Part shown: piece after piece, positions 1 to 64,000 of the stretch
Position numbering within the stretch: position 1 is the first letter of the stretch
Layout of the letters: the number at the start of each line of letters is the position of its first letter
NCBI GenBank assembly: GCA_029941905.1
Contig: JAPYTQ010000029.1
Span: forward strand, 1,659-65,658
Reading direction: 5' to 3'
From: Pseudomonadales bacterium
GTDB taxonomy: Bacteria; Pseudomonadota; Gammaproteobacteria; Pseudomonadales; Azotimanducaceae
DNA: 64,000 nucleotides
Program-made: the position numbers and the translations under genes
Notes under the pieces: generated by a model
Databases searched by the model: none
What the model was told of the DNA's origin: nothing
Seen by the model: only the letters and a program-made list of their open reading frames with translations

Positions 1-420
1 AGCAAGGTTGAGGCACTGGCTAAATCGACCCGAAGCGACGGTGGGACACTTGCGGACGAAGCGGGTTATTGTCGCCAGCTTGTGCAATTGAAGATCGACG
101 CACTCGCGTTGGAGACCTCGGAACAACGGGTGCTCTCAAGCTTAAGTGCGGGTAAACGTCCCGGGTCCGTTTCTTCAGTACTTAATGTCCAGAGTGCAGA
201 GACGCTACAGCGAGCAGATATGCTGGCGGTGGAGGCTGCCGCATACTATGGATTGCCATACCAGCCTGAGGCACTCCGGGTCGGTGCTGAATCACCTGTG
301 GGTGATGAATCTGCAACAACCATAATGCCAACTTACCTCAGCAATCGCATGAGAACGATTGCAGGCGGATCGTCTGAAGTTCAAAGAAACATTATCGCCA
401 AGGCGATACTTCAGTTGTGA
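1..420 (+). CDS. acyl-CoA dehydrogenase, C-terminal fragment (5' end outside window)
   Basis: Frame 1 is open from base 1. The tail ...IAGGSSEVQRNIIAKAILQL is typical of acyl-CoA dehydrogenase C-termini. TGA stop at 418-420. Confidence 0.8.
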   Translation, partial: SKVEALAKSTRSDGGTLADEAGYCRQLVQLKIDALALETSEQRVLSSLSAGKRPGSVSSVLNVQSAETLQRADMLAVEAAAYYGLPYQPEALRVGAESPVGDESATTIMPTYLSNRMRTIAGGSSEVQRNIIAKAILQL

Positions 421-453
421 TCAGAATCCATCACCAATACTGGCGACTTCCAT

Positions 454-822
454 TTAGCCCATCTGGTAAAAGACAGCCTTGTTGCCATCCGGGTCCCGAA
501 AATAGGCACCATAGAAAGTAGGCATTCTTTCACCAGGTTCGCCCTCATCCGTCGCCCCCAGTTCAATTGCCTTGGCATACAATGCGTCGACATTTTCACG
601 AGAACCTGCTGGAAAAGCCAGCATGTTGCCGTTACCGGGTGCGGGATCACCTTCGTCATAGGGCACGCAGAGGGCCAGCATAGGCTGATCCATGCCGGAG
701 CCAACAAAGGCGATACGGCCCATGTCCATTAGAACCTTGGCGCCAAGTGGCTCAAGCAGTGCGGTGTAGAAACCTTTGGCTTTCTCCATATCGTTGGTGC
801 CAATTGTTACGTATCCGATCAT
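454..822 (-). CDS. VOC (glyoxalase/bleomycin-resistance/dioxygenase) family protein
   Basis: MIGYVTIGTNDMEKAKGFYTALLEPLG... is a typical VOC N-terminus. The internal ATG at 822 is preceded by AGGAGA, so the longer ORF to 888 is probably an extension. Confidence 0.75.
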   Translation of the reverse strand: MIGYVTIGTNDMEKAKGFYTALLEPLGAKVLMDMGRIAFVGSGMDQPMLALCVPYDEGDPAPGNGNMLAFPAGSRENVDALYAKAIELGATDEGEPGERMPTFYGAYFRDPDGNKAVFYQMG

Positions 823-1005
823 CGTGTTTCTCCTGTTTTTCCATTGTGGCTCAATTGTAGATTTATGGACCTCTGGCTCGTGATTCATCAGGCTTGTCGT
901 AAAGCCATATTTTTAAGCCCAGTTGTAGTGCCATGTTGTAAAGCACGAAAAACGCATCATACTGTGAATCGGTTCGATATTCTTTACACATGAGAGGTAA
1001 GTATT

Positions 1006-1428
1006 ATGTCCTTGGCGATGACTAAAACCGAGCGGGATGCTTTTCTGGCAGATTGTCATGTTGGTGTGGTGAGCATCAACAGGCAGAGCGAAGGACCCTT
1101 GTCGGCCCCAATCTGGTACATGTACGAAGATGGCCTGGTGTTGTTTTCAACCGGAGGCGATTCCCGCAAAGGTAAGTTGATGACTCTGGGAGAGAGGATA
1201 TCAATGGTTGTGCAGACCGAAACGGCACCATACCAATATGTGAGTATTGAAGGGCCAATTGTGGCGCGTCAACCGGCAGACGTGGATCGGGATGTCCTTC
1301 CCATGGCTATTCGTTATCTCGGCGATAAGATGGGCACTGCCTACGCGAAGGGCTCCTCCGGGGAAGGCTCAGTCCTGATCAAGATGAAGCCTGAAAAATG
1401 GCTTTCTGTAGATTACAACAAGGGTTGA
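1006..1428 (+). CDS. pyridoxamine 5'-phosphate oxidase (PPOX)-family FMN/F420-binding protein
   Basis: 140 aa. The N-terminus ERDAFLADCHVGVVSINRQSEGPLSAPIWY resembles the PPOX split-barrel family. Confidence 0.65.
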   Translation: MSLAMTKTERDAFLADCHVGVVSINRQSEGPLSAPIWYMYEDGLVLFSTGGDSRKGKLMTLGERISMVVQTETAPYQYVSIEGPIVARQPADVDRDVLPMAIRYLGDKMGTAYAKGSSGEGSVLIKMKPEKWLSVDYNKG

Positions 1429-1481
1429 TAGGTAGAATGGGAAGCATCTGTTAAACAGTAACTGGTAATAAGGAAGCGAAA

Positions 1482-2309
1482 ATGACTGATAAGGTAATTG
1501 ACACGGGAACAGACGATTTACTGGCTGAGGTAAAAAGCGGCGTTGCTATTCTGACGCTGAACAGACCGGAGGCGCGCAACGCCATGTCCGGCGCTATGAA
1601 TCAGGCTCTACAACAGACCCTGTCGAGCGTTGAAGTAGACCCGGATGTTAAGTGTGTCGTGCTAACTGGAGCTGGCAAGGGGTTTTGTGCAGGTGGTGAT
1701 GTCAAGGGGATGGCAGCCTCCGGTGATGGCACGGTGGGCCAACGAACCATTGATGGTGCGATTCACGAACAGCGAATCAATCAAAGAGCCACCGCCGGGA
1801 AACTCTTCAAGATGCCGAAGCCTACCATCGCATCGCTTCCCGGTGCTGCGGCTGGTGCCGGGTTATCCCTGGCTCTGGCCTGTGATCTCAGGATTATGGC
1901 CAACAATGCCATTATGACCACTGCCTTCGCACGGGTTGGGTTTTCCGGGGATTATGGTGGCACCTATTTCATGAGTCAGCTGATTGGTTCCGCCAAAGCC
2001 AGGGAATTGTATTTTCTGTCGGATCGAGTCAGTGCTGAAGAAGCGCTCCGTTTGGGTTTGACCAACTGGACCTGCGATGCTGGAGATCTTCAGGACAAAA
2101 CAATGGAGATTGCGCTGCGACTCGCCAATGGAGCGACAGTTGCCTACCGGTACATGAAGGAAAACCTGAACCGCGCGCTGACCGGTGATGTTGATGATTG
2201 TATGGATCTTGAAGCAACCCATCACGTCCATTGCGGGCAGACCCAGGACCATCGTGACGCCACCAAGGCGTTTGTTGAAAAACGTGAACCGGTTTTCCAC
2301 GGCAGGTAA
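1482..2309 (+). CDS. enoyl-CoA hydratase/isomerase (crotonase) family protein
   Basis: Crotonase motifs LNRPEARNAM, VVLTGAGKGFCAGGD and AAGAGLSLALACDLRI. Confidence 0.85.
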   Translation: MTDKVIDTGTDDLLAEVKSGVAILTLNRPEARNAMSGAMNQALQQTLSSVEVDPDVKCVVLTGAGKGFCAGGDVKGMAASGDGTVGQRTIDGAIHEQRINQRATAGKLFKMPKPTIASLPGAAAGAGLSLALACDLRIMANNAIMTTAFARVGFSGDYGGTYFMSQLIGSAKARELYFLSDRVSAEEALRLGLTNWTCDAGDLQDKTMEIALRLANGATVAYRYMKENLNRALTGDVDDCMDLEATHHVHCGQTQDHRDATKAFVEKREPVFHGR

Positions 2310-2372
2310 TACGAAAAAACTCGGATATCGAATCGCGGGCATGGAAAGGGCATCAGACCCTTGTGCGGTACT

Positions 2373-2404
2373 AGACCCGTTGATACGGTGTCTCGCTTTT
2401 TTTT
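2373..2404 (+). terminator. rho-independent terminator candidate
   Basis: AGACCCG / CGG(T)GTCT stem with a 6-nt loop, followed by CGC and T8. Confidence 0.5.
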
Positions 2405-2448
2405 AAAAGGGGGATATCAATGTTAGAATCAAAAACGCGCATGGGTGT

Positions 2449-5241
2449 GTGGTCTTGGCTGGTCTGGTGTTTTTGCCAGTTGCCAATGTCGCATCTGCTG
2501 CGGAGTCTCGACGTATTGAGGAAGTGACTGTAACCGCAGAGCGGCAAGAGTCTACTGTCCAGGATACTTCAATTTCAATTACTGCATTTACTGACCAGTT
2601 CCTTGATGATTTCGGCATTCGAAATCAGGAGGACCTGCAAAACTTCGTACCGGCGACGACTATCCAGCCCTACGATGCCACGATTCGAGGGGTTGGAAGA
2701 AATTTCCGGGCTCTCGGTGGCGACCCCGGGGTCGCAACCTATATGAACAACGTCTATTCCGAGGATCTGTTGACAGCCACGGCAGCGACGTTCTGGGATG
2801 TCCAGCGAATTGAGGTCCTGCGTGGCCCCCAGGGCACCCTGTATGGTCGTAACGCTGTCGGCGGCGCGATCAACATCCTCTACAAACAGCCGACCCATGG
2901 CACTGACTACGCTTTCAAGGTTATTGGCGGCAACTTCAACACCCAGGAATACTACGGCATGGTCAATGGCACCTTGATCGAAGATCAATTGTCTGCACGG
3001 GTAAATTTCAGTGTTCGTGACCGTGATGGTGTTATTGAAGAAATTGGCCCGGGCGATGACCTCGATGGTCTGGGCACCAAGAATGCGGCCATTCAGCTGA
3101 ACTGGACGCCGACCGATACCCTTGAGTTCAACATTCGCGCCAACAAGATGGAAATAGACCGGGACTTTGGTGGAGCCAATGGTGGTGGACTGGTTGTATT
3201 GAATGAGCAGGGTGGACCAACCAGAGAAACGAATTGGCTCGTTGGAGGCTATCGTGCAATCGATACAACAAATACAGCCATTGCGAACTACGACCAGAAC
3301 AACTGGTACGATAACAGTCAGCCAATTCTTAATTTCACTGATCCCGTCACTGGTGCAAATGTGCAGGCCCAGCACATTCGCGCAGGTGTCGATCCAGGTG
3401 CCTTTAACGGACGACAAAATGCCGCTGCGTCCCTGGACGGATTCAATACAACTGGTGCAGAAAGTGCTGCGGCATACAACGATTGCGTCTTCCCCAAGGA
3501 TATTCAGGGCGATGACATTTGTGGAGCAACCAATGGCTTGAACCGTGAGGAGTTTAATCAGCAGGGTGTGCAATTCAATGCATCGTGGGATTTGACCGAT
3601 ACCCTGCAGCTCAAGTACATCTATGGCTATAATAAATTGTCGTATGAACGAACCACTGATGATGACAATACCGCGAGCCAGTTTCACGATCGTCAGTTCT
3701 ATGTTAATCATGAAGCAGTTTACAGTTCTAATGAACTTCAGGCGTTCTACGAATTTGGTGACAATTTGTCGTTTACTTCTGGAATCTTCTTTTATGATGC
3801 CGTGATTGATCAACGCGGTGATTTCTATTCAACCCTCGGCGAAAGGCGGTTCATTGATCCGTATGTGGATAACACCGGTCTTGATGTCGCATTCTTTGGA
3901 ACGAGGCCTTTTGTGACGTTGCATACTGCGAAGGATAATTGTCTTGCGTCGGCTTCCTGCGAACGAAACAGTGCTTTTGGAGTGGCCACCTCTCGATGGT
4001 ACGGCGATGATGGGACACTCCCTGATCTGGATGTCCAGCATGGCATAAATAGCATTGGTAGTGATCTGCTTTACCACACTAAGACTGAAAGAGAGGCGTT
4101 TGCCGCCTATACCCAGGGTGTATGGGACATAAATGATAAATTTACACTGACTTTGGGTATCCGCTATGCCGAAGATGAGGTGACTGCTGAAGAGAATCTG
4201 TGGGCGTATCGTGAAACAGCGGCAGGCGCTATTGCGGGTACACCAGTAGGTAGTTTAGCAAATTACAATCGTCTAAACGGCGGACTTGTGCCTGATGCAA
4301 CCGGCTTGAATGGAGAGAACCCGACCCGGAAGGCAGTCAACGGTGGTATTCCTTTTGCATTCAGTCTCTATCGACCTTTCAAGCGAACGGATGAGAAAAC
4401 AACCGGTCGAATCAATCTGGATTGGAATGTCTCGGATAGCACCTTGATGTACCTCTCTGCGACTTCTGGTTATCGGTCGGGTGGTTACAACCTTATGTTC
4501 TTCAGCCAGACACCCACTTATGATCCAGAAGAGTTGCTTGCCTATGAATTGGGCTACAAAACACAGTTTTTTAACGACACAGTGCAACTGAATGGTTCTT
4601 TCTACTTATATGACTACGAGACTATTCATACCGTTGCAACGGAAGTGTCTGTCATAAGTGGTGCTCAGACAACATCTGTACTCGAAGCCCCTGGAGCAGA
4701 AATTTGGGGGATTGAGGCAGAGCTTCTGTGGCTGGCGACGGACAATTGGACTCTTGGCGGTAATTTTAGTTATACGCCAAGTGAATACACAGAAGATCTG
4801 TTTATCAAGGATACCTCGGACGTAAATACACCTGGGTCTTTGTTTCCCGGCTTTGAGGGGCAAACACAGAACATCAATGGCAACCAGATTTTGCAGGTGC
4901 CGGAGTTAAAATATACGGCCTGGGCCAGCTATGGTTATCCATTAAACAATGGTTCGCGTTTGGACTTCTTTGGTGTTTATACATGGATTGATGAAGTCTA
5001 CTACTCACCGTTCGAAAGTGAGACCGAAAAGGCAGACTCCTATGACCGAGCCGACCTGCGGGCCACATGGACATCACCCCAGGGTAACTGGATCGTATCC
5101 GGATTCGTTAACAATGTGTTTGACGATATCGGTGTGTTGCAGGTTTTGCGGGCTGGTGAGGCCGAGTTTTTCCGTCATACATCCGGAACCACTGTACCTC
5201 GCTTGTATGGTGTTGAACTGAGTTATACCCTGGGTAACTAA
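2449..5241 (+). CDS. TonB-dependent receptor
   Basis: Plug-domain motifs (EEVTVTA, RIEVLRGPQGTLYGRNAVGGAINI) and a C-terminal beta-barrel ending in an aromatic-rich tail. GTG start, with an uncertain short signal peptide. Confidence 0.9.
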   Translation: MVLAGLVFLPVANVASAAESRRIEEVTVTAERQESTVQDTSISITAFTDQFLDDFGIRNQEDLQNFVPATTIQPYDATIRGVGRNFRALGGDPGVATYMNNVYSEDLLTATAATFWDVQRIEVLRGPQGTLYGRNAVGGAINILYKQPTHGTDYAFKVIGGNFNTQEYYGMVNGTLIEDQLSARVNFSVRDRDGVIEEIGPGDDLDGLGTKNAAIQLNWTPTDTLEFNIRANKMEIDRDFGGANGGGLVVLNEQGGPTRETNWLVGGYRAIDTTNTAIANYDQNNWYDNSQPILNFTDPVTGANVQAQHIRAGVDPGAFNGRQNAAASLDGFNTTGAESAAAYNDCVFPKDIQGDDICGATNGLNREEFNQQGVQFNASWDLTDTLQLKYIYGYNKLSYERTTDDDNTASQFHDRQFYVNHEAVYSSNELQAFYEFGDNLSFTSGIFFYDAVIDQRGDFYSTLGERRFIDPYVDNTGLDVAFFGTRPFVTLHTAKDNCLASASCERNSAFGVATSRWYGDDGTLPDLDVQHGINSIGSDLLYHTKTEREAFAAYTQGVWDINDKFTLTLGIRYAEDEVTAEENLWAYRETAAGAIAGTPVGSLANYNRLNGGLVPDATGLNGENPTRKAVNGGIPFAFSLYRPFKRTDEKTTGRINLDWNVSDSTLMYLSATSGYRSGGYNLMFFSQTPTYDPEELLAYELGYKTQFFNDTVQLNGSFYLYDYETIHTVATEVSVISGAQTTSVLEAPGAEIWGIEAELLWLATDNWTLGGNFSYTPSEYTEDLFIKDTSDVNTPGSLFPGFEGQTQNINGNQILQVPELKYTAWASYGYPLNNGSRLDFFGVYTWIDEVYYSPFESETEKADSYDRADLRATWTSPQGNWIVSGFVNNVFDDIGVLQVLRAGEAEFFRHTSGTTVPRLYGVELSYTLGN

Positions 5242-5265
5242 GGACCAGTTGACCAGCAAGATAAG

Positions 5266-5291
5266 AAAGGGCACATCAGTGCCCTTTTTTT
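5266..5291. terminator. bidirectional rho-independent terminator
   Basis: GGGCAC-ATCA-GTGCCC hairpin flanked by AAA upstream and T7 downstream. It lies between convergent genes. Confidence 0.7.
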
Positions 5292-5292
5292 A

Positions 5293-5697
5293 TTATTCAA
5301 CCTCGGCGGTACCGCTTGGTGAAATCACAGCGGCCTGGATGTCCGCCAGTTTTGTCAAAATAGTTTCAGCCTGCTGTTGGGTCAGCCCATACTGAGCACT
5401 ATTTTTCAATTCCTCAAAATCTTCGAATAATTCCGCCTTGTACTCGCTGACACAGATTTCCCAACGCTTGAGTTTCCTCTCGTATCTGTCAAGTTTGTAA
5501 GAATCAACACCGGTTCGGTCGGTAACTCCGTCGCTATTCTCAATATCCGGTTGTGCGCCCGGCACCGGTTTTGGTTGCTTGCAAGTGTTTACCAGCAGTT
5601 GCCAGTCGAGGGCAGCCTGAACCTTTTCGTGAACTTCTGCTGCCATTGAGGTGGAGCAAAAAACGAGTAGTGCACCAGCGAGTTTAATGTTGGCCAT
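5293..5697 (-). CDS. hypothetical secreted protein
   Basis: ATG start and a signal-peptide-like N-terminus (MANIKLAGALLVFCSTSMAAE). No recognisable family. Confidence 0.5.
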   Translation of the reverse strand: MANIKLAGALLVFCSTSMAAEVHEKVQAALDWQLLVNTCKQPKPVPGAQPDIENSDGVTDRTGVDSYKLDRYERKLKRWEICVSEYKAELFEDFEELKNSAQYGLTQQQAETILTKLADIQAAVISPSGTAEVE

Positions 5698-5706
5698 GTA
5701 CCTTCC

Positions 5707-6717
5707 TTAAGTGATCTTGTAACGGTTGATTTGAATATCATCTTCACCAATATCGGAATAATTATCAGTGATCCGTGCCCGAATATAATCACGCCAGCTA
5801 AATGGTGTATACCTTGGCTTGCCAACCCGGGAGGCGTCCATGGGCTGTATCACCGCATCAAAACGAGGCTGGTAGAAAAATGGCGTGCTGTACCTGGCTT
5901 TGCGCGTCATCGGCACAACACGGTGAACGGCGGCGGTATATTGATCGTTCGTCTGAACCTGTAAAGCATCCCCAATGTTCACAACGAATGTTCCTTTGCT
6001 GGGCGGTACATCGATCCAACCGTGTTCCCTCGAGCGTGCTTGTAGTCCTCCAGTGTCATCTTGAATCAACAGTGTAATGGAACCTGGGTCGGTATGATGA
6101 TGTAGCGCCATTTTGCCCAGGGGCGTCACTTGTTTCTGCTCGGATTCCGACAAGGGATCTTCCATCGGATAATAATTCAGACGCATTGAACTCGTGTGGA
6201 TCTCGCCAAAGTCTTCCTGAACCTGCCGGGTGGGTAAATTCAGCGATGAATAGACCAGGCTGATGGCTTCCTCCGCTAGCAGGGTACAGGCGACAAAGTA
6301 GTCTGACATAGCTTGTTTGAATTGCGGCATTCCCGCTGGCCACTGGGATCGTATAGCCGAACGGGAAGATTTGTAACCACCCGCTTTAAAATCGAACACT
6401 TCTTTCAAGTCTCGTTTTTGTTTGGTGAGCTCCCGGTTATAGAATCCAAGCGGATTGGTTTCAGTTCGAACAACAGAATTTTTCAGTTCCCTCGATGAAG
6501 CGAAAAAAAGCTCCGTCTGGGCCCACATGGCGCTGATTAAATCCTCCAGCCCATGATCGGTCAGCAGGAAGAATCCGTGGTCCCGACAGGCGTTCTCGAG
6601 CTGTTGCAGTGAGTCCTTGCTGAGGGTCCCTTGTCTGAATTGTTCAATACTGATGGTAGGCACGAAATTCAAAATGCGATCCCCTGTTAAAAAGCGACTC
6701 GAATGAGTGGTAAACAT
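5707..6717 (-). CDS. 2-oxoglutarate/Fe(II)-dependent oxygenase (isopenicillin N synthase-like family)
   Basis: DIOX_N-like N-terminus, an HTDPGSITLL..D iron-binding HxD motif, a distal H in AAVHRV, and RYS. Confidence 0.8.
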   Translation of the reverse strand: MFTTHSSRFLTGDRILNFVPTISIEQFRQGTLSKDSLQQLENACRDHGFFLLTDHGLEDLISAMWAQTELFFASSRELKNSVVRTETNPLGFYNRELTKQKRDLKEVFDFKAGGYKSSRSAIRSQWPAGMPQFKQAMSDYFVACTLLAEEAISLVYSSLNLPTRQVQEDFGEIHTSSMRLNYYPMEDPLSESEQKQVTPLGKMALHHHTDPGSITLLIQDDTGGLQARSREHGWIDVPPSKGTFVVNIGDALQVQTNDQYTAAVHRVVPMTRKARYSTPFFYQPRFDAVIQPMDASRVGKPRYTPFSWRDYIRARITDNYSDIGEDDIQINRYKIT

Positions 6718-6856
6718 GTTGAGTAGATAGTTTACCCTATGAAGTTGATCTTAACATTGGTACCAAAGCGCCCCCTTGTCTTTTCAGGTGAGTCGTTTTG
6801 TTGGATAATCCATTAACGCGTACGGGACCCGATAAATAGCTCAAGGAAATCAAAAA

Positions 6857-7198
6857 ATGACCAAACAAGTTGATTGGTATTACTTCCGAAATGGATGAAC
6901 CACCTGCACTAAAGCATCCAAGTTCTTGGAAGCAGGCAAAGTGGAAATTAAAGAAAAAACTCCTGCCAGTAAGAAGCTGCAGGCCGCTGATGCGAAGCTG
7001 ATGCTGAAACAGGCTTCCCGGCTCATTGCCATGAAAGGCAAAAAGGTGGCTGAATTTCAGGGTGCAAAAGCGGTATCGAAAGAAGCGGTGGAAGCGACCC
7101 TGGGACCCACGGGCAACATGAGAGCGCCGACCATCAAGGTTGGCAAGACAGTGCTGGTTGGGTTCAATGAAGAAATATTTACCGACGTTTTCGGTTAG
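6857..7198 (+). CDS. ArsC/Spx-family thioredoxin-fold protein, candidate selenoprotein (TGA 6896-6898 read as Sec)
   Basis: ATG 6857 is preceded by AAGGAA with an 8-nt spacer. The product is MTKQVDWYYFRNG-U-TTCTKASKFLEAG..., 113 aa. The U aligns with the first Cys of the N-terminal CxxC of ArsC-family proteins. The ORF track shows only the TTG-started remnant 6926..7198. Confidence 0.7.
6914..6933 (+). other. candidate bacterial SECIS hairpin
   Basis: GC-A-UCCAA-GUUC-UUGGA-A-GC, folded by hand. It starts 15 nt after the UGA and has an apical GU-containing tetraloop. Confidence 0.4.
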
Positions 7199-7518
7199 AA
7201 CAGTGCGTCGTTAAGTGCAGCAAGCCAGGCCAGCAGCAGAATAAGGACTATCAACAGGTTTATTCTGACGATTAACCCGTAGCGTTTTTTTTTCTGTAGA
7301 TCCTGGGCGTCGGTTTGATAAACCTTACACACTAAGGCATCGAGCATAATGACGACGAATGTTATTGGCACCAGTGCCGGGATCACTGCGCCCAGAATGA
7401 TGTCCCATCCTCTCGGATTCCAGCTGGGTTCAGTGAAAGGCAGAATCAACAGGAACATAAAAGCCAGACCATGGAGCATGTTCCTGAGCAACCCCATTGA
7501 TTTCCATTTTTCTAACAA
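7195..7518 (-). CDS. small integral membrane protein, unknown function
   Basis: Three hydrophobic segments. The start is uncertain (TTG 7518 or ATG 7497). Contains an A9 run (7285-7293) encoding KKK. Confidence 0.45.
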   Translation of the reverse strand: MLEKWKSMGLLRNMLHGLAFMFLLILPFTEPSWNPRGWDIILGAVIPALVPITFVVIMLDALVCKVYQTDAQDLQKKKRYGLIVRINLLIVLILLLAWLAALNDALF

Positions 7519-7561
7519 ACGACACCCTCACAACTTCCAGTCTCACAGAAAGATCTAACAC

Positions 7562-7592
7562 TTTACCTTATAGTTGCTTTAGTCTCTAAGCT
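7562..7592 (+). promoter_or_regulatory. possible MerR/CueR-type promoter of copA
   Basis: TTTACC - 19 nt - TAAGCT. An imperfect dyad, CTTATAG (7567-7573) and CTCTAAG (7584-7590), lies inside the over-long spacer. Confidence 0.3.
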
Positions 7593-7624
7593 CTCGTTCC
7601 TTGCTTTATTTAACGGATTCATGA

Positions 7625-10294
7625 GTGAAAAATTCCTTCACATTACTCATTGATGGCATGACCTGTAATCATTGTGAATCAACGGTGACCGGGGCGCTGG
7701 AACAACTCGGTGGGCAGGTCCGGGAAATAGATGCCGATACCGGAATTGCCCGTTTTGTATCAGATAGATGGATCCCGATTGATTCCGTAACGAATTCAGT
7801 TGAATCGGCCGGCTATTCCCTGAAAGCAGCATCGATAGCCGGTGAGCTCACCATCCCGGTGCAGGGAATGCAATTCGAAAAATGCCGGAAGCGGATTACT
7901 GGCGAGCTTCTGAAAATAGACGGCGTAGAGCGCGTTGTTGTACACCTGGACGCGAATCAGGTCATCGTATCAGGATCTGCAGATCTGTTGGCGATAATTG
8001 CGGGCATTAGGAATCAGGGATATGAAGTGGCCGAAACAGTTTCTGACGTCGAATTCCCCAAGCAGCCATCTGCAACTACGGTAGCATCGGCGAGTGAACA
8101 GGACTCGATTACCCCCACGAGGGAATCAGATTATTACCTGCAAATTCAAGGTATGTCCTGCGCCAGCTGCGTTTTAAGAGTGGAGAATACGCTTTCTGCT
8201 GTTCCCGGCGTCAGCGAAGCTTCAGTTAATTTTGCGGACGAAACTGCCTTTGTAAAAGGCGCCACCAGCCTGCAGGATCTGGTATCGGCAGTACAACGAT
8301 TAGGTTACGGCGCGGATCTGGTTGACCCGTCGGTTGATAAAGAACGGGTAATGATCGATCAGTTTAGAAAGGGAATTATTCGATCTGTTCTGGCTTTGGT
8401 TGGCGGCTCGCTACTCATGGCAGGGATGATGACCGGCTTGTTGCCGGGGATAGACAACAAAACCTTCTGGCTGATAACGGGCGTCGTGGTTTTAGGGTTG
8501 ATGGTATTTTCTGGTGGGCACTTTTATCGTAATGCGTGGCACTCAGCCAAATACTTCACCACGACCATGGACACGCTGATTGCGCTGGGAACAGGAACCG
8601 CCTGGTTGTATTCAATGCTGGTGATCATTGCGCCGATGCTTGTGCCTGAGGCCAGTCGGCACCTGTTTTTTGAAGCTGCGCTGTTTATTGTCGGTTTTAT
8701 CAACCTGGGTAAAAGCCTGGAACTCAATGCCCGGGGCAAAGCTTCCGGCGCCATTGAAAAACTGTTAGATTTGGCGCCTGATGAAGTCACCTTGCTGGTA
8801 AACGATGAGGAAACCCGGACTTCTCTACAACTCATCAAGGTAGGGGATTCGCTGCGGATTAAACCGGGTGACCGAATCCCCGTGGATGGCAGGATCATTG
8901 ATGGTTTCTCAAGTCTTGATGAATCGATGTTAAGTGGTGAACCCATTCCAGTTGATAAGCAGCCTGGCGACAGTGTGGCAGCCGGTACGATCAACCTGCA
9001 TGGCAGTTTTGTGATGCTCACCGAGCAGGTAGGTCGAGAAACCACACTGGCCAGAATGGTCAGCATGGTGAAACAAGCCCAGAACTCGAAACCCCCCATT
9101 GGCAAACTAACGGATTCAATTGCATCGGTTTTCGTCCCATTCGTGTTGCTGGTTGCGCTGGTGTGTATCGTTTACTGGGGCTTCCTTTCGTCTGACGGGG
9201 GCCTGACCCTCGTGATTGTTACCACCATGTCAGTATTGATTATTGCCTGCCCCTGCGCGCTCGGCCTGGCAATACCGATCTCCATTATGGTGGGCATCGG
9301 TCGGGGAGCGTCCCGGGGACTGTTGGTGCGTAACAGCGATGCGCTGCAAGCCGCGGCTGGCCTGGACACTATCGTACTGGACAAGACAGGCACATTGACT
9401 GAAGGAAAGCCGGAAGTCGTGGGTGTTTCGGTGTCACAGGGTTCTGATGAGAATCGGTTACTCGGCCTGGCTTACAGTCTGGAATCCTATTCCGAGCATC
9501 CACTGGCGAAGGCGGTTATCAATTACTGTGAACAACGCGGTATCAGTAAGCCAGTGGTCAGTGAATTCCGGATATCACCGGGTGGCGGCGTATCAGCCGA
9601 GGTCGATGGCGTGATGGTCCGGGCTGGGAACAGGCAATATCTAGTAGATTCCGGGATAGGATTTAGCCACCAGACCCAACCGGAAACAGGCACCGTCATT
9701 TATATTGCCGAAGGGTCGGAACTGCTGGGCAGCCTTGACCTGGATGACAAACTCAAGCCGGATTCCAAATCTGCCGTGGCTAAATTTCAGGCAAAGGGAA
9801 TCCATGTGGTTATTCTCTCCGGGGACAACGCGGCGAGCGTCAGCAAGGTTGCAGCACAACTCAATATTTCGGACTACCATGCCGGACTCACCCCTGAAGC
9901 CAAGTTGGAGAAGATCAGCGAAATGCAACGGGGTGGCCAAAAAGTGGCAATGGTGGGTGATGGCATCAATGATGCGCCCGCTCTGGGCATTGCAGATGTC
10001 GGTTTTGCGATGGGTGATGGCACCGATATCGCGATTGAAAGTGCGGATGTTGCCGTGGTTGGTAACCGATTGAGCCGGGTTGTCGAGGCGATCGAGATTT
10101 CCCGGCAAACCATGCGCAACATCTACCAGAATCTCTTTGGTGCCTTTGCCTACAATATTGTGTTGATTCCTGTGGCGGCCGGTGTCTTGTATCCCCTGTT
10201 GATCAGTCCGACATTTGCGGGCTTCGCCATGGCGATGTCGTCAGTGACGGTGGTGGCCAATGCTAACCGTTTGCGATTTGTCCGGCTGGACTAG
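7625..10294 (+). CDS. copA: copper-translocating P1B-type ATPase
   Basis: Three N-terminal HMA domains: GMTCNHC, a degenerate GMQFEKC, and GMSCASC. Also the CPC transmembrane motif, DKTGTLT, and the GDGINDAP hinge. Confidence 0.9.
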   Translation: MKNSFTLLIDGMTCNHCESTVTGALEQLGGQVREIDADTGIARFVSDRWIPIDSVTNSVESAGYSLKAASIAGELTIPVQGMQFEKCRKRITGELLKIDGVERVVVHLDANQVIVSGSADLLAIIAGIRNQGYEVAETVSDVEFPKQPSATTVASASEQDSITPTRESDYYLQIQGMSCASCVLRVENTLSAVPGVSEASVNFADETAFVKGATSLQDLVSAVQRLGYGADLVDPSVDKERVMIDQFRKGIIRSVLALVGGSLLMAGMMTGLLPGIDNKTFWLITGVVVLGLMVFSGGHFYRNAWHSAKYFTTTMDTLIALGTGTAWLYSMLVIIAPMLVPEASRHLFFEAALFIVGFINLGKSLELNARGKASGAIEKLLDLAPDEVTLLVNDEETRTSLQLIKVGDSLRIKPGDRIPVDGRIIDGFSSLDESMLSGEPIPVDKQPGDSVAAGTINLHGSFVMLTEQVGRETTLARMVSMVKQAQNSKPPIGKLTDSIASVFVPFVLLVALVCIVYWGFLSSDGGLTLVIVTTMSVLIIACPCALGLAIPISIMVGIGRGASRGLLVRNSDALQAAAGLDTIVLDKTGTLTEGKPEVVGVSVSQGSDENRLLGLAYSLESYSEHPLAKAVINYCEQRGISKPVVSEFRISPGGGVSAEVDGVMVRAGNRQYLVDSGIGFSHQTQPETGTVIYIAEGSELLGSLDLDDKLKPDSKSAVAKFQAKGIHVVILSGDNAASVSKVAAQLNISDYHAGLTPEAKLEKISEMQRGGQKVAMVGDGINDAPALGIADVGFAMGDGTDIAIESADVAVVGNRLSRVVEAIEISRQTMRNIYQNLFGAFAYNIVLIPVAAGVLYPLLISPTFAGFAMAMSSVTVVANANRLRFVRLD

Positions 10295-10417
10295 ATGTTT
10301 TTGGTGTTGCCGTAAAGTTGTATCTGGTTCATGATCTGCGGCGGCTAGTTAAAAAAACCGCTGTTGGTACAATTCCGAATCACCAAAACTGCAGTTTCAA
10401 GAAGCAAAGAGGCAATC

Positions 10418-11056
10418 ATGGTAGAGCCCGTTCATATTGAGGTATTTACAGACTACGTCTGACCCTGGTGTTATCTCAGTACCGTGAGTATTGAAAAGCT
10501 AAGGCAGGAAGAAAACGTTACGGTATCCTGGTCCTTTTTCCCCCTTCATCCGGAAACGCCTCCTGAAGGCAAGTCTCTGTCTGACCTGTTTAAAGGTCGT
10601 GAATCCCAGGTGCAGTCTTTCCAGAACCAGATCAAATCTCTGGCCGAGAAAGAAGGGTTGCCTTACGGTGATCGCTCGATGACTTACAACAGCAGATTGG
10701 CACAGGAACTGGGTAGCTGGGCTGATACGCAGGCAAATGGTGAGGCTTTACACGACGTACTGTATCGATCTTACTTTGTCGACAACGTGAATATCTCGGA
10801 TATCGATGTACTGGTCAGGCTGGCGGGGCAGGCAGGGTTGAAGGAGGAAGAGGCGCGTGACGTACTGCAAGATCGCCGGTTCAGCCAAAAAGTCGATGAA
10901 GATTGGCAAAGAGCCCGTGGTATGGGCCTCAGTGGTGTGCCTACGTTTGTGAGCTCAGAATTGTACGTCGTCGGTTGCCAGACTTATGATGTGCTGATGC
11001 GCTTCCTGAGCCATTTGCGTAAGCTCAAGTCCGAGGCAAAAACGAATTCTGCCTGA
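10418..11056 (+). CDS. DsbA/FrnE-family thiol:disulfide oxidoreductase, candidate selenoprotein (TGA 10460-10462 read as Sec)
   Basis: ATG 10418 is preceded by AAGAGG with a 5-nt spacer. The product is MVEPVHIEVFTDYV-U-PWCYLSTVSIEKL..., 212 aa. The family motif is CPWC, and the U sits at the first Cys. The ORF track shows only the GTG-started remnant 10484..11056. Confidence 0.75.
10476..10494 (+). other. candidate bacterial SECIS hairpin
   Basis: UCAGUA-CCGUGAG-UAUUGA, folded by hand: 6 bp including one G-U pair, with a 7-nt loop. It starts 13 nt after the UGA. Confidence 0.3.
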
Positions 11057-11101
11057 AGCAGGCTTGCCCTCGCGACGGTCGCAGTACCATCCCATCAGCT
11101 G

Positions 11102-12043
11102 CTACTTTCGGCTCCGGACATAACCCGGGTTAACAATTCTGCTTCTTAACAGCACCTGCTGTTCGTCCTGTGTGAAAACAACTTTGTTACCGTCAAGTTC
11201 AATGCCTAACTGCGACAACAGCTGCGTATAACCACGGAAATTTCTATCTGACTCATAGTCTTTATACGCGGTGGCGAAAATGGAAGTCCCGGCGACCCGG
11301 TCAAAGGATTTCGCCAGCTTTATACCGTTCCAATGTTGATCAACTGAACGACAACACATCCTGAATTCGCTGATGACAGCATCAAGGGATTGTCCTGAGT
11401 TTTGCAGTGCTATATTCATTTCCAGAAAATAGAGCGCCCCAGACCAATAGACCCGCATAAAGGCCCTGTTCTGTCGCATATCCGCACTCAGTGTGCCGAG
11501 TTTGATATTACGGTTGCTGTCATTTGCGCCACGTCTGAACCCGTCAGCCAGTTTTTGCCACATCTGCTCGACGCTGAGAGTTCCGGCCCGGGCCATCAGA
11601 ATATTCTGGTAATAGCTGGCAAAGCCTTCTGAAATCCAGATATCCCCGGAACCAACATACGGTATATACAGGTGGCTGAATTCATGTACCGCAGTCCAAT
11701 CCTCTGTAAATCCTGCCAGGCTCACCTGTGGGTTAACGTAAAAGTTCACGCCTTCAGGTGACGAATGGCGTATTGTGTTGGCCCAGGGAACCGGCCCTGT
11801 GCCCCTGGCATGTCGTCGGATAATGATGTTCGTGTTTTGTCTCGGAAACCTGCCGTCGATAAGACTCGCTGAGTGAGCAGCGTGTAACAGCCAGTCAAGG
11901 ATTTTCTGTTGTTCCTGTTGGTTAAAGTCGGAGTGCCAGTTGATTGCGAACGTGCCACCAGGGATTGGCAGGTTGTCAGCGTAGGCCGGGATGCTGAGTG
12001 CGATTAGGATTAGTAGTAGAAAAGGAAATTTTGATCGGCCCAT
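11102..12043 (-). CDS. secreted zinc metallopeptidase-like protein (gluzincin HEXXH...E)
   Basis: Signal peptide. HEFSH, then W.SEGFASYY downstream, resembling M1/M61-type gluzincins. Confidence 0.6.
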   Translation of the reverse strand: MGRSKFPFLLLILIALSIPAYADNLPIPGGTFAINWHSDFNQQEQQKILDWLLHAAHSASLIDGRFPRQNTNIIIRRHARGTGPVPWANTIRHSSPEGVNFYVNPQVSLAGFTEDWTAVHEFSHLYIPYVGSGDIWISEGFASYYQNILMARAGTLSVEQMWQKLADGFRRGANDSNRNIKLGTLSADMRQNRAFMRVYWSGALYFLEMNIALQNSGQSLDAVISEFRMCCRSVDQHWNGIKLAKSFDRVAGTSIFATAYKDYESDRNFRGYTQLLSQLGIELDGNKVVFTQDEQQVLLRSRIVNPGYVRSRK

Positions 12044-12079
12044 AGTAGTGTTAGACCGGCTGATGCTATGAAAGATTCT

Positions 12080-12133
12080 CTGATCTATGGTATCTGATCT
12101 ACAGGGTCTGATCTATAGTACTGATCTGTAGTA
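12080..12133. repeat. four tandem 13-14 bp repeats CTGATCT(A/G)N6, each containing GATC
   Basis: Copies start at 12080, 12094, 12108 and 12121. They lie in the intergenic region directly upstream of the metallopeptidase gene. Confidence 0.9.
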
Positions 12134-12149
12134 GGAGGGGCGAATCGAT

Positions 12150-12821
12150 TCAGTCGCCAATGGCTTTCCAGGGTGACGTTTCGGGGTTGGCTGCCAGGAG
12201 GTTGCAGGCGGTAGCAATAACTTCCGAAACATCCTGTTCAGCTTGCTCGTAGATGACGCGATGATCGAATTTGCGGTGCTGAGAGTCAGGCTTTAACTCC
12301 GTTAGCCAATTATCCAGACCTGATGTGACCTCTGGGTTTGACTGGGAGAGGTGGTATCTGGCAGCATCGTATTGTTTGCGTAAATTTGTGTCTTTTATAT
12401 CGTCCAGTGTATCGAGAACGTCATAACTCTTGTCCGGTCCTTGTCTGGATTGTATGTACGACTTGGACGGAGAACAAAGGATTCGACTTGTTACAGACCG
12501 GTTGCTGGCGAGAACTCCTTGATAAGAGACCAGCAACAGTCTCAGGATGTTGGTTGCCTCGGCCTCGTTGACCTTGAACTGATCCTGGATTTTTTCGATA
12601 TTTGGTTGTGACTCTGACTTTAGCGCATCCAGGTACAATTGGTGCATCAGTGTCATGTAAGCGAAGTGATCAGGCAATTTCTCATCGTTGATGAAGTGCT
12701 CCCGATAGAGGTCTTCAGCTCCATTTTCGAGAACCTGCACAGGGTTTGCATTTCCGGGCTGGATGACCAGGGTAAGGGTAAGCACTGCTAACCAGGCTGT
12801 TACTTTTCTCTCATTCATCAT
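12150..12821 (-). CDS. hypothetical secreted protein
   Basis: Signal-peptide-like N-terminus (VTAWLAVLTLTLVIQPGNA). No recognised family. Confidence 0.5.
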   Translation of the reverse strand: MMNERKVTAWLAVLTLTLVIQPGNANPVQVLENGAEDLYREHFINDEKLPDHFAYMTLMHQLYLDALKSESQPNIEKIQDQFKVNEAEATNILRLLLVSYQGVLASNRSVTSRILCSPSKSYIQSRQGPDKSYDVLDTLDDIKDTNLRKQYDAARYHLSQSNPEVTSGLDNWLTELKPDSQHRKFDHRVIYEQAEQDVSEVIATACNLLAANPETSPWKAIGD

Positions 12822-12937
12822 GATTCTTAACGTCGAAACACTTGTGGACGTTAAAGATAAACAAATTGCGCGGTGAAATCAGAGAACCATGTCACACTTT
12901 TGGTAGGCTTATTTGCAGCTTGTTGGTTTTGTAACCG

Positions 12938-13708
12938 CTATCTGTTCGGGTTTAGCCGGGCCATTAAACCACCGATACCGCGAACCAGCCATCTGGGCTG
13001 ATGCTTGGCCCAGGTAATAGCAGCCTGATTGGTGACGCCGGGAATTCTGATTACTTCACGATTCATTAGCGCCGCGTAACCTTGTTGTGCAACATCTTCG
13101 GGGCTGGACATTAAGAAAGCCGGTACATTGGCGCTTTGAACATCTTCAATCATGTCCGTGCGGGTTATACCCGGACAAAGCGCTGTGACAAACACCCCGG
13201 TACCTTTTAGTTCTTCAGACAGGGATTCGGTTAGCGAAAGTACATAGGCCTTGCTGGCGGCATAAGCGGATAATGAGGGGACCGGTTGAAAGGAGGCCAC
13301 GGAGGCTACATTGAGTATTCTGCCGCTACCCCTGTTAATCATCCCTGGCAGAAAATTGCGCGTCAGCCTGGTCAGGCAAAAAATGTTGAGTGCGATCAGG
13401 TTCTCAATATCTGCCAGTGCCTGGTCATGAAATGAACCAGGGTAGGCAATTCCTGCATTGTTTACCAGCACATCAATGCGGGTATCGGAGAGTGAAGAGA
13501 CAAGGTGGTCAATGCCTTGATTCGTTGAGAGATCGCAGTCAATGACGTCGACATTGACCAATGACCTCAACTCGTCACCAATCTCTTCCAGCTTCGACAA
13601 TCTGCGTGCGGTGATCACAAGATCGAAGCCATTGGCCGCGAATTGACGTGCCAGAGCTTCGCCGATTCCCGACGAAGCACCCGTGATCAGCGCTGTGCCT
13701 TTAGTCAT
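12938..13708 (-). CDS. short-chain dehydrogenase/reductase (SDR)
   Basis: TGASSGIGEALA cofactor motif, NNAG, and a YAASK catalytic motif. Confidence 0.85.
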   Translation of the reverse strand: MTKGTALITGASSGIGEALARQFAANGFDLVITARRLSKLEEIGDELRSLVNVDVIDCDLSTNQGIDHLVSSLSDTRIDVLVNNAGIAYPGSFHDQALADIENLIALNIFCLTRLTRNFLPGMINRGSGRILNVASVASFQPVPSLSAYAASKAYVLSLTESLSEELKGTGVFVTALCPGITRTDMIEDVQSANVPAFLMSSPEDVAQQGYAALMNREVIRIPGVTNQAAITWAKHQPRWLVRGIGGLMARLNPNR

Positions 13709-13952
13709 CTGATTTCGTTTTCTCTTGCTCGTTGCCAGGTGTCCCGCCCATCATCTTTTGCAACCAGCTCTGATAAGCCATCATCGGTTGCATGGCGCTA
13801 TCCACGATGTCCTTGTATTGGGTCTGGTTGGAGTCTTTGAGAAATTGTTGCGCCCGATTGAGCATTTCCTGTTGCAGGCTCTCTACATTTGGAAGGCCTA
13901 TAAAACTACGCCGCTCTTCCGGGGTGATGTCCACATCGATTGTGATCTTCAT
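13701..13952 (-). CDS. small conserved protein often found beside phasin/PHA genes (DUF6489-like)
   Basis: MKITIDVDITPEERRSFIGLPNVESLQQEM... ATG 13952 has an AAGGA RBS. The gene overlaps the SDR start by 8 nt. The family name is recalled from memory, not searched. Confidence 0.5.
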   Translation of the reverse strand: MKITIDVDITPEERRSFIGLPNVESLQQEMLNRAQQFLKDSNQTQYKDIVDSAMQPMMAYQSWLQKMMGGTPGNEQEKTKSDD

Positions 13953-14048
13953 CAGTCGCCATCCTTTAGCCATAAACTGGGGAGTCTATTACAACCCAAA
14001 AACAGAAGGGCGCATAGCGCCCTTTAAAAATGCTGAATGACCGGGGGA

Positions 14049-14363
14049 TTAGCCATCAGTATTTGGTGCAAAAACTTGCTGAACTGCGTTAGTAGTATCT
14101 TCTACCGAGCTTTTCAAAATATCTGCCTGTACCTGGGTAGCATCCTTGATGCCGCTCCAGAGTGTCTCGGCATATTCACGTTGCAGTTCGATGAAACCCG
14201 CCACGTCTTTCACTTCAGGTAATTTGCTGGAGAAGTCACTGTTAAGTTCAAGATACTTGCGAAAATTTTCTTGCTGACTACTCATCAATGCCTGAAACAT
14301 ATTCTGGTTGATCTCGAAAAATGTCTTTCCCATTTCTGCTTGTGTCTGTAGATAACTCATCAT
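14049..14363 (-). CDS. phasin family protein
   Basis: About 100 aa, helical. The motif pattern F..NQ..F......EN..KYLELN......LPEVKDV..F..LQREY.ETLW is shared with the neighbouring paralog. Confidence 0.75.
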   Translation of the reverse strand: MMSYLQTQAEMGKTFFEINQNMFQALMSSQQENFRKYLELNSDFSSKLPEVKDVAGFIELQREYAETLWSGIKDATQVQADILKSSVEDTTNAVQQVFAPNTDG

Positions 14364-14386
14364 CTGGTCCTTTTTGTTAAGCCTAG

Positions 14387-14755
14387 TTACGCCGCTGCCT
14401 TTGCAGAGGTTTCTTCAGTTTTGGTTTCAGCTGGGGTCGCGGCTACTTCAGTTTCTTCTGCTGTCAAAGCCAGTTTCACTGCATCCCGGGTACCACTAAA
14501 CGCGCCTTTGACTATCTCTGTCTGTGCTTCAACGGCACCTCTGGCATTGTTCCAAAGTGTTTCGTTGTATTCTTTCTGTAAGCCCAGGAAATCAGAAATG
14601 CTGGTGATTTCCGGAAGTCGCTTGGCGAATTCGCGATTGGTCTCGAAATACTTGCTGATGTTCTCACGCTGGAGTTCGGCAATCTCTTTGATGGTGCTGG
14701 TGTTAATCTCGTAAAGTGACTTTCCGAGGTTGGTCTGTTTTTCAATAATGTTCAT
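14387..14755 (-). CDS. phasin family protein (tandem paralog, Ala/Glu/Thr-rich tail)
   Basis: Same motif pattern: LYEIN......ELQRENISKYFETN.EFAKRLPEITSISDFLGLQKEYNETLW. Confidence 0.75.
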   Translation of the reverse strand: MNIIEKQTNLGKSLYEINTSTIKEIAELQRENISKYFETNREFAKRLPEITSISDFLGLQKEYNETLWNNARGAVEAQTEIVKGAFSGTRDAVKLALTAEETEVAATPAETKTEETSAKAAA

Positions 14756-14784
14756 GTCGTTGTGTTTCCTGAGTTGTTCATATG

Positions 14785-14817
14785 TTGCGCTGCAGCATTA
14801 TATATTGCACTGCAACA
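14785..14817. promoter_or_regulatory. direct repeat TTGC(G/A)CTGCA(G/A)CA x2 upstream of the phasin gene (possible PhaR operator)
   Basis: TTGCGCTGCAGCA (14785-14797) and TTGCACTGCAACA (14805-14817), separated by TTATATA. Confidence 0.35.
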
Positions 14818-14922
14818 AATTCAAGCGGTTTTTCAGAATACTCGCTTATTTTTAGTGATTAGTCCGATTCAATGGCCCGGGGTCCTTCCTAAAATTTCTC
14901 ATAAGCCATTGATAAATTTAGA

Positions 14923-16431
14923 TTATGCAACCTTTGTGGGCACTTCGGCTACATCTTCAGAATCTTGATCCCCAGATAGCTCATTTTGCGTCCTGGACTG
15001 CAATTCCTGCCGTTCGATGATGTCAGTTACATTATCCGAAAGAACTAACTGCTTCAGTTCCATGAATGCGGCAACAATATCATCACGCAGAATGCTTGCG
15101 TCCGGCAGTGCTTTTTTGCATGCAGTAATACTAAAGTACAAGTCATCACAATAGCTTTGAACGGTGATGTTGAGACCCAGACCATGCGCGGGAATAGAGA
15201 CTGGATAGTGAGATAACATCTCTGCACCATTGGAGTAGAGTGTTTCACGGGGTCCGGGGACGTTCGAAATGACCAGATTGATGGGCATTGGCAGAACATC
15301 GCTCAAGCTAAGTTGCTCGTTTAGCACGGATGTCGCGGTGATCGTTGCGGGTAAACCGGGCAGTGCGACGTTAGGCTCGTATCCCTCGGCCAGTTCCGCG
15401 GTAACTTCCTTTGCTGTGTTAGCTGAGGCTTTGATTGCCAGCAACCTTGTACCAGGGTCTGCCAGATGCGTCGCCAGATTGACTTGCATCATGGTGACAT
15501 TGTTCCCCATTCCCTTATCACCGGGTTTCCTGAGGGATACGGGCGATCCCGCAATAAGTGGAGTGTCGGTCAATACGCCGAGTCGTAGCAGATAAGTTCG
15601 GAGCCCACCGGCGCAAACTGACATGAAAACGTCATTCACTTTGCAATCTAGTGACTTACCGATCTGCTTTGTCTGAGACAGTGACAGCTTACCGCAGGCA
15701 TATTCGCGGGTGGCACCGATTGAGCGGCTAAAGGAGGTGGTGGGTGCAACGTCGTTCAACGCACCAAAAGATTTTGATGGATCGATTGCTCTCTGGTTAA
15801 CCCGGACCATACTTTCCATGGATCCGAGATAGCGACTGACACTGTCGATCTGGAAGCTGACAAGATTTTCCCATGCCATGGTGAACAAATTGATTGAACT
15901 TTTCTGTTCACCGTCGAGCAGGTCCGCAGGAACCTGGTGAACCGGGTGATCCGGTGAGTTGTCCATCAACAGCATGGTGGCCGCCTGTCCAGCCATGCCG
16001 TCCAGGCAAGCGTGGTGGGCCTGGTTGTAGTAGGCGATATTTCCGTCTTCGAGACCTGTTATCACGTAAACAGCCCACAGCGGCTTGCTTCGATCCATGG
16101 GTGCGCTGTGCAATTGCGCGACTTTCTGTTCGAGCTGGCGCATGCTGCCCGGCGCATCAAGGGGAACCTCAATGATGTGGTTTTCGATATTGAATTCAGT
16201 ATCTGTGATCCACACCGGGTGGTCCAGATTGAACGGTGTGAACTTTATTTTCCGTGTCAGGTATGGGACAAGATGGATTCGGCCGTTCAGAAATGTTTTC
16301 AGGCCGTTGCAGAACTCACTCGCCGATGTGTTCTGCGGCAGGGCAAATTGTTGCAGGGACGCGACGTGATTGAACACCGTGTCTGTTTCTGAATAAAGGA
16401 AGTTTGCATCCAGGGCACCAAGTTTTTCCAT
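14923..16431 (-). CDS. wax ester synthase / diacylglycerol acyltransferase (WS/DGAT)
   Basis: HHACLDG active-site motif (HHxxxDG), an N-terminal LDANFLY motif, and about 500 aa. ATG 16431 is preferred (GGAG upstream); the ORF extends to 16452. Confidence 0.85.
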   Translation of the reverse strand: MEKLGALDANFLYSETDTVFNHVASLQQFALPQNTSASEFCNGLKTFLNGRIHLVPYLTRKIKFTPFNLDHPVWITDTEFNIENHIIEVPLDAPGSMRQLEQKVAQLHSAPMDRSKPLWAVYVITGLEDGNIAYYNQAHHACLDGMAGQAATMLLMDNSPDHPVHQVPADLLDGEQKSSINLFTMAWENLVSFQIDSVSRYLGSMESMVRVNQRAIDPSKSFGALNDVAPTTSFSRSIGATREYACGKLSLSQTKQIGKSLDCKVNDVFMSVCAGGLRTYLLRLGVLTDTPLIAGSPVSLRKPGDKGMGNNVTMMQVNLATHLADPGTRLLAIKASANTAKEVTAELAEGYEPNVALPGLPATITATSVLNEQLSLSDVLPMPINLVISNVPGPRETLYSNGAEMLSHYPVSIPAHGLGLNITVQSYCDDLYFSITACKKALPDASILRDDIVAAFMELKQLVLSDNVTDIIERQELQSRTQNELSGDQDSEDVAEVPTKVA

Positions 16432-16806
16432 GTTCTTGTCTCCAGTTTTCAATAGTCGATTTCCACATACGCACTAACGCCTGCACTGAACAGCGCCACG
16501 CTATCGATGTAATGCTATAAAAATAAGATGGGTATCCGTGTCGCGAGGTTCCAGACGCTTTTTGGGGTGACTGCGGGGACCTGCTGTGGACAACGAGCGC
16601 GGATTATAAACGGCTCTTGGTTTGAGTCAACCACTTTTTGTGCATCGCGCAATAAAGTTCAATTTTGTGAAGCTGTTAACAAATCTGCGACCTGGAGCAG
16701 CGGTTAAATGCTTGATTCCATTGTGTAAGTCGGACAAACTCAATCACGTTTTTCACTGCAACATAGCGCACTCTCTCAGTATGTGTAAGTACGTAAAATA
16801 TGAGGT

Positions 16807-17607
16807 ATGGATTTGTACGAAGAACTTGATGTAGAAAGTTATCGCGTTGAAACTCCATCGATTTTCAATTCGTTAACAGAAATTCCAAGGACACTCCTGG
16901 AAATTGGCACGCTTTCGATTAGCTTTCCAGTGCTGTCCAGCTTACCCAAGGGAGACAAACACCCCGTCATGCTTGTCCCAGGGTTTATGGCAGGTGATGA
17001 GTCAACTGTGGTGTTGCGGCGCTATCTTTCGTGTATGGGATACAAACCTTCTGGTTGGGGTTTGGGAAGAAATACCGGGCATCCAGAAATCATAGAGCGA
17101 ACCTTGATTGAAAAATTTCATCAACTATTTGAGGAACATCAACAGAAAGTTAGCCTGATTGGTCAAAGTTTAGGTGGTATATTTGCGAGAGAGCTGGGCC
17201 GTTTATTTCCTGATAAGGTCCGGCAGGTGATTACCCTCGGTAGCCCTTTTTCGATGGCCAATGGCGGGGGGTCGAATCTCCTGGTGCAGAAGTTGTTTGA
17301 ACAACAGTCAAGGATGAGCGTTGAAATGATGCGTGAACGTCTGGAGACAGATCAAAGCCCACCGATTCCCCTGACCGCGGTTTATAGCCGTGGTGATGGC
17401 GTTGTACACTGGCGCGGTTGTATGGAAACTGAACTGGACCACCAGACCCAGAATATTGAGGTATTCGGAAGCCACTGCGGTATGGGTTTTAATCCCGCTG
17501 TTTATTACATTATTGCAGATAGGCTTGCCCAGCCGGAGAATAGATGGAGACTGTTTCAGTCGCGGGTCCCTGGTGTGGTGCACCCGATGAATGAAGACGA
17601 GAATTAA
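16807..17607 (+). CDS. alpha/beta-hydrolase (lipase/esterase-like)
   Basis: GQSLGG nucleophile elbow (GxSxG) and PVMLVPGF before it. Confidence 0.7.
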   Translation: MDLYEELDVESYRVETPSIFNSLTEIPRTLLEIGTLSISFPVLSSLPKGDKHPVMLVPGFMAGDESTVVLRRYLSCMGYKPSGWGLGRNTGHPEIIERTLIEKFHQLFEEHQQKVSLIGQSLGGIFARELGRLFPDKVRQVITLGSPFSMANGGGSNLLVQKLFEQQSRMSVEMMRERLETDQSPPIPLTAVYSRGDGVVHWRGCMETELDHQTQNIEVFGSHCGMGFNPAVYYIIADRLAQPENRWRLFQSRVPGVVHPMNEDEN

Positions 17608-17624
17608 GAGCCTGGGAATTCACC

Positions 17625-18068
17625 ATGCGCGAGTTCAAAAAGTATCCCAATCGTCGGCTCTATGACATTCAGGAGAGCCAGTACGTCACGGTGGAAGATA
17701 TCCGCAAGATCGTCCTCGCAGGTGAGACGATTCTGGTGATAGATTCCAAATCAGAAAAGGACCTGACCCGTTCGGTGCTGTTGCAGATTATTTCAGAGCA
17801 GGAAGGTGAAGGCCATGAGCCAATATTGACGAATCGTGTTCTGGAACAACTGGTCCGCTTTTATGGGGCACCGATGCAAAGTGTAGTGAGTCGATATATC
17901 GAACAGAGCATTACAACTTTTTTGGATCACCAGGAAAAATATCGATCCAGGATGCAGGATCTGGCAGGTGCGGAGCCTATGGCGTTGATGCGTAAGGCAT
18001 TGGAACAGAATATGGAATTCTGGAATCGTCTCGCGACAAATACTCAGGACAGATCCAGAGAAGACTAG
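17625..18068 (+). CDS. phaR: polyhydroxyalkanoate synthesis repressor PhaR
   Basis: The N-terminus KKYPNRRLYDIQESQYVTVEDIRKIV and LLQIISEQE are hallmark PhaR motifs. Confidence 0.85.
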   Translation: MREFKKYPNRRLYDIQESQYVTVEDIRKIVLAGETILVIDSKSEKDLTRSVLLQIISEQEGEGHEPILTNRVLEQLVRFYGAPMQSVVSRYIEQSITTFLDHQEKYRSRMQDLAGAEPMALMRKALEQNMEFWNRLATNTQDRSRED

Positions 18069-18742
18069 GGGGTCCCCCAGTTTGCCAGTAACGGGTTGAG
18101 CTCATTGAAAGCATCAATGGTTAGTGCGGCGTCCGCCAGCTCGCTCGGCTCAACGTAAGGACTGTTTACGGCAATCACTTGCATACCCGCAGCCCGGGCG
18201 GCCCTGATGCCGCTCGGTGAATCTTCGATGGCGATGCAATGGTGTGGGTTCACCCGGAGTTTCTCAGCGCAGAGCAGGAATATGTCAGGATCAGGTTTGC
18301 CACGTTGTAGTTCCGGGTGGTCACCACAAACCACCTGCTGGAAGAAAGTACCCCAGGGTTTTCGACTGAGTTTCAGGTCGCACAAGTGCTGGTGAGAACT
18401 CGTCGCCAGACCGAAGGGAATTCCGGACTCCGACAGGTCGGTAATAAACTGTCCGGCCCCTTCTATTTCCGGTGTGTCCTCAAACAGCTGCCGCAGAAAG
18501 ACCTCGCGGGTGGAAAGAAACGCGTCCACTGACATGGGTAAGTCAAAATGGTCGATGGTGATCCGGGCGCTGCGTCGCGAATCACCCCCCATGCACTGTT
18601 TTTTGAGTGCCATCGTGAATTCTGCATCAAAAGGATCAAGCACCTTCTGCGTGGCAATTGTATACAGAGGTTCTGTGTCGAGCAGGGTTCCGTCCATGTC
18701 AAAAATGAGCGCCGCAGGGGTCTTAGCTAATGCCGGGTTCAT
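18065..18742 (-). CDS. HAD-IA family hydrolase (beta-phosphoglucomutase-like)
   Basis: Motif I FDMDGTLLDTE, GLATSS, and motif IV EDSPSGIRAARAAGM. The internal ATG 18742 places motif I near the N-terminus. Confidence 0.75.
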   Translation of the reverse strand: MNPALAKTPAALIFDMDGTLLDTEPLYTIATQKVLDPFDAEFTMALKKQCMGGDSRRSARITIDHFDLPMSVDAFLSTREVFLRQLFEDTPEIEGAGQFITDLSESGIPFGLATSSHQHLCDLKLSRKPWGTFFQQVVCGDHPELQRGKPDPDIFLLCAEKLRVNPHHCIAIEDSPSGIRAARAAGMQVIAVNSPYVEPSELADAALTIDAFNELNPLLANWGTP

Positions 18743-18776
18743 TTTTCTGATACTCGTGATTTTCACAGGGTGCAAT

Positions 18777-18998
18777 TCATAGTGTTTTGTTTGCCACAAA
18801 GGGTTGGGCGACTTCTTCGATAATTTCGTGTGGAACTGAATCGTCTTCATCGGCCACCCGGCTTTCTGCTTCAGCAGCGAGGTTCATCAATTCGAATAGA
18901 ACCCCGGGGGTCATCTGAAAATGGTACCCCTTTTCAATGACAATGTGAGTAAGCAGGAACGACAGTGCTTCTTCCTTGGAGATTCGGCTGGAGCGCAT
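18777..18998 (-). CDS. hypothetical small acidic protein
   Basis: ORF only. No clear RBS and no recognisable family. Confidence 0.3.
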   Translation of the reverse strand: MRSSRISKEEALSFLLTHIVIEKGYHFQMTPGVLFELMNLAAEAESRVADEDDSVPHEIIEEVAQPFVANKTL

Positions 18999-19628
18999 GG
19001 TTTTTTGCTTGCTGTGCTGGTTGTGGGTCGATTCTAACGAATTCCATGGCCAGAAACTCCCGGTTGCCGTCAGTAAAGGTATTTTTCGATAAAATTGCAT
19101 ATCAACAACCCGTTTTATTTCCTATCGATAGTTCTCGAATTTTCGTCTTCATAATAAACTGTAGCTGATTTTCTGTTCGGATACAGTTGATCAGCGGAGC
19201 AAAGCCTTGAAGAAAGTCAAATTTGCCGAGCGGCGTTCAGGCGATGATCGAAGAGTGCACGGGAGACGGGGGTTAAGAAGATTTCTTAGGGAGTTTTGGA
19301 AATTGTCAACCTATCGAAGACACCGGAAAAGGCGCTCTCCTTATATGAGGAGAGAAACCTACACGGTATACCTGCCTGATCGCGTATAGCTCCACAAGCA
19401 GCCTGGGGGATTCATGTCGTGTGTTATTGGGGTGAATGTCTGCGGTAGTTCTGTGGCTACGATTCCGCTTAAGAAAACCTTACCTGCAGCGACGAAAAGT
19501 ATCTTGTTCTCGGCTAGCCAGTCCCTGCGCACTGCGCCTTGTCTTGAATCATTTGAGTCGCTCTGAACATGGCATTTCACCTTGAAGGACGACTAGGTTA
19601 ACATTGCAAACTTTTTGAAAGCCTAACA

Positions 19629-20558
19629 ATGATAAAAGTAGATCATTTAACGAAACAGTTTGGTTCGTTGCACGCCGTAGTGGATTTGTCTCTGCAGCTC
19701 GAGCCCGGTGAAATACTGGGATTCCTCGGTCCCAACGGGGCTGGTAAGTCAACGACGATGAAAATGTTAACGGGATTTCTCATTCCCACCAGCGGTAGCA
19801 TCAACATTTGTGGTCATGACGTCAGGCAGGATCCGATTGCCGCTCAGCAATTAATTGGATATCTGCCGGAAGGCGCACCTTGCTATGATGAGATGACACC
19901 GGAATCTTTCCTGAACTTCATTGCTGAAATCAGGGGCTATCAGGGAGAGGAAAAGTCGCGGCGGGTTACCGATGTGGTCAGGAAAATGTCCCTCGAAAAG
20001 GTGCTTGGACAAAGGATCGAGACCCTGTCGAAAGGTTTCAAGCGGCGAGTGGGTCTGGCGCAGGCCATTCTTCACGATCCGAAGGTGTTGATTCTGGACG
20101 AGCCGACGGATGGCCTGGACCCTAATCAGAAACAACAGGTCAGGAATTTGATTCGCAGCTTGTCCAGGGACAAGATCGTAATCATCTCGACCCATATCCT
20201 TGAAGAAGTGACCGCCGTATGTAGTCGGGTGATTATTATCTCGGACGGCAGGGTAGTTGCCGATTGCACGCCGCAGGAGCTGGAGGCGCAATCGAGGTTT
20301 CATGGCGCCGTTAGCATCAGGCTTGGGGACGGCGCCGATGTGCAAGCCCTTCAAACAGAAATTGAATCCTTGTCATTTGTCGATACCGTTCAGGTCATTG
20401 ATGCCGGATTAACGGTTTTTCCCGCAGGTGAGAAGGGTCTGTTTTCTCAATTGAACAGTTTTCTGACCGAGCGAGAGATTCCGCTGGAATCGATGTTTCA
20501 GGAAAGGGGGCGTCTTGATGATGTCTTCCGTCAAATAACGACGGGAGAAGGCCTATGA
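19629..20558 (+). CDS. ABC transporter ATP-binding protein (ABC-2/GldA-like)
   Basis: Walker A GPNGAGKST, signature LSKGFKRR, and Walker B LILDEPT. Confidence 0.85.
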   Translation: MIKVDHLTKQFGSLHAVVDLSLQLEPGEILGFLGPNGAGKSTTMKMLTGFLIPTSGSINICGHDVRQDPIAAQQLIGYLPEGAPCYDEMTPESFLNFIAEIRGYQGEEKSRRVTDVVRKMSLEKVLGQRIETLSKGFKRRVGLAQAILHDPKVLILDEPTDGLDPNQKQQVRNLIRSLSRDKIVIISTHILEEVTAVCSRVIIISDGRVVADCTPQELEAQSRFHGAVSIRLGDGADVQALQTEIESLSFVDTVQVIDAGLTVFPAGEKGLFSQLNSFLTEREIPLESMFQERGRLDDVFRQITTGEGL

Positions 20559-21289
20559 ATCACCTGTTTATCATCGTCAAACGTGAACTCAGCAGTTACT
20601 TTGTCACCCACCTTGCCTATGTATTCATTCTGATCTTTCTAATCTTGTCTGGTGTGTTCACGTTTTATATGGGTAATTTTTTTGAGCGAGGCCAGGCAGA
20701 CCTGGCGCCCTTCTTTAATTTTCATCCCTGGCTATATCTATTCCTGGTACCCGCAATATCGATGCGTTTGTGGTCCGAGGAACGCAACTCGGGTTCAATT
20801 GAACTGCTGCTGACACTGCCTATCAGAAAAGTCGACGCCGTTGCCGGTAAATTCCTGGCCGCCTGGATCTTCACTGGAATTGCCCTGTTGATGACGTTTC
20901 CCTTGTGGTTGACGGTCAACTACCTCGGTAAGCCCGACAATGGCGCCATCTTTGCCGGTTACCTGGGGAGCTGGCTTATGGCGGGCGGATTCCTGGCAAT
21001 CGGTTCCTGTATGTCAGCGCTCAGTAAAAGCCAGGTCATCGCTTTTATCGTCACCGGTCTGGTTTGCCTGCTGTTTGTACTGGCGGGATTCCCTCTGGTG
21101 CTGAATCTCTTCGAGGAATGGGTGCCGCTGATTGTGCTGGATGCACTGGCGTCATTAAGTTTTTTAACCCACTTTGGATCAATTTCCAAAGGCGTGTTGA
21201 GTTTGCAGGATCTGCTGTATTTCGTCTCAATGATTGTGACATGGCTTGCGGCAACCATGATTGTCGTTGAAATCAAACAGGCGAGTTGA
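20555..21289 (+). CDS. ABC-2 type transporter permease (GldF-like)
   Basis: Six hydrophobic segments. The start overlaps the ATPase stop (ATGA). Confidence 0.8.
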   Translation: MNHLFIIVKRELSSYFVTHLAYVFILIFLILSGVFTFYMGNFFERGQADLAPFFNFHPWLYLFLVPAISMRLWSEERNSGSIELLLTLPIRKVDAVAGKFLAAWIFTGIALLMTFPLWLTVNYLGKPDNGAIFAGYLGSWLMAGGFLAIGSCMSALSKSQVIAFIVTGLVCLLFVLAGFPLVLNLFEEWVPLIVLDALASLSFLTHFGSISKGVLSLQDLLYFVSMIVTWLAATMIVVEIKQAS

Positions 21290-21292
21290 GTA

Positions 21293-23176
21293 GTGAATAT
21301 GAAAAAATTGAATTCGGGAATTGGCTTGCTGTTATTAAGTGTCGGGTTTCTGGTTTTTACGATGTTGAATAACCAGGTTTTCTCTGGTCTGCGACTGGAT
21401 TTGACGGAAGGGAAGCTGTACACCCTGTCTGACGGCAGCCGGGAAATACTGTCCACCATTGAAGAGCCGATTAATCTGTACTTTTTCTTCTCAGATGCTG
21501 CCAGTCGAGACCTGACCGGCTTGCGCGCCTATGCGAAACAGGTCCAGGACCTCTTACATGAGTATGAACTCGCGGCGGACGGTAACATTAATTTAATGAT
21601 CATTGATCCGGCGCCATTTTCTGAAGACGAGGACATGGCGGCGGAGTTTGGCTTGCAGAGCATTCCAATCAGTAATGCGGGCGAAGAGCTCTATTTTGGT
21701 TTGGCGGCGACCAACGCCCTTGATGACCAACTGTCGATAGCTTTTTTTCAACCTGACAAGGAAGCATTTCTGGAATATGAAATCAGCAAGCTGGTGCAAT
21801 CGCTGGTGACACCTGAAAAGCCCGTGGTAGGTTTGCTGAGTTCCATCAAGGTGCAGGAAGATGTGAATATGCAAACATTCCAGACAACCCCGGCCTGGAT
21901 TGTGATTGACCAGATCAGCCAGCTATTTGATTTGCAAACCGTTGACGCATCAATCACGCAAGTCCCACCTGAGATTGACCTGCTGATACTGATACATCCA
22001 AAAGCGCTCGACGAAGCCACGCTATATGCCATAGACCAGTTTGCAATGGCTGGTGGTCGATTGCTGGTCTTCGTCGATCCGCTGGCTGAACGGGATCGCC
22101 CTGCTTCACAGAATCCAATGATGCCCGGGCCTCCGCCTTCTCCCTCTGACCTGAATAAGTTATTGGGTACCTGGGGTGTCACCCTTCGGGAAGGATTTGT
22201 ATTGCTGGACGCGCAAACTGCACTTGCGGTGAGTGGTGGCCGTTCCGGACAACCCGTTCGACATCTGGCGATTCTAGGCATGGGCCCCGATAATTTCTCT
22301 CAGGATGATGTCTCCATCTCGTCACTGGAATCTATTAACTTCGCCTCAGCAGGGATTCTGGATATTGACCCACAATCTCAGGCAACCATTATCACGTTAA
22401 TCCAGTCCAGCGCCTATGCGAAACCGTTAGAAACCATGAGAATGCAATTTCTGACAGACCCATCGGATCTGCAAAAAGATTTTGAGCCGACCGGTGAACG
22501 TTATCCCGTTTCTGTTCGGATAGCAGGAAAGGCGAATTCAGCATTTGAATCCAGTGTAGGTGATTCCGGTGGTAAGACTCAAGAAGGCAAGGCCCATATA
22601 GCTTCAACGGATGAACTGAATGTCATCGTTGTTGCCGACACCGATTTGCTGGCTGACCAGATGTGGGTCCAGGTCCAGAACTTTTTCGGTCAGCAGATTG
22701 CCAACCCCTGGGCTAATAACGGCGACTTTGTGATCAATGCCGTCGATAACCTGGTAGGTAGTGCTGCACTCATTAATGTTCGTAGTCGTGGTCGGTTCTC
22801 TCGGCCGTTTGATGTGGTGTTGGACTTAAGGCGTGAAGCAGAAGCCAGCTACCTCGAAAGCGCGAATGATTTACAGGCACAACTTGCAGAAACAGAGCAG
22901 AAACTGACGCAACTGCAATCTACCCAGGGAGATCAAGGCCTGTTAAGCCTGACGCCTGAACAGGAGGAAGCGATCATTCAGTTTCGGCAGGAGAAATTAC
23001 GAATTCGCAAACAGTTAAGGGATGTGCGCCATCAACTGGATAAAGACATCGAGAATTTGGGGACGAACATCAAATTTTTGAATATCGCCCTGATTCCCAT
23101 TCTCTTAACTTTGATGTTGTTGATGTTCAACTACATCCGCCTGCGGAATGCCAGGGTGCCACATCATGAGTCGTAA
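21293..23176 (+). CDS. GldG-like ABC-transport auxiliary protein
   Basis: N- and C-terminal membrane anchors, a large periplasmic domain, and a C-terminal coiled coil. Position after the ABC-2 pair fits. Confidence 0.7.
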   Translation: MNMKKLNSGIGLLLLSVGFLVFTMLNNQVFSGLRLDLTEGKLYTLSDGSREILSTIEEPINLYFFFSDAASRDLTGLRAYAKQVQDLLHEYELAADGNINLMIIDPAPFSEDEDMAAEFGLQSIPISNAGEELYFGLAATNALDDQLSIAFFQPDKEAFLEYEISKLVQSLVTPEKPVVGLLSSIKVQEDVNMQTFQTTPAWIVIDQISQLFDLQTVDASITQVPPEIDLLILIHPKALDEATLYAIDQFAMAGGRLLVFVDPLAERDRPASQNPMMPGPPPSPSDLNKLLGTWGVTLREGFVLLDAQTALAVSGGRSGQPVRHLAILGMGPDNFSQDDVSISSLESINFASAGILDIDPQSQATIITLIQSSAYAKPLETMRMQFLTDPSDLQKDFEPTGERYPVSVRIAGKANSAFESSVGDSGGKTQEGKAHIASTDELNVIVVADTDLLADQMWVQVQNFFGQQIANPWANNGDFVINAVDNLVGSAALINVRSRGRFSRPFDVVLDLRREAEASYLESANDLQAQLAETEQKLTQLQSTQGDQGLLSLTPEQEEAIIQFRQEKLRIRKQLRDVRHQLDKDIENLGTNIKFLNIALIPILLTLMLLMFNYIRLRNARVPHHES

Positions 23177-24107
23177 CTGGATATGGGGCCTGGGTATTTC
23201 GATCCTGGTCATGTTGTCGATCGTTGTATTTGATAGTAAACCGGTGACGGAGCAGGATACCCGCCTTGGCGAGTTCATGCTGCAAGGCTTGCGGGATGAC
23301 TTGGCTGGTGTTCACAAGATGGTATTCAAAAACAGTGAGATGATTACCACTCTGGAGTCCCGGGACGGTAATTGGGTAGTACTTGAGAGATTTGGATTTG
23401 ACGCAGACTTTGGAAAGTTGGCGGGTCTGCTCAAGGCAATCACCGGTTCCAGGTTAACGGAAAGAAAGACCAGCAAGCCAAAAAATTTCAGCATTCTGGG
23501 TGTCGCCAGTAACGATCCGGACGCCGTTGAAATTGAGATCTTCTCGAAACAAAGCAGCTATACAGTGCTGGTGGGGAATTCAGTTTCGAATAGGACCGGC
23601 CAGTATATTCGTTTACTAAAACACGAAACCGAGGCGAACCAGGTCTGGCTTATCGACACAGAATTGGAAAGCTCCGCAGACCCTGCTTACTGGCTTGATG
23701 ATGCGGTGATCGATGTAGAGGCGGAGCGGGTACAACGGGTCATGTTTTCCCAAGGTGAGGTCGTATTGGTCGCTGAGAGAAAGGATGGCGAATTAGAATT
23801 GCAGGGGCTGGCCGAGGGGGCAGAATTGCGATACCCGACGATTGTCAATACGCTGGCCAGAGCATTGGTGAATGTCAGGTTGATAGACCTGGTACCCGCA
23901 GGGCAAGTTGATTTTAGTTCTGCCTCAAAAGCACAGTTCAGCCTGGATGACGAGTCAGAAATTAATCTTGTGGTGGTAGAAACCCAAGGCAGTTACTGGC
24001 TTAATCTATTAGATCATGCACATTCAGAATGGGCTTTCGAAGTGGATAGCCTGGTGTTCGAAAATTTGACCAAACAACCCGAGGATCTGCTTAAGCAAGC
24101 AGACTAG
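23166..24107 (+). CDS. DUF4340-like protein
   Basis: N-terminal anchor. The start overlaps the GldG stop. This is the usual fourth gene of the cluster; the family name is from memory. Confidence 0.6.
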   Translation: MSRNWIWGLGISILVMLSIVVFDSKPVTEQDTRLGEFMLQGLRDDLAGVHKMVFKNSEMITTLESRDGNWVVLERFGFDADFGKLAGLLKAITGSRLTERKTSKPKNFSILGVASNDPDAVEIEIFSKQSSYTVLVGNSVSNRTGQYIRLLKHETEANQVWLIDTELESSADPAYWLDDAVIDVEAERVQRVMFSQGEVVLVAERKDGELELQGLAEGAELRYPTIVNTLARALVNVRLIDLVPAGQVDFSSASKAQFSLDDESEINLVVVETQGSYWLNLLDHAHSEWAFEVDSLVFENLTKQPEDLLKQAD

Positions 24108-24118
24108 AGCGTACCGAA

Positions 24119-24901
24119 GTGGACTACGAATTCATTAAGCTTGAAAAAGATGGCGCCGTTGCAAGGCTAATTCTTAATCGACCCAAAATCATGAATGCGC
24201 TGCATAGCGGTATTATGGAAGAAATCGAGTCCGCCTCTCGTGCCTTTCTTCATGACGAGCAGACCCGGGTAGTCATTTTCTCTGGCGTTGGAAAGCACTT
24301 TAGCTCCGGCGCAGATTTAAGCCATCGCGGCGAAAAACAGACCCTCGTCATGCAACGTCGCACCAGTGGGCTCGGTGCCCGAATGATCAGGGCGATACTC
24401 GAAATAAATCAGGTAACGATAGCGGCGATTCATGGCGCATCACTGGGTGGCGGTGCGTGCATCCCGACCGCATGCGATTTTCGGATCGGCAGCGACGACT
24501 GTTTCGTTGGCTATCCCGAAGTGAATCTGGGCATGAACCTGATGTGGCACGCCCTGCCCCTGTGTGTCAGGTTGATTGGTCCAGCCAGGGCGAAACGGAT
24601 GATTATGCTGGGTTCCCGTGAAAATGCGGAAACACTGCTGGACTGGGGTTTTTTAGATCAGATTGTACCCCTTGATGAACTGCAGCAGGTGGCGACACAG
24701 ATGGCAGATGAATACGCAGCCCAGCCACCGATTGCAGTACAGATGATCAAGCAAAGTATCAATGCGGTAAGCGCAGCGATGGATGATGCGATTATGCATA
24801 TGGATACCGACCAGAACATCCTGACCCAATCAACTTATGATCGTGCAGAAGGCGTTAAGGCATTTTTCGAAAAGCGCGATCCTGTTTTTAAAGGCGACTA
24901 G
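24119..24901 (+). CDS. enoyl-CoA hydratase/isomerase family protein
   Basis: LNRPKIMNAL, GKHFSSGADL, and a C-terminal EGVKAFFEKRDPVFKG. Confidence 0.8.
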   Translation: MDYEFIKLEKDGAVARLILNRPKIMNALHSGIMEEIESASRAFLHDEQTRVVIFSGVGKHFSSGADLSHRGEKQTLVMQRRTSGLGARMIRAILEINQVTIAAIHGASLGGGACIPTACDFRIGSDDCFVGYPEVNLGMNLMWHALPLCVRLIGPARAKRMIMLGSRENAETLLDWGFLDQIVPLDELQQVATQMADEYAAQPPIAVQMIKQSINAVSAAMDDAIMHMDTDQNILTQSTYDRAEGVKAFFEKRDPVFKGD

Positions 24902-24933
24902 ATTTGATTTAGTATAAAAGTCGAGATTCGGGT

Positions 24934-25155
24934 TTAGCTTTCAATCACCGCCAAAATCTGGTCTTCCTCGACGCTGTCTTCTTCCTTGACCCGCAATTCC
25001 TTTATGATGCCTGCAGTCGTTGCTTCGACGGGAATTTCCATTTTCATGGATTCGAGTATCATAATGACATCTTCTAATTCAACCCTGTCGCCGACCTTGA
25101 CTTCGATTTTCCAGACGTTACCTGTTATCTCTGATTCTACTTCTTCTAATGGCAT
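24934..25155 (-). CDS. stand-alone biotinyl/lipoyl-carrier domain protein
   Basis: 73 aa with the biotinylation motif ILESMKMEIPV. Confidence 0.75.
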   Translation of the reverse strand: MPLEEVESEITGNVWKIEVKVGDRVELEDVIMILESMKMEIPVEATTAGIIKELRVKEEDSVEEDQILAVIES

Positions 25156-25163
25156 AATGCTTC

Positions 25164-26357
25164 TTACTCGATGATTGATTGATAGGCAGTGACACGAAGT
25201 TCACGACGAATTGGATAGGACGAAGAGGGTAGTAGTTGGGTCAGTAGAATGACCAACAGTTCTTCCGAGGGGTCGGCAAAGAAATAGGTGCTGGCAGCAC
25301 CTCCCCAGGCGAATTCACCCGGTGACCCAAGAATCTGCGCTGTGGCTGGATTCAGCATCACAGAAAAGCCAAGCCCGAAACCGATCCCGTCGTATGGAGT
25401 TTCGCTGAACACCGCTTGCCCCATGCTCGTCAGGTCACCGTTGCCGGGTAGATGGTTGCTGGTCATCAATTCAATGGTTTTGCGACCCAGTATTCGAACG
25501 CCTTCGAATTCACCCTTGTTGAGCAGCATTTGCCCGAATTTAAAATAGTCATGAATGGTTGAGACCAGCCCGCCGCCGCCTGAAAAAAATTCACGTTTCT
25601 TTAAGTAAGGGCTCGATTCGGGGGAGTCTGCCAACTGCAAACTGTCCTCTGCCGTGTGCTCATAATTCGCTGCGAACCGGTGGACTTTATCTTCCGGCAC
25701 ATGAAAATCAGTATCTTCCATACCCAGCGGATCGAGAATTTGTTCACGTAGAAATTCGTTGAATGGAATGTCGGATATCTTTTGTACCAGGTAGCCGCAA
25801 ACATCTGTGGCCACACTGTAGCTCCATCGCGACCCGGGGGTAAACAGTAAAGGGATGTTGGCGAGTTTTTCTACCATCTGTTCAAGATCATCTGACTGTT
25901 CGACCGCCTCATCCCGGTACATCTCATCAACGGCGGTTGAGCGCATAAACCCATAGGTGAGGCCGGATGTATGGGTCAGCAGATCACGAATTGTCATTTC
26001 GCGCTCTGTCGGTGTATTGCCGGAAGCGCCGTATACCTCCAGGTCCTTGAAAGCCGGGATGTATCTGGACACTGGGTCATCAAGCTGAAAGTTCCCATCT
26101 TCGTACAGCATCATTAACGCGGTACTGGTGAGGGGTTTGGTCATCGAGTAGATACGAAAAATCGTATCTTCGGCCATGTCCTTGTCTGCTTCTACATCCA
26201 TTTTTCCCTGGCATTGCAGATGCGCGATCTTACCTCTTCTTGCGACAAGGGTAATGGTACCGGCGAGCTTCCGCTCATCAATATAACGTTGTGTCAGATG
26301 GTCTATCTTGTAGAGTCGAGCGCCAGATATTCCTATGTCTTCAGGTGTCACTTTCAT
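25164..26357 (-). CDS. serine hydrolase, beta-lactamase/esterase (class C-like) family
   Basis: SMTK (SxxK) motif and LLTHTSGL. Confidence 0.8.
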   Translation of the reverse strand: MKVTPEDIGISGARLYKIDHLTQRYIDERKLAGTITLVARRGKIAHLQCQGKMDVEADKDMAEDTIFRIYSMTKPLTSTALMMLYEDGNFQLDDPVSRYIPAFKDLEVYGASGNTPTEREMTIRDLLTHTSGLTYGFMRSTAVDEMYRDEAVEQSDDLEQMVEKLANIPLLFTPGSRWSYSVATDVCGYLVQKISDIPFNEFLREQILDPLGMEDTDFHVPEDKVHRFAANYEHTAEDSLQLADSPESSPYLKKREFFSGGGGLVSTIHDYFKFGQMLLNKGEFEGVRILGRKTIELMTSNHLPGNGDLTSMGQAVFSETPYDGIGFGLGFSVMLNPATAQILGSPGEFAWGGAASTYFFADPSEELLVILLTQLLPSSSYPIRRELRVTAYQSIIE

Positions 26358-26395
26358 TTCTTTACCTCTTCAAAAGAAACCGTGCGCGTACCCTG

Positions 26396-27481
26396 CTACT
26401 GATCAAACATGATGATATGGCGGGCTTCCTGTCCAGACTTCAGGGCATTAAGCGCGTCGTTGACGTCTGCCAGCTTGATATGCTTTGAAATCATCTGGTC
26501 CAGGTGTAATTTTCCATCAAGATAGAAATCAACGAATCGGGGCATATCAACGCGAAAACGGTTTGAGCCCATATTGGAGCCCTGGATTTTCTTTTCTGAG
26601 AGAAAATCAACACCGTGTAACTCAACCATGGTACCGACTGGGATCATGCCGATAATAGTTGCCACACCGCCAGCCCCCAGCATCTGGAAAGACTGCTCTG
26701 CCGTGGCTTTGAGGCCGATGGCTTCAAATGAATAGTCACAACCGCCCTGGGTGAGTTCTTTGACTTCGTCGACAGCATCTCCAGAACTGGCGTTGACTGT
26801 ATGGGTAGCGCCTACTGCCTTGGCGAGTTCCAGTTTTGACTCAACCATATCAACGGCAATGATTTGTGAGGCGCCAGCAATGGCAGCGCCGTTAACAGCG
26901 GCAAGCCCAACACCGCCACAACCGATTACAGCAACAGTTGATCCAGGTTCTACCTTGGCGGTATGGAATACTGCACCCACGCCGGTGGTTGTGGAGCAGC
27001 CAATCAGCGCTGCCCTGTCCATAGGCATATCTTCGCGAACCTTCACCAGTGCGTGTTCGTGGATGAGCATGAGCTCTGCGAAAGATGAAAGATTCAGAAA
27101 CTGGTGAACAGCGTTGCCATTCTGCGAAATACGGGATTCTTCTTCCGCCTTGCGTGAAACCTCGGGTGAACTGCACAACGAAAGATGACCGGTCAGGCAT
27201 TTATTGCAGTGGCCACAGAAAGCAGAAAGACAAGTAATGACATGGTCACCTTTTTTAACATAAGTCACATCAGAGCCAACTTCCTCGACAACACCGGCGC
27301 TCTCATGGCCGAGAATAGTCGGCAGTAAATAAGGATAAGATCCATCCATAAAGTGCAGGTCACTGTGACACACGCCAGCGGCAATCGGTCGGACCAGTAC
27401 TTCTCGAGGTGCAGGTTTGGAAATCTGCACTTCTTCGATCTCCATGGGAACATTTGCCTCGCGCAACACGGCTGCTTTCAT
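26396..27481 (-). CDS. zinc-dependent alcohol dehydrogenase family protein
   Basis: GVCHSDLH, GHESAGVVEEVG, and GCGGVGL Rossmann motif. Confidence 0.85.
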   Translation of the reverse strand: MKAAVLREANVPMEIEEVQISKPAPREVLVRPIAAGVCHSDLHFMDGSYPYLLPTILGHESAGVVEEVGSDVTYVKKGDHVITCLSAFCGHCNKCLTGHLSLCSSPEVSRKAEEESRISQNGNAVHQFLNLSSFAELMLIHEHALVKVREDMPMDRAALIGCSTTTGVGAVFHTAKVEPGSTVAVIGCGGVGLAAVNGAAIAGASQIIAVDMVESKLELAKAVGATHTVNASSGDAVDEVKELTQGGCDYSFEAIGLKATAEQSFQMLGAGGVATIIGMIPVGTMVELHGVDFLSEKKIQGSNMGSNRFRVDMPRFVDFYLDGKLHLDQMISKHIKLADVNDALNALKSGQEARHIIMFDQ

Positions 27482-27642
27482 GATTCTTCCTTTATCTGGA
27501 GATATTTAGGGCACTAAAACTACCACGATTATGAAGCGAAAAGCTATGAGATTGCTTGAAACCATTTTGAAGCCATTTATAGCCATTTATAGAAGCAGCC
27601 TGAAGAATGCTCTGATAATAAGTCCCGGGAATAACGTAAGAT

Positions 27643-28149
27643 ATGCCAATGCAAACCCCGGTCATTATCGCCCTGGGATCGAATCTCGATTCCAATTTCG
27701 GTGGGCCCAAAGACAATCTGCTGGCTGCGGCAGGTGAGATTCAATCCGCGCTTGACGCTAGCGGCTGTTTGTCCTCCTTTTGGCAATCTGAACCACAGGA
27801 TATGTCAGTCGGAACCGCAAATTTCGTCAATGCAGTTGTCGAAATCAGTACATCGCTATCGGCCAGGGAATTGCTCGATACCCTGCATGGCATTGAAATA
27901 AAAATGGGTCGACCTGCTGAGCATGGGTCGAACAGATCCCGAACGATAGATCTGGATATCATTACTTATGGCGATAGCCAGATCGACGAACCGGATCTAA
28001 TCGTGCCCCATCCACAAGCGCATGCTCGGCTGTTTGTTCTGTTGCCCCTGGCTGAGTTAAGTCCGGAGCTGGTTCTACCGGGTCAGACCCTGACGGTCAG
28101 GGAACTAATTCCTACGGCAAAGGCAATGAAGATAAGTCGAGTGAAGTAG
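27643..28149 (+). CDS. folK: 2-amino-4-hydroxy-6-hydroxymethyldihydropteridine diphosphokinase
   Basis: IALGSNL, NAVVEI, RTIDLDII, VPHP, and R.FVL.PL. Confidence 0.85.
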   Translation: MPMQTPVIIALGSNLDSNFGGPKDNLLAAAGEIQSALDASGCLSSFWQSEPQDMSVGTANFVNAVVEISTSLSARELLDTLHGIEIKMGRPAEHGSNRSRTIDLDIITYGDSQIDEPDLIVPHPQAHARLFVLLPLAELSPELVLPGQTLTVRELIPTAKAMKISRVK

Positions 28150-28239
28150 GTTCTATCGGCACTAAGCTCAACTACCATATTTATAGTATCCTTTCCCTCT
28201 CAACGCGGTGTGACTCAAGAAAAGTGAACAGCGTCAACC

Positions 28240-29787
28240 CTAGATTTTCGCCTCAGAACTCCAATAGCTATCTCGGAGCTTTCTCTTGTACAACTTACCG
28301 GTAGGATGACGTGGCAACTGCTCGATAAAATCAATGCTCTTTGGGCACTTCACATGGGAGATGCTTTGTCGGCAATACTTTATCAGTTCTACGGCGAGAT
28401 CTTCACTGGCCAGCGCAGGGTCCAGAAGTTCAACCACCGCTTTAACTTCCTCGCCAAATTCATCATTCGGCACGCCGAACACCGCGACATCAGCCACCAG
28501 ATCATGGTTAATCAGAATATTCTCGGTTTCCTGCGGGTAGATATTGACCCCCCCGGAAATGATCATAAACAACTTTCGGTCTCGTAAATAAAGATAGCCT
28601 TCGTCGTCGACATATCCCATATCGCTCAGCGTCGACCAGCCTGCTTTGTTCTTGGCCTGGGCGGTTTTCTCCGGATCCTTGTAATAACTGAAATCTGATC
28701 CGTTGGCGAAATACACGGTGCCAATCTCACCATTCGGGACTTCAGCGCCAGCGTCATCCAGGATGCGGAGCTCACCGTGTATTGCCTTGCCGACACTGCC
28801 CTTGTGTGTCAACCATTCTTCTGTAGTGATGGCGGTAGAGCCATTGGCTTCAGTCCCTGAATAGTATTCGTAGAGTTTTGGACCAAACCAGTCAATGATT
28901 TTTTGCTTAATGTCGATTGGACATGGTGCGGCGGCGTGAATGACGTACTCCAGGCTGGAGACATCGTATGCGAGTCGGGTTTGCTCCGGCAGCTTCAGCA
29001 TCCGGACAAACATGGTGGGCACCCATTGGCTGTGGGTAATATCGTCCCGTTGAATAAGCGCGAGCGCGGTTTCGGGGTCAAACTTCTCCATGATGGTCGC
29101 GGTACCCCCCAGTCGGGTCACCATCATGTTGTATCGTAGCGGGGCAGAGTGATAAAGCGGTGCTGTCGACAGGTATCGTGTGTCAGCTGAGACATTGTGA
29201 AGTTTTACCCGGGTTGTAAACAAGGTCGACACCGTTCCCATAGGTGCTCGTCGCAGCGGAAATCGCACGCCTTTCGGAACGCCAGTGGTGCCTGATGAAT
29301 AGATCATTTCAGCACCTTCACATTCATCGACAACAGGAGAGGATGGAAATGCGCTCAGCGCCCGGTGCCAGTTGGGTGCCGCGACGGTTTCGCCATCGAT
29401 TAGAAAGACGTGTATGTCTTGTAACTCCTCCGGGATAAGCTTGTCGAGATACTCTTGCCTGGTCACCAGAATTTTAACGTCAGAGTTTTTCAGAATGTAA
29501 TGTATTTCGCCAGGCTGAAAAAGGATGCTGATCGGGGTGTAGTAGAGACCGGAACGCTGAGCTGCCCAGGTAATCTTGAGATAATTCTCATCGTTGTTTA
29601 GCAGCAGGGCGACTCCATCACCCGGTACGAGTCCATAGTGCCGAAATAGATGGGCGCCACGATTAGAGGCATCGTTGAGTTGCTGGTAGGTGACCGTTTT
29701 ACCTGAGGCGGCCATTTGATAGGCGAATTTATCGCCCTGGGTCTTAGCGTGGATTCCCGGGTAAAGTGGTGTAGTAGCCTGTATCAC
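28240..29787 (-). CDS. acyl-CoA synthetase (AMP-forming, ANL superfamily)
   Basis: AMP-binding motif YSSGTTGVPKG, YYSGTE, GYVDDEGYLYLRDR, and PTGKLYKR. GTG start. Confidence 0.85.
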   Translation of the reverse strand: MIQATTPLYPGIHAKTQGDKFAYQMAASGKTVTYQQLNDASNRGAHLFRHYGLVPGDGVALLLNNDENYLKITWAAQRSGLYYTPISILFQPGEIHYILKNSDVKILVTRQEYLDKLIPEELQDIHVFLIDGETVAAPNWHRALSAFPSSPVVDECEGAEMIYSSGTTGVPKGVRFPLRRAPMGTVSTLFTTRVKLHNVSADTRYLSTAPLYHSAPLRYNMMVTRLGGTATIMEKFDPETALALIQRDDITHSQWVPTMFVRMLKLPEQTRLAYDVSSLEYVIHAAAPCPIDIKQKIIDWFGPKLYEYYSGTEANGSTAITTEEWLTHKGSVGKAIHGELRILDDAGAEVPNGEIGTVYFANGSDFSYYKDPEKTAQAKNKAGWSTLSDMGYVDDEGYLYLRDRKLFMIISGGVNIYPQETENILINHDLVADVAVFGVPNDEFGEEVKAVVELLDPALASEDLAVELIKYCRQSISHVKCPKSIDFIEQLPRHPTGKLYKRKLRDSYWSSEAKI

Positions 29788-30113
29788 TACTCTTTCTTGG
29801 GGGTAAAAGCCGGTGTGGGGAAATGCGACACATTGGTGCCCTTGGGTTCGCTTATTTTACCCACGCCTTCTTTGGCGACCTCATCGATACGAACAATGGA
29901 ATGCATGGGAATATAGCTGCGATTGACACCCTCAAACTCAGATTTCAGCTTTTCTTCTGCTGGATCGACCAGCATCTGGGAACGTTCGCCAAAAACGAGT
30001 TGTTCTACCTCTACGAAACCATACAGGTCGCTCTGGTAGATCTGATGAGCATAAATCTCAAAGATCTGACCTTGATTGTAGAAAATAACCTTGTAAATTG
30101 GCGTGCTCGACAT
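29787..30113 (-). CDS. DUF1820-like protein
   Basis: IYKVIFYNQGQIFEIYA...YGFVEVE..VFGE. The stop shares a base with the GTG start of the downstream acyl-CoA synthetase. The family name is from memory. Confidence 0.65.
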   Translation of the reverse strand: MSSTPIYKVIFYNQGQIFEIYAHQIYQSDLYGFVEVEQLVFGERSQMLVDPAEEKLKSEFEGVNRSYIPMHSIVRIDEVAKEGVGKISEPKGTNVSHFPTPAFTPKKE

Positions 30114-30279
30114 ATTTCCAGATCGTTCCTGTAAGAATAATGCTAATGGTGTAAAGCCCATTAAGGGATAGAGTGAGCGAGTGTCCTCACAATAGCAAGG
30201 GTTCTTCGTAAGCATATATGTGTATGAAACCGTAAATTTCAAGGGGCTTTACTACCCCTCGCGGTATCAACTGTCTATA

Positions 30280-31650
30280 ATGCGGCTCCCAAAAATTGGT
30301 TCCAAGATCGACGTGCAGAAAGTTTTCATCAAAACCCACGGCTGCCAGATGAATGAATATGATTCATCGAGAATGCTGGATCTTCTTAAGGCAGTTCAAG
30401 GCTATGAGCAGACGGATTGCGAAGCAGAAGCAGACCTGCTGCTGCTTAATACCTGCTCCATACGTGAGAAGGCACAGGAGAGGGTTTTTCACCAGTTAGG
30501 GCGCTGGCGCAAGCTGAAGGAAGAAAATCCAAATCTGAAAATTGGCGTGGGTGGTTGTGTGGCTAGTCAGGAAGGTGTCGCGATTAGTGTACGGGCTCCC
30601 TATGTTGATGTGATCTTTGGTCCACAGACATTGCACCGATTGCCCGAGTTGATTGTCAATGCAACGAACTCTCAATCGGCGGTTGTAGATATTAGTTTTC
30701 CGGAGATCGAGAAGTTTGACAACCTGCCTGAGCCTTCCGTTTCTGGCCCCAGTGCGTTTGTTTCGATTATGGAAGGCTGCAGCAAATACTGTTCCTTCTG
30801 CGTTGTGCCCTATACTCGGGGTGAAGAGGTCAGTCGACCCATGAACGATGTGCTGCGGGAAATCCTGAACCTGGCCGAAAAGGGCGTAAGGGAGGTAAAC
30901 CTGCTGGGGCAAAATGTAAATGCCTATCGTGGCGATGCAGGGGATGGTTCGACGGTAGATCTGGCGTACCTGATTAGCATCATCGCAGATATTGAAGGTA
31001 TCGACCGTATTCGATACACCACTTCTCATCCAGTCGAATTTACTGACAGCCTGATTGATATTTATGCGGATGTGCCAGAACTGGTGAGTCACGTACATTT
31101 ACCTGTTCAAAGTGGCTCCGACAGGATTCTCGCCGGGATGAAGCGAGGCCATACAGTACTTGAGTACAAGTCAAAAATTCGGCGCCTCAAGAAGATTCGA
31201 CCTGATATCAGCATGTCGTCAGATTTTATTATCGGATTTCCGGGTGAGACTAACGATGACTTCGAGGCGACAATGAATTTGATAGTGGATATTGGTTTCG
31301 ACCACTCATTCAGTTTTATATATAGTGCCCGACCTGGGACTCCCGCTGCAGATTTGCCTGATGATACCTCGATGGAAACCAAGAAAGAGAGGCTCGGAAT
31401 TCTACAGGATCGAATAAGCACCCAGGCGATGCAAATTAGCCGGAAAATGGTCGGTGGCATCCAGACAGTCCTGGTCACCGGGGTATCGAAGAAAGATCCT
31501 GGTCAGTTGCAAGCCAGAACTGAAAACAATCGGGTCGTCAACTTTCGAGCGACAGATCCCGGGCTCATTGGACAGTTTGTGATTATTGAAATTACCGAAG
31601 CATTGCCAAATTCCCTGCGTGGAAGTTTCACCGGATTGGTCAGTTCGTAG
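30280..31650 (+). CDS. miaB: tRNA-2-methylthio-N6-dimethylallyladenosine synthase
   Basis: [13 protein letters not shown], radical-SAM [11 protein letters not shown], and a TRAM C-terminus. The start could also be GTG 30313. Confidence 0.9.
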
Positions 31651-31773
31651 TGGCCTGGTCAAATTGAACAAAAAAACTCCAATTCTGCGCTTTCAAGTCC
31701 CTATTTGTAGGTATATCCTAGCGTCAATCCTTACATTACCAGCGGTCACCGAGACAAGCTCCTGATACAGCCA

Positions 31774-32757
31774 TTGGACGCGCACATTCAACCTCACCAG
31801 ATAAAACTGGAACCTAACGAAAGTGGTTTACTCGCCACCCTGTGCGGGCCTTATGATGCCCACTTACGTCAAATTGAAAAGCGTCTGGGCATAACCATTA
31901 AGAACCGCGGTAATGATTTCCAGATAGTAGGTGACCAAAAGCTGATTCATGCTGCAGGTGAGTTACTCAATCATCTGTATAGAGAAGTGAATAACGGCAT
32001 AAACCTCACAGCTGAGATAGTGCACTTGTTTTTACAGGAGTCGGGTATTGATTCACTGATGAATAATGAAGCTGACGGGTCTGACGACCTTGTCTCGACC
32101 CGGAAAAAGAGCGTCAAACCTCGCGGCATGAATCAGATCAAGTATGTGCGGGCTATTCGAAGTAACGATATTAACTTCGGTATAGGTCCCGCAGGGACAG
32201 GGAAAACCTATCTGGCCGTTGCCTGTGCAGTTGAAGCACTTGAACAGGAAAGAACCAGAAGGATTCTATTGGTTCGACCGGCAGTCGAGGCAGGTGAAAA
32301 ATTAGGGTTTCTGCCGGGAGATCTAAGCCAGAAAATTGACCCCTACCTCAGGCCGCTTTACGACGCATTGTATGAAATGATGGGATTTGAGCAGGTTGAA
32401 AGGCTGATGGAAAAAAATGTCATAGAGGTGGCACCCCTGGCATTCATGAGAGGTCGTACATTGAACGATGCATTTGTCATACTTGATGAGAGCCAGAATA
32501 CAACTGTCGAACAAATGAAGATGTTCCTTACCCGGGTTGGCTTTGGCTCCACAGTTGTCGTCACAGGTGATATCACGCAGATCGATTTACCCAGCAAGAT
32601 GAAATCCGGTTTGAGACATGTATTGCAGGTGCTGAATGATGTCAACGGAATCTCGTTTACACACTTCAACGCTAAAGATGTTGTCAGGCACCCTCTGGTG
32701 CAAAGAATCGTTGAAGCTTATGAGAAACACGAAACAGAAACCGGAAATGGCGACTAA
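31774..32757 (+). CDS. ybeZ: PhoH-like ATPase
   Basis: Walker A GPAGTGKTYLA and FLPGDL..K.DPYLRPLYDAL. TTG start is uncertain. Confidence 0.9.
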   Translation: MDAHIQPHQIKLEPNESGLLATLCGPYDAHLRQIEKRLGITIKNRGNDFQIVGDQKLIHAAGELLNHLYREVNNGINLTAEIVHLFLQESGIDSLMNNEADGSDDLVSTRKKSVKPRGMNQIKYVRAIRSNDINFGIGPAGTGKTYLAVACAVEALEQERTRRILLVRPAVEAGEKLGFLPGDLSQKIDPYLRPLYDALYEMMGFEQVERLMEKNVIEVAPLAFMRGRTLNDAFVILDESQNTTVEQMKMFLTRVGFGSTVVVTGDITQIDLPSKMKSGLRHVLQVLNDVNGISFTHFNAKDVVRHPLVQRIVEAYEKHETETGNGD

Positions 32758-33235
32758 CTGTTCGAACGAGATCGAAATCTCCCGGGGCTGCCATCAAAAT
32801 CCGGCAACCATGCCTGAAGATGAATTAATCAAAGCCTGGTCCAGTGAGGCTTTGATGGGGAGCGGGATTGGCGGTGCAGAAGTTTCAGTCTCCATTAGAA
32901 TTGTTTCAAGTGAGGAAATGACAAGTCTGAACTCAGAATTTCGAAGTATTAAAGCCCCGACAAATGTGCTTTCTTTTCCCATGGACACAGAGTTAGATGG
33001 GGGTCGGCGATTGTTGGGTGATATCGCGATTTGTGCGGACGTGGTTATTGCCGAGGCCCGGGAGCAAGGAAAGTCTAACCATGCTCACTTTGCCCATATG
33101 CTGGTCCATGGCATTCTCCACCTCAGGGGCTTTGATCACTTGGAAGACGATCAGGCACTTAAAATGGAACAGATAGAGGTTGAGATTTTGCGTACAATGG
33201 GATTCCCGAATCCATATAGGTATCCGACAGCATGA
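32747..33235 (+). CDS. ybeY: rRNA maturation endoribonuclease YbeY
   Basis: HGILHLRGFDH zinc motif. The ATG overlaps the phoH-like stop. Confidence 0.9.
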   Translation: MATNCSNEIEISRGCHQNPATMPEDELIKAWSSEALMGSGIGGAEVSVSIRIVSSEEMTSLNSEFRSIKAPTNVLSFPMDTELDGGRRLLGDIAICADVVIAEAREQGKSNHAHFAHMLVHGILHLRGFDHLEDDQALKMEQIEVEILRTMGFPNPYRYPTA

Positions 33236-33254
33236 GCTGCGAAGAGGACCTGCA

Positions 33255-34097
33255 ATGACAGCGGAAGGTTCGAGCGGTGACAGTCGAAGCTGGGTGGAGC
33301 GAATATCACGGGCACTTAGCAGGGAAGCCGAGTCAAGGTCCGAACTGGTGGAGTTACTTAGGTCTGCCCAGAGAAGAAATATTCTTGATGCAGAAGTATT
33401 GAGCATTATTGAAGGCGCGTTGACTGTGTCCGATATGCAAGCACGGGAGATTATGATTCCCCGGTCACAGATGAAAGTTGTTAGGCTGGATATGACGCCG
33501 GAAGAAATATTACCTTTCGTGATCGAATCCGGGCACTCCAGATTTCCCGTATTGGCAGATAATCCAGATGACGTGCTGGGGATCTTGTTGGCAAAAGACT
33601 TGTTGCCGTTGTCCATTGGCGACAGGAAAAATAAATTTAACATGCGAGACCTGTTACGGCCTTGCACTGCGATTCCGGAGAGTAAACGGGTCAACATTCT
33701 GCTGCAGGAATTCAGACAAACTAAAAATCATATGGCAGTGGTGTACGATGAATATGGCGGTGTGTCTGGTATTGTCACCATTGAGGATGTGTTAGAACAG
33801 ATCGTCGGTGATATCGAGGACGAATACGATTTTGGCGAAGAGGACTTTATCATGAAACACGCCGATGGCAGTTATACCGTCAAGGCGTTAACGCCAGTGG
33901 ATGAGTTTAATGCCGCGTTCGGCAGTGATTTTTCAGACGAAGAATTCGATACCATCGGTGGCGTTGTTACGCATCATTTTGGCCACCTGCCAAAAAGGGG
34001 TGAGAAGGTGGATGTGTTTGGGTTCCAGTTTACAGTCCTCAACGCAGACAGTCGTAGGATTAGATTGTTGTCGTTGACACTCATCCCGACAGCATAA
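33255..34097 (+). CDS. corC: CBS-pair / CorC_HlyC domain protein (Mg/Co efflux-associated)
   Basis: REIMIPRSQM, HSRFPV, VVYDEYGGVSGIVTIEDVLEQIVGDIEDE, and the conserved position after ybeY. Confidence 0.85.
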   Translation: MTAEGSSGDSRSWVERISRALSREAESRSELVELLRSAQRRNILDAEVLSIIEGALTVSDMQAREIMIPRSQMKVVRLDMTPEEILPFVIESGHSRFPVLADNPDDVLGILLAKDLLPLSIGDRKNKFNMRDLLRPCTAIPESKRVNILLQEFRQTKNHMAVVYDEYGGVSGIVTIEDVLEQIVGDIEDEYDFGEEDFIMKHADGSYTVKALTPVDEFNAAFGSDFSDEEFDTIGGVVTHHFGHLPKRGEKVDVFGFQFTVLNADSRRIRLLSLTLIPTA

Positions 34098-34106
34098 GTC
34101 CCTGTC

Positions 34107-35645
34107 TTGATAGATGCGTTTCTTACCAGAATAAATCCGGCATACTCACGGACAGCGCCCATCGCCTCTGATGCACTTGCCCTTGCGGGCGGTTGTGTTT
34201 ATCCGCTGGCGTTTGCCCCATTTGATATTCAGCTTTTTGGGGTTGCGTCATTGCTGATGTTGCTGATCGCGATCGATACCGAATCGACCCGAAGAAACAT
34301 CCTGCGGTTTTATCTTTTCGGTCTCGGCATGTATGGCATTGGCATTTCCTGGATATATGTATCCATCCATGAACATGGCGGTGCCGGGCCGCTGCTCGCC
34401 GGTAGCCTGGTGTTCCTGTTTGTACTCGCGATATCATCTCCTCTGTTGATTTTGGGCTATCTGTACGAACGGTTTTTCAAATCTGGAACGCTGGGTGTTG
34501 TCGTCGGATTTAGTGTCCTGTGGATACTGAAGGAATGGATATACACTTGGTTCTTAACCGGGTTCCCATGGCTTCTGCTGGGATACAGTCAGTTAGATAT
34601 GCCCCTTGCAGGGTATGGTCCTTTTCTTGGCGTCCTCGGGGTTGGCTTCTTTGTGGTGCTGACTGCATCGCTTTTATTTGTTGGCCTTAAAACTCGATCC
34701 AGGCATGTCTGGGGTGCCACCGCTCTCATCTTGTCTGTAGTCTGGTTAACGGGATATGGCTTGTCCCGAATCCAACTTGTATCAGCAGAGGGCAAGCCGA
34801 TCACGGTGAGCTTAATACAGGGCAATATTGAACAGCAGATTAAGTGGCAGCCGGGAAAGGCCTGGTCCATTGTTAAAACATACATGGATCTCAGCCGCGA
34901 TGAATGGGGCAGGCAACTGGTGGTGTGGCCCGAAGCAGCTATTCCCGTGTTTCGGGAGGGCGCTTCGGATCTACTGCAGAATCTTGGCGCGACTGCGAAA
35001 GCAGAAGGCTCAACCCTGTTGTTGGGTATACCTGACCGGGATAAAAATGGAAATTTTCTAAATTCTGCAATTTCGATCGGCAATGGTGAAGGTCAATATA
35101 TTAAAAGGCGGTTAGTGCCGTTTGGTGAGTATGTTCCATTGGAAGGGTTGTTGAGAGGAGTAATCCAATTATTTGATCTGCCTATGTCACACAATCAAAT
35201 TGGCGACTGGGATCAGCCATTGTTACTTGCGGGTGATTTCAAGCTGGCAGTCTCCATTTGTTATGAAATCGTGTTTCCTGACCTGGTTCGCCACACGCCC
35301 CAGTCGCCGGATTTACTGGTGACTATCAGCAATGATACGTGGTTCGGTGAGTCGATTGGGCCATTGCAGCATATGCAGATGGCGCGAATGCGAGCCCTGG
35401 AAAATGGACGCTACGTCATAAGGGCCACCAACAATGGTGTGTCTGCGCTGGTCGATCATCACGGTAAGGTGCTCAAAACCCTTCCTCGGTTTGAACCAGG
35501 CGTGCTGCGGGGTGAAGTTATAAAGATGGTGGGGGTTACACCTTTCAGCCGTTTTGGGCACTTCCCGATCCTTATGGTGATGTTGTTGTTGCTGGTGTTG
35601 TTGCAGGTGGCAGAGAAAGTCTGGCAGCAGCGGCAAGCAGGATAG
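34107..35645 (+). CDS. lnt: apolipoprotein N-acyltransferase
   Basis: Multi-TM N-terminus plus a CN-hydrolase domain (WPE, ICYE). Conserved position. Confidence 0.9.
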   Translation: MIDAFLTRINPAYSRTAPIASDALALAGGCVYPLAFAPFDIQLFGVASLLMLLIAIDTESTRRNILRFYLFGLGMYGIGISWIYVSIHEHGGAGPLLAGSLVFLFVLAISSPLLILGYLYERFFKSGTLGVVVGFSVLWILKEWIYTWFLTGFPWLLLGYSQLDMPLAGYGPFLGVLGVGFFVVLTASLLFVGLKTRSRHVWGATALILSVVWLTGYGLSRIQLVSAEGKPITVSLIQGNIEQQIKWQPGKAWSIVKTYMDLSRDEWGRQLVVWPEAAIPVFREGASDLLQNLGATAKAEGSTLLLGIPDRDKNGNFLNSAISIGNGEGQYIKRRLVPFGEYVPLEGLLRGVIQLFDLPMSHNQIGDWDQPLLLAGDFKLAVSICYEIVFPDLVRHTPQSPDLLVTISNDTWFGESIGPLQHMQMARMRALENGRYVIRATNNGVSALVDHHGKVLKTLPRFEPGVLRGEVIKMVGVTPFSRFGHFPILMVMLLLLVLLQVAEKVWQQRQAG

Positions 35646-35764
35646 CGGAAATACCTGCTTAATCAGAGGTTCCATAGGTGAATTGGATATCACCTGACAG
35701 GATGATCGGGTAGAATCCGGTTTCTTTTTTTCTGGTTCGAGCAACAAGAAACGACGAAACGATC

Positions 35765-38257
35765 ATGGCAGAGCAGAAGTACGACACACCCAAATACGAT
35801 CCTGTTTCAACAGAGAGGGATATCCAGCGCTATTGGGAAGAAAATGGCACCTTCGAGGTGAGTGAAAACAGCGCCAGGCCAAAATTCTACTGCCTGGCGA
35901 TGTTCCCCTATCCCAGTGGCCAGTTACATATGGGACACGTTCGCAACTTTACCCTTGGCGATGTGATTGCCCGATTCCAGCGCCTGCAGGGTAAAAATGT
36001 CTTAAACCCCATTGGCTGGGACGCCTTTGGTTTGCCTGCAGAAAATGCAGCAATCAAACATAACACTGCCCCCGCCAAATGGACGCATTCCAATATTGCC
36101 AACATGAAAAAGCAATTTAAAACCCTCGGTTATTCTTATGACTGGAGTAGAGAATTTGCCACCTGCGATCCAGAATACTATCGCTGGGAGCAATGGTTTT
36201 TTACCAGAATGTTCAACAAGGGCCTGGTTTACAAGAAAGCCGCCTGGGTTAATTGGGATCCTGTGGACAAGACCGTATTGGCCAATGAGCAGGTGATTAA
36301 TGGCAGGGGCTGGCGCTCGGATGCATTGGTGGAACGTAGGGAATTGTCGCAATGGTTCGTAAAAATTACTGATTACGCAGAAGAGCTGTTAAACAACCTT
36401 GATAAACTTGATGGCTGGCCAGAGAAGATCAAGACCATGCAACGAAACTGGATTGGTCGTTCTGAAGGGGTAGAAATGACATTCCCCCTGCACGCCGCTA
36501 TCAAAGACGCGGGTGACGGAGTGACCGTATACACCACCAGGCCGGATACATTGATGGGCGCAACCTATCTCGCGGTTGCCGCCCAACATCCAATAGCCAG
36601 GGCAGCGGCAGAAAACAGCAGCAAACTGGCTGATTTTCTCCAGCAATGCAACAAGGGCAAGGTGGCTGAAGCCGATATGGCGAAGATGGAAAAACTTGGC
36701 ATGGACACTGGGTTCATTGCTGAGCATCCATTGACGGGGAAGGATGTCCCCATCTGGGTGGCAAATTTTGTCCTGATGGAATACGGCTCAGGTGCGGTGA
36801 TGTCCGTGCCCGGGCACGATCAGAGAGATTGGGAGTTCGCTAAAAAATACGGGCTTGATATCGTCCAGGTGGTTGAACCGAGTGCCGATGGTGGTGAATC
36901 TGCCAATATAGCCGTCGAGGCTTATGTTTCCAAAAAAGGCGTACTGGTTAATTCAGGTGAATTCGATGGTCTTGACTTCAAGGCCGGCTTTGATGGCATT
37001 GCTGACGCCTTAAGTGCAAGGCACCTGGGCGAAAAGCGGGTGAACTATCGTTTGAGGGATTGGGGTGTTTCCCGGCAACGATACTGGGGTTGCCCTATAC
37101 CCATCGTGAATTGCGACAAGTGTGGTGCCGTTGCGGTGCCGGACGCGGACTTGCCTGTTGTTTTACCGCCGGATCTCGAGCTGGATGGCAGTGGTTCGCC
37201 ATTGAAAAAAATGCCCGAGTGGTACGAGACCCAGTGTCCTGACTGTGGTGGCAAAGCGATTCGTGAAACCGATACCTTCGACACTTTTATGGAGTCGTCA
37301 TGGTACTACGCGCGGTTTGCTTCAAGTAATTTTAATGAAGGTATGTTGGACGAGCGGGCAAAATACTGGACATCCGTGGATCATTATGTCGGTGGTGAGG
37401 AGCATGCGATTCTGCACTTATTGTATGCCCGGTTCTTCCACAAGGTGATGCGGGATGAAGGGATTGTTGAATCCGATGAACCTTTTACCCGATTGCTGGC
37501 GCTCGGGATGGTGTTGCAAGATGGTGTCAAGATGTCCAAATCTGCCGGTGATTCGGGTGATCCCCAACATTTGCTGGACAGATATGGCGCTGATGCGGTT
37601 CGCATGGCGATGATGTTTGCCGCGCCGCCGGAACATTCATTTGAATGGTCAGAACACGGCGTTGAATCAGCCAACCGCTGGCTCAGGAATCGCCTCTGGC
37701 ATGCGGTCGATGAACATTTACAAAGGGACAATGTGCCGGATTTGGATGTGGCTTCTTTATCGGATACACAAAAAGAGTTACGCCGACGGGTACACGAGAC
37801 CGTAGCGAAAGCAGGAGATGATTATGGTCGTCGTTTAAGCTTCAACACGGTCATTTCCTCGGTGATGTCATTGATGAACCATGTGGATAAATTTAAGGAC
37901 GATTCTCCCCAGGGAAATGCAGTAATCCACGAGGCACTCAATGCCGTGATAGTGATTATGTCTCCCATCACGCCCCATATTTCCCATGAACTCTGGCAGA
38001 AAATGAACGAAGGTAAATTCGAAGACGTCGAATGGTTGTCGGTGGATGAATCGGCTTTGGCAAAGACCGTCGTAGCCATGGTAGTCCAGGTTAATGGCAA
38101 ACTTCGTGGTAAATTCGAGATCGCTGCTGATGCGTCCAGGGATGAAATGGAAAAAGCCGCATTGAGTGTTGAGAATGTCGACAAGTTTATTGAGAATAAA
38201 ACCGTCAGAAAGGTCATCGTGGTCCCCAACAAGCTGGTTAACTTCGTGGTGTCCTGA
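35765..38257 (+). CDS. leuS: leucine--tRNA ligase
   Basis: HMGH (HIGH motif), KMSKS, and LeuRS-specific WGCPIP. Confidence 0.95.
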   Translation: MAEQKYDTPKYDPVSTERDIQRYWEENGTFEVSENSARPKFYCLAMFPYPSGQLHMGHVRNFTLGDVIARFQRLQGKNVLNPIGWDAFGLPAENAAIKHNTAPAKWTHSNIANMKKQFKTLGYSYDWSREFATCDPEYYRWEQWFFTRMFNKGLVYKKAAWVNWDPVDKTVLANEQVINGRGWRSDALVERRELSQWFVKITDYAEELLNNLDKLDGWPEKIKTMQRNWIGRSEGVEMTFPLHAAIKDAGDGVTVYTTRPDTLMGATYLAVAAQHPIARAAAENSSKLADFLQQCNKGKVAEADMAKMEKLGMDTGFIAEHPLTGKDVPIWVANFVLMEYGSGAVMSVPGHDQRDWEFAKKYGLDIVQVVEPSADGGESANIAVEAYVSKKGVLVNSGEFDGLDFKAGFDGIADALSARHLGEKRVNYRLRDWGVSRQRYWGCPIPIVNCDKCGAVAVPDADLPVVLPPDLELDGSGSPLKKMPEWYETQCPDCGGKAIRETDTFDTFMESSWYYARFASSNFNEGMLDERAKYWTSVDHYVGGEEHAILHLLYARFFHKVMRDEGIVESDEPFTRLLALGMVLQDGVKMSKSAGDSGDPQHLLDRYGADAVRMAMMFAAPPEHSFEWSEHGVESANRWLRNRLWHAVDEHLQRDNVPDLDVASLSDTQKELRRRVHETVAKAGDDYGRRLSFNTVISSVMSLMNHVDKFKDDSPQGNAVIHEALNAVIVIMSPITPHISHELWQKMNEGKFEDVEWLSVDESALAKTVVAMVVQVNGKLRGKFEIAADASRDEMEKAALSVENVDKFIENKTVRKVIVVPNKLVNFVVS

Positions 38258-38799
38258 TGGGGTTTTTTTTGTTCCGAACGCGAGCCAGGTTCCATCTTTG
38301 TCTACTGTTGGTGCTGATTCCCAGTCTGTCGGGTTGCGGTTTCCATCTCCGAACCATAGAGGGCTTCAACCTCGATGTGGAATCGGTACACATCTCGGCG
38401 ACGAATGCCTATGGTGAATTTTTACGTGAACTTGAGCGGATTCTCTCGGTCCAGGGAGTTAAGATCGCGCCTAAATCCAGTGCGGAATATACGATCCATA
38501 TCAGCTCCGAACAAAGGTCTCGTCGACCGGTGTCCACCTCCGCCGATATCAGTGTGTCGGAATATGAACTGAGGCTTGAAACGGTTTTTGAAGTTGCCGG
38601 GCAAGACGGTAAAGTTTTAATTGAACCAACCATGATCGTGACGGAGAAAATCTATAGTTTCGATAGATCCAGCTTCATCGGAAGCTCCGAAGAGGAAAAA
38701 AGGCTCGTCGAAGAAATGCGAAGGGATATCGCCGGGCAGCTCCTGCGTCGATTTAATGCCAGTTTAAGAAATATTCAAAGTACTGCAGCAATTCGTTGA
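38257..38799 (+). CDS. lptE: LPS-assembly lipoprotein LptE
   Basis: Lipobox LSGCGFHLR. ATG overlaps the leuS TGA (TGATG). Conserved leuS-lptE-holA order. Confidence 0.75.
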   Translation: MGFFLFRTRARFHLCLLLVLIPSLSGCGFHLRTIEGFNLDVESVHISATNAYGEFLRELERILSVQGVKIAPKSSAEYTIHISSEQRSRRPVSTSADISVSEYELRLETVFEVAGQDGKVLIEPTMIVTEKIYSFDRSSFIGSSEEEKRLVEEMRRDIAGQLLRRFNASLRNIQSTAAIR

Positions 38800-38818
38800 A
38801 GGAAAAGTACTGAAGTAG

Positions 38819-39826
38819 ATGAAAGTATACCCAGAAAAACTTGTCGCACAGCTCAGCAGGCATGCCGCTCCCATCTATATTGTCAGCGGCGACGAACCGC
38901 TGCTGGTGCAGGAAAGCTGCGACCTTATTCGGGAGAATTTAAGAACGAGAGGTTTTACGGAACGCGAATTATTTCATGTCGAAGGTTCATTCAAATGGGA
39001 GGAAGTCCTGTTTTCGGCCAATTCCATGAGTTTGTTCGCCGAGCAGAAACTGCTGGAATTGAGAATCCCAGGTGGGAAGCCCGGGACGCAAGGCGCAAAA
39101 GCCCTGTTGACGTTTATCGAAAACCCGACCGCCGATACCGTCATGTTAGTGGTTTTGCCCAGGCTGGATGCGAACAGTCAGCGTTCGAAGTGGTTCAAGT
39201 CACTCGAATCTGCCGGAATGTTTGTCCAGGTCTGGCCTATCGAAGTCGCGCAGTTGCCAGGATGGATCAATGAGCGTTTTCGCAAAGTGGGGCTTAATGC
39301 TTCCCGGGATGCGGTGATGGCACTGATTGAGAGAATTGAGGGCAACCTCCTGGCCGCAGTACAGGAGATTGAGCGGATCAGGTTGATAGTGCCCGATAAT
39401 ACCGTCGATGTGGATCTCATTGTTGAGGGTGTTTCTGACAGTGCCCGGTATGATGTCTTTGGCTTGATTGATGCCTCAGTCGGCCAGGACGCAGCCCGGT
39501 CTGTAAAAATAGTGCGGGGTTTGTGTACAGAAAACAATGACATCCTGTATATAAGCGCAATGGTGGCGAGAGAGTTGAGAAGTCTCGTGGTCATGGCGCA
39601 TGCTGTTTCACGCGGCCAGAATATCGATACCGTGATAAAAAGTAACAGGATATGGCAGAAGCGCCGAGCGACAGTCAGGCTATGCCTGCAACGACAAAAA
39701 CCCGACCTGCTCCAGCAATGCCTGCGTCAGCTAGGCAAAATCGACCGGCAGGTAAAGGGCATTCAGCAGGGAAATCCCTGGGATGAACTTGAAAGCCTTA
39801 TGCTGCGACTTGCCGGAGTGACCTAG
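38819..39826 (+). CDS. holA: DNA polymerase III subunit delta
   Basis: N-terminus YIVSGDEPLL, about 335 aa, in the conserved position. Confidence 0.8.
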   Translation: MKVYPEKLVAQLSRHAAPIYIVSGDEPLLVQESCDLIRENLRTRGFTERELFHVEGSFKWEEVLFSANSMSLFAEQKLLELRIPGGKPGTQGAKALLTFIENPTADTVMLVVLPRLDANSQRSKWFKSLESAGMFVQVWPIEVAQLPGWINERFRKVGLNASRDAVMALIERIEGNLLAAVQEIERIRLIVPDNTVDVDLIVEGVSDSARYDVFGLIDASVGQDAARSVKIVRGLCTENNDILYISAMVARELRSLVVMAHAVSRGQNIDTVIKSNRIWQKRRATVRLCLQRQKPDLLQQCLRQLGKIDRQVKGIQQGNPWDELESLMLRLAGVT

Positions 39827-40021
39827 CCATTGGATTGCGACCGATTAACGTCGATTCCCGCAGGAAATCCAAGTCAGACTTCAATTCCGGGAGCAATAAC
39901 GATATCCTTCCCCCTCGCTCCGCTGCAACACCGATTTTGCGCTGATTTGTCAGTCTCTAGTCTCTCAATTGAAGTCAGATGGCGTGGTATTACAAATTCT
40001 TTTCATTAGGCAACCGTAGTA

Positions 40022-41002
40022 ATGACACAGCAAGGCAATGCGTTAGAAGGGTTAGGTATTCCGGATACTCAAGTTGATGTTGGGGAAACATTTGGCCTTG
40101 ATATAGACCTGAAAGTACCCGCATTTTCGGTACGGTCTGACCATGTCCCACAACTTGATGACAGCTATCTGTTTAATCATGAGACGACACTCGCAATCCT
40201 CGCGGGTTTTGCCCATAACCGTCGAGTGATGATTCAGGGCTATCACGGCACTGGTAAATCCACTCATATTGAACAGGTTGCCGCCCGGCTGAACTGGCCT
40301 TGCATCCGAATCAACCTTGATAGTCATATCAGCCGTATGGATCTGATCGGTAAAGATGCCATCGTGTTACAGGATGGTCAGCAGGTTACGGAATTCAGGG
40401 AAGGTCTGTTGCCCTGGTCATTGCAGCGTGCTTGTGCCCTGGTCTTTGATGAATATGACGCCGGTCGTCCCGATGTGATGTTTGTCATTCAGCGTGTGCT
40501 CGAGGTTGAGGGTAAGCTGACTTTGTTGGACCAGAGCAAGGTCATTAGTCCTCATCCGTCGTTTCGGCTGTTTTCTACCACCAATACTATTGGCCTGGGG
40601 GATCCGAGCGGTTTGTATCACGGCACCCAGCAAATTAACCAGGGCCAGATGGACAGGTGGAGTGTTGTCACAACATTAAATTACCTGCCTCATGAGCAGG
40701 AAACGGATATTGTGGGTGCAAAGATCCCTGATATCGACCGAAAAAAGCTCTCAAATATGGTCTCGGTCGCCGACCTGACACGGCAAGGCTTTATCAATGG
40801 CGACATTTCAATTGTGATGTCACCCAGAACGGTCATTATGTGGGCAGAAAATGCGAAAATTTTCAACGATTACGGATTCGCATTCAGACTGACCTTTTTG
40901 AACAAGTGCGATGAAACCGAGAGGTCCATTGTCGCCGAGTACTATCAGCGTTGTATGGGTGAAGACCTGCCTGAGTCGAGTTCGAAAGTGGTTCTGGCGT
41001 AG
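40022..41002 (+). CDS. CobS-like AAA+ ATPase
   Basis: [31 protein letters not shown] and [10 protein letters not shown] resemble the cobaltochelatase CobS family. Confidence 0.8.
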
Positions 41003-41043
41003 GAGGCTGAGCAAGCAGCCTCCAGCACTGTGGGTGGGAGCAG

Positions 41044-42888
41044 ATGGTGTCGCAATTGGATGATCAGACAGAAGTATTTAAGCAGGCAGTCACTTCAACG
41101 ATGCGGGCAATCTCCGGCAATGATGAACTGAACGTCAGCTTTGGTCGCGGCAAAGCCTATATTCAGGGTGATCGTGCGCGCGTGCCATTACCCGAAGGTG
41201 GTTTGAGCCAGGAGCAACTGGCAGCGTTAAGGGGCACCTCCGATAAATTTGCCTTGCAGGTAAGATTCCATGACGATGTAAAACATCGAAAAAACCGCCC
41301 CTCCACCGGCATTGCGCAGGAGGTTTTTGACTATGTTGAAGAAGCCCGGGTTGCGACCATAGGGTCGTACCTGATGCGGGGCGTACAGGATAATCTCAAC
41401 GCGCAACTCGAACAGCACTGTGTCAATCATGACTATGCAGCGGCGCATGATCAGTCCCAGGCGCCTCTGGGTGAAGCTGCAGGTCTCTATATTCGTGAGA
41501 AACTTGGTATTCCCTTACCACCAACAGCGGAACATCTACTGGGTCTGTGGCGTGATCACATTGACAAGCAAATCGGTAATCACCTGGATCACCTCGAAGA
41601 TGTGATCTTTGATCAGCAAGAATTTTCCAGGTTCTCGCGGCAGCTGATTTCCGATCTTGGTCTGGCAGAAGAGTGGGGTGAGGAGAGTGCTGACGGCGAA
41701 GCTGACGATGCGGAGCAGCAAGAACAGGAAATGGAGTCAGAGGCCGGTGACGAGGCTTCGGACCAGGAAATGTCCGGCGATGCCGATATGGCTGATGCCA
41801 TCGAAGGTGAAGTGCCTGTCGATGTTGATGCGATGGATATGGCAGAAGCCGAAGGTGACCAGGATGAAGCGGGTGGTCCTCCGGACAGCTTGATGGATGC
41901 AAACTGGATGCGCCCGAAAGAAAGCCTCTACAAGCCCTTTACCGCCAAGTTTGACGAGATTGTATTTGCGGACGAAATGTGTGAACCCGCAGAACTCGAT
42001 CGGTTGCGAGGCGTGCTTGACAAGCATCTGCAGAATTCACAAATTGTTATCAGCAAGCTCGCGAACAGACTGCAGCGCAAACTAATGGCGAAACAAAACA
42101 GGACCTGGCATTTCGACCTGGAGGAAGGCGTGTTGGACACGTCGCGACTGACTAATGTCATTATGGATCCTTTTCAGCCATTGGCATTTAAACAAGAGAA
42201 AGATACCAATTTTCGCGACACGATTGTTTCGTTACTTATCGACAGCTCTGGCTCGATGCGTGGTCGGTCAATTACTATTGCGGCGATGTGCGCAGACATT
42301 TTAGGGCGCACACTGGAGCGTTGTGCCGTCAAAGTTGAAATATTGGGGTTCACGACCCGAGCCTGGCGTGGTGGTCAATCGCGGGAATTGTGGCTGCAGC
42401 AGGGGAAACCCGCACAACCCGGAAGACTCAATGACCTGCGTCATATCATCTACAAAGCGGCAGATATGCCCTGGCGCCGGTCAAGACGCAACCTGGGTCT
42501 GATGATGCGGGAAGAACTGCTTAAAGAAAATATCGATGGTGAAGCACTGTTGTGGGCCCATAATCGAATCGTTGGGAGAAATGAGGACCGGAAAATTCTC
42601 ATGGTAATCTCTGATGGCCTGCCAGTTGATAACAGCACATTGCTGGTGAATCCGAGCAACTACCTTGAACAACACCTGAAATTCGCCATTGACAGAATCG
42701 AAAACCAATCCCCTGTCGAACTGGTGGCGATAGGTATTGGCCATGATGTTACACACCACTACCGCCGTGCTGTGACGATCACTGATGCAGAACAGTTGGG
42801 TGATGCCATGACCGATCAGCTGGTCGATCTGTTCGATGAGGAGTCGAATCGTAATCTCCCTGCCGTCAGAGCTGTAGAGATTGCATAA
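41044..42888 (+). CDS. CobT-like vWA-domain protein
   Basis: Central poly-acidic linker and a C-terminal vWA with a DSSGSM MIDAS motif. Pairs with the CobS-like gene. Confidence 0.75.
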
Positions 42889-42960
42889 CCGGCATTTTGT
42901 CCGGTAGGCTTCCATGTTGCATAGGTCGTTTGCGGTCTATGAAGCTGTCTATACAAGATT

Positions 42961-43506
42961 ATGCATAGAAATAAAATCCTGGCTCTTTTCAAAATCTACG
43001 CCCGTCGTCATCCTGATGAATCCGCCGTGGTTGAACGAATAACTTCGTTTGTCAACGCACAACCGGAATGTTTCAGGCGTGATCTGGCAATAGGGCATAT
43101 TACGGGCTCAGCCTGGGTTATGGATACCACGGGAACCCGGGTGCTGTTAACCCATCACAAAAAACTCAACATCTGGGTACAACTTGGTGGTCATGCTGAT
43201 GGTGACTCAGAAGTTGACCGGGTGGCCTATCGTGAAGCTGAAGAAGAATCAGGGTTGCTCAATTTACATTTTCTCAGCGATGAACTGTTTGATGTAGATA
43301 TTCATCAGATCCCTTCCAGGGGCAGCGAAGCCGAGCACTATCATTATGATTGCAGATTCGTGTTTAAGGCAGTGGATGATAATTATATTGTGAGCGATGA
43401 ATCTTACGATCTTGCCTGGGTTGAGCTGGATGACGTGCGAAGTGTCACCAGTGAAGCGTCGATCTTACGAATGGTTGAAAAAACCAGGCTGCTGTCGTCC
43501 AGTTGA
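42961..43506 (+). CDS. NUDIX hydrolase
   Basis: Nudix box GGHADGDSEVDRVAYREAEEESGL. Confidence 0.75.
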   Translation: MHRNKILALFKIYARRHPDESAVVERITSFVNAQPECFRRDLAIGHITGSAWVMDTTGTRVLLTHHKKLNIWVQLGGHADGDSEVDRVAYREAEEESGLLNLHFLSDELFDVDIHQIPSRGSEAEHYHYDCRFVFKAVDDNYIVSDESYDLAWVELDDVRSVTSEASILRMVEKTRLLSSS

Positions 43507-43597
43507 CATGAAAGCATACACCCGGGCTCGGCGCCCCCGCGAAACAACCCTGAGTCTTTAAGTTTCGTGAGTCGATGTGAAAATGCTCTAATGTCGA

Positions 43598-44548
43598 CTA
43601 CCTAAATAAATGGCATGAAACGGTATGTTTGTCACTTATAATTGTGACTTCTGGCGTTTCAGTGCGACACTCCGTCAGAGCCTTCGGGCAACGGTCGGAA
43701 AAGCGACATCCGGGTTGCACATTTACGGGTGAAGTAATCTCCCCTTTGATAGGAGTATGAGCCCGGGCGCGTTCAACAACAGGATCAGGTTCCGGATTCG
43801 ATTCAATCAACAGCTGTGTGTATGGATGCTGGGGATTGAAGAAGACCTCATCAGCCGGCCCACTTTCGACTAACGAGCCCAGGTACATCACTGCCATGCG
43901 ATCAGAAACGTATCGCACCATCGAAAGGTCATGGGCGATGAATAGCAAGGTCAGACCTAATGATTGCTTCAGTTCTTCCAGCAGATTAACCACCTGCGCT
44001 TGAACCGAAACGTCCAGCGCGGAAATCGGTTCGTCACAGACGACAAACTTGGGTTTGATAATCATTGCCCTGGCTATGCCGATCCGTTGGCGTTGACCAC
44101 CGGAAAATTCATGCGGGTATCGTGACATATGATCTGCATTTAAACCCACACTGTTTAACCAGCCAGCGACTTCTTCCCTGATTTGACTGCGGCTATGCTG
44201 ACTCTGGATATGTAATCCTTCACCAACAATATCGAGTACCGTCATCCTCGGATTGAGGGAGGAGTAAGGGTCCTGGAAGATCATCTGCAGCTCTCTTGAG
44301 TATTTGAGATGATCCTGAGTGCTGAATTTCGGGGGCAGCTCTGCTCCCTTGTAGTAGGCAGTCCCTGCGGTTCTTGGCAGCAATCCAATTAACGTTTTGC
44401 CGAAAGTTGATTTACCGGAACCACTCTCGCCAACAAGACCCAGGATCTCGTTTTCAGCTATCTCCAGTGAAATGCCATCTACTGCATGTAAAAGCTGGTT
44501 GCGTCCGATAGGGAAGAACTTTTTCAGATTATCAGTCCTAACCAGCAT
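43598..44548 (-). CDS. peptide ABC transporter ATP-binding protein (OppF/DppF-like)
   Basis: Walker A GESGSGKST, signature FSGGQRQR, Walker B, and a C-terminal oligopeptide-type Cys-rich extension. Confidence 0.85.
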   Translation of the reverse strand: MLVRTDNLKKFFPIGRNQLLHAVDGISLEIAENEILGLVGESGSGKSTFGKTLIGLLPRTAGTAYYKGAELPPKFSTQDHLKYSRELQMIFQDPYSSLNPRMTVLDIVGEGLHIQSQHSRSQIREEVAGWLNSVGLNADHMSRYPHEFSGGQRQRIGIARAMIIKPKFVVCDEPISALDVSVQAQVVNLLEELKQSLGLTLLFIAHDLSMVRYVSDRMAVMYLGSLVESGPADEVFFNPQHPYTQLLIESNPEPDPVVERARAHTPIKGEITSPVNVQPGCRFSDRCPKALTECRTETPEVTIISDKHTVSCHLFR

Positions 44549-45569
44549 GGGAATACCTCGCCTGGAACAGGTCTTTCACCCGGGGCGAATCATTATGCTG
44601 CAACCAACAGCGTGAATAGTGGCCTGTGTCCGATGTGATGACAAATTCATCGGGCATATGTTTTTCACAGAGCTGCATCGAGTGTGGGCAACGGGCAAAG
44701 TATCCACAACCTTGTGGAGGTGCAAACAGGTCCGGGGGGTTGCCGTCGATGGGGGTTAGCTTCTTTGACCGGTCGTCTCGATTTGAAGGCATTGCATCCT
44801 TGAGTCCCAGGGTATAGGGATGTGCGGAGTGATAGAAAATCTCGTCGACGCTGCCCTTCTCCACAACCTGACCCGCATACATCACCGCCACCTGATCAGC
44901 CATTTTTGCAACTACCGCCAGGTCGTGAGTGATCAGGATAATTGACATGTGTTCAGTGCGCTGTAGTTCTGACATTAGCTCAAGGATCTGCGCCTGAATA
45001 GTGACGTCCAGCGCCGTAGTCGGCTCGTCGGCAATCAACAGGGAAGGGCTACAGGCCAGACTCTGGGCAATCATCGCTCTTTGCAACATGCCGCCGGAAA
45101 ATTCGAAAGGATATTGTCTGGCTCTTTTTGCGGCCTCGGATATGTGGGTTTTTTCAAGAAGCTCAACGGCTCGTTTAAATGCTTCTTTACGGCTTACATT
45201 TCTGTGTACCATCAGGGTTTCTGAAATCTGGTCACCAATTGACATGGTTGGGTTCAGTGAGGTCATCGGGTCTTGAAATATCATTCCGATCTCAACGCCC
45301 CTGAACTTGTTAGCTTCCCTGGCATCCAGGCCGAGAATATTCTTGCCGTTGAGCTTGGCTGTACCGCCGGTGATTTTGCCCGGTGGTATGGGGATAAGGC
45401 CCATAATTGCCTGAACTGATACGGACTTGCCGCATCCGGACTCACCGACGATCGCCAGGGTTTCGCCCCGGTTAACGGAAAAGCTGACGCCTCGCACAGC
45501 TTTAACGTTGCCACCATAAGTCGCAAACTCGACGCTGAGGTCTTGTACTTCTAAAATGGGTTGCGTCAT
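44538..45569 (-). CDS. peptide ABC transporter ATP-binding protein (OppD/DppD-like)
   Basis: GESGCGKSV, FSGGMLQR, and LIADEPTTALD. Confidence 0.85.
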   Translation of the reverse strand: MTQPILEVQDLSVEFATYGGNVKAVRGVSFSVNRGETLAIVGESGCGKSVSVQAIMGLIPIPPGKITGGTAKLNGKNILGLDAREANKFRGVEIGMIFQDPMTSLNPTMSIGDQISETLMVHRNVSRKEAFKRAVELLEKTHISEAAKRARQYPFEFSGGMLQRAMIAQSLACSPSLLIADEPTTALDVTIQAQILELMSELQRTEHMSIILITHDLAVVAKMADQVAVMYAGQVVEKGSVDEIFYHSAHPYTLGLKDAMPSNRDDRSKKLTPIDGNPPDLFAPPQGCGYFARCPHSMQLCEKHMPDEFVITSDTGHYSRCWLQHNDSPRVKDLFQARYSHAG

Positions 45570-45573
45570 TTCA

Positions 45574-46986
45574 CTATTCCTTGGATCGCATTTTCGAGTC
45601 CAGGGCTTCCGTTAAGCCGTCACCCAGAAGATTGAAGGCAAGAACAGTGATACTGATAAACAGGGCTGGAAAAATCAGTTCATGGGGATGTGACAACATC
45701 GTTTTCACCCCTTCATTACACATTGAGCCCCAGGAAGGCGTGGGAGGCGCAACACCCATGCCGATAAACGACAGAAATGCTTCGGTGAAAATTGCCGCAG
45801 GGACCGCGAACGTCAGGGTGACCAGAATAACACCCATGGTGTTTGGGATAATATGCCTGAGAATCAGGTAGTGATTCTTTGCACCTAACAATCTGGCCGC
45901 TTCAATAAAGCCCTGTTCCCTGATTTGCAGTACCTGCCCTCGAACCAAACGGGCGGTGGCCGGCCAGGCCAGCAGCACCAAGGCAATCAGCATGGGCATG
46001 ATGCCACTTTCGCCGGGCCCAATACCGAAGCCAATTTTGAACAGGATAATAAAAAGCAGGAATGGCAGCGCGACCACAAAGTCAGCAAAACGCATCAGGA
46101 ACACATCCACCTTACCGCCGAAATAACCGGCACAACCACCATAGGCGATACCAAACAGCACGTACAATAACGGTGCGACGATGCCAATAAATAATGAGAC
46201 TCGTGCACCCTGCATGAGTCGGGCGAGCATATCGCGGCCCAGGTAATCGGTGCCGAAGGGATGGAACTCCAGGCGTATTTTGTCGCCCGTTACCCGGTCG
46301 CCGTTATCAGTTAGTCCACGGCCACGAGCTTCCTCCAGGGTGATGGTTAACACCGGCAAGACTTTCAAGGTTGTATAGGTGTCTGACTCGTCAAAACCGT
46401 CAGTGGGGACGATTGAATAGTAATAGTCCCTGGCTTCCAGGTTCAGTCGGTCCTCATAACTCACCTCGTTTCCGGCGAGCGTTGTACCCAGGGGTAAGCC
46501 CAGGTCGTTGATACTCTCCGGTTGATGCTGATTCCGGTATACGCCGTATCCTCCCGCGCCGTGCATCGGATCCCAAACCAGCCGCACTCTCTGGGTAGTC
46601 GCCTTGCTGCTGAGGCGCAGATTTTTTGGAGCTGGAATGATATCAAGATAATCATCCGGTACCGCGGGGAAGTCTTCAATAACAACTCCCTGCCAACGTT
46701 CGTATGGGGCAACTAGAAGTGCCTGTTTGGGAAAAGATGGCATCTGAGATATCTGGTTCAGGTCCTGCAGGGCGGGATCGGCTGTCCAGAGGAAAGGCCC
46801 AGCCAGCGTGAAGAAAGCCAGGCCGATGATGATGTACAGGGAGATAAGTGCCCGGGTATTTTTCTTCAGTCGAATCCACGCGTCCTGCCAGTAGGAGAGC
46901 GACGGCCGAGAGATCTGCTCAACCTGCTGTTCAAGCTCGACGAACTGAAAATCGTCCTCTGATGGTGAATAAGCGTCTGCAGTCAT
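45574..46986 (-). CDS. peptide ABC transporter permease (OppC/DppC-like) with an enlarged periplasmic loop
   Basis: GTDYLGRDMLARL and the EAA-loop region (EAARLLGA) are typical. There are about 130 extra residues between TM1 and the GTD motif. Confidence 0.8.
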   Translation of the reverse strand: MTADAYSPSEDDFQFVELEQQVEQISRPSLSYWQDAWIRLKKNTRALISLYIIIGLAFFTLAGPFLWTADPALQDLNQISQMPSFPKQALLVAPYERWQGVVIEDFPAVPDDYLDIIPAPKNLRLSSKATTQRVRLVWDPMHGAGGYGVYRNQHQPESINDLGLPLGTTLAGNEVSYEDRLNLEARDYYYSIVPTDGFDESDTYTTLKVLPVLTITLEEARGRGLTDNGDRVTGDKIRLEFHPFGTDYLGRDMLARLMQGARVSLFIGIVAPLLYVLFGIAYGGCAGYFGGKVDVFLMRFADFVVALPFLLFIILFKIGFGIGPGESGIMPMLIALVLLAWPATARLVRGQVLQIREQGFIEAARLLGAKNHYLILRHIIPNTMGVILVTLTFAVPAAIFTEAFLSFIGMGVAPPTPSWGSMCNEGVKTMLSHPHELIFPALFISITVLAFNLLGDGLTEALDSKMRSKE

Positions 46987-46995
46987 AGAAATGCC

Positions 46996-47928
46996 CTACT
47001 TAAGCCTGACTCTGGGATCGATGAACCCATAAAGGATATCCACGATGATTACCATGAGAACAAGAAAGGCGCCGTAAAATACCGTGGTACCCATGATGAC
47101 GGTGTAGTCCAGTTGTTGCACAGCCTGGACGAAATACCTGCCCAGTCCGGGAATGGCAAAAACCAGCTCAACCACAAAACCGCCGGTGGTTATTGCTGCG
47201 ATTTGAGGACCGAGCACGGTGATTACTGGCAAAATCGCGTTACGAAGCTGGTGTCGGTAAAAAATTCTTAAGGGTGACAATCCCTTGGCTCTGGCAGTCC
47301 TGATGTAATCTTCGCTGACGACTTCAAGCATCGATGAGCGCATCAGACGGGTCAGCAGTGCCATGGTGCCGAGTCCGAGAACCAGGGAAGGCATGATCAT
47401 ATGCGAGAGGGTTCCCCAGCCTGCCACCGGAATAATACTCCGGCCAAAAAAACTGTTGATATTGACGAGCAGCAACTGGCCCAGTGCCGCAAAAACAAAA
47501 CTAGGAACAGAAATCCCCAGAATGACCAGAAACATGATCAGGATATCAGGCCACCGGTTTCGGTAGACAGCGGTTAATGCGCCCCAGAGAATGCCACCCA
47601 TGGTGGCGAAAAAAATTGCCATAATGCCGAGGGTCGCAGAGACAGGAAAATGATCCCGGATAATGTCATTCACTTTTCTGTTCTGCTGGGTAAAAGAGAT
47701 GCCGAAGTCCCCGGTTAGCATATTCCCCATAAAGATGAAGTACTGTTGCGTCACTGGCTTGTCCAGGCCGTACTTCTTCTCAAGGTTTTTACGAATTTCT
47801 GCGGACACAGCCTTATCGTTCATCAGGGGATCGCCGGGGACCTGATGCATGGCAATAAAGGTGGCGGTAGCGATAAACCACACGGTGATTACACCGGCAA
47901 GGAGCCTTTTTAGCGTATAGCTTAACAA
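46996..47928 (-). CDS. peptide ABC transporter permease (OppB/DppB-like)
   Basis: MLSYTLKRLL N-terminus and EDYIRTARAKGL EAA motif. Confidence 0.85.
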   Translation of the reverse strand: MLSYTLKRLLAGVITVWFIATATFIAMHQVPGDPLMNDKAVSAEIRKNLEKKYGLDKPVTQQYFIFMGNMLTGDFGISFTQQNRKVNDIIRDHFPVSATLGIMAIFFATMGGILWGALTAVYRNRWPDILIMFLVILGISVPSFVFAALGQLLLVNINSFFGRSIIPVAGWGTLSHMIMPSLVLGLGTMALLTRLMRSSMLEVVSEDYIRTARAKGLSPLRIFYRHQLRNAILPVITVLGPQIAAITTGGFVVELVFAIPGLGRYFVQAVQQLDYTVIMGTTVFYGAFLVLMVIIVDILYGFIDPRVRLK

Positions 47929-47943
47929 GGGGTTGGTTAACCT

Positions 47944-49557
47944 TTATTTAATGACACTAGCCTTAGTGTAATCGGGATCGGGACCAACTACACGTCGAAC
48001 CACACCCCGGATTTTCGGATGCATCAGGTAGATGACACCCTGTTCGTATTGCGGCAGTACGACGGCGTCATCAAACAGAATCTGTTGCATTTTGCCCATG
48101 GCGTCCATGCGTACCTGTGCATCAATACTGTTCATCGCCAGGCGCACCAGGTCATCATATTCCGGGTTGTTGTACCGACCGCGATTGTTCAGGTTCCAGG
48201 ATGCAAACAAGTCGCCAAAGGTCATCACATCATCGAAATCCGGACCCCAGCCAGCGAGCACCATATCGAAATCGCCGGATGTCATTTTTGCAAGACGTTG
48301 TTTGAAGGTTTGTTTATCTATTTTAATATCCAGGTCGAGTCTGGCTTTTAGCAAACCCTGCATATATTCAGCCTGTTTAGTGGCGGTGGGTGTATTGCCA
48401 CTGAGCAGTATCAGGGGAGGGATCTGCTCAACCCCCAATTCCTGCTTCGCCTTGTTGATAAGTTTTTTTGCTTTTGCAAGGTTCAGTTCAGCCTCTGGTG
48501 CAATGTATTCCTGGCGAAACTTTCCCTCGACACCTTGCAGCCAGACGGGAAACAAGCTCCTGCCCTGGAGGTTGCCGGGTGTGGCGAGTACCTTGTTGAC
48601 GAACTCATCGGGATCAAATACGTGCTGGATGGCTTTGCGGATATTAATGTGACTGGTGGGCCGTTCCGGCCGGTGGTTGTATTCAATAAAGAATACCGAG
48701 CCGGTGGTAAAACTTCTTATACGAAGTCGCTGGGTGAGGGCGTCCTTGTAAGTTTCCCCGTCCAGTCGGGTATGAACAATCTTGCCGTCAATAAACAGAT
48801 TCAAACGGGCGCGGGAATCCTCGGTGATGTAGGCCGCATCTATTTCGTTGAGGTGTATCTGGTCCTTGTCCCAGTAGTGTTCGTTTTTCACCATTTTAAG
48901 TGAAGCAGAATGCACCCACTCGGTGAGTATGAATGGCCCGTTGAACAACAGGTCTGAAACGTCTGCAGCGTAGATATCACCGCGGGTATTGAAAAAATCT
49001 TCCCGTACCGGGAAATAGGTAGTAAAAGCAGTGAGCTTGAGGAAATATCCCGTCGGTCTTTCAAATTCAATCTTCAGCGTCCAGTCATCGATTGCAGTGA
49101 CGCGCAATTGCTGCGGGTCCAGCTTACCGGCACTGATGGCTTCGCCATTTTTGATCGGATAAAGAATAAACGCGTATTCGGACGCGGTTCGTGGTGCCAG
49201 CGCATTTTGCCAGGCAAATACAAAATCATGCGCGGTGACAGGTTTACCGTCGCTCCACAGGGCATTTTGCCTTAGCCAGAACGTGGCACCATGAGCATTG
49301 ACTTCCCAACGGGTTGCGACACCAGGAATCACATTACCCCGTCGATCATAACGAACCAGACCCTCCATGATATGCGGCAGGATGAAAGTGCTCACCTGGT
49401 CAGTGGCTTTCATGCTGTTGAGCTGGGGAGGTTCCTGGGTTAGCGCGATAGTGATGGTTTGAGTATCAAAATCAACCGAGGTGGCGTCGAATTGAGCGTG
49501 GAGTGGGAGACAAAGCAGTAACAGGACAAAAATCAGGTAATTCATCGCTCTATTCAT
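47944..49557 (-). CDS. peptide ABC transporter substrate-binding protein (family 5, OppA-like)
   Basis: Signal peptide starting from ATG 49557, SBP_bac_5-like length, and first position in the operon. Confidence 0.8.
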   Translation of the reverse strand: MNRAMNYLIFVLLLLCLPLHAQFDATSVDFDTQTITIALTQEPPQLNSMKATDQVSTFILPHIMEGLVRYDRRGNVIPGVATRWEVNAHGATFWLRQNALWSDGKPVTAHDFVFAWQNALAPRTASEYAFILYPIKNGEAISAGKLDPQQLRVTAIDDWTLKIEFERPTGYFLKLTAFTTYFPVREDFFNTRGDIYAADVSDLLFNGPFILTEWVHSASLKMVKNEHYWDKDQIHLNEIDAAYITEDSRARLNLFIDGKIVHTRLDGETYKDALTQRLRIRSFTTGSVFFIEYNHRPERPTSHINIRKAIQHVFDPDEFVNKVLATPGNLQGRSLFPVWLQGVEGKFRQEYIAPEAELNLAKAKKLINKAKQELGVEQIPPLILLSGNTPTATKQAEYMQGLLKARLDLDIKIDKQTFKQRLAKMTSGDFDMVLAGWGPDFDDVMTFGDLFASWNLNNRGRYNNPEYDDLVRLAMNSIDAQVRMDAMGKMQQILFDDAVVLPQYEQGVIYLMHPKIRGVVRRVVGPDPDYTKASVIK

Positions 49558-49778
49558 CGCTATAATTATCAGTGACCAGTGACAAGGCGCGGATTGTAGC
49601 ATGACTGAATTTGGCTAGAGAGCGAGGAACTTCCTGCAGGAATTTGTCTGCCGCGTTTCGACAGTCAGGTGCTCTTCATATTTTTTTCACTTTTTTTTCA
49701 TTTGCATTAAACCGATTGGCAATTTCAGGCAACTAAGGAGGCGAGAATAGAAAATTTTCGGTTTCTTTGGGGAAAACT

Positions 49779-52682
49779 ATGTCAATTTCAAGTAAGAAAG
49801 CCTCTGGCTGGTCACTGGCGTTCACGCTGGTGGCTGGTATGAGCACAGTTGTTACCACATCCGTCATTACATCCTCTGCCCTGGCAGAAGATGAACGTGA
49901 ACTGGAGGAAGTTGTGGTGACGGGGTCCAGAATCAAGCGTGATGCCGGGACCTACGTGGGTCCCATGACTATACTGACAGGGGAGTCAGTCACTGAGCAT
50001 GCGACCTATAGCCTTATTGATTCGCTGCTTGAGCTACCGTCAATTGGTGCGCAAGGTACCAGTCGGAACAATTCCAATGGTGGCAGGGGTGCCAATTTTA
50101 CCGGAATTCACCAGCTGGAACCTGAACGCACATTAACAATATTCGATGGTCGTCGGGCTGTTTCGACGATCCGTGACAGTCTCGGATTGGGCGTCGACTT
50201 GCAATCGTTCCCGGTTAATATGATTGATCGGGTCGAAGTCCTCGCTGACGGAGCGTCGGCCATTTACGGCTCCGATGCCATTGCCGGTGTTATCAACCTG
50301 GTGCCAAAGAGAAATTTCGATGGTTTCGAAATTAGCTTTGGCGTGGGGTCGCCCAGTGAAGATGGTGGTGAACACGTCGATGCAGGTCTGCTCTTTGGCG
50401 TTACCGGCGATCGTGGCTTTTTCACCGCAGGCATCACCTATATTGATGATGGTGACGTGGATTTCCAGGAGCGGGATTTCTCCAAGCTGCCCATTCTTGG
50501 CCAGGCTGATCTTGGTGGTGTCATCGGTACCCTGTTGGGAAGCGGTATTCCCCCTGAAGGCAGAGTAATCAGCCCGGGTGATCCAGCGATCCTGTTTAAG
50601 CCAAACCCAGTCACGGGTGAGAGTTTTCAGAGCTACGACACGTTTTGTTTGAATGGCGGACCCGGCAGCGATAGTAGCGGCAGTATTGATTGCATCCTCA
50701 ATCAGGGCCACCGATTTAACTACAATGACATTGACGAAGGTGTATCACTCATCAATTCTAATCAGGCAGTGAATTTCGCTGGTCTTGGTGAATACAGCTT
50801 TGACAATGGCGTTATAAGCTATTTGAATGTGGTCCTGGCGCACCGTGAAGGTCGTTTGAACTTTACCCCATTACCCGTGCAGGGCGCCGCAGGCAGGTTC
50901 ACCGATCTGCTTCGGGTACCGCTGAACAATCCAAATATCCCGACTGATGCACTGGCGCTGATTACCTCCACCCGGGCTGCTAATGCGACTTGTGACGCGG
51001 CTTGCCAGGCTGCTGATATTCAGATGAGCTATCGCGGTCTGGATTTTGGTGTGCGGACGTTTGAGTACGACAGTGATACGTTGAGCGCAACGATAGGCTT
51101 GAAAGGTAGCTTTGGAGACCTGGGCGCCAGTGGCGCGCTTGGAAGCTGGGATTGGGACTTATGGATGACCGCCGGACGATCTGAGTTGTTCGAGGTAACA
51201 TCCGGTCAACTTAACGTTGCGAACCTTCAGATCTCCGTTGATCCTGCAGCCTGTGCGCTTACGGCATCCTGCCCGAAAGATTCGCTGGGTAATCCGACGA
51301 TGGACATTTTTGGTCGTGGGGTTAAGTCCGCAGAAGAAAAGTCATTCGCAACATTTGATGACTTGGAACGCAGTGATTACGACATGTTGCATTTTGCTGC
51401 CACGGTTGCCGGAGAATTCGGCAATTTGCCTGCCGGTACTGTTGGAGTGGCTGCCGGTGCTGAATATCGAGAAGAGCAAGGTGGCGTTCAGACATCAGGA
51501 GTCGTTCAGGCTGGAGATAGTGGTGGCAACTTTGCAGAGCCAACCAATGGCGAATTCGATGTGACTGAATTCTATGCAGAATTTGCTATCCCTCTTCTGG
51601 CCGGTGCACCTATGGCTGAAGCATTGGATCTGGACCTTGCTATTCGCTGGTCCGACTACAATACTTTTGGGGATGAAACCACATACAAGGCATCAATCGG
51701 CTGGATGCCGATCGAAACCCTGAAGTTTCGTGGTACCTATGCGACCGGTTATCGTGGTCCAAATATTCTTGAACTGTTTGGCGGTATAGCAGATACATTC
51801 CAGAGCGTTACAGATCCTTGTACCAATCCCGTTGCCGATGCCAACGTTGCCGCTAACTGTGCCGCACATGGTGTACCAGCAGGTTTTGTTCAGCCAGCGG
51901 CCCAGCTCAAGATATCAGCGGGTGGTAACGAGGAACTGCAGCCGGAAACTTCAGAAAGTTATTCTGTCGGTCTTGTTTGGCAACCTGAATTCGCTGACTT
52001 GAGTATCTCCCTCGACTGGTATGATGTTCAGGTGGATGACGCAGTCGGTACGCCGGAGCCAACTAATGTGATTACCACTTGTTACGATAGTCCCAACGGC
52101 TCATTGTCAGCTCCTGAATGCGGGCGAATCAGCCGGGGTAATGCAGGGGATGTGGTTCGTTTCGATTTGCTGAACGAAAACCTCAACAAAATTGAAACCA
52201 GTGGCATCGACCTTACTGCCACTTATGCCGTCACCACTGGCTGGGGTGAAGTTCAGGTAAACTGGTTGCTGAATTACCTCGACGAATATGTGGAAACAAC
52301 AGATACCGGCGTTGTTGATGATCGTACCGGTGTTGTTGCGGGTAGTGTTTCAAGCTTCGCTGCTTATCCGGAGTTTCGTTCCAATCTTGATGTTACATTG
52401 AATCGTGAGACCTGGTCGGCGGGAATTACCTATCGATACCTGGACGAGATGGAAGCGTTTGATGTGATTGGCTTCGGTACGCTTGAGCCAACGGCTGATG
52501 CTCAACATTATTTCGATCTCATGGGAACCTACAGACTGGATAGATGGAACTTCCTTGTCGGAGTGCGAAATGTGACAGACGAAGAACCACCCTACGTCAC
52601 CGATGTGTCTGCTAACACTTCCAGTATCTATGACTTCCTGGGCAGGTTCTACTATGCCCGGGTGAACTTTGTTGTGAATTAA
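49779..52682 (+). CDS. TonB-dependent receptor
   Basis: Signal peptide, TonB-box-like EEVVVTGSR, plug motifs (RVEVLADGASAIYGSDAIAGVINL), and a C-terminal ...YYARVNFVVN. Confidence 0.9.
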   Translation: MSISSKKASGWSLAFTLVAGMSTVVTTSVITSSALAEDERELEEVVVTGSRIKRDAGTYVGPMTILTGESVTEHATYSLIDSLLELPSIGAQGTSRNNSNGGRGANFTGIHQLEPERTLTIFDGRRAVSTIRDSLGLGVDLQSFPVNMIDRVEVLADGASAIYGSDAIAGVINLVPKRNFDGFEISFGVGSPSEDGGEHVDAGLLFGVTGDRGFFTAGITYIDDGDVDFQERDFSKLPILGQADLGGVIGTLLGSGIPPEGRVISPGDPAILFKPNPVTGESFQSYDTFCLNGGPGSDSSGSIDCILNQGHRFNYNDIDEGVSLINSNQAVNFAGLGEYSFDNGVISYLNVVLAHREGRLNFTPLPVQGAAGRFTDLLRVPLNNPNIPTDALALITSTRAANATCDAACQAADIQMSYRGLDFGVRTFEYDSDTLSATIGLKGSFGDLGASGALGSWDWDLWMTAGRSELFEVTSGQLNVANLQISVDPAACALTASCPKDSLGNPTMDIFGRGVKSAEEKSFATFDDLERSDYDMLHFAATVAGEFGNLPAGTVGVAAGAEYREEQGGVQTSGVVQAGDSGGNFAEPTNGEFDVTEFYAEFAIPLLAGAPMAEALDLDLAIRWSDYNTFGDETTYKASIGWMPIETLKFRGTYATGYRGPNILELFGGIADTFQSVTDPCTNPVADANVAANCAAHGVPAGFVQPAAQLKISAGGNEELQPETSESYSVGLVWQPEFADLSISLDWYDVQVDDAVGTPEPTNVITTCYDSPNGSLSAPECGRISRGNAGDVVRFDLLNENLNKIETSGIDLTATYAVTTGWGEVQVNWLLNYLDEYVETTDTGVVDDRTGVVAGSVSSFAAYPEFRSNLDVTLNRETWSAGITYRYLDEMEAFDVIGFGTLEPTADAQHYFDLMGTYRLDRWNFLVGVRNVTDEEPPYVTDVSANTSSIYDFLGRFYYARVNFVVN

Positions 52683-52704
52683 ACCTGAGGTTTATGAATA
52701 TATC

Positions 52705-52730
52705 AGGCCCCTTTATGAGGGGCCTTTTTT
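52705..52730 (+). terminator. rho-independent terminator
   Basis: AGGCCCCT-TTATG-AGGGGCCT hairpin followed by T6. Confidence 0.75.
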
Positions 52731-52999
52731 CACGCGTCATTCTGGTGGCAGCAGGGGCACATTTTTTCATTACAGCATCGCCTACGGCACCGGGTTGGGT
52801 CTCGTTCGAGACACAGACTCCGGTGATAACCACGTAAAAATGACCTACAATATTTTGGGTTATTTCTTTAATCTTCCCTTTAGTCAGCTGGCCGAAAATT
52901 GCCAGAAAAACGACGGTTGCTGATGAAAAAGTTGCAGAGTGACCGACAACAGTATTGAATTTCACGTTACTTTGTTCAGCGGTGGAATGTAACCGTACT

Positions 53000-54154
53000 A
53001 TGACTAAGGCAACTATCCCTTATATCTGCAAAGGCTTGTTATTGGGCCAGATCTGTTTGATTAATGCTTGTACGACCGGATTGGATTTTGATTATGCAGC
53101 TGAATTAGAGCAGGAATTTATCAATAGGGCGGTCCAGGGTCGATCAGAAATGGATGTCGGAATGTTAGCCCTGAGTAGCGACCTGCAAACCGCGATTGAT
53201 GCGAGAATCAAATCCAGTTGGGGGGCGAGCCATAAAGTACAGGAGCTTCGCAAGTTTCTGTTCCACCAGGATGAATTAAACATAGGCTACGACACTGACT
53301 TCACGAAAACTGCACAGCAGACTTTTGATTCCGGGTCCGGCAACTGCCTGTCGTTAACCAGCTTGTTTATTGCGGTCGCACGTCATGCCGGTGTCGATGC
53401 CCACTTTGAACTGGTATCCGTAAAACCCACCTGGGACTACCAGCTTAAGACCATGATTCGCTATGAACATGTGGTTGTAACCGGTCGGGTGGCTGTTTCG
53501 AAGAATTATGTGGTGGATTTTCTGCCGGAATTTTCCCTGGATGAACGAAGCAATCAAGAAATCAGTGATCGTGCTGCATTGGCCTTGTACTTTAACAATA
53601 TTGGTGGTGAAAACCTGGTCATGGGCAATACTGACGAAGCGATCGAAAATTTGCAACAAGCCTTATTTGTAGATCGAGAGTCTTCCGACACGTGGAACAA
53701 TATGGGCGCAGCCTATAGCAGAACCGGTAAAAAGAAGCTGGCGGAGTTTAGTTATCGAAAAGCTATTTCCCTCGACAGTAGTAATTATTCTGCCTTGACT
53801 AATCTGGCGCGATTTTACGAGAAAGAAAATCAACCAGAGAAGGCCGAAAAGTTTATCTCACGGGTTGAAAGATACCAGGCAAACAATCCATATTTCCTTG
53901 CTGCTGCGGGGAAGTTGTTGCTTGACGCAGGGAGGTTTGATGCCAGCCTGAACATGCTGGCTCGTTCGATTCAACTTAAAGAAGAGGAACCGGCTTTTTA
54001 CCTGACTATCGCTGAAGTCTATACAGCAATGGGTAAAGAAAACCTGGCCATTGAATTTCGTAACGAAGCGCAGCTACGGCATGACGCCAAACCCGAAGCA
54101 CCGGTCCGTCAGTTGAATCACAGATTTTGGACCTATCGACGGGGAGTGGAGTAA
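53000..54154 (+). CDS. transglutaminase-like (Cys-protease fold) + TPR repeat lipoprotein
   Basis: Lipobox-like LINAC. SGSGNCLSLTSLFIAVARHAGV (transglutaminase-core Cys) with a downstream H and D. C-terminal TPR repeats. Confidence 0.6.
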   Translation: MTKATIPYICKGLLLGQICLINACTTGLDFDYAAELEQEFINRAVQGRSEMDVGMLALSSDLQTAIDARIKSSWGASHKVQELRKFLFHQDELNIGYDTDFTKTAQQTFDSGSGNCLSLTSLFIAVARHAGVDAHFELVSVKPTWDYQLKTMIRYEHVVVTGRVAVSKNYVVDFLPEFSLDERSNQEISDRAALALYFNNIGGENLVMGNTDEAIENLQQALFVDRESSDTWNNMGAAYSRTGKKKLAEFSYRKAISLDSSNYSALTNLARFYEKENQPEKAEKFISRVERYQANNPYFLAAAGKLLLDAGRFDASLNMLARSIQLKEEEPAFYLTIAEVYTAMGKENLAIEFRNEAQLRHDAKPEAPVRQLNHRFWTYRRGVE

Positions 54155-54178
54155 CATGTTGTAGCTACACGGGAAAAT

Positions 54179-55162
54179 ATGATGGCAGCTAACCAACGGG
54201 ATCGGCAGCGAGTACCGGGCGACTGGGACGTTTATTGGACTGGCACACACGAAAATGCGGCGCACCAGGAAGGCGGGCCACAAGAAGAAGTGCTGGAAAG
54301 ATTTTGGCTGACCTTCTTTGCTGAGAATAGTGCAGATAACTGTAGCCGTGAGCGTCAAAGACTCCTGGACATGGCCTGTGGTAATGGTGCTGTTACCGGA
54401 TTTGCCAGCCGGGGTATAGCAGATTTCCATTCTTTTTGCCTTGATACATCGGTGAATGCCCTGTTGGAACTAGGCAAGCGGTACCCGGAAACCATATGCA
54501 TTACCGCCGATGCATTACATACGCCGTTCCTGAGTAATAGCTTCGATTTAGTGGTTAGTCAATTTGGTATTGAATATGCTGGTATTGATACCTTCGACGA
54601 GGCGGCACGTTTACTCGCACCTGGTGGCTCATTTGGAGCGGTTATCCATTTACACGAAGGCGCGATTTACCGGGAATGCAGTGACAATTTGAATGCCATC
54701 AACGCCATCATGCAGAGCAGATTACTCAAGTTGGCACGTAATACTTTTAGTGCAGGTTTTGCTTTGAATGCAGGGACAGGAAGCGTAAAAGCCTTTAAGA
54801 CTGCAGAAAGAAAACTCAAACCTGCGGTTCGCGCGCTTGAATCGATGTTGCAGGAAATGGGTAGCAATGTAGCAGCGGGGCTGGCGCAACAACTGCACGA
54901 GGATATTGCCTACATGTACAAGCGCATGGGTGCCTTTGACAAGCGGGAAGTTATCTCCTGGCTGGATGGCATGGTGAAGGAACTCAGAGCCTATCGCGGC
55001 AGGATGACGTCGATGATGAGTTCGGCTGTGGATAAAGACGCGATGAAAGCAATCAAACAGAATCTGGAAACCAAGGGTTTAGTTCAGCAAAGATGTGAGA
55101 CCCTTGGCATGGGTCCTGAGCAGCAACCAGCTGCCTGGGTGATTGTTTGTAAAAAGCATTAA
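54179..55162 (+). CDS. class I SAM-dependent methyltransferase
   Basis: Motif I LDMACGNGAVTG, post-I and motif II DLVVSQFGIEY, and LAPGGSF. Confidence 0.75.
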   Translation: MMAANQRDRQRVPGDWDVYWTGTHENAAHQEGGPQEEVLERFWLTFFAENSADNCSRERQRLLDMACGNGAVTGFASRGIADFHSFCLDTSVNALLELGKRYPETICITADALHTPFLSNSFDLVVSQFGIEYAGIDTFDEAARLLAPGGSFGAVIHLHEGAIYRECSDNLNAINAIMQSRLLKLARNTFSAGFALNAGTGSVKAFKTAERKLKPAVRALESMLQEMGSNVAAGLAQQLHEDIAYMYKRMGAFDKREVISWLDGMVKELRAYRGRMTSMMSSAVDKDAMKAIKQNLETKGLVQQRCETLGMGPEQQPAAWVIVCKKH

Positions 55163-56843
55163 TTCGACGAGCTCAGACGTGCCTCAGAAGAAGAACCAAA
55201 TCAGACACCAGGTCCAGAAAAAGTTACAACGTGCACACCAATTGTACGGAAAACAGGAATTCCGTGCGGCGGAAGTTTTGTATCAACAGGTTTTGCGTCG
55301 CGACCCGACAAATCCTGATGCACTACTGACACTGGTCGCCATTTACCTGCAACCTCCACAGCGGTTTGAACAGGCGGCGCAGATGCTGAAGCGACTGGTG
55401 GACGCTTACCCGGGAGAACCCAGCTACTGTCAGAACTACGCGAATGTGATGATGCAATTGGGTAAACCTGATGCTGCAATCAGCTGCATTCGGAGGCTGC
55501 TTTCGTACAATCCTGACCTGACAGACATACGATATAACCTTGCGCGTTTACTGAAAAACACCGGTAAGCTGGATGAAGCACTGACCGAATATCAGAAAAC
55601 GCTGAGTGCAGGCATATCTCGACCAGAGGAAGTGCACTCTAATATTAGTATTATTCTTTCCGATTTGAACCGTACTGATGAAGCGCGATTAGCGCTTAAG
55701 CAAGCGTTGGCGCTTAATCCGGATTATGAACCTGCACTTTATAACCTGGCTCAGCTCGAAGAGGAGAATGGTCATTGGGATATGGCCCGGAAACTCTTCG
55801 AGCATATCCTGTTAAACAATCCGGATCATTGTGATGCGATGGTGCGTTTAGCTGAGGGCGGTAAAATTGATTCGTCTGATCCATTAGTTGATCGCCTAAA
55901 ACAAGCTTTAGTCCGCGACAATTGTGATGACCTGGATCGCGAAAAGCTGAATTTTGCACTCGGAAAGGTTCATGATGAATGGGCTGAGTACGAGGCTGCA
56001 TTCAAATACTATAAGCAGGGTAATTTCTGCAGCCAATATCGGGTTGGTGTTTATGATGCCGCCGGGCAGGAGGCACTCAGTAAGGAACTAATGGAGATTT
56101 TCCCCGCTTTGTCTGGCTTGAAACATATACAGCCAGTATCCGATGCGGCACCCATTTTTATTTGCGGTATGTTTCGTTCTGGTTCCACCTTAATCGAACA
56201 GATGCTGGCGGCTCATCCGGGTGTCAGTGCCGGGGGTGAGATAAGTTATTTTGCGAGACGGGTACCTCTACCAGAATCTCTCATATCAGTGGATAAAATC
56301 GATTTTCAAGAAATAGGGAAAACATATCTTGACTATTTGGAGAGTAACTTTCCCGGCGTAGCTCGTGTAACGAACAAGCGACCGGACAATTTTCTTTACC
56401 TGGGACTTATCTTGTCGCTGTTCCCTAATGCGAAGATAATTCATACAACACGTCAGGCACTGGACAACTGTCTGTCTGTTTTCTTTCAACCCCTGGCAAC
56501 TCAATACAAGTACTCTAATGGCCTGTTGGATATTGGACATTTTTACATCCAGTACCAGCGGTTGATGAACCACTGGCGAGTTGCATTTCCCAACCGCATT
56601 ATTGATGTTCATTATGATGAGCTGGTATTAAACCCGAGAGGTGTACTCGATCCGGTTTTGTCGTTTCTTGGGTTGGATTGGGATGATCGCTGTCTGAATT
56701 TCTACGAGGTGGAGAATCGCGTCCGGACAGCGAGCGTCTGGCAGGTCAGGCAGCCGCTTCATGAAAACTCGTCGGGACGTTGGCAAAATTATGCATCGGA
56801 ACTTGGCCAGTTGCACCAATATTTAAGCGCCGCAGAATTTTAG
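55143..56843 (+). CDS. TPR-repeat sulfotransferase family protein
   Basis: N-terminal TPRs. PAPS 5'-phosphosulfate-binding loop FICGMFRSGSTLIEQML, plus a later sulfotransferase-like region. The start is uncertain (TTG 55143 or GTG 55179). Confidence 0.75.
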   Translation: MFVKSINSTSSDVPQKKNQIRHQVQKKLQRAHQLYGKQEFRAAEVLYQQVLRRDPTNPDALLTLVAIYLQPPQRFEQAAQMLKRLVDAYPGEPSYCQNYANVMMQLGKPDAAISCIRRLLSYNPDLTDIRYNLARLLKNTGKLDEALTEYQKTLSAGISRPEEVHSNISIILSDLNRTDEARLALKQALALNPDYEPALYNLAQLEEENGHWDMARKLFEHILLNNPDHCDAMVRLAEGGKIDSSDPLVDRLKQALVRDNCDDLDREKLNFALGKVHDEWAEYEAAFKYYKQGNFCSQYRVGVYDAAGQEALSKELMEIFPALSGLKHIQPVSDAAPIFICGMFRSGSTLIEQMLAAHPGVSAGGEISYFARRVPLPESLISVDKIDFQEIGKTYLDYLESNFPGVARVTNKRPDNFLYLGLILSLFPNAKIIHTTRQALDNCLSVFFQPLATQYKYSNGLLDIGHFYIQYQRLMNHWRVAFPNRIIDVHYDELVLNPRGVLDPVLSFLGLDWDDRCLNFYEVENRVRTASVWQVRQPLHENSSGRWQNYASELGQLHQYLSAAEF

Positions 56844-56860
56844 AATCGTGTTAGTTGAAG

Positions 56861-57499
56861 TTACTTCAAGCGTTTTGCGCCGACACTTTTGTTTTTTCCG
56901 TCGACGCTCATCCGGAATGAACCCATTGATCCATTTGTGATAACTAGGACATCACCCCGTTTTACTCTCCAGTACGTATAGCCTTTTTTTTGTTGCCATA
57001 CCTGGCCGTTTTCAAGGTAGACGACATGAAATTTTTGCGCATTTTTAACTGCTTTGACAACCAGGCTCCTGATCTGGTCAATGGACTTTAAGTCCAGCTC
57101 TTTCAGGACTATCTCCTGCTTCTCCAGCCTGTCTTTGCCAAACAAATCTTCCGCTTCGATTTTCCGGATCGTCTCCGGGATTTGGACGTCGACCGGTATG
57201 TTGGTTGAAACACTCTTGTTGTCAGCATTTGTTTGCTTTTCTGGTGCTTCGGGCATAAGGGAATCTGTCATTGCGTCATAACATTTGACTCGGCTTTCAA
57301 CCTCCGCAATTGCACGACAGTCGAGTAGCCGATCGCTTATTTCGCTCGCGAATGTTGCGTTGCAGGTAAAAATGGTGGCAGAAGTTATCAGCGCATGGAA
57401 AACTGGCAGCGTCGGAGAAACACTCAAGATGAAACCCTGTTTTAGACTTGTCAGCAGACGATTATACGATTTCCCTTTCATTTTAATTGGGAAATGCAC
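56861..57499 (-). CDS. hypothetical exported protein
   Basis: ORF with a hydrophobic N-terminal segment. No recognised family, and the start is uncertain. Confidence 0.4.
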   Translation of the reverse strand: MHFPIKMKGKSYNRLLTSLKQGFILSVSPTLPVFHALITSATIFTCNATFASEISDRLLDCRAIAEVESRVKCYDAMTDSLMPEAPEKQTNADNKSVSTNIPVDVQIPETIRKIEAEDLFGKDRLEKQEIVLKELDLKSIDQIRSLVVKAVKNAQKFHVVYLENGQVWQQKKGYTYWRVKRGDVLVITNGSMGSFRMSVDGKNKSVGAKRLK

Positions 57500-57699
57500 T
57501 TTCGTATGCCAAATTTCGGCAGGATGGTGAAATATTTTGGGAAAAGTTCATTTTTTTTTAATTTTTTTTTGTCAGAAATGGGCGTACACTGCGCGGGTCG
57601 ATCAGGAGCTATGCTTGTCATGAATGATCGGGATGGTTTGTGGGCTTTAAATTGGCTGGCAAAAGAAGGAATAACTTATAACTGTTGGGGAATTTTGTT

Positions 57700-60618
57700 A
57701 TGTTTATAAAGAAAAAACCGCTGTCGCTGGCTGTCTCGAGCGCGTTGGCTGTTGCAACGTGTGCGGGGGTGCTTACCAGCAATGCTTACGCAGAAGACGA
57801 TGATGCGATAATGGAGGAGGTCATTGTTACCGGCTCAAGGATCAGAAGCAGCAATGTGGTCAGTTCCAGTCCGGTGACTCAGGTCAGCGCCGATGAAATG
57901 ATATTTCAAGGCACAGCTCGTGTTGAGGATATGATGCGCAACCTGCCACAGGTCTATTCCAACCAGAACACCGGCCAATCAAATGGCGCTACAGGTACAG
58001 CGACGATTAACCTGAGGAATCTGGGAGATGCACGTACTCTGGTGTTACTTAACGGCCGCCGTATGCCTGCAGGGTCACCTATAGGGGTTGGTGTTGACAT
58101 TAACCAGATCCCCGGCGCTTTGATTCAGACAATTGAAATATTGACCGGAGGCGCGTCCGCAACCTATGGTTCCGACGCCGTTGCCGGTGTTGTCAACTTT
58201 ATCATGATGGATGATTTTGAAGGCGTGAAGCTGGATTACCAGTTTAGCCAGTACAACCATGACAATGATAACAGCAGCATGCAGGGTATCGTGACCGATG
58301 CAGGTTTTCCAACTGCCAAGGGCACTAATACAGATGGAGACATCAGCGATGTCTCATTCATCATCGGCGGCAACTTTGACAATGGCCGTGGTAATGCGAC
58401 AGCCTACGGTACCTATCGTAAAATCAATGCTGTACGCCAGAGCGAACGCGACTACAGTGCCTGTGCACTTAACAATGACGCAACCGGGTGCTTCGGTTCC
58501 GGTACTATTCCGGAAGGACGTGTAACTGATTTCGGAATTCCCGGTGATGTTAAACGTAGTATTGTTCCCACCGCGAGCGACGGCTCCTTCGACTTCAAAG
58601 TTGCAGGTACCGAATTCGTGGATCGCGCTGGGACAGTGTATAACTATGGCCCGCTGAATTATTATCAACGTCCTGATGAGCGATACACTGGAGGCGCGTT
58701 CGCACACTACGAGATCACTGATCAGGTAGAAGTGTACTCCGAGTTGATGTTCGTGGATGACCACACAGTGTCACAGATTGCGCCATCGGGTGCTTTTTTC
58801 ATTACCAATGAGATTCCCTGTGGCAACCCGCTATTATCTGCTCAGCAGTTTCAGGAACTTTGCGGCCAGTTCGGTTTAACCACTGCAGACACTCAATTTG
58901 CGTACCTGGGCCGTCGTAATGTGGAGGGTGGACCGCGTCAATATGACCTGCGTCACACAACCTACCGCGGTGTGATTGGTCTGCGTGGGGATTTTAACGA
59001 CACATGGAGCTACGATGTTTCCGGTCAGTACTCTGAAGTCAGCATGGAAAGTACCTACCTGAATGACCTGTCCATTCCGAAAATTAAGAATGCACTGAAT
59101 GCGGTTGATGACGGCAGTGGTAATACCGTATGTCAATCCGTCGTCGATGGCTCTGACCCGAACTGTGTACCTTGGAATATTTTCGAAACCGGCGCTGTGA
59201 CCCAGGATATGATTGATTATCTGGTCTTACCCTTGTTTGCACGTGGTACGACTGATCAGAAGGTGATTATAGGTTATGTGACCGGTGCTCTGGGTGACTA
59301 CGGCGTGGCACTACCATGGGCTTCACGAGGTATTGACGTTGTGATCGGTGGAGAATACCGGAAGGAAAATCTCAACTTCAACCCGGATAGCGGCTTCCGT
59401 AACGGCTTGGGTGCTGGTCAGGGCGGTGCAACCGGACCCGTTAGCGGCGGATACGATGTTAGTGAGATCTTCTTTGAAGCCAGCATTCCAGTGATTGAAG
59501 GGGCGCCGGGAGCCGAGGAACTTGTCTTTGATCTGGGTTACCGTTATTCCGACTACTCCACAGATCAGACAACGGATACCTACGGCATCCGTGGTGGCTG
59601 GGCGATTAACAACAGCATTAAAATACGCGCCAGCTTCCAGCGAGCGGTCCGTGCTGCAAACATCCAGGAATTGTTCCTGCCTCAGGGCTTTAACTTATTC
59701 GATATGGATGTGGATCCTTGTGGTGACGCAGTCCCTGCTCGTAGCCTGGCAGATTGTGCGAATTCAGGTGTAACGGCTGCTCAGTATGGCAGCATACCGA
59801 ATTCACCAGCAGGCCAGTATAACTTCTTGCAGGGCGGCAACCCTGACCTTGCGCCGGAAGAAGCTGATACTTACTCCGTTGGTGTTGTTTGGTCTCCAGG
59901 GTTTATAGAAGGCCTGACGCTCTCAGTCGACTACTATGACATCGAGATCGAGCTGGGTATTAGTAACCAGACACCAGAATTCATTCTGAACGAATGTCTT
60001 GATGGCAACACGTCTCAATGTGCTGATGTCAATCGCGGTAATGCAGGAGACCTGTGGATTGGTTCAAATGTCAACGCCAGTGGCCATATCCGCGCATTGC
60101 AGGACAACCTTGCAATCGAGAGAGTCACGGGCTTTGACGTTATTGCGACCTACTCCATAGAGATTGGTGACATGGGTAGCCTGGACTTCCACAATATCAT
60201 GGGAGTTATTGATACCTGGGATCAGCAGGAACTTGAGGGTGCTCCCACGGTTGATTGTAAGGGTAACTGGGGTTCCACTTGTGGTTACCCCACACCTGAT
60301 TTCCAGAACAATCTGCGGGTTACCTGGATTACCCCATGGAATGTGACTGCCAGCGGATTGTGGCGTTACATCAGTGAGGTTGAGGATCTCAATGGAAATC
60401 TGGATCTCGATGATATCAACTATTTCGATATAGCGGGTACCTGGGATGTTACCGAACAGGTCGCGCTTACAGCAGGTATTACCAACGTTTTTGATGAAGA
60501 GCCTCCGATTGCTGGTAACGCCGCCGGACCTTCCATCAACGGTAACGGAAACATCTTCCCAGGTATGTACGATGCTTTGGGACGTTACTGGTTTGCACGT
60601 GTTAGTGTAGGCATGTAA
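57700..60618 (+). CDS. TonB-dependent receptor
   Basis: Signal peptide ...SNAYAEDD, EEVIVTGSR, plug motifs (IEILTGGASATYGSDAVAGVVNF), and a C-terminal YWFARVSVGM. Confidence 0.9.
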   Translation: MFIKKKPLSLAVSSALAVATCAGVLTSNAYAEDDDAIMEEVIVTGSRIRSSNVVSSSPVTQVSADEMIFQGTARVEDMMRNLPQVYSNQNTGQSNGATGTATINLRNLGDARTLVLLNGRRMPAGSPIGVGVDINQIPGALIQTIEILTGGASATYGSDAVAGVVNFIMMDDFEGVKLDYQFSQYNHDNDNSSMQGIVTDAGFPTAKGTNTDGDISDVSFIIGGNFDNGRGNATAYGTYRKINAVRQSERDYSACALNNDATGCFGSGTIPEGRVTDFGIPGDVKRSIVPTASDGSFDFKVAGTEFVDRAGTVYNYGPLNYYQRPDERYTGGAFAHYEITDQVEVYSELMFVDDHTVSQIAPSGAFFITNEIPCGNPLLSAQQFQELCGQFGLTTADTQFAYLGRRNVEGGPRQYDLRHTTYRGVIGLRGDFNDTWSYDVSGQYSEVSMESTYLNDLSIPKIKNALNAVDDGSGNTVCQSVVDGSDPNCVPWNIFETGAVTQDMIDYLVLPLFARGTTDQKVIIGYVTGALGDYGVALPWASRGIDVVIGGEYRKENLNFNPDSGFRNGLGAGQGGATGPVSGGYDVSEIFFEASIPVIEGAPGAEELVFDLGYRYSDYSTDQTTDTYGIRGGWAINNSIKIRASFQRAVRAANIQELFLPQGFNLFDMDVDPCGDAVPARSLADCANSGVTAAQYGSIPNSPAGQYNFLQGGNPDLAPEEADTYSVGVVWSPGFIEGLTLSVDYYDIEIELGISNQTPEFILNECLDGNTSQCADVNRGNAGDLWIGSNVNASGHIRALQDNLAIERVTGFDVIATYSIEIGDMGSLDFHNIMGVIDTWDQQELEGAPTVDCKGNWGSTCGYPTPDFQNNLRVTWITPWNVTASGLWRYISEVEDLNGNLDLDDINYFDIAGTWDVTEQVALTAGITNVFDEEPPIAGNAAGPSINGNGNIFPGMYDALGRYWFARVSVGM

Positions 60619-60649
60619 ATATCCGCAGTATCAACTGAAACATTTTGTT

Positions 60650-60680
60650 AAGGCCAACCTAAGTGTTGGCCTTTCTTTTT
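60650..60680 (+). terminator. rho-independent terminator
   Basis: AAGGCCAAC-CTAAGT-GTTGGCCTT hairpin followed by TCTTTTT. Confidence 0.7.
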
Positions 60681-60713
60681 GGTCTGAAGTTGAATTCGCT
60701 AAGAGGTTCAAGC

Positions 60714-60989
60714 ATGAAATTCATGCATTTGATGGGTATTCTTGCCATCACGATTTTACTACAGGCTTGCACCAGCTCAAGCGACTCGGGCAACGCACGG
60801 TCGCAACTCGCCGATGCTAACTATGATCCCGATAGAATACGGTGCAAGACACAAGCCGTGACCGGTTCACGACTCGGGGTCAGGATTTGCATGACAAATC
60901 GCGATTGGAATGTGCAGCACGAGGATGCTCGTGAAGCGATGGAACATATTAAACGCGGGACCATATTCAGCCCAGAGTCAAACAGGTAA
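60714..60989 (+). CDS. small lipoprotein, unknown function
   Basis: AAGAGG RBS, lipobox LLQAC, and two further Cys in an R.C....VTGSR.....C.T..DW pattern. Confidence 0.55.
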   Translation: MKFMHLMGILAITILLQACTSSSDSGNARSQLADANYDPDRIRCKTQAVTGSRLGVRICMTNRDWNVQHEDAREAMEHIKRGTIFSPESNR

Positions 60990-61072
60990 GTAATCCACGA
61001 GGTTGAACCAAGATTTCAGCTCGGTCGGATTGCTGTCATGGCAGTTCGCTATGGACGCTATCGAGATTACAG

Positions 61073-62530
61073 TTAACCGACGGACTTGAGTAAGTTCCCA
61101 ACGACCCTTTCGAGATGTACCAGCGAGTTACACACTTCGGTTTGGTGGCAGCAGGGTGCGTATTTTTTCATTTCAGCATCGCCAACGGTCCAGCTGGATT
61201 TCGGCTCCGGATTCAGCCAGATCACCCGCTTGGATTTGTCGTACATTTCCCGAAGAATTTCCGCATGGGGCTCACCGTAGTTGTTTCTTGCATCCCCCAG
61301 AATAATGATTGTGGTCTTGTTGTTGACGTCATCCATACAGTGACTTTTGAAGTCCTGGAACATGCGACCATAATCCGTTGAGCCATTGCCATAATCGCGC
61401 ATGGTCCGGGCCATGGCTTCCTCAAGATTACTGTGTTCGAATAATTTGGTGACTTCACCAAGATCGGAAGAAAAAGCGAAGGAGCGAACCTTCGGCAGGA
61501 TTTCAGCGAGGCTGAACAGGAACATCAGCAGAAAACGTGAGTAATTACTCACTGACCCGCTGACGTCGCAAATACACATGACCTTGGGTCGGTCGACTTT
61601 TTTTGACTTCCATTTTATGTCGAAGAACATGCCGTCATACTGCATGTTGTGTCGCAGCGTTTTGCGCACATCCAACTGTCCGCGTTTATAGGTTTTGCGT
61701 CTCTTGGAGTGGATGGCAATCAGTTTCTTGGCCATCTTGAAGACGACTTCCTGTACATCTTTGAAGTTGCGCTTTTCCAGGTTCGAGAGTTTGACCTTCT
61801 TCAGCAGCTCTTCGCGAAGCTGTTTACCGGACTCGTCCGCATGGAGGAAAAATTGCTTCTCGACATAGTCGCGGACACGTTCACGGAGCAGATCCCGTAC
61901 TTTTTTTAGATTATGCGCCAGGCGTTTTTGCGGAATGCCACCATGACCCTGTAACTCGGCGACTTCTTCCTGTAGTCCCTTGAGTCCCATGGCGTCCATA
62001 ATCTTGCGGGTAAACAGACCCTTCTGGGTGAAGACGACGATCTGGTTAACCTCAACCTCTCGACCCGCTTCCATCATCGCGATCATCTGCTCTGTCTTGG
62101 TCCCCTCGGTAAGCAGCTTGCCCAGCTCGGATGTTGCCTGCATGGTTGATTCCGAGCTCAGATCCTCGTGTTCGCCGCCACCCTGGCCGCCACCACCCTG
62201 GCCACCGCCTTTGCCGGACTGTTGGTTGTTGGCATCAGGGTTGAATTCTCCCTCATCATCGAACGCATCCGAGTCAGCATCCGGGGAATCCTGTTCGTTT
62301 TGCGTTGGCTTGAATTCCTCGATGCTAAAAAAACTGTCGAAACAGGAGTCGAATGTCTCCTTCTCCTCCGGGGTTTTTGCCAGCACCATGGACAGGGAGT
62401 TCTTCAGGAACACCTTGTCTTCGTAGCCAACAAGATCCATGCATTGCATGGCGTCCAGTGTTTCAGCCGGAGAGACTTTTAATTCGGCGGTACGCAGAAC
62501 CTTGACGAATTCGACCAGGGTGCGATCCAT
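61073..62530 (-). CDS. vWA domain protein, CoxE-like
   Basis: N-terminus FVKVLRTAELKVSPAETLDA, a Gly/Gln-rich acidic linker, and a C-terminal vWA (CDVSGSV MIDAS). Follows the MoxR gene. Confidence 0.75.
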   Translation of the reverse strand: MDRTLVEFVKVLRTAELKVSPAETLDAMQCMDLVGYEDKVFLKNSLSMVLAKTPEEKETFDSCFDSFFSIEEFKPTQNEQDSPDADSDAFDDEGEFNPDANNQQSGKGGGQGGGGQGGGEHEDLSSESTMQATSELGKLLTEGTKTEQMIAMMEAGREVEVNQIVVFTQKGLFTRKIMDAMGLKGLQEEVAELQGHGGIPQKRLAHNLKKVRDLLRERVRDYVEKQFFLHADESGKQLREELLKKVKLSNLEKRNFKDVQEVVFKMAKKLIAIHSKRRKTYKRGQLDVRKTLRHNMQYDGMFFDIKWKSKKVDRPKVMCICDVSGSVSNYSRFLLMFLFSLAEILPKVRSFAFSSDLGEVTKLFEHSNLEEAMARTMRDYGNGSTDYGRMFQDFKSHCMDDVNNKTTIIILGDARNNYGEPHAEILREMYDKSKRVIWLNPEPKSSWTVGDAEMKKYAPCCHQTEVCNSLVHLERVVGNLLKSVG

Positions 62531-62545
62531 ATTTAGCGTCCTGTC

Positions 62546-63496
62546 CTAATTCTCTTTTAGTGCCTTGTTGGTCACACTCTGGATCTCTGCTTCGACGGTT
62601 TCAATATCTTCCTGGAACTTGAGAATCACATTGAGCGTCTGGCGCACCAGGTCGGTGTCGAGCGAATCTGAATGGAGCAAAATCAAAGTCCGTGCCCAGT
62701 CGATGGTCTCGCTAATCGCAGGCACCTTCTTCAGGTCCATGTCGCGTAGTTCCTGAACAAAAGTCACCATCTGGTTGCGTAGTTTTTCGGCAATTTCAGG
62801 GACCCGTGCCTGGACGATTTTCTGTTCAAGCGTCGCATCGGGGAAAGGGATATAGAGATGCAGGCATCGGCGCTTCAATGCGTCTGAAATTTCCCGCGTA
62901 TTATTACTGGTCAGGAAGACCAGTGGTTTTTTATCTTTGTTCGCTTTTATGGTGCCAATTTCCGGAATAGATAGTTGAAAGTCAGACAGCATTTCGAGTA
63001 ACAGGGATTCGAATTCATGGTCCGATTTATCGACTTCATCGATCAGCAGGACGCAGCCTTCTTGGTGACGAAGCGCTTTCAGCAATGGTCTGGGTTCAAG
63101 GAATTCGTCGGAGAAGAAAATGTCCCCAAATTCGTGCAGTTTGGCAACTGACTCGGTTAACCCCGTGGCACCGTCCAGAATTTCACCCAGGGTTTCCTTC
63201 AGCACCTGGGTATAGAGCAACTGCTTGCCGTACTTCCATTCGTAAATCGCCTTGGATTCATCCAGACCTTCGTAACACTGCAGGCGAATACACTCGACTT
63301 CCAACATGTCGGCCGCAGTTTTTGCCAGCTCTGTCTTTCCTACGCCAGGAGGACCTTCTATAAGAATAGGTTTCTCCAGATGATAGGCGAGGAAAACCGC
63401 AGTCGCTATTTGCAAATTACAGATGTAGTGGAGTTTCTCAAAATTCTCTTGAATGGCCTCGACACTAGCCAGCTTGTCTTCGTTCTTAAGGGACAC
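62546..63496 (-). CDS. MoxR-family AAA+ ATPase (CoxD-like)
   Basis: Walker A GPPGVGKTELAK, Walker B LLIDEVDK, about 316 aa. GTG start. Confidence 0.85.
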   Translation of the reverse strand: MSLKNEDKLASVEAIQENFEKLHYICNLQIATAVFLAYHLEKPILIEGPPGVGKTELAKTAADMLEVECIRLQCYEGLDESKAIYEWKYGKQLLYTQVLKETLGEILDGATGLTESVAKLHEFGDIFFSDEFLEPRPLLKALRHQEGCVLLIDEVDKSDHEFESLLLEMLSDFQLSIPEIGTIKANKDKKPLVFLTSNNTREISDALKRRCLHLYIPFPDATLEQKIVQARVPEIAEKLRNQMVTFVQELRDMDLKKVPAISETIDWARTLILLHSDSLDTDLVRQTLNVILKFQEDIETVEAEIQSVTNKALKEN

Positions 63497-63956
63497 GCGA
63501 TTTCCTTTACTTTGGAGTTCTATAATACTGCAGTGGATATGAGCGGGGCATTATGTAAATCCCTCCAACAATTGTACAGCTAAGGTGTATATATCATAGA
63601 GAAGTATTAGTTTGAATAAGGAAGATTGATCTGTCGATGTCAGTGGTTCAAGTCGTGATTTGTCAGAATCAACCAGACAGATTGTCCGGATCGTTGAAAA
63701 TTGCAAATGGTTCGATCGAGATTGTTCTTAAAACTGACTGATTTCAATGGTTTAGGAGACATAAGGCACAGATCACATTGGTGCAAGTATGTATTCCGCC
63801 AGGGTGAAAGTGTGATAAAGTACGCGCCATAATAAGTACAGGCATGCATCCTGGGGGAAAGCTATCAATCAGAGCAGACTCCGCCGTCGTCGGAAGACCT
63901 CCGACAAGGCATCAGGTGGGGTGGCAAGCCATCGTTACACCATAACGAGTAAGCAT

Positions 63957-64000
63957 GGCAAAAGAATTTACGACAGCATTACTGATGGATGAACTGGCGA
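63957..64000 (+). CDS. 5' end of an unidentified CDS (continues beyond window)
   Basis: ATG then MAKEFTTALLMDELA, open to the window edge. Too short to classify. Confidence 0.3.

Follow-up and report, generated by a model that had tools for sequence, protein, structure and literature searches.

The stretch from 6857 to 7198 of the window (the whole 64-kb stretch of DNA that was analysed) is very probably a stand-alone gene for a cytoplasmic 113-aa predicted selenoprotein of the NF041106 family, in which an in-frame UGA is decoded as selenocysteine (Sec) by means of a downstream hairpin. The gene is a member of a selenoprotein family catalogued since 2008, a correct find of an already known kind that is widely mis-annotated. 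Its value is practical, not conceptual, and the current understanding of Sec decoding is left unchanged.

Gene structure and start site

Read from ATG 6857, the frame gives MTKQVDWYYFRNG-stop-TTCTKASKFLEAGKVE... and is open to the TAG except for the TGA at 6896-6898. The features of the locus are listed below.

6781..6809, + strand: weak, tentative sigma-70-like promoter (TTTTCA, 17 nt, GATAAT; 9/12 matches)
6843..6848, + strand: Shine-Dalgarno (SD) sequence AAGGAA, with an 8-nt spacer to ATG 6857-6859
6857..7198, + strand: full coding sequence of the predicted 113-aa ArsC-like selenoprotein, MTKQVDWYYFRNG-U-TTCTKASKFLEA..., with stop TAG at 7196-7198
6896..6898, + strand: in-frame UGA, predicted Sec codon, codon and residue 14, first position of UxxC in a G-U-T-T-C motif
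6900..6944, + strand: extended lower stem (CCAC/GUGG and UGC/GCA), predicted in the window sequence only and not conserved in the family
6905..6907, + strand: TGC, Cys17, predicted resolving Cys of U-T-T-C, invariant in a 60-sequence alignment and aligned to Spx Cys13
6914..6933, + strand: conserved SECIS core hairpin, arms 6914-6921/6926-6933, 7 bp and one A.A mismatch, loop GUUC at 6922-6925
6926..6928, + strand: TTG taken as the start by ORF callers, an internal Leu codon (residue 24) in the 3′ arm of the SECIS stem

The upstream start is preserved among relatives. The position aligned with ATG 6857 is a start codon in 71 of 82 homologous loci (ATG in 56), and an SD-like motif lies 4-16 nt 5′ of the aligned start in 69 of the 82. 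The program-made ORF list holds the 90-aa TTG ORF at 6926..7198 alone. At the position of the called TTG, 21 of 82 loci have CTG, and in all 82 an SD motif is missing 5′ of this codon. Because the upstream ATG and SD are conserved, and because the called TTG is often CTG and never accompanied by an SD, the short ORF call is most likely an artefact of gene calling.

Public data contain a similar truncation. An 85-aa fragment (P0001), its start called at an internal GTG, is an exact match to contig GBIDBA_10001151 of JGI metagenome 3300001683, an independent assembly with the same sequence as the window and the same TGA. Truncated public calls such as this product are without the redox active site, which the corrected gene model restores. 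The first-pass annotation had proposed the ATG at 6857, with AAGGAA 8 nt upstream, as the start of a 113-aa product in a frame broken only by the TGA at 6896-6898, with the 90-aa TTG fragment as the sole listed ORF and lacking a ribosome-binding site. It had also expected standard pipelines to mis-annotate the locus. The sequence bears out each of these points, and the JGI call is an instance of the last.

No signal peptide was found in the 113-aa protein. The promoter scan returned one site against 1.2 expected in shuffled sequence, and the candidate listed above is therefore not above chance.

Conservation of the UGA and of its coding context

A search of a large protein collection returned 147 relatives, most of them 78-91-aa fragments that begin after the TGA. 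A single pass over species-representative genomes gave at least 570 loci with a relative, and the best 80 were kept. These come mainly from marine Pseudomonadales MAGs (Azotimanducaceae, OM182, K189A), with some from Myxococcota and Acidobacteriota and one from a Spirochaete MAG.

TGA stands in the U column of all 80 of these genome loci (the best 80 of at least 570) and of two metagenome contigs. Across the aligned loci it is present in 82 of 83; the remaining locus is a Cys form (L002) and has TGT. The context round the TGA is conserved in the best 80 loci as W-Y-Y-x-R-x-G-U-T-[TSG]-C, and the amino acid never changes at W-7, Y-5, R-3, T+1 and C+3, although the third bases of these codons vary freely. 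Invariant residues with varying wobble bases on both sides of the TGA indicate that the sequence is translated and under selection. The in-frame UGA is conserved among orthologs together with the protein that flanks it. Rather than starting past the TGA with nothing conserved upstream, the orthologs keep the 13 upstream codons, the start codon and the SD. Since the same TGA, upstream codons and hairpin recur in 80 of 80 loci (the best 80 of at least 570) and in both metagenome contigs, the open upstream frame is not a product of chance.

A true Cys occupies the U column in two protein relatives, P0023 (G-C-P-A-C) and P0028 (G-C-T-A-C). Together with L002, these Cys homologs agree with the initial placement of the TGA at the first Cys of a CxxC motif. 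Eight ‘full-length’ protein clusters show W in the same column. One of the eight (P0007) was checked in DNA, on contig L001, where the W is encoded by TGA; for this cluster the W is a translation-table artefact. With about 100 protein clusters that are 78-91-aa truncations and eight with apparently spurious Trp, the family illustrates the damage done to selenoprotein genes in public data.

A SECIS-like hairpin downstream of the UGA

The core hairpin begins 15 nt after the TGA and its loop lies 23 nt after the UGA. The published bSECIS model has a loop of 3-9 nt, an upper stem of 4-16 bp, a distance of 16-37 nt from the UGA to the loop, a G and then G or U within the first two loop positions, and an MFE of at most -7.5 kcal/mol (PMC13188914). 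The window hairpin agrees with this model in its 4-nt loop, the G-U at loop positions 1-2, its 23-nt spacing and its energy of -14.9 kcal/mol, a value that belongs to a 63-nt structure, the 28-nt core alone reaching -7.3, just short of -7.5. The candidate SECIS named in the first-pass annotation, a hairpin at 6914-6933 with a GUUC loop, is thus present and conforms to the bSECIS description, and it is also conserved with covariation among relatives.

To measure conservation of the stem, 81 distinct sequences were aligned without gaps over the interval from the TGA to +60, with the stem in columns 19-26 and 31-38. Stem cells are paired in 87.7% of cases, and shifting the 3′ partners by 1-3 columns lowers this figure to 19-46%; both sides have changed in four of the eight stem pairs. 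Compensatory cells number 29, against 9.5 ± 2.2 in column shuffles, and the observed value was reached in none of 500 shuffles; some of these covariation counts may stem from a few inherited events, not from many independent ones.

Individual substitutions follow the same pattern. A K-to-R change (AAG to AGG) is always paired with a synonymous UUG-to-CUG change (10/10), and an A-to-V change in the 5′ arm co-occurs with an A-to-T change in the 3′ arm (3/3). The loop bases G, U and U are invariant. Three codons of the stem (+7, +8 and +10) keep the same wobble base throughout, in 79 of 79 sequences; elsewhere in the gene, Lys and Leu wobbles of equally conserved codons vary freely, as at Lys +46 (A in 39, G in 40). 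The single Cys-form locus has no equivalent hairpin (z about 0).

Folded de novo with RNAalifold, the 81-sequence alignment gave the three invariant pairs of the stem; the covariation term was weak (-0.23), and a 2-bp helix that also came out is spurious. As only three pairs were recovered, the 8-pair stem was specified by hand and tested by pair counts. The extended lower stem was not recovered by RNAalifold and is absent or different in L040, L063 and L075. Rfam gave no SECIS match in the whole window at gathering thresholds or in 6800-7250 at E ≤ 10, where the only hits were wrong-strand noise. Bacterial SECIS elements are poorly covered by Rfam, and the null result consequently carries little weight.

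Family membership and earlier reports

With U read as C, the product scores 112.7 bits on NCBIfam NF041106 (E = 1.2e-32), above the curated cutoff of 85, and the match is end to end, with residues 5-108 on profile positions 1-107 of 107. This profile is ArsC_rel_Se_1, ‘ArsC family (seleno)protein’, an arsenate reductase-like family with a UxxC motif. The product has the same motif, with Sec (TGA) first and Cys in the same column of the non-Sec homologs.

Matches to other models are weaker. As a single sequence, the product scores 15.6 bits on Pfam PF03960 (ArsC), below the gathering threshold of 24 (E = 0.02); the homolog P0011 carries a precomputed PF03960 hit. The NCBIfam Spx models also fall far below their cutoffs (TIGR01617, 31.3 against 75; NF002459, 20.9 against 123; NF009210, 15.6 against 159), and TIGR00014 gave no match to the 113-aa product at E ≤ 1. 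The first-pass annotation had suggested aligning the product with the ArsC family and inspecting the Cys/Sec column. In profile alignments that column matches, but the Pfam score does not reach its threshold.

ArsC-like selenoproteins were reported in Deltaproteobacteria in 2006. In the GOS selenoproteome survey the family appears as ‘Arsenate reductase 2 (cd03032), UxxC’, counting 42 sequences with Sec and 238 homologs with Cys (Zhang & Gladyshev 2008, PMC2398784, Table 2). A 2022 review has the entry ‘Arsenate reductase-like protein, COG1393, UxxC’, and a 2026 review enters the family under NF041106. The catalogued Sec-containing true ArsC family is UxxS, not UxxC (PMC2398784, PMC13188914). 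The early suspicion that the family was probably already known is therefore confirmed by the published selenoprotein catalogues.

The gene shares with the NF041106 family a score above the cutoff, UxxC with Sec in first place, hosts among marine bacteria, homologs with Cys and a bSECIS right after the UGA. Nothing substantive sets it apart, although the public record of the contig calls the 85-aa fragment only. As a well-supported member with a defined SECIS, it offers a sensible basis for expression work and for substrate screens.

Fold, nearest relatives and genomic context

Spx is a redox-sensing regulator of Bacillus subtilis that binds RNA polymerase, and YffB is a putative thiol reductase of the ArsC family. 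A family profile built from 60 full-length members and searched against PDB matched the ArsC-family structure 2m46 (E = 3.1e-8), Spx 1z3e (1.4e-6) and YffB 1rw1 (2e-3). The protein thus has profile homology to solved ArsC, Spx and YffB members with the redox Cys aligned. The C-T-[ST]-C motif of Spx and 2m46 is matched by U14 and C17, the U14 column falling on Spx Cys10 and on the YffB Cys, and the R-R-P loop of Spx has its aligned counterpart in the loop R89-A-P.

A structural view was obtained from an AF2 model of the natural Cys form P0023, which is 54% identical to the window protein. The model (pLDDT 94.6) has beta-1 at residues 6-9, the CxxC at the N-terminus of a helix at 15-27, and a beta-hairpin at residues 55-68 in a middle sub-domain. 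In a Foldseek search of this model against PDB, 16 of the top 17 hits were Spx, ArsC or YffB proteins, with modest similarity (TM 0.45-0.56, rmsd 6-7 Å, best E = 1e-3).

Each of the three named relatives differs from the window protein in its own way. In B. subtilis Spx (PDB 1z3e, 6gho), whose structures are the top Foldseek hits, each column of the C-T-S-C has its match in U-T-[TS]-C, and an R-x-P loop near the C-terminus is aligned as well. However, the TM score is only about 0.5, the window protein has 113 aa against 131 in Spx and is without the Spx C-terminal tail, the family's predicted middle sub-domain has the beta-hairpin at 55-68, and the family's hosts are mostly Gammaproteobacteria. 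YffB (E. coli b2471; Pseudomonas PA3664, PDB 1rw1) is similar in length at 118 aa and has a conserved Cys to which the Sec aligns, and hhalign against the E. coli protein gives a full-length match over 106 columns (E = 1.6e-5). In contrast to the window protein, the motif of E. coli YffB is C-D-T-I, whose one Cys lacks a resolving partner; YffB is not a selenoprotein, and the PDB profile match to it is weak (2e-3). The glutaredoxin-coupled ArsC (E. coli/R773) shares the superfamily label, and the Sec falls on its catalytic Cys12, but the hhalign alignment spans 24 N-terminal columns only, ending at residue 31 (E = 0.19). With just 24 columns covered, the Arg60/Arg94/Arg107 triad of ArsC cannot be placed on the window protein.

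The neighbours of the gene in the window are a 2OG-Fe(II) oxygenase, a small membrane ORF, CopA and a DsbA-family gene. No ars genes (arsR, arsB, acr3) lie nearby in the window or in relatives, which gives the locus no ars operon context. When ORFs within about 3.5 kb were clustered for 82 loci, the best cluster was found at 14 loci and was absent from the window, and synteny of CopA, DsbA and orf107 is limited to the four to five closest relatives. Given this poor conservation of neighbours, inference of function from operons was dropped.

Arsenate reductase proper was set aside as a candidate by the hhalign E of 0.19, the absence of ars context and the presence of UxxC instead of UxxS; on these comparisons, the arsenate reductase label does not appear justified for the protein. 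As judged from profile and model matches, the family forms a divergent branch within the thioredoxin-like ArsC/Spx/YffB superfamily, and the predicted protein is nearer to Spx and YffB than to true arsenate reductase. The original designation as an ArsC/Spx-family selenoprotein consequently stands as regards the family, with NF041106 above its cutoff, but ‘ArsC’ serves as a fold-level label only, Spx and YffB being closer.

Genetic code and selenocysteine machinery

TGA terminates 8 of 45 long ORFs in the window, including those at 35765-38257 and 10484-11056. As TGA is a working stop elsewhere in the window, the recoding is local and not a change of the genetic code, in agreement with the first reading of the locus.

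The Sec machinery was sought in the window and around the related loci. Using E. coli probes, tblastn found no selA, selB or selD in the 64-kb window, and the 80 related loci, with flanks of ~20 kb (about 1.3 Mb of flanks), gave no match to the SelA, SelB and SelD probes either. ARAGORN detected no tRNA gene of any kind in the window, hence no tRNA-Sec, and no tRNA-Sec in 60 related loci scanned (L004-L063). Nulls from a window and flanks of this extent say little about a whole genome.

Alternative readings of the in-frame TGA

Two alternatives treat the TGA as a point where translation ends. It is highly improbable that the TGA is a true stop and that the real gene is a shorter downstream ORF, starting at TTG 6926 or at the JGI GTG, with the 13 upstream codons outside it. 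ORF callers and public annotations do report such a short form (6926..7198; 85 aa in JGI; about 100 clusters of 78-91 aa), yet the codons before the TGA keep their amino acids while synonymous sites vary freely, and the NCBIfam, Pfam and PDB-profile matches, which require beta-strand 1 and the CxxC, start 5′ of the TGA. The downstream start, CTG in 21 of 82 loci and never with an SD, fares poorly beside the conserved upstream ATG and SD, and the truncated product would lose the entire active site. Extremely small odds attach to the related idea that the 13 codons are a regulatory leader peptide ending at the TGA, with the hairpin deciding whether the downstream ORF is re-initiated or attenuated. 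Leader-peptide attenuators do have a similar layout, a short ORF with a hairpin after it; however, such a leader would have to be fused in frame with the downstream ORF in every genome, and the two parts make up one continuous thioredoxin-like domain, whose beta-1 and CxxC lie before or at the TGA. The Cys-form homologs are single uninterrupted ORFs, and neither a downstream start nor an SD is conserved from which re-initiation could proceed.

Very unlikely as well is decoding of the UGA as a standard amino acid (Trp, Cys or Gly), through a code change or near-cognate suppression and with no Sec machinery. The W at this position in eight public clusters and the failure to find Sec machinery in the window and the flanks of related loci speak for it. 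Against it, the W is TGA under an alternative code table (DNA checked for one of the eight clusters, P0007/L001), and natural homologs have Cys in the column, not Trp or Gly. The TGA-terminated ORFs of the window (8/45) exclude a code change, and the fixed hairpin, invariant G-U-U loop and frozen synonymous sites fit SelB-dependent decoding, whereas passive read-through needs none of them. A sequencing or assembly error, or a pseudogene, is suggested by the presence of an in-frame stop and by nothing else. The same TGA occurs in the independent JGI assembly (L003) and in 80 of 80 loci (the best 80 of at least 570), and purifying selection acts on the protein both before and after it, which leaves this explanation effectively refuted, with a vanishingly small probability.

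Proposed decoding and catalysis

Under the preferred reading, a UGA decoded as Sec, translation would begin at ATG 6857 and the ribosome would pass UGA 6896 without termination. The hairpin at 6914-6933, with its GUUC loop 23 nt downstream, would recruit SelB carrying Sec-tRNA(Sec), and as a result of this presumed recruitment Sec would be inserted as residue 14. U14, at the N-terminus of helix 1, would then be the attacking residue, in the position classic for a CxxC motif, and Cys17 its partner, and the protein may cycle between a selenol/thiol state and a selenenylsulfide state in the manner of a thiol-disulfide-type oxidoreductase.

A cytoplasmic selenol/thiol oxidoreductase, with Sec attacking and Cys17 resolving, is the best-supported function. 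This assignment draws on the profile alignments and the AF2 model, together with the lack of a signal peptide and of a conserved neighbour.

A second TGA-containing gene in the window

A scan of the window for TGA-split frames left a single survivor, the DsbA-family gene that lies downstream of the ArsC-like gene.

10418-11056: DsbA-family gene with an in-frame TGA and a U-P-W-C active site, called from GTG 10484

The other 90 split frames with Cys, Ser or Thr near the TGA were rejected, the longest ones proving on inspection to be antisense junk or an implausible N-terminal extension of an ABC ATPase. The true start of the DsbA-family gene is ATG 10418, with GAGG upstream, and its TGA at 10460-10462 lies in D-Y-V-U-P-W-C-Y. 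With U read as C, the product covers Pfam DSBA positions 2-188 of 191 with 109 bits. ‘DsbA 1, pfam01323, UxxC’ is itself a catalogued selenoprotein family (PMC2398784).

The host, a Guaymas Basin hydrothermal-plume gammaproteobacterium related to OM182, is a probable selenium user, with at least two predicted selenoproteins within 4 kb. A more specific proposal, at present unlikely, would take the gene as representing an almost obligately Sec-containing branch of ArsC/Spx/YffB (TGA in 82 of 83 sampled loci) with its own sub-domain architecture, a conserved basic surface (R11, K40, K60, K62/63, R89) and a substrate that is neither arsenate nor RNA polymerase. In OM182-like gammaproteobacteria, thiol or copper stress might then be met in the cytoplasm by a selenium-based module of three members: this protein, the DsbA-family protein encoded nearby, likewise with Sec, and the copper exporter CopA.

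A hairpin follows the UGA of the DsbA-family gene as well, with a 7-bp stem, a CGUGA loop and the loop 20 nt after the UGA. The syntenic homologs L040, L043, L041 and L054 (66-70% identical) have the TGA at the same position and keep the hairpin in four of four cases. A second window gene with a conserved in-frame TGA and hairpin lends indirect support to the selenoprotein reading of the ArsC-like gene. Two of the four syntenic homologs also carry a change that extends the stem of the DsbA-family hairpin.

A second predicted selenoprotein gene, of the DsbA family

The window holds a second probable selenoprotein gene, a member of the DsbA family (10418-11056, forward strand) that lies 3.2 kb downstream of the ArsC-like gene. 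With U read as C, its product matches Pfam PF01323 at 109 bits, and the gene agrees with the catalogued selenoprotein family 'DsbA 1, UxxC'. ORF callers place its start at GTG 10484, whereby the active site is lost. Among the related genome loci, a TGA occupies the equivalent position in the DsbA-family homologs of L040, L043, L041, and L054. The features of this region are as follows.

7195-7518, reverse strand: orf107, 107 aa, convergent with the ArsC-like selenoprotein gene, with a 4-nt overlap with its stop codon
7625-10294, forward strand: copper-type P1B ATPase, CopA-like, several HMA domains at the N-terminus, TIGR01511 score 584 bits
10460-10462, forward strand: in-frame TGA of the DsbA-family gene, predicted Sec in a D-Y-V-U-P-W-C-Y active site
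10476-10494, forward strand: hairpin 3′ of the DsbA-family UGA, 7 bp, loop CGUGA

Gene arrangement around CopA

The CopA-like gene sits between both probable selenoprotein genes. Among the best 80 of at least 570 related genome loci, the order ArsC-like gene, orf107, CopA, and DsbA-like gene is common only to the OM182-clade relatives L040 and L043, and is partly present in L004, L041, and L054. Copper handling is possibly linked to both predicted selenoproteins, a link that would not be general across the ArsC-like family.

Small and hydrophobic, with roughly three hydrophobic stretches, the orf107 product resembles a membrane protein; neither Pfam nor NCBIfam gives a match. Since orf107 is kept at the equivalent position in L040, L043, L041, and L054 (44-54% identity), it is probably a real gene.

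Sequence and structure of the ArsC-like family

The SECIS stem-loop of the ArsC-like gene encodes the stretch A-S-K-F-L-E-A (compared over 6908-6934), which is near-invariant among Sec forms in alignments A2 and A3 of the family but relaxed in the two natural Cys forms, P0023 (V-N-A-Y-L-A-T) and P0028 (A-T-R-F-L-D-E). This contrast suggests an RNA constraint, in which RNA structure would constrain the amino-acid sequence of protein helix 1.

An AF2 model of the Cys-form homolog P0023 (locus L002, 10001-10342) reached a pLDDT of 94.6 and a pTM of 0.86. Despite this very high model confidence, TM scores against Spx, ArsC, and YffB structures were only 0.45-0.56. Residues 55-68 of the model form a beta-hairpin, whereas the insert found there in Spx, ArsC, and YffB is mainly helical. 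As modeled, the NF041106 family may have a sub-domain architecture of its own; none of the solved structures represents it.

Homologs in public collections

Eight public protein clusters of the ArsC-like family (P0002, P0003, P0005-P0009, and P0011) read G-W-T-T-C. In the one cluster examined at the DNA level (L001, 475-834), the W is encoded by TGA, so a code table that reads TGA as Trp was probably applied to the contig. Mistranslated TGA in ENA/Logan-derived protein sets masks the Sec codon.

The window also matches L003, contig GBIDBA_10001151 of JGI metagenome 3300001683, where position 8522 corresponds to window position 6896. Because the window reaches past the 59,390 bp of L003, it derives from a different, longer assembly. 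We take the contig prefix GBIDBA to denote a Guaymas Basin hydrothermal-plume sample. For the ArsC-like protein, the nearest species-representative genome in the collection stands at 73% protein identity, with none closer, and OM182-clade MAGs show the best synteny with the window.

Follow-up and report, generated by a model that had tools for sequence, protein, structure and literature searches.

The 64-kb window (the whole stretch of DNA that was analysed) carries four genes between positions 6857 and 11056, in the order ArsC-like(U) (+), a 107-aa membrane protein gene (−), copA and DsbA-like(U) (+). These limits are exact, running from the ATG of the ArsC-like gene (6857) to the final base of the DsbA-like stop codon (11056). 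A preliminary description of this DNA had proposed two UxxC selenoprotein genes bracketing copA, and translations, family matches and conservation of the in-frame TGAs bore this out. Its claim that only a small membrane protein gene and copA separate the two selenocysteine (Sec) genes, which lie 3.2 kb apart, was confirmed (7195–7518, minus strand; 7625–10294). It assigned thiol-disulfide oxidoreductase folds to both proteins, which agrees with their thioredoxin-type folds and their identification as ArsC/Spx (NF041106 and the P0023 structure model) and FrnE/DsbA-like.

The first gene (6857–7198, + strand) encodes a 113-aa selenoprotein of the ArsC/Spx family with a U14-T-T-C17 motif, assigned from its translation, NF041106, TGA conservation and Cys forms. 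It reads MTKQVDWYYFRNG-TGA-TTCTKASKFLEA..., with the active site G-U-T-T-C; the in-frame TGA at codon 14 (6896–6898, + strand) is read as selenocysteine from the translation and homologous loci. With U replaced by C, residues 5–108 of 113 matched the NCBIfam model NF041106, ‘ArsC family (seleno)protein’, with 112.7 bits (cutoff 85 bits). The TGA was flanked by conserved residues on either side in 80 of the 80 best genome loci, and the Cys-form homologues P0023 (GCPAC) and P0028 (GCTAC) have Cys in the same column as U. A structure model of P0023 (pLDDT 93.5) placed the CxxC at the strand-1/helix-1 junction, with the helix running from residue 15, and its best PDB matches were Spx, YffB and ArsC. 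The sequence of the window’s protein has no signal peptide. It is best read as a stand-alone, probably cytoplasmic ArsC/Spx-fold protein, in which U14-x-x-C17 at the start of helix 1 would cycle between selenolate/thiol and selenenylsulfide. A consensus scan gave a sigma-70-like promoter candidate for this gene (TTTTCA-17 nt-GATAAT; 6781–6809, + strand). This is weak evidence: the scan found 3 sites in the region versus 4.1 expected, and a comparison of 80 homologous upstream regions showed no conservation of the candidate.

The fourth gene (10418–11056, + strand) encodes a 212-aa FrnE/DsbA-like selenoprotein without a signal peptide, with the motif U15-P-W-C18, as indicated by its translation, PF01323, the FrnE match and TGA conservation. 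It reads MVEPVHIEVFTDYV-TGA-PWCYLST..., giving the active site V-U-P-W-C, and translation together with homologous loci supports reading the TGA at codon 15 (10460–10462, + strand) as selenocysteine. The protein matched the PF01323 DSBA domain (2.5e-31, 109 bits; cutoff 25.6) and FrnE (PDB 5cnw; 2.8e-24). Of the 80 top-ranking metagenome loci, at least 76 had the TGA with conserved residues on either side and one had TGC; many Cys-form homologues carry CPWC, with which UPWC aligned. The protein is predicted to be a cytoplasmic FrnE-type protein, and its most likely role, judged from Deinococcus FrnE, is that of a general disulfide reductase/isomerase.

Downstream of each TGA lies a conserved hairpin whose loop contains GU. 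In the ArsC-like gene, a SECIS-like hairpin, GCAUCCAA-GUUC-UUGGAAGC (6914–6933, + strand), carries the G of its loop 23 nt downstream of the UGA; it was recognized by folding and by pairing across 79 sequences. The single-sequence fold had a free energy of −14.9 kcal/mol (z = −2.2), and 86.9% of cells were paired in the 79 sequences, compared with at most 48% when the partners were slid. Compensatory changes occurred from A-U to G-C in nine sequences and from C-G to U-A in two. The hairpin of the DsbA-like gene (UCAGUAC-CGUGA-GUAUUGA; 10476–10494, + strand) was recognized by folding and by conservation over 72 sequences of marine and soil origin, in which the stem was near-invariant in nucleotides, synonymous sites included, with U-A replaced by C-G in two.

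That both TGAs are Sec codons is well supported by these sequence comparisons, and hairpins starting 13–15 nt downstream of each UGA would aid their decoding. If the TGAs were instead ordinary stops, the genes would be truncated, downstream-starting or pseudogenes, into which no Sec is inserted. Such a reading could draw on two observations: selA, selB, selD and tRNA-Sec were all missing from the 64-kb window, and public gene callers annotate only fragments downstream of the TGA. It is nevertheless scarcely credible, given that the 13–14 codons before each TGA are conserved at the protein level in all homologues, the redox partner Cys always lies three residues past the TGA, the TGA column is Cys in the Cys forms, a conserved hairpin with compensatory changes follows each TGA, and a curated selenoprotein HMM was matched above its cutoff. 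Both families have appeared in selenoproteome surveys (PMC2398784, PMC1794560, PMC13188914), and the two genes are ordinary members of these already catalogued families (NF041106 and ‘DsbA-like form 1’). They had also been described as the only two recoded genes in 64 kb, which holds for the UxxC/CxxU motif class: no other TGA-interrupted ORF with UxxC/CxxU, free of overlap with normal genes, was found in a scan of the window, and a cross-locus conservation scan over 2.07 Mb recovered only the ArsC-like and DsbA-like families.

Between the Sec genes, the ORF at 7195–7518 (− strand) encodes the 107-aa predicted membrane protein; it converges on the ArsC-like gene, the two overlapping by 4 nt, and diverges from copA. 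The protein had no Pfam or NCBIfam match and only four homologues among 5.8 billion proteins, and its gene adjoins the ArsC-like gene in loci L002, L019, L063, L067 and L069. copA itself (7625–10294, + strand) encodes an 889-aa Cu(I)-exporting P1B-1 ATPase with three HMA domains (TIGR01511, 584 bits; PF00403 three times, PF00122 and PF00702). The signature motifs CPC (TM4), YNx4P (TM5), MxxSS (TM6) and DKTGT are present, the middle HMA domain has no CxxC, and family and motifs identify the protein as a true Cu(I) P1B-1 ATPase. Upstream lies a MerR/CueR-type promoter candidate (TTTACC-19 nt-TAAGCT with the imperfect dyad CTTATAG-N10-CTCTAAG; 7562–7592, + strand). A 19-nt spacer is a hallmark of MerR-family promoters. 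The element is conserved upstream of copA: CTTTAC[C/G]TT-19 nt-TA-rich hexamer likewise precedes copA in L019, L063, L069 and L161, and is kept even where a different gene precedes copA. This chromosomally encoded Cu(I) efflux ATPase is probably expressed from a promoter of its own, the regulator of which would have to be encoded outside the window.

Synteny was compared across about 160 related loci, in which an ArsC-like locus was taken as informative if 4 kb or more of sequence followed the gene (n = 66) and a DsbA-like locus if 3 kb or more preceded it (n = 35). The preliminary description had put forward a selenol/copper redox module and had proposed conserved ArsC-like(U/C)-copA-DsbA-like(U/C) synteny in relatives as its check. 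This hypothesis was not supported: of the 66 informative ArsC-like loci, only four (L001, L019, L063 and L069) had copA no more than 10 kb away, and of the 35 DsbA-like loci only two (L081 and L082) had it upstream, leaving 62 and 33 informative loci, respectively, with no copA. The full ArsC-like(U)-copA-DsbA-like(U) order was found in 3 of 80 ArsC-like loci, namely L019, L063 and L069, which are related marine gammaproteobacterial MAGs. The commonest other context of the ArsC-like gene (23 loci) was an M16-type peptidase with a ~560-aa lipoprotein; this selenoprotein is widespread in marine Pseudomonadales-type gammaproteobacteria and has no fixed gene partner. The order was thus not conserved beyond close relatives, and every partial combination occurred in near relatives. 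In L067 copA is missing, and ArsC(U) and the small membrane gene are accompanied by a DUF1295-like gene and DsbA(U); L161–164 and L081 have copA-DsbA(U) but lack an ArsC-like gene; DsbA(U) of GCA_964548025 is set apart from copA by 8 kb and six unrelated genes; and GCA_019090615 carries its two Sec genes on different contigs, neither adjoining copA. In L083, which holds the closest DsbA(U) homologue (81% identity), a divergent 227-aa gene lies upstream rather than copA. The present order is local and changeable, not a conserved Sec/copper module, and was probably produced by descent combined with local insertion and deletion events within a single clade.

Three separate pieces, ArsC-like(U), copA and DsbA-like(U), are likewise the likely content of this locus, as opposed to one system. 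A single selenol/copper redox module comprising all three would fit their proximity in the window, L019, L063 and L069, and the fact that both flanking genes encode UxxC redox proteins. We consider it very unlikely, however, with the full arrangement so rare, every component lost independently in near relatives, and no shared regulatory motif found when one was looked for. Because an opposite-strand gene lies between them, the ArsC-like gene and copA share no transcript, and the former is transcribed as a unit of its own. The analogy drawn earlier with DsbC/ScsC-type proteins in copper tolerance does not carry over either. ScsABCD and the DsbC/DsbG-type copper-tolerance oxidoreductases have the thioredoxin fold and CxxC-type active site in common with the window’s two proteins, but are periplasmic or membrane-bound and genetically tied to copper tolerance, whereas the window’s proteins have neither a signal peptide nor a conserved copper-gene linkage.

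Co-expression is possible for the copA-DsbA(U) pair only. The two genes are on the same strand with a short gap (123 nt in the window; ~40–60 nt in L019, L063 and L069) and no terminator predicted between them in the window, so their co-transcription under copper control is possible. No fewer than four lineages (the window, L019, L063/L069 and L081) show this adjacency, which is kept even where CopA is divergent (50% core identity). Deinococcus FrnE is cadmium-inducible and the frnE mutant is cadmium-sensitive (PMC8945050), therefore a metal-stress role of the FrnE fold has precedent. These points favour a clade-limited two-gene copper-stress unit, to which the ArsC-like gene is unrelated: FrnE-like(U) would be co-transcribed with copA from the CueR-type promoter and would reduce disulfides or clear Cu(I)-thiolate adducts in a copper-excess cytoplasm. 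Against it, adjacency is absent from the 33 informative loci of the same Sec family noted above and also from the near relatives L083, L067, L165 and L166. Moreover, DsbA(U) in L067 lies ~40 nt behind the DUF1295-like gene, therefore DsbA(U) appears simply to follow whatever lies upstream, and a TGnTACAAT-like extended −10 element ~35 nt before the DsbA(U) ATG would allow independent transcription. On balance, a two-gene unit of this kind is unlikely. More doubtful still is its specific form, in which, in a clade of marine OM182-like gammaproteobacteria, cytoplasmic FrnE-type(U) is made on the CueR-controlled copA transcript as a Sec-dependent enzyme that reduces disulfides, or repairs Cu(I)-thiolates, under copper stress; if true, this would be a first functional link of Sec use to copper homeostasis.

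Reading the locus as three separate pieces removes a tempting guilt-by-association: neither selenoprotein family gains a copper function from gene context. Should co-expression of copA and DsbA(U) be confirmed, a widespread marine and soil selenoprotein family would acquire a testable physiological role. The practical value lies in annotation. Public records routinely give both genes wrongly: either the ORF is truncated at its N terminus, or translation of the TGA under another genetic code has put W, G or R where U belongs. Correct calls of both genes would be easier with the conserved hairpins as a guide.

Compared with known systems, the copper gene resembles CopA/CueR copper efflux of gammaproteobacteria in its P1B-1 motifs, HMA domains and 19-nt-spacer promoter with an internal dyad, and differs in the middle HMA domain lacking CxxC and in the absence of cueR and copZ from the 64-kb window. 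No feature sets the ArsC-like protein apart from the NF041106 family (‘arsenate reductase-like protein, UxxC’; ‘Arsenate reductase 2’ of the GOS selenoproteome), with which it shares the full-length HMM match above cutoff, the N-terminal UxxC, a length of ~113 aa, the hairpin after the UGA and a marine distribution; the family itself is distant from true arsenate reductases and Spx (TIGR01617, 31 bits with a cutoff of 75; fold TM ~0.5). The DsbA-like protein differs from D. radiodurans FrnE (5cnw) in having Sec in place of the first Cys and in lacking, in its 212-aa sequence, the C-terminal CxxxxC tail. This tail regenerates drFrnE, and some FrnE proteins are without it (PMC8945050). Its U/C-P-W-C active site nonetheless aligns with the CP(W/F)C of FrnE. 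Like ‘DsbA-like form 1’ (PF01323 UxxC; ‘DsbA 1’ of GOS) and the FrnE subfamily of cytoplasmic DsbA-like oxidoreductases, it has a DSBA domain and no signal peptide, and, as in DsbA-like form 1, its TGA and hairpin are kept across marine and soil metagenomes.

The preliminary description held that two UxxC selenoprotein genes lie close together in the window, and the identification of both is borne out by HMM and domain matches, TGA conservation, Cys forms and hairpins, with coordinates exact from the ATG of the first gene to the stop codon of the second. The ArsC-like gene (6857-7198, + strand) has a sole in-frame TGA at 6896-6898 (+); its translation reads MTKQVDWYYFRNG up to that codon, resumes with TTCTKASKFLEA and ends in DVFG. 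With U replaced by C, the protein scored 112.7 bits against the NCBIfam model NF041106 ('ArsC family (seleno)protein'; curated cutoff 85); Pfam gave no match at E<0.01, and the NCBIfam selenoprotein model was needed. At the DNA level, the best 80 loci, drawn from one-genome-per-species bacterial and archaeal collections, all kept TGA at the Sec codon (80/80), preceded by WYY(F/Y)R.G and followed by T.C...(A/V)..F(L/M). These loci are mostly metagenome-assembled genomes of marine Pseudomonadales, OM182, Azotimanducaceae and Rariloculaceae, and at least 481 species (GTDB) carry the ArsC-like gene. Protein searches recovered true Cys forms with GCPAC or GCTAC. For one natural Cys homologue (P0023, 54% identical), a structural model (pLDDT 93.5) places the CxxC pair where strand 1 meets helix 1, and among PDB structures it most resembles Spx, YffB and ArsC-family proteins (TM-score about 0.5).

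The DsbA-like gene (10418-11056, +) likewise has a sole in-frame TGA, at 10460-10462 (+), with a translation that reads MVEPVHIEVFTDYV before the codon and PWCYLST after it. PF01323 (DSBA) matches at 2.5e-31, and among solved structures cytoplasmic Deinococcus FrnE is the closest (5cnw, 2.8e-24). Among the best 80 metagenome loci, marine and soil, at least 76 have TGA in the context (F/Y)(V/I)-TGA-PWC(Y/F)L and one has TGC; many homologues found in protein searches are true Cys forms with CPWC. The Sec form of this FrnE-like protein, with a near-identical hairpin, is common in soil/freshwater-type as well as marine metagenomes, the soil-type JGI contigs including L089, L099, L100, L104 and L119.

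Each TGA is followed by a hairpin whose apical loop carries GU about 23 nt 3' of the codon. In the ArsC-like gene, 86.9% of cells of the stem GCAUCCAA/UUGGAAGC were paired in an alignment of 79 sequences, compared with at most 48% when the partners were slid, and the stem carries compensatory changes from A-U to G-C in nine sequences and from C-G to U-A in two. In the DsbA-like gene, the nucleotides of the stem UCAGUAC/GUAUUGA are near-invariant across 72 sequences, including at synonymous positions, with one compensatory change (U-A to C-G, two sequences). The conservation of this 19-nt stem-loop at the nucleotide level across distant soil, freshwater and marine metagenomes is striking. Judged from sequence, both genes thus display every feature by which bacterial selenoprotein genes are customarily predicted. 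Homologues of both came in three kinds: N-terminally truncated ORFs that begin immediately 3' of the TGA, full-length ORFs whose Sec column shows W, G or R, a TGA translated under other genetic codes, and the true Cys forms. Two widespread selenoprotein families are therefore systematically mis-annotated in public protein sets (entries P0002-P0011, P0122-P0124, P0145, P0147, P0152, P0172 and P0213). The 64-kb window itself contains no Sec machinery genes, and Rfam and ARAGORN searches over it returned no RNA family and no tRNA-Sec.

The two genes had been proposed to form, with the copper-exporting ATPase gene copA between them, a selenol/copper redox module. To ask whether this order is conserved, ArsC-like loci were fetched with up to 10 kb per side, and 66 of the 80 extend 4 kb or more downstream; of the 80 DsbA-like loci, 35 are informative upstream (at least 3 kb). 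The order is not conserved. A copA homologue lies near the ArsC-like gene in 4 of the 66 (L001, L019, L063 and L069) and upstream of the DsbA-like gene in 2 of the 35, L081 and L082, the nearest of the 35 (79% identity). In the closest DsbA-like homologue (L083, 81%), the upstream position is taken by a divergent 227-aa gene and not by copA. A relaxed search around the ArsC-like loci added only an unrelated, non-copper P-type ATPase (L060, 8519-10453; 24-27% identical to CopA), which in this one MAG follows the ArsC-like gene at a distance of about 1.5 kb and is probably there by coincidence. A DsbA-like gene lies within 10 kb of the ArsC-like gene in four loci (L019, L063, L067 and L069). In the commonest other ArsC-like context (23 loci), the gene lies between an M16-type peptidase and a lipoprotein of about 560 aa. 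Neighbour clustering found no universal partner of the ArsC-like gene, whose neighbours differ by lineage, and for both genes recovered only lineage-specific blocks (M16 peptidase and lipoprotein, SDR, NHL-repeat protein, CoA-transferases).

Within the clade that shares wider synteny with the window (TonB-dependent receptor, 2OG oxygenase, SDR), the arrangement varies. The window has ArsC(U), a small membrane gene on the minus strand, CopA and DsbA(U); L019, L063 and L069 add a DUF1295-like membrane gene before copA, and L067 has ArsC(U), the small membrane gene, the DUF1295-like gene and DsbA(U) without copA. CopA and DsbA(U) occur without the ArsC-like gene in L081 and L161-164. In GCA_964548025 (L001 and L166), six unrelated genes spanning 8 kb separate ArsC(U) and CopA from DsbA(U), and in GCA_019090615 (L002 and L165) the two selenoprotein genes are on separate contigs, neither beside copA, with DsbA(U) flanked by a sulfatase and a TPS-domain gene. 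This pattern looks like a locally inherited order eroding by insertions and deletions, not a selected module. That L063 and L069 gained copA independently at this position, a possible sign of selection, was considered because their CopA is divergent (50% core identity versus 64-68%, in a comparison without an outgroup).

In L002, L019, L063, L067 and L069, the DUF1295-like gene (about 290 aa, membrane, steroid reductase/ICMT-like, 'SRHPNYFGE') and the small membrane gene are divergent; the window lacks the former and has copA in that position. The small membrane gene itself, a 107-aa hydrophobic ORF (7195-7518, minus strand), gave only four close relatives in a homology search, none with annotation. 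copA (7625-10294, +) encodes an 889-aa P-type ATPase with the P1B-1 signature, the Cu(I) motifs CPC, YNx4P, MxxSS and DKTGT, and three HMA domains, the middle of which (residues about 77-140) lacks a CxxC metal site (GMQFEKC). That site is kept in the orthologues of L001 and L019 (CMNC, CQKC), and the number of HMA domains in relatives varies from three to one (889 to 728 aa).

The ArsC-like gene and the small membrane gene share 4 nt at their stop codons (7195-7198), which leaves no space for a terminator between them; because the two are convergent, the ArsC-like gene cannot share a transcript with copA. A weak sigma-70-like site lies upstream of the ArsC-like gene (6781-6809), and no shared regulatory motif was found upstream of the 80 ArsC-like genes. 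Upstream of copA, the element at 7562-7592 (TTTACC, 19 nt, TAAGCT) contains an imperfect dyad. An internal dyad together with a 19-nt spacer is the hallmark of MerR/CueR-type promoters, and this element is a candidate copA promoter of that type. The dyad was visible only with a mismatch-tolerant script; an exact-seed inverted-repeat search of intergenic regions gave nothing useful. CTTTAC(C/G)TT, 19 nt and a TA-rich -10 also precede copA in L019 (about 11763-11795), L063 (about 11793-11825), L069 and L161 (about 3474-3506), and the element is kept even where another gene directly adjoins upstream. cueR is absent from the whole 64-kb window.

copA and the DsbA-like gene are separated by a gap of 123 nt in the window and of about 40-60 nt in L019, L063 and L069. 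As the gap has no predicted terminator and folds no better than shuffled sequence, read-through from copA is possible. Independent expression would also be permitted by a TGnTACAAT-like extended -10 element some 35 nt 5' of the DsbA-like ATG. In L067 the DUF1295-like gene precedes the DsbA-like gene by about 40 nt, and the latter thus appears to follow whichever gene is upstream. All that survives of the module is the possibility that, in a narrow clade, copA and the FrnE-like selenoprotein gene are transcribed together, which we consider unlikely.

The surroundings are those of a chromosome. A block of about 7 kb after the DsbA-like gene (11102-18068) is a variably present storage-lipid/PHA gene block (M61-like peptidase, 223-aa protein, SDR, two phasins, WS/DGAT wax-ester synthase, alpha/beta hydrolase, PhaR-type regulator), absent in L161-L164; in L161-type relatives a HAD hydrolase directly follows DsbA(U). 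Further on, a core-genome cluster at 30220-39826 (miaB, phoH, ybeY in the 32757-33180 gap, corC, lnt, leuS, lptE, holA) gives way to cobS/cobT-like genes, an Opp-type ABC importer and two more TonB-dependent receptors. A third in-frame TGA candidate, at 32618-33235, was rejected: the miaB-phoH-ybeY-corC-lnt order leads one to expect ybeY there, presumably starting after the TGA. GC is flat at 0.46-0.53, and the core-cluster region belongs to the chromosomal backbone rather than to an island.

When 2.07 Mb of fetched loci were scanned crudely by conservation, no Sec families other than these two came up, so these genomes are not densely populated with Sec genes. The co-location of the two nevertheless goes back to one ancestral arrangement within a single clade and counts as one event, not as repeated evidence. 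Given the variable synteny and the opposite-strand gene between the ArsC-like gene and copA, the proposed module is not supported. Nor does its analogy with ScsC/DsbC proteins transfer, because those are periplasmic; both proteins here lack an N-terminal signal peptide, which suggests a cytoplasmic location.

Literature searches found no paper tying either selenoprotein family to copA. FrnE-type proteins are described as disulfide reductases/isomerases of the cytoplasm that carry a CP(W/F)C site; cadmium induces the Deinococcus protein, drFrnE, whose mutant is sensitive to both cadmium and diamide (PMC8945050). Unlike the DsbA-like protein of the window, drFrnE has a C-terminal CxxxxC tail. 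'DsbA-like' and 'ArsC-like' selenoproteins have been computationally identified in bacterial genomes (PMC1794560), and the GOS marine metagenome yielded the UxxC families 'DsbA 1' (63 Sec and 704 Cys sequences) and 'Arsenate reductase 2' (42 Sec and 238 Cys) (PMC2398784). Both families are thus already known as computationally identified selenoproteins without assigned function, and the two genes are further members of them in an ordinary chromosomal neighbourhood.

Follow-up and report, generated by a model that had tools for sequence, protein, structure and literature searches.

The gene at positions 10418..11056 of the forward strand very probably encodes a 212-residue cytoplasmic FrnE-type protein of the DsbA family, in which selenocysteine (Sec) takes the place of the first cysteine of the CPWC motif. 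It lies in a 64,000-nucleotide stretch of contig JAPYTQ010000029.1 from a Pseudomonadales bacterium (hereafter the window, numbered from its first letter). An earlier note, made from the DNA letters alone, had proposed the gene as a candidate selenoprotein, and this reading is supported by the pairing of Sec and Cys codons at the active-site position among homologues, by coding constraint upstream of the in-frame TGA and by a covarying hairpin downstream of it. The gene is a further member of a known subfamily, and it leaves the known picture of Sec decoding unchanged.

Gene model and protein family

The gene and its elements are as follows:

10407..10412, forward strand: Shine-Dalgarno-like AAGAGG, read from the sequence, 5 nt before the ATG at 10418-10420
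10418..11056, forward strand: predicted coding sequence of the DsbA-like (FrnE-type) selenoprotein; the translation has 212 residues including the TGA codon, with the proposed Sec at residue 15
10460..10462, forward strand: in-frame TGA, the proposed Sec codon (U15), where CPWC has its nucleophilic first Cys
10460..10471, forward strand: redox motif U-P-W-C (UxxC), U15-P-W-C18; P16, W17 and C18 are invariant in 80 of 80 sequences
10476..10494, forward strand: SECIS-type hairpin, with the 5' arm at 10476-10482, the loop at 10483-10487 (CGUGA) and the 3' arm at 10488-10494
10484..11056, forward strand: shortened open reading frame of the public annotation, with a GTG start, 190 aa, without the active site
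10937..10942, forward strand: codons of V174-P175, a conserved V-P that is invariant in 80 of 80 sequences

Translation from 10418 reads MVEPVHIEVFTDYV*PWCYLSTVSIEKL..., where the asterisk is the TGA at 10460-10462, and it ends at a second TGA, the stop codon at 11054-11056. The frame carries no other lesions, and its ribosome-binding site and start are intact. The ATG at 10418, the AAGAGG with its 5-nt spacer, the TGA at the first Cys of CPWC, the joined product of 212 aa, the GTG at 10484 from which the open-reading-frame track begins and the hairpin at 10476-10494, beginning 13 nt after the TGA, all lie where the earlier note had placed them.

The family assignment made in that note, with the TGA at the nucleophilic Cys of a DsbA/FrnE protein, likewise stands. 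With Cys put for the TGA, the Pfam model PF01323 (DSBA) matches residues 7-195 (E=2.5e-31; 109.4 bits against a gathering score of 25.6 bits), and the match crosses the TGA. Among solved structures, the sequence is nearest to FrnE of Deinococcus radiodurans (E=2.8e-24) and to SCO1869, with the TGA codon falling opposite Cys22 in the CPWC motif of FrnE. For the structure we used the AlphaFold model of a Cys-form proxy, P0040, which is 52% identical to the window protein and stands in for it (pLDDT 94.7). This proxy model matches FrnE with a TM of 0.91 and an rmsd of 1.8 A (top Foldseek matches 5CO3, 5XWH and 5CNW). Strand beta-1 begins at residue 8 of the proxy model, and a product from GTG 10484 would be without this strand and without the whole active site of the fold. 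Going by the fold family, V174-P175 is the likely counterpart of the thioredoxin-fold cis-proline loop, and P175 would be the cis-proline.

FrnE of D. radiodurans (DR_0659; PDB 5CNW/5CO3/5CP1) is a cytoplasmic CPWC disulfide reductase/isomerase, whose C-terminal CXXXXC tail regenerates the active site (PMC8945050). The window protein is about 30% identical to it and resembles it in the CP(W/F)C motif and in the lack of a signal peptide; since the 14 residues before the active site leave no room for such a peptide, we predict that it is cytoplasmic, as FrnE is. It differs in having Sec where FrnE has Cys and in missing the CXXXXC tail, which is likewise missing from all 80 family members, so that its re-reduction must use a route other than that of FrnE. 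As the tail occurs in many, though not all, FrnE homologues (PMC8945050), its absence does not disqualify the assignment. The periplasmic DsbA of the E. coli type shares the thioredoxin fold with a helical insertion, a CxxC-type site and the V-P loop. However, that protein is exported and re-oxidised by DsbB, whereas the window protein has its active site from residue 15; periplasmic DsbA structures are only distant fold matches of the proxy model (TM about 0.5-0.6). The gammaproteobacterial clade has an extra Cys, C187, in a G-C-Q motif, where other members of the family and FrnE have Ala.

Conservation of the UGA codon and of the hairpin behind it

Our homologue scan took one genome per species and gave 80 loci, one of which is cut off before the TGA-homologous codon, leaving 79. 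In these species-level genomes the codon homologous to 10460-10462 is TGA in 35 and TGC or TGT in 44. By their record titles, the TGA forms belong to Pseudomonadales, the OM182 clade, Pseudohongiellaceae and other Gammaproteobacteria, and also to Burkholderiales, Acidobacteriota, Planctomycetota, Gemmatimonadales and Latescibacterota. All TGA forms have the upstream peptide x-x-[DE]-[VI]-[FY]-[ST]-D-[YF]-[VI] in frame, all 35 loci keep the motif F/Y-x-D-Y/F-V/I-[TGA]-P-W-C-Y-L, and a start codon precedes the TGA by 13-16 codons in almost all of them. The N-terminal decay that the earlier note had named as a sign of a pseudogene is therefore not seen in these orthologues, and 44 homologues have Cys at the site of the TGA. 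Mean pairwise differences over the nine upstream codons are 2.5, 1.0 and 5.1 at codon positions 1, 2 and 3, respectively; this pattern of substitution indicates purifying selection on the upstream codons, and the reading frame is under coding constraint before as well as after the UGA.

A neighbour-joining tree, which carries no support values, puts all TGA forms into one of its halves, as three groups, two of which adjoin Cys forms from the same taxa; the other, Rhodospirillales half is entirely of the Cys type. As the hairpin sequence is common to all three TGA groups, Sec was probably ancestral to the TGA-containing half, with later replacements of Sec by Cys.

The hairpin in the window consists of 7 bp and a 5-nt loop and forms the core of the predicted minimum-free-energy fold. 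In single-sequence folding it is unremarkable (z = -0.52; the stem-loop alone has -4.8 kcal/mol), and it is weaker than the hairpin of the ArsC-like gene described below (z = -1.90), as the earlier note had judged. The comparison across orthologues, which that note had named as a check, brings out a conserved structure. We compared 36 TGA forms (the window and 35 loci; 31 distinct sequences), counting nucleotides from the U of the UGA. The helix formed by nt 17-23 and 29-35 is paired in 99.1% of cells over the 31 distinct sequences, and in a control with the 3' partner slid by 1-3 nt pairing goes down to 25-44%. At pair 19-33, A-U is replaced by U-A, G-C or U-G, at pair 21-31 U-A by C-G, and at pair 20-32 G-U by G-C or A-U. 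Double compensatory changes occur at two of the seven pairs (19-33 and 21-31), in 7 cells, and none of 500 column shuffles came up to the real alignment in covariation score or in the count of double-changed cells. RNAalifold, unaided, predicts the identical helix, and the second nucleotide of the loop, G25 (window position 10484), is invariant in the TGA forms. Among the Cys forms, pairs 18-34, 22-30 and 23-29 are paired in only 11, 7 and 9 of 43 distinct sequences, respectively. Further, third codon positions vary about 4-fold less within the stem (0.12) than in the rest of the stretch (0.48), which points to a constraint at the RNA level beyond the coding constraint. The majority of stem pairs show no variation at all, which could in part reflect protein constraint on L-S-T-V-S-I-E.

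Like the SECIS of E. coli fdhF, the element is a coding-sequence hairpin that follows directly 3' of the UGA and carries G-U in its small apical loop. With the U of the UGA as nt 1, the fdhF loop is at nt 22-25 (GGUC) and that of the window at nt 24-28 (CGUGA), 2 nt further. The window stem differs in being a plain 7-bp helix with no bulged U, of weaker predicted stability and with no sequence similarity to that of fdhF. Rfam gave no match at gathering thresholds over the window, and a permissive scan of 10400-10560 returned nothing relevant. The comparative evidence supports the view that the hairpin behaves as a SECIS element, with a putative SelB site. The set of 36 TGA forms against 44 Cys forms gives covariation support for a SECIS of the family, which goes beyond the single-sequence structure predictions in the accessible portions of the published accounts.

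Decoding of the UGA and competing readings

We propose that translation would start at ATG 10418 and that the SECIS would recruit SelB, GTP and Sec-tRNA(Sec), so that Sec would be inserted at the UGA with no termination. In its redox cycle, the product would alternate between a selenol/thiol form and a selenenylsulfide (Se-S) form. By analogy, Sec15, which would be a more reactive nucleophile than Cys, would attack and Cys18 would resolve; by analogy with FrnE, the protein may serve as a disulfide reductase/isomerase.

ARAGORN found no tRNA gene in the window. Searches with E. coli SelA, SelB and SelD by tblastn against the window, the 80 related loci and extra flanks returned generic GTPase matches only, in Cys-form loci. 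The window, some 8 kb of sequence beyond it and the flanks of the related loci revealed neither selA, selB or selD nor a gene for tRNA-Sec, with one exception: in the related locus L024, the TGA-form orthologue has a tRNA-Sec gene 1.2 kb upstream (ARAGORN; Rfam RF01852, 77.5 bits against a gathering score of 47). The reading frames adjoining this tRNA-Sec code for a flavoprotein and a CoA-transferase, and no sel genes are among them. As no sel machinery was found in the sequence covered, SelB-dependent Sec decoding in this organism is something we infer, with indirect support from the L024 tRNA-Sec and from an ArsC-family selenoprotein gene in the window itself. A scan of the window for further TGA-interrupted genes returned only the DsbA-like and the ArsC-like genes.

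The lack of Sec machinery from the window, from about 8 kb beyond it and from most related flanks would also agree with a selenoprotein gene by descent, in a genome that has since lost the machinery and makes only the shortened, inactive product. Rare relatives have indeed lost the TGA by a single substitution (to GGA in L086 and to CGA in L087) with the hairpin kept, which shows that the Sec codon is subject to decay in this DsbA-like family. However, absence from about 72 kb says little because sel genes normally lie elsewhere in the genome. Moreover, the two selenoprotein genes of the window and their orthologues in L003-L005 all keep both the TGA and the hairpin, and neither further lesions nor damage to the ribosome-binding site or start accompany the TGA of the DsbA-like gene. 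We give such a loss only a slim chance. Read-through of the UGA without SelB or Sec, whether by near-cognate suppression with Trp or Cys or under a code in which TGA is a sense codon (codes 4 or 25), appears slimmer still. Some public calls do place a W here, in 6 of the top 120 homologue clusters, and UGA followed by C generally counts as a leaky termination context. Yet the W in P0003 is a TGA translated under a different code, TGA terminates 8 of the 45 long open reading frames in the window, the DsbA-like gene included, and the TGA-bearing genomes (Proteobacteria, Acidobacteriota and others) use code 11. Leaky suppression would leave unexplained a covarying hairpin at SECIS distance that is present in TGA forms only, and a CxxC enzyme would lose its activity with Trp or Gly in place of the nucleophile. 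An alternative genetic code is rejected, TGA being an ordinary stop in the window.

Every public gene caller has in effect treated the TGA as a nonsense mutation of TGC or TGT, or as a sequencing or assembly error, with the 190-aa frame as the real product (P0001, and the shortened calls in 40 of the top 120 clusters), and TGA is a single substitution away from either Cys codon. Against this, TGA occupies the same codon in 35 independent species-level genomes and in Sargasso reads from 2005, in loci that are no assembly copies of each other, being 45-83% identical and from different phyla. Purifying selection on the 14 upstream codons, the conserved starts and the loss of strand beta-1 and the active site from the GTG 10484 product also speak against it. 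Because the upstream frame, the starts and the third-position bias are conserved, we exclude a pseudogene, a sequencing error and the GTG 10484 model alike, and regard this explanation as scarcely credible. Insertion of Sec at the UGA by way of the downstream SECIS is the reading that we prefer.

Prior descriptions, public annotation and genomic neighbourhood

In the accessible portions of the literature, the family goes back to Zhang, Fomenko and Gladyshev (2005), who described nine Sargasso Sea sequences as 'DsbA-like protein' selenoproteins of COG2761 with a UXXC motif (PMC1088965); it was catalogued in sequenced genomes in 2006. The portions of reviews from 2022 and 2026 accessible to us list a 'DsbA-like protein (form 1), PF01323, UxxC' (2026: PMC13188914), the latter describing the functions of DsbA-like selenoproteins as largely uncharacterised. 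The window protein agrees with form 1 in its PF01323 domain, in having the proposed Sec first in UxxC and in its homology to published members. AACY01028493 of the 2005 supplement (…KVFIDYIuPWCYLSTVSIEKLK…VGCQPYEIL…), which is from a different organism, is 49% identical to the window protein (E=1e-74). The two proteins are identical over U-P-W-C-Y-L-S-T-V-S-I-E-K-L and share the Cys of G-C-Q in the C-terminal region. The AACY01028493 DNA after the TGA, TGACCATGGTGTTATCTCAGTACTGTAAGTATTGA, contains the same hairpin as the window, CTCAGTAC-loop-GTATTGA. As the family and the hairpin were thus published in 2005, the window gene counts as a further member of a known subfamily. Another Sargasso 'DsbA-like' entry, AACY01178397, is far more distant (26% identity).

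A JGI contig from a deep-sea plume metagenome that matches the window (3300001683, GBIDBA_10001151) has both selenoprotein genes called short, at 190 and 85 aa, and its call P0001 is identical to the 190-aa frame from GTG 10484. Across the top 120 homologue clusters, public calls have at the Sec/Cys position:

Cys: 71 of 120
no active site, the call being shortened: 40 of 120
W: 6 of 120
G: 2 of 120
R: 1 of 120

The idea that W, G and R are all artefacts of codes 4 or 25 proved partly wrong. In the DNA of one example each, W is indeed a TGA, whereas the G and the R stem from genuine GGA and CGA codons, each with an intact hairpin after it. Public resources thus mis-annotate the DsbA-like gene together with its ArsC-family neighbour and dozens of orthologues, and the selenoproteome counts for marine Pseudomonadales, Pseudohongiellaceae and several other phyla are too low as a result.

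Two neighbours of the gene bear on its possible role:

6857..7198, forward strand: ArsC-family selenoprotein gene, with TGA at 6896-6898 and the motif G-U-T-T-C
7625..10294, forward strand: CopA-type copper P-type ATPase with HMA domains (Pfam E1-E2_ATPase/HMA/Hydrolase)

The ArsC-like gene matches NCBIfam NF041106, 'ArsC family (seleno)protein', with 112.7 bits against a cut-off of 85, and its TGA and downstream hairpin are kept in the orthologues of L003, L004 and L005. CopA matches TIGR01511 with 584.5 bits against a cut-off of 397. The order is the ArsC-family selenoprotein, a small membrane reading frame on the opposite strand, CopA and the DsbA-like selenoprotein, the last two on the same strand and 123 nt apart. 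No promoter-like site and no terminator-like site on the forward strand was detected in the gap between copA and the DsbA-like gene, and no inverted repeats that might serve as shared operators were found upstream of the three genes of the cluster. Synteny of the ArsC, CopA and DsbA genes extends over L003-L005, and that of CopA with DsbA over L001-L006. CopA linkage is missing in the more distant TGA forms and in all Cys forms, and no neighbour is conserved across the family. As the linkage is confined to the closest relatives, it is a clade-specific hint of a copper connection, and we speculate that the adjacency to CopA may reflect a function under metal or thiol stress.

Being linked to both a copper exporter and another selenoprotein, the gene offers a testable functional lead for an uncharacterised family. 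A stronger version, which we consider doubtful, is that in OM182-like marine Pseudomonadales the two selenoproteins bracketing CopA constitute a conserved Se-dependent module for copper/thiol stress; if so, the module might repair copper-catalysed non-native disulfides or handle cytoplasmic Cu-thiolate adducts. FrnE offers a loose precedent: it is cadmium-inducible, and its mutant shows sensitivity to both cadmium and diamide (PMC8945050). The accessible literature on the DsbA-like selenoprotein family makes no mention of adjacency to CopA and an ArsC-family selenoprotein, and the conserved arrangement of the three genes in the closest relatives is a mildly new element. More speculatively, the ArsC-family and DsbA-like selenoproteins might be partners, by analogy with the DsbA-like YjbH, which binds the ArsC-family protein Spx and whose structure (6GHB) is among the fold matches.

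The ArsC-family gene and the arrangement around CopA

A second TGA-interrupted gene lies upstream of the DsbA-like selenoprotein gene, with a small membrane ORF beside it:

6857-7198, plus strand: second TGA-interrupted gene, with the TGA at 6896-6898, reading MTKQVDWYYFRNG[U]TTCTKASKF...
7195-7518, minus strand: small membrane ORF, unannotated, with no family match

The plus-strand gene is matched by the NCBIfam model NF041106, 'ArsC family (seleno)protein', at 112.7 bits against a cut-off of 85; it gave no Pfam match at 1e-3, and its JGI call is a shortened version of 85 aa. Both its TGA and the associated hairpin (GCAUCCAAG-UUYU-UUGGAAGC) are kept in the three related loci L003, L004 and L005, which also share with the window the full gene order seen at 6857-11056, namely the ArsC-family selenoprotein, the small membrane ORF, a CopA-type copper ATPase and the DsbA-like selenoprotein. 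The CopA-DsbA part of this arrangement is found additionally in L001, L002 and L006, and the ArsC-CopA-DsbA arrangement is confined to the clade nearest the window. No operator-like repeats common to the upstream regions of the cluster genes were found.

The fold neighbours recovered by Foldseek with the predicted model of the Cys-form proxy P0040 include the DsbA-like protein YjbH (6GHB/6GHO; TM about 0.7). YjbH acts as an adaptor by binding Spx, a protein of the ArsC family, and a single cluster of the window holds both a DsbA-like and an ArsC-family gene. Since both proteins have a thioredoxin fold, this parallel may be coincidental.

Variation at the Sec position and a third cysteine

Public relatives of the DsbA-like gene depart from Sec or Cys at the Sec position in two ways. 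In the JGI contig Ga0669134_0181488 (3300080035; L086) the codon is GGA (Gly) and in the ENA scaffold_104551 (ERZ23491408; L087) it is CGA (Arg), each a single substitution away from TGA; both loci still have an intact SECIS-type hairpin downstream. These codons could reflect a recent loss of the Sec codon, that is, inactivation, or read or assembly errors. Six public protein predictions (P0002, P0003, P0004, P0025, P0032 and P0071) instead show Trp at this position. For P0003, the sole Trp case checked at the DNA level (Logan contig SRR32105530_26057; L085), the codon is TGA, and its Trp therefore stems from the gene caller's use of a TGA=Trp code on a short contig.

The window protein also has a cysteine near its C-terminal end:

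10976-10978: codon of C187, the third cysteine, in a G-C-Q motif where the last helix begins

In the alignment of 80 relatives, a cysteine occupies this site in 22 of the 36 TGA forms and in both gammaproteobacterial Cys forms, whereas 42 of the 44 Cys forms, like FrnE of Deinococcus radiodurans at the equivalent site, have Ala. C187 might be an additional redox-active residue.

Genomic context of the relatives and the rest of the window

One TGA-form relative, in the proteobacterial MAG L024, lies 1.2 kb downstream of a tRNA-Sec gene, whose neighbours on either side are ORFs for a thioredoxin-reductase-like flavoprotein and a CoA-transferase:

L024 1008-1099, plus strand: tRNA-Sec, anticodon TCA (Rfam, 77.5 bits)

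TGA-form genes also occur in MAGs labelled Flavobacterium sp. (L006), Bordetella parapertussis (L027) and Glaciecola sp. (L012). In L006 the CopA and M61-peptidase genes on the flanks are likewise close to those of the Pseudomonadales clade (50-65% identity). This suggests mis-binned contigs or mislabelled MAGs rather than genuine presence in the labelled taxa.

Downstream of the DsbA-like selenoprotein gene is a further cluster, which appears to have no relation to the selenoprotein finding:

13566-17600 region: storage-lipid/PHA-type cluster with two phasins, a wax-ester synthase/DGAT and a PHB-accumulation regulator (JGI calls in the public contig L083)

None of the public contigs retrieved matches the window as a whole. 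The JGI contig GBIDBA_10001151 stops about 6 kb short of the window end, and the region of about 57850-64000 was compared with the public contigs L088-L091. GBIDBA_10002407, from the same metagenome, carries genes identical to the right-end genes of the window, and identical copies of right-end genes are present in the NCBI assemblies GCA_012960755.1, GCA_029936055.1 and GCA_029935995.1.

Follow-up and report, generated by a model that had tools for sequence, protein, structure and literature searches.

The 64,000-nucleotide stretch of DNA that we analysed (hereafter the window) contains a gene cluster in which a PHA-type repressor, PhaR, and two phasins stand next to a WS/DGAT-family acyltransferase and a lipase-like hydrolase. 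We put at roughly 55% the probability that this cluster is a mixed storage regulon for PHA and neutral lipid, governed by PhaR, in which genes for neutral lipid are physically linked to the PhaR-phasin circuit; one sensor circuit may then serve both the plastic-like and the fat-like carbon stores of a marine gammaproteobacterium. According to this model, the appearance of hydrophobic storage bodies would titrate PhaR away from the DNA, as in PHB producers. These bodies would consist of PHA, made by three PhaC encoded elsewhere, or of wax ester/triacylglycerol (TAG) from the adjacent WS/DGAT, and would then be coated by phasins A and B. The hydrolase, probably co-transcribed with phaR, would fill the place of the depolymerase in pha clusters and mobilise the stored material, most probably neutral lipid. 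In relatives, neutral-lipid synthesis by WS/DGAT would come under PhaR as well.

All seven genes listed by the first-pass annotation (an SDR, a DUF6489-like gene, two phasins, a WS/DGAT with its active-site motif, a GQSLGG hydrolase and PhaR) were found (Table 1). PhaR possesses both of its domains, namely PHB_acc_N (PF07879, 89 bits, residues 5-62) and PHB_acc (PF05233, 62 bits, residues 68-107), and together with phasins A and B it is the sole PhaR, as these are the sole phasins, of the genome. Under the narrower model TIGR01841 both phasins remain below the cut-off of 30.2 bits (22.1 for A, which has an acidic, Ala/Thr/Glu-rich tail, and 25.4 for B); their predicted role is at the granule surface. 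Since phasin B starts only 23 bp past phasin A, the two are probably co-transcribed, and a terminator-like hairpin 3' of phasin B probably marks the end of their transcript. The acyltransferase, one of two WS/DGAT genes in the genome, likewise has both domains (WS_DGAT_cat, PF03007, 186 bits; WS_DGAT_C, PF06974, 106 bits) and is predicted to synthesise wax ester or TAG, the wax-ester product being less secure because no FAR-type fatty acyl-CoA reductase (NAD_binding_4) was found in the genome. The small DUF6489-like protein likely starts at an internal Met at residue 8, and its stop shares 8 bp with the SDR start, so that the two genes are probably translationally coupled; in more distant genomes its homologue is encoded on the opposite strand, between the genes for hydrolase and PhaR (tblastn matches adjoining PhaR, loci L021-L041). 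For the SDR, which is syntenic in 11 related loci with 61-69% identity, the best NCBIfam match is mycolate reductase (198 bits, under the cut-off of 380), and a function as fatty aldehyde/acyl or 3-ketoacyl reductase is only a guess. The HAD-IA gene adjoins or stands near PhaR in 11 related loci; its membership of the system is uncertain, and a phosphatidate-phosphatase-type role would be speculation.

Table 1. Genes and regulatory elements of the cluster (positions in the window)
Feature	Position	Strand	Details
SDR (256 aa)	12938..13708	-	adh_short E = 6e-52
DUF6489-like small protein (90 aa)	13701..13973	-	marginal match to PF20099, 24.7 bits (cut-off 23.6), profile positions 1-33 of 80 only
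Terminator-like hairpin	14006..14024	-	8-bp stem with 6 G-C pairs, then T-run; 3' of phasin B
Phasin B (104 aa)	14049..14363	-	Phasin_2 (PF09361) 48.5 bits (cut-off 24.9)
Phasin A (122 aa)	14387..14755	-	Phasin_2 (PF09361) 31.8 bits (cut-off 24.9)
Phasin promoter	14783..14824	-	-35 TTGAAT 14824-14819; -10 TATAAT 14802-14797; promoter scan 10 of 12
PhaR box TGCTGCAGCGCAA	14785-14797	-	immediately downstream of phasin -10
PhaR box TGTTGCAGTGCAA	14805-14817	-	between -35 and -10 of phasin promoter
WS/DGAT-family acyltransferase (509 aa)	14923..16452	-	TIGR02946 379 bits (cut-off 310); HHACLDG active-site motif
WS/DGAT promoter, near-consensus sigma-70	16603..16652	-	-35 TTGACT 16630-16625; -10 TATAAT 16608-16603; scan 11 of 12
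Degenerate PhaR-like box TTGTGCATCGCGCAA	16638-16652	-	just upstream of WS/DGAT -35; PWM ~3 bits (hand-summed)
One-mismatch PhaR box TGTTGCAGTGAAA	16751..16763	-	44-56 nt upstream of hydrolase start; PWM 12.6 bits
Alpha/beta hydrolase (266 aa)	16807..17607	+	GQSLGG motif; weak matches to PGAP1, Abhydrolase_1, Palm_thioest
PhaR repressor (147 aa)	17625..18068	+	TIGR01848 130.7 bits (cut-off 109.45)
HAD-IA phosphatase-like gene	18065..18850	-	HAD_2 106 bits; convergent with phaR, 4-bp overlap of stop regions

Both phasin genes are almost certainly repressed by PhaR, whose binding is predicted because two consensus operators overlap the phasin promoter. These boxes, TGTTGCAGTGCAA and TGCTGCAGCGCAA, are direct repeats 20 bp apart, and both correspond exactly to TG[N]TGC[N]3GCAA (TGNTGCNNNGCAA), the PhbF/PhaR operator known from footprinting of a PhaR orthologue (PMC3206438). 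The 5.78-Mb assembly contains 84 exact matches, and no other two of these lie within 40 bp of each other; in 12 related loci the architecture of promoter and boxes is conserved to the base. By analogy, this PhaR is predicted to bind PHA granules, with release from the DNA. The one-mismatch box TGTTGCAGTGAAA is a candidate autoregulatory site of the hydrolase-phaR operon, and a similar element, TTGCAtTGAAC, precedes the hydrolase in four related loci (L012, L020, L040 and L042). In this genome no PhaR box was found before any of the three phaC loci, before the hydrolase paralogue or before the other WS/DGAT gene.

The WS/DGAT promoter stands 150 nt upstream of the gene start. In the other loci of types A and B (11, or 12 together with the window), WS/DGAT is preceded by a TTGACa-17-TATAAT promoter flanked by GCAnnGCAcc boxes, and because boxes of the PhaR type thus flank a consensus promoter, lipid synthesis in these relatives is probably inside the PhaR regulon. 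A position weight matrix (PWM) built from the phasin A promoters alone points in the same direction: when 140 kb of loci were scanned at a threshold of >=13.5 bits, 20 of the 21 other matches fell within phasin B promoters or the spacer between the divergent WS/DGAT and hydrolase genes, which together make up 6.9% of the scanned sequence. In the window itself, the box upstream of the -35 element (TTGTGCATCGCGCAA) is degenerate, the one carried downstream of the -10 element in relatives is not recognisable, and the matrix detects weak sites only in the corresponding spacer. The case for PhaR control of WS/DGAT therefore comes from the relatives and, the operator being degenerate here, direct control in the window's own organism is uncertain.

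The hydrolase gene is co-oriented with phaR, as had been annotated, although the gap between them measures 17 nt and not 18 bp. Its triad (Ser121 of GQSLGG, Asp197, His223) is invariant in 23 homologues, and the AlphaFold model (pLDDT 79, pTM 0.81) finds its best Foldseek matches in Lip_vut1, B. subtilis LipA, Est30, FphH, monoacylglycerol lipases and CALB; the modelled fold is that of a minimal lipase/esterase, i.e. of a lipase/esterase-type alpha/beta hydrolase. In a sample of 301 genomes of the order, which are related to one another so that the counts overstate independence, the family occurs in 70, all of which (70/70) contain WS/DGAT as against 132/301 overall, while only 7 contain PhaR (63 do not) and 28 a PhaC-like gene (42 do not), compared with 110 of the 231 remaining genomes. 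The hydrolase family, with more than 7000 uncharacterised homologues, is thus tied to WS/DGAT and independent of PhaR and PhaC, and we propose that the enzyme mobilises stored neutral lipid. An assignment as PHA depolymerase was considered and rejected: the protein matches none of the depolymerase models (TIGR01849, TIGR01840 and related), its sole NCBIfam match being BioH with 19.5 bits, and the family does not co-occur with PhaC or PhaR.

The genome is also equipped for PHA synthesis at other sites. Although no PhaC lies in the window or on its contig (C29), in line with the first-pass annotation, homologues are present on three others (C90, C28 and C7). Two, measuring 558 aa and 559 aa, are class I/II-like and contain a PhaC_N domain; the third is class III/IV-like (359 aa, 312 bits) and adjoins a small PhaE/PhaR(Bmeg)-like subunit. 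Two of the three are located on large contigs of typical composition. The notion of phasins lacking a PHA partner is therefore rejected for this genome. The alternative offered at first, that the PHA genes are simply encoded elsewhere, is borne out for PhaC but not for PhaB, the best match to the equivalog TIGR01829 scoring 251.8 bits against a cut-off of 302.1, nor for a canonical phaCAB operon, none of which was found in the genome.

The cluster recurs in 13 of the fetched loci, 11 of them in full, with 50-65% identity, and the complete order SDR-DUF6489-phasin-phasin-WS/DGAT, with hydrolase-PhaR divergent from it, is present in 11 MAG loci. Reduced versions exist, in which only phasin A-WS/DGAT and the divergent hydrolase are kept (L015 and L018) or WS/DGAT is missing (L017). 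In more distant genomes the families have been re-ordered yet are still linked (L027, L028, L031, L036, Oceanicoccus sagamiensis, G037, G204). Judged by gene order, the linkage of PhaR, phasins, WS/DGAT and hydrolase, which persists through at least five different arrangements, is not accidental. Of the 13 genomes in which the cluster is present completely or for the most part, 12 encode PhaC, although only one of 36 related loci (L031) has it inside the locus; owing to this frequency in the genomes, a mixed or co-regulated storage fits better than a PHA proteome re-used without PHA.

In the complete genome of O. sagamiensis, a cultured type strain, WS/DGAT and hydrolase form a pair convergent with PhaR, which in turn is divergent from a gene for a 130-aa protein followed by a phasin-like gene; the promoter of the latter two has TGTGC-N3-GCACA palindromes on either side. 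No PhaC was detected in this genome by searches that do match PhaC in congeners. Its phasin-like proteins are not significantly similar to the window's phasins, and one of them has a sub-threshold Phasin_2 match. Together with the linkage, the boxes in relatives and the tie between hydrolase and WS/DGAT, this species lends comparative support to the original suggestion that PhaR and phasins serve neutral-lipid or mixed inclusions, whereas the version of that suggestion without PHA fits less well given the 12 of 13 genomes with PhaC.

Foremost among the competing explanations is an ordinary PHA granule regulon, in which PhaR and the phasins serve PHA only and WS/DGAT and hydrolase are uncoupled neighbours that at most respond to the same nutrient conditions. 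The PhaC content of this genome and of the cluster-bearing genomes agrees with it, as does the presence of PhaC in 43 of 48 PhaR-bearing genomes of the order sample; in the sister genus, which belongs to the same family, PhaR adjoins a PhaC of class III, as is canonical. The degenerate WS/DGAT operator of the window can likewise be cited in its favour, and general collinearity accounts for some of the synteny, because in the closest loci the HAD gene, an ABC transporter and a 223-aa protein are syntenic as well. We nevertheless consider this explanation unlikely, since mere neighbours would have to stay together through the observed rearrangements, the WS/DGAT promoters of relatives are flanked by PhaR-type boxes to which the PWM matches are nearly confined together with phasin B promoters, phaR shares an operon with the hydrolase, the family of which follows WS/DGAT rather than PHA genes in its distribution, and O. 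sagamiensis has the module without PhaC.

A somewhat more doubtful explanation holds that PhaR and phasins have been fully repurposed as sensor and coat of wax-ester/TAG bodies with no role in PHA, the PhaC homologues being independent or acting on another substrate. PhaR boxes are indeed absent from all three phaC loci (0/3) as opposed to two at the phasin promoter, the PhaB equivalog was not found, and no PhaC is detectable in two genomes that have the module and WS/DGAT genes, namely O. sagamiensis and G308, a fragmentary MAG. However, phaC genes of model organisms are commonly without PhaR sites, PhaC accompanies the cluster in nearly all genomes that have it, and in the MAG locus L031 genes for phasin, hydrolase, WS/DGAT, a PhaE-like protein and a class III PhaC run, in this order and in one direction, behind a promoter with a PhaR box, which argues for joint and not exclusive use. 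Very improbable, finally, is a PHA-specific cluster in which the hydrolase is a new intracellular depolymerase of PHA or its oligomers and WS/DGAT acts on PHA-related substrates (e.g. by acylating hydroxy-termini), for although the hydrolase adjoins phaR, sometimes the position of a depolymerase gene, and WS/DGAT enzymes are promiscuous acyltransferases, its family occurs without PhaR or PhaC but in no genome (0) without WS/DGAT, it matches no depolymerase model, and its fold resembles minimal lipases/esterases.

For the mixed storage regulon there are also precedents: a Rhodococcus phasin has been isolated from lipid inclusions (PMC5658603), and lipid droplets of Rhodococcus jostii sequester the repressor MLDSR (PMC5504291). 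The model is weakened by the degenerate WS/DGAT operator and the mismatched box near the hydrolase, and with three PhaC here and PhaC in 12 of 13 cluster genomes a neutral-lipid role of PhaR and phasins is not forced. More tentatively, and with the odds somewhat against it, PhaR and phasins could be the native sensor and coat of wax-ester/TAG bodies in marine Gammaproteobacteria, where a PhaR titrated by neutral-lipid droplets would control the coat proteins, the WS/DGAT synthase and a lipase dedicated to these bodies, and PHA would be dispensable as in O. sagamiensis.

To our knowledge, the build-up, coating and regulation of wax-ester/TAG bodies in Gram-negative bacteria are largely unexplained, and MLDSR of Rhodococcus is the only worked-out droplet-sensing repressor that we know of. 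If neutral-lipid or mixed inclusions are among the native targets of PhaR and phasins, the bacterial granule circuit that is understood best would also cover another class of storage compounds, and the binding of heterologous phasins to TAG bodies would find an explanation. The hydrolases would then constitute a candidate family of dedicated lipases, and the cluster would provide parts for the engineering of oil production as well as markers of carbon storage in abundant marine clades.

Several known systems share features with the cluster. The WS enzymes of Acinetobacter baylyi (AtfA) and Marinobacter belong to the same family and have the same two-domain architecture and HHxxxDG motif, but the window's genome is without a FAR-type reductase; we know of no report linking these enzymes to phasins or PhaR, and our literature search likewise found only passing mentions of PhaR or phasins with WS/DGAT and no description of such a cluster. 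The Pseudomonas mcl-PHA cluster (phaC1-phaZ-phaC2-phaD-phaF-phaI) similarly gathers into a single locus a synthase, a hydrolase, a regulator and the coat proteins, while the window has WS/DGAT in place of PhaC, a hydrolase unrelated to PhaZ, PhaR instead of the TetR-type PhaD, and Phasin_2 proteins instead of PhaF/PhaI. With MLDS/MLDSR of Rhodococcus jostii (PMC5504291) and TadA our model shares the proposed sequestering of a coat-gene repressor by droplets, which would couple coat synthesis to droplet formation; those proteins are, however, actinobacterial and of unrelated families, whereas the parts found here are bona fide PHA-type and their droplet binding is proposed from the genes. With the autoregulatory PhaR-PhaP circuit of the PHB producers Paracoccus denitrificans, Cupriavidus necator, Rhodobacter sphaeroides and Herbaspirillum seropedicae (PhbF) the cluster has in common an equivalog-level PhaR, Phasin_2 phasins, TGC-N3-GCA operators over the phasin promoter that are exact to the footprinted consensus (PMC3206438), and a site upstream of the phaR operon that probably serves autoregulation. 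It differs from that circuit in having no adjacent phaC, phaA or phaB, in the position of phaR as second gene of an operon that is led by a lipase-like hydrolase and divergent from WS/DGAT, and in the putative operators at the WS/DGAT promoter of its relatives.

Scans of the ORF list against Pfam and NCBIfam recovered every gene named in the first-pass annotation and establish their identities at the sequence level (see table); the gap reported there as 18 bp between the hydrolase and phaR measures 17 nt from hydrolase stop to PhaR gene start. The SDR and DUF6489-like genes overlap by 8 bp, the phasin genes are separated by 23 bp, and a terminator-like hairpin lies downstream of the phasin pair. 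A HAD-IA phosphatase gene adjoins or stays near phaR in 11 related loci as well; the phosphatidate phosphatase missing from bacterial TAG synthesis has been suggested to be a HAD phosphatase (PMC10351704).

Features of the cluster and of related loci (G000, the genome of the window; other G, L and C labels denote genomes, loci and contigs)
Feature	Position	Strand	Remarks
SDR	12938-13708	(-)	adh_short
DUF6489-like, 90 aa	13701-13973	(-)	marginal, partial match, 24.7 bits vs 23.6
Terminator-like hairpin	14006-14024
Phasin B	14049-14363	(-)	Phasin_2
Phasin A	14387-14755	(-)	Phasin_2
WS/DGAT	14923-16452	(-)	TIGR02946, 379 bits vs 310; HHACLDG
WS/DGAT promoter	16630-16603		11/12 consensus positions
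TGTTGCAGTGAAA	16751-16763		one-mismatch box
Alpha/beta hydrolase, 266 aa	16807-17607	(+)	GQSLGG
PhaR	17625-18068	(+)	equivalog level, 130.7 bits vs 109.45
HAD-IA phosphatase	18065-18850		convergent with phaR, 4-bp overlap
Hydrolase to class III PhaC	L031 (MAG JAZBPO010000093.1) 6001-12297		last five genes co-directional
PhaC and PlsC-like gene	L007 (G000:C28) 8251-11342
Hydrolase paralogue and TetR-family gene	L047 (G000:C24) 6867-8305
Short PhaR and acyltransferase genes	L069 (G144:C3) 4020-7355
PhaC-like hydrolase and WS/DGAT	G133:C1:1284015-1286542
PhaC-like hydrolase and WS/DGAT	G171:C4:174391-176918
PhaC-like hydrolase and WS/DGAT	G268:C10:170089-172622
PhaC-like hydrolase and WS/DGAT	G107:C3:91557-96265

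With the hydrolase as query we retrieved 33 loci, all of them in MAGs of GTDB-defined Pseudomonadales (OM182, K189A, Azotimanducaceae and others) or of other Proteobacteria. The linkage is conserved in several arrangements. Type A, found in the window and 11 loci, reads SDR-DUF6489-phasin-phasin-WS/DGAT<>hydrolase-PhaR (<> marking divergent genes); type B (L015, L018) is reduced to phasin-WS/DGAT<>hydrolase, and type C (L017) has the type A order without WS/DGAT. About 17 more distant loci (type D) show hydrolase-><-DUF6489, PhaR->, with WS/DGAT less than 3 kb away in L027, L028 and L031. Oceanicoccus sagamiensis (type E) has WS/DGAT->hydrolase-><-PhaR<>130-aa protein->phasin-like. In L031 (type F) the order hydrolase-><-DUF6489, PhaR-> is followed by a phasin with a PhaR-box promoter, a second hydrolase, WS/DGAT, a PhaE-like gene and a class III PhaC, the last five being co-directional and tightly spaced, so that a PHA synthase stands inside the same gene string as phasin, hydrolase and WS/DGAT. 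The type A synteny is partly general collinearity, since conservation in these loci extends to the HAD gene, an ABC transporter and a 223-aa protein. That the same families reappear in differing orders, however, is what functionally coupled genes usually show.

The operators are clearest at the phasins. Upstream of phasin A, a TATAAT box is bracketed by TGTTGCAGTGCAA and TGCTGCAGCGCAA, 20 bp apart, both exact matches to TG[N]TGC[N]3GCAA, a motif derived by MEME and DNase-footprinted for PhbF, the Herbaspirillum PhaR orthologue, and related to the CTGC-N3-GCAG of Rhodobacter PhaR (PMC3206438). Among the 84 exact matches in the genome this is the sole pair within 40 bp, and the whole promoter aligns without gaps across 12 related loci. 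A weight matrix trained solely on 26 phasin A promoter sites was run over 140 kb of related loci; 20 of the 21 non-training matches (at least 13.5 bits) fell before phasin B, where the sites are once more paired at a distance of 20 bp, or in the WS/DGAT<>hydrolase spacer, the two regions accounting for 6.9% of what was scanned. PhaR control of the phasins in the window's genome is thereby well supported, as far as sequence can tell.

For WS/DGAT, the window and 11 other type A/B loci share a TTGACa-17-TATAAT element 150-350 nt upstream of the gene, with a GCAnnGCA-type box just upstream of the -35 and, in most loci, a second just downstream of the -10. In the window, where a promoter scan located this element, the first of these boxes (TTGTGCATCGCGCAA) is degenerate and its downstream counterpart cannot be recognised. 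The box TGTTGCAGTGAAA lies ahead of the hydrolase-phaR operon, as do similar elements in relatives. Control of WS/DGAT by PhaR is supported in the relatives; because of the state of the boxes it is uncertain in the window's genome.

The hydrolase itself appears to belong with neutral lipid rather than with PHA. Of 301 genomes sampled evenly across the order, 70 have the family, and all 70 carry WS/DGAT (132/301 overall), while PhaR is present in only seven of them (48/301 overall). PhaC-like genes occur in 28 of the 70 as against 110 of the 231 that lack the hydrolase, so that no hydrolase-PhaC association emerges in this sample. At higher ranks, all 33 hydrolase genera lie inside the 56 WS/DGAT genera (of 135) and all 20 taxonomic families with the hydrolase inside the 30 with WS/DGAT (of 58). 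All of these counts, at genome level too, overstate independence because the sampled genomes are kin. The Ser121/Asp197/His223 triad is invariant, and an AlphaFold model (pLDDT 79) finds its best matches among minimal lipases and esterases. Databases name the family just 'alpha/beta hydrolase', 'esterase' or 'pimeloyl-ACP methyl ester carboxylesterase', the last being a wrong label from annotation transfer. Paralogues directly adjoin WS/DGAT in L031, L036 and genome G250. Another, on contig C24 of the window's genome (44% identity), overlaps a TetR-family regulator gene downstream of it, an arrangement like that of the hydrolase-PhaR operon but with another type of regulator.

The suggestion that PHA synthesis genes are simply encoded elsewhere holds in part: a genome search of the assembly (5.78-Mb, 98% complete; the window is on contig C29) found three PhaC homologues on other contigs but no phaCAB operon. 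Two, of 558 aa (C90) and 559 aa (C28), contain a PhaC_N domain and are class I/II-like; the third, on C7, is class III/IV-like (359 aa), follows a small PhaE/PhaR(Bmeg)-like subunit and is 65% identical to the PhaC of L031. The composition of C7 and C28 is typical for the genome. On C28 a PlsC-like acyltransferase gene (340 aa) lies ~390 bp downstream of phaC. Genome-wide, the PhaB model matches 52 or more SDR genes at E <= 1e-30, none at the equivalog cut-off, under which even the best acetoacetyl-CoA reductase match falls. No PhaR box was found at any phaC locus of this genome, which has no phasin or PhaR besides those in the window. Two WS/DGAT genes are present, and no FAR-type acyl-CoA reductase (NAD_binding_4), a potential source of fatty alcohol for wax esters, was found.

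PhaC accompanies the cluster, or most of it, in 12 of 13 genomes, the exception being a fragmentary MAG (G308) with four WS/DGAT genes; across the order sample, a PhaC-like gene is present in 43 of the 48 genomes with PhaR. The remainder consist of one genus and O. sagamiensis. The complete 4.47-Mb genome of the latter encodes an equivalog-level PhaR, a weak phasin-like gene, the hydrolase and WS/DGAT, with a promoter flanked by TGTGC-N3-GCACA palindromes, and gave no PhaC match with TIGR01836, PF07167 or two PhaC protein queries; its congeners, in which the same searches detect PhaC, serve as positive control. O. sagamiensis is thus the strongest single argument that the circuit may work without PHA, although recent loss of phaC is a possible explanation. 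In the other genus (L069), which has neither PhaC-like gene nor WS/DGAT, a 101-aa PhaR consisting of the N-terminal DNA-binding domain alone sits between genes for an MFS-PlsC fusion and a PlsC-type acyltransferase, and PhaR-family regulators may there control glycerolipid acyltransferases. Elsewhere in the order, PhaC-like alpha/beta hydrolases of ~395 aa (TIGR01836 positions 55-350, E about 1e-47) directly adjoin WS/DGAT in several genomes, which may be another recurrent pairing of neutral-lipid and PHA-like genes.

The evidence best supports a mixed storage regulon, in which the known PhaR-phasin titration circuit would be coupled to a neutral-lipid synthase and a lipase, with PHA synthases encoded elsewhere. 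PhaR would be titrated by inclusions, phasins would reside on lipid bodies, and the hydrolase would be the lipase mobilising the store. The literature searched yielded nothing that describes PhaR or a phasin as natively linked to WS/DGAT; one metagenome paper mentions phasin or 'PHA system' genes in passing, on scaffolds that carry WS/DGAT (PMC10351704). Such a link between PhaR, phasins and lipid is plausible in view of two precedents, a Rhodococcus phasin on lipid inclusions (PMC5658603) and MLDSR, which is sequestered by droplets (PMC5504291).
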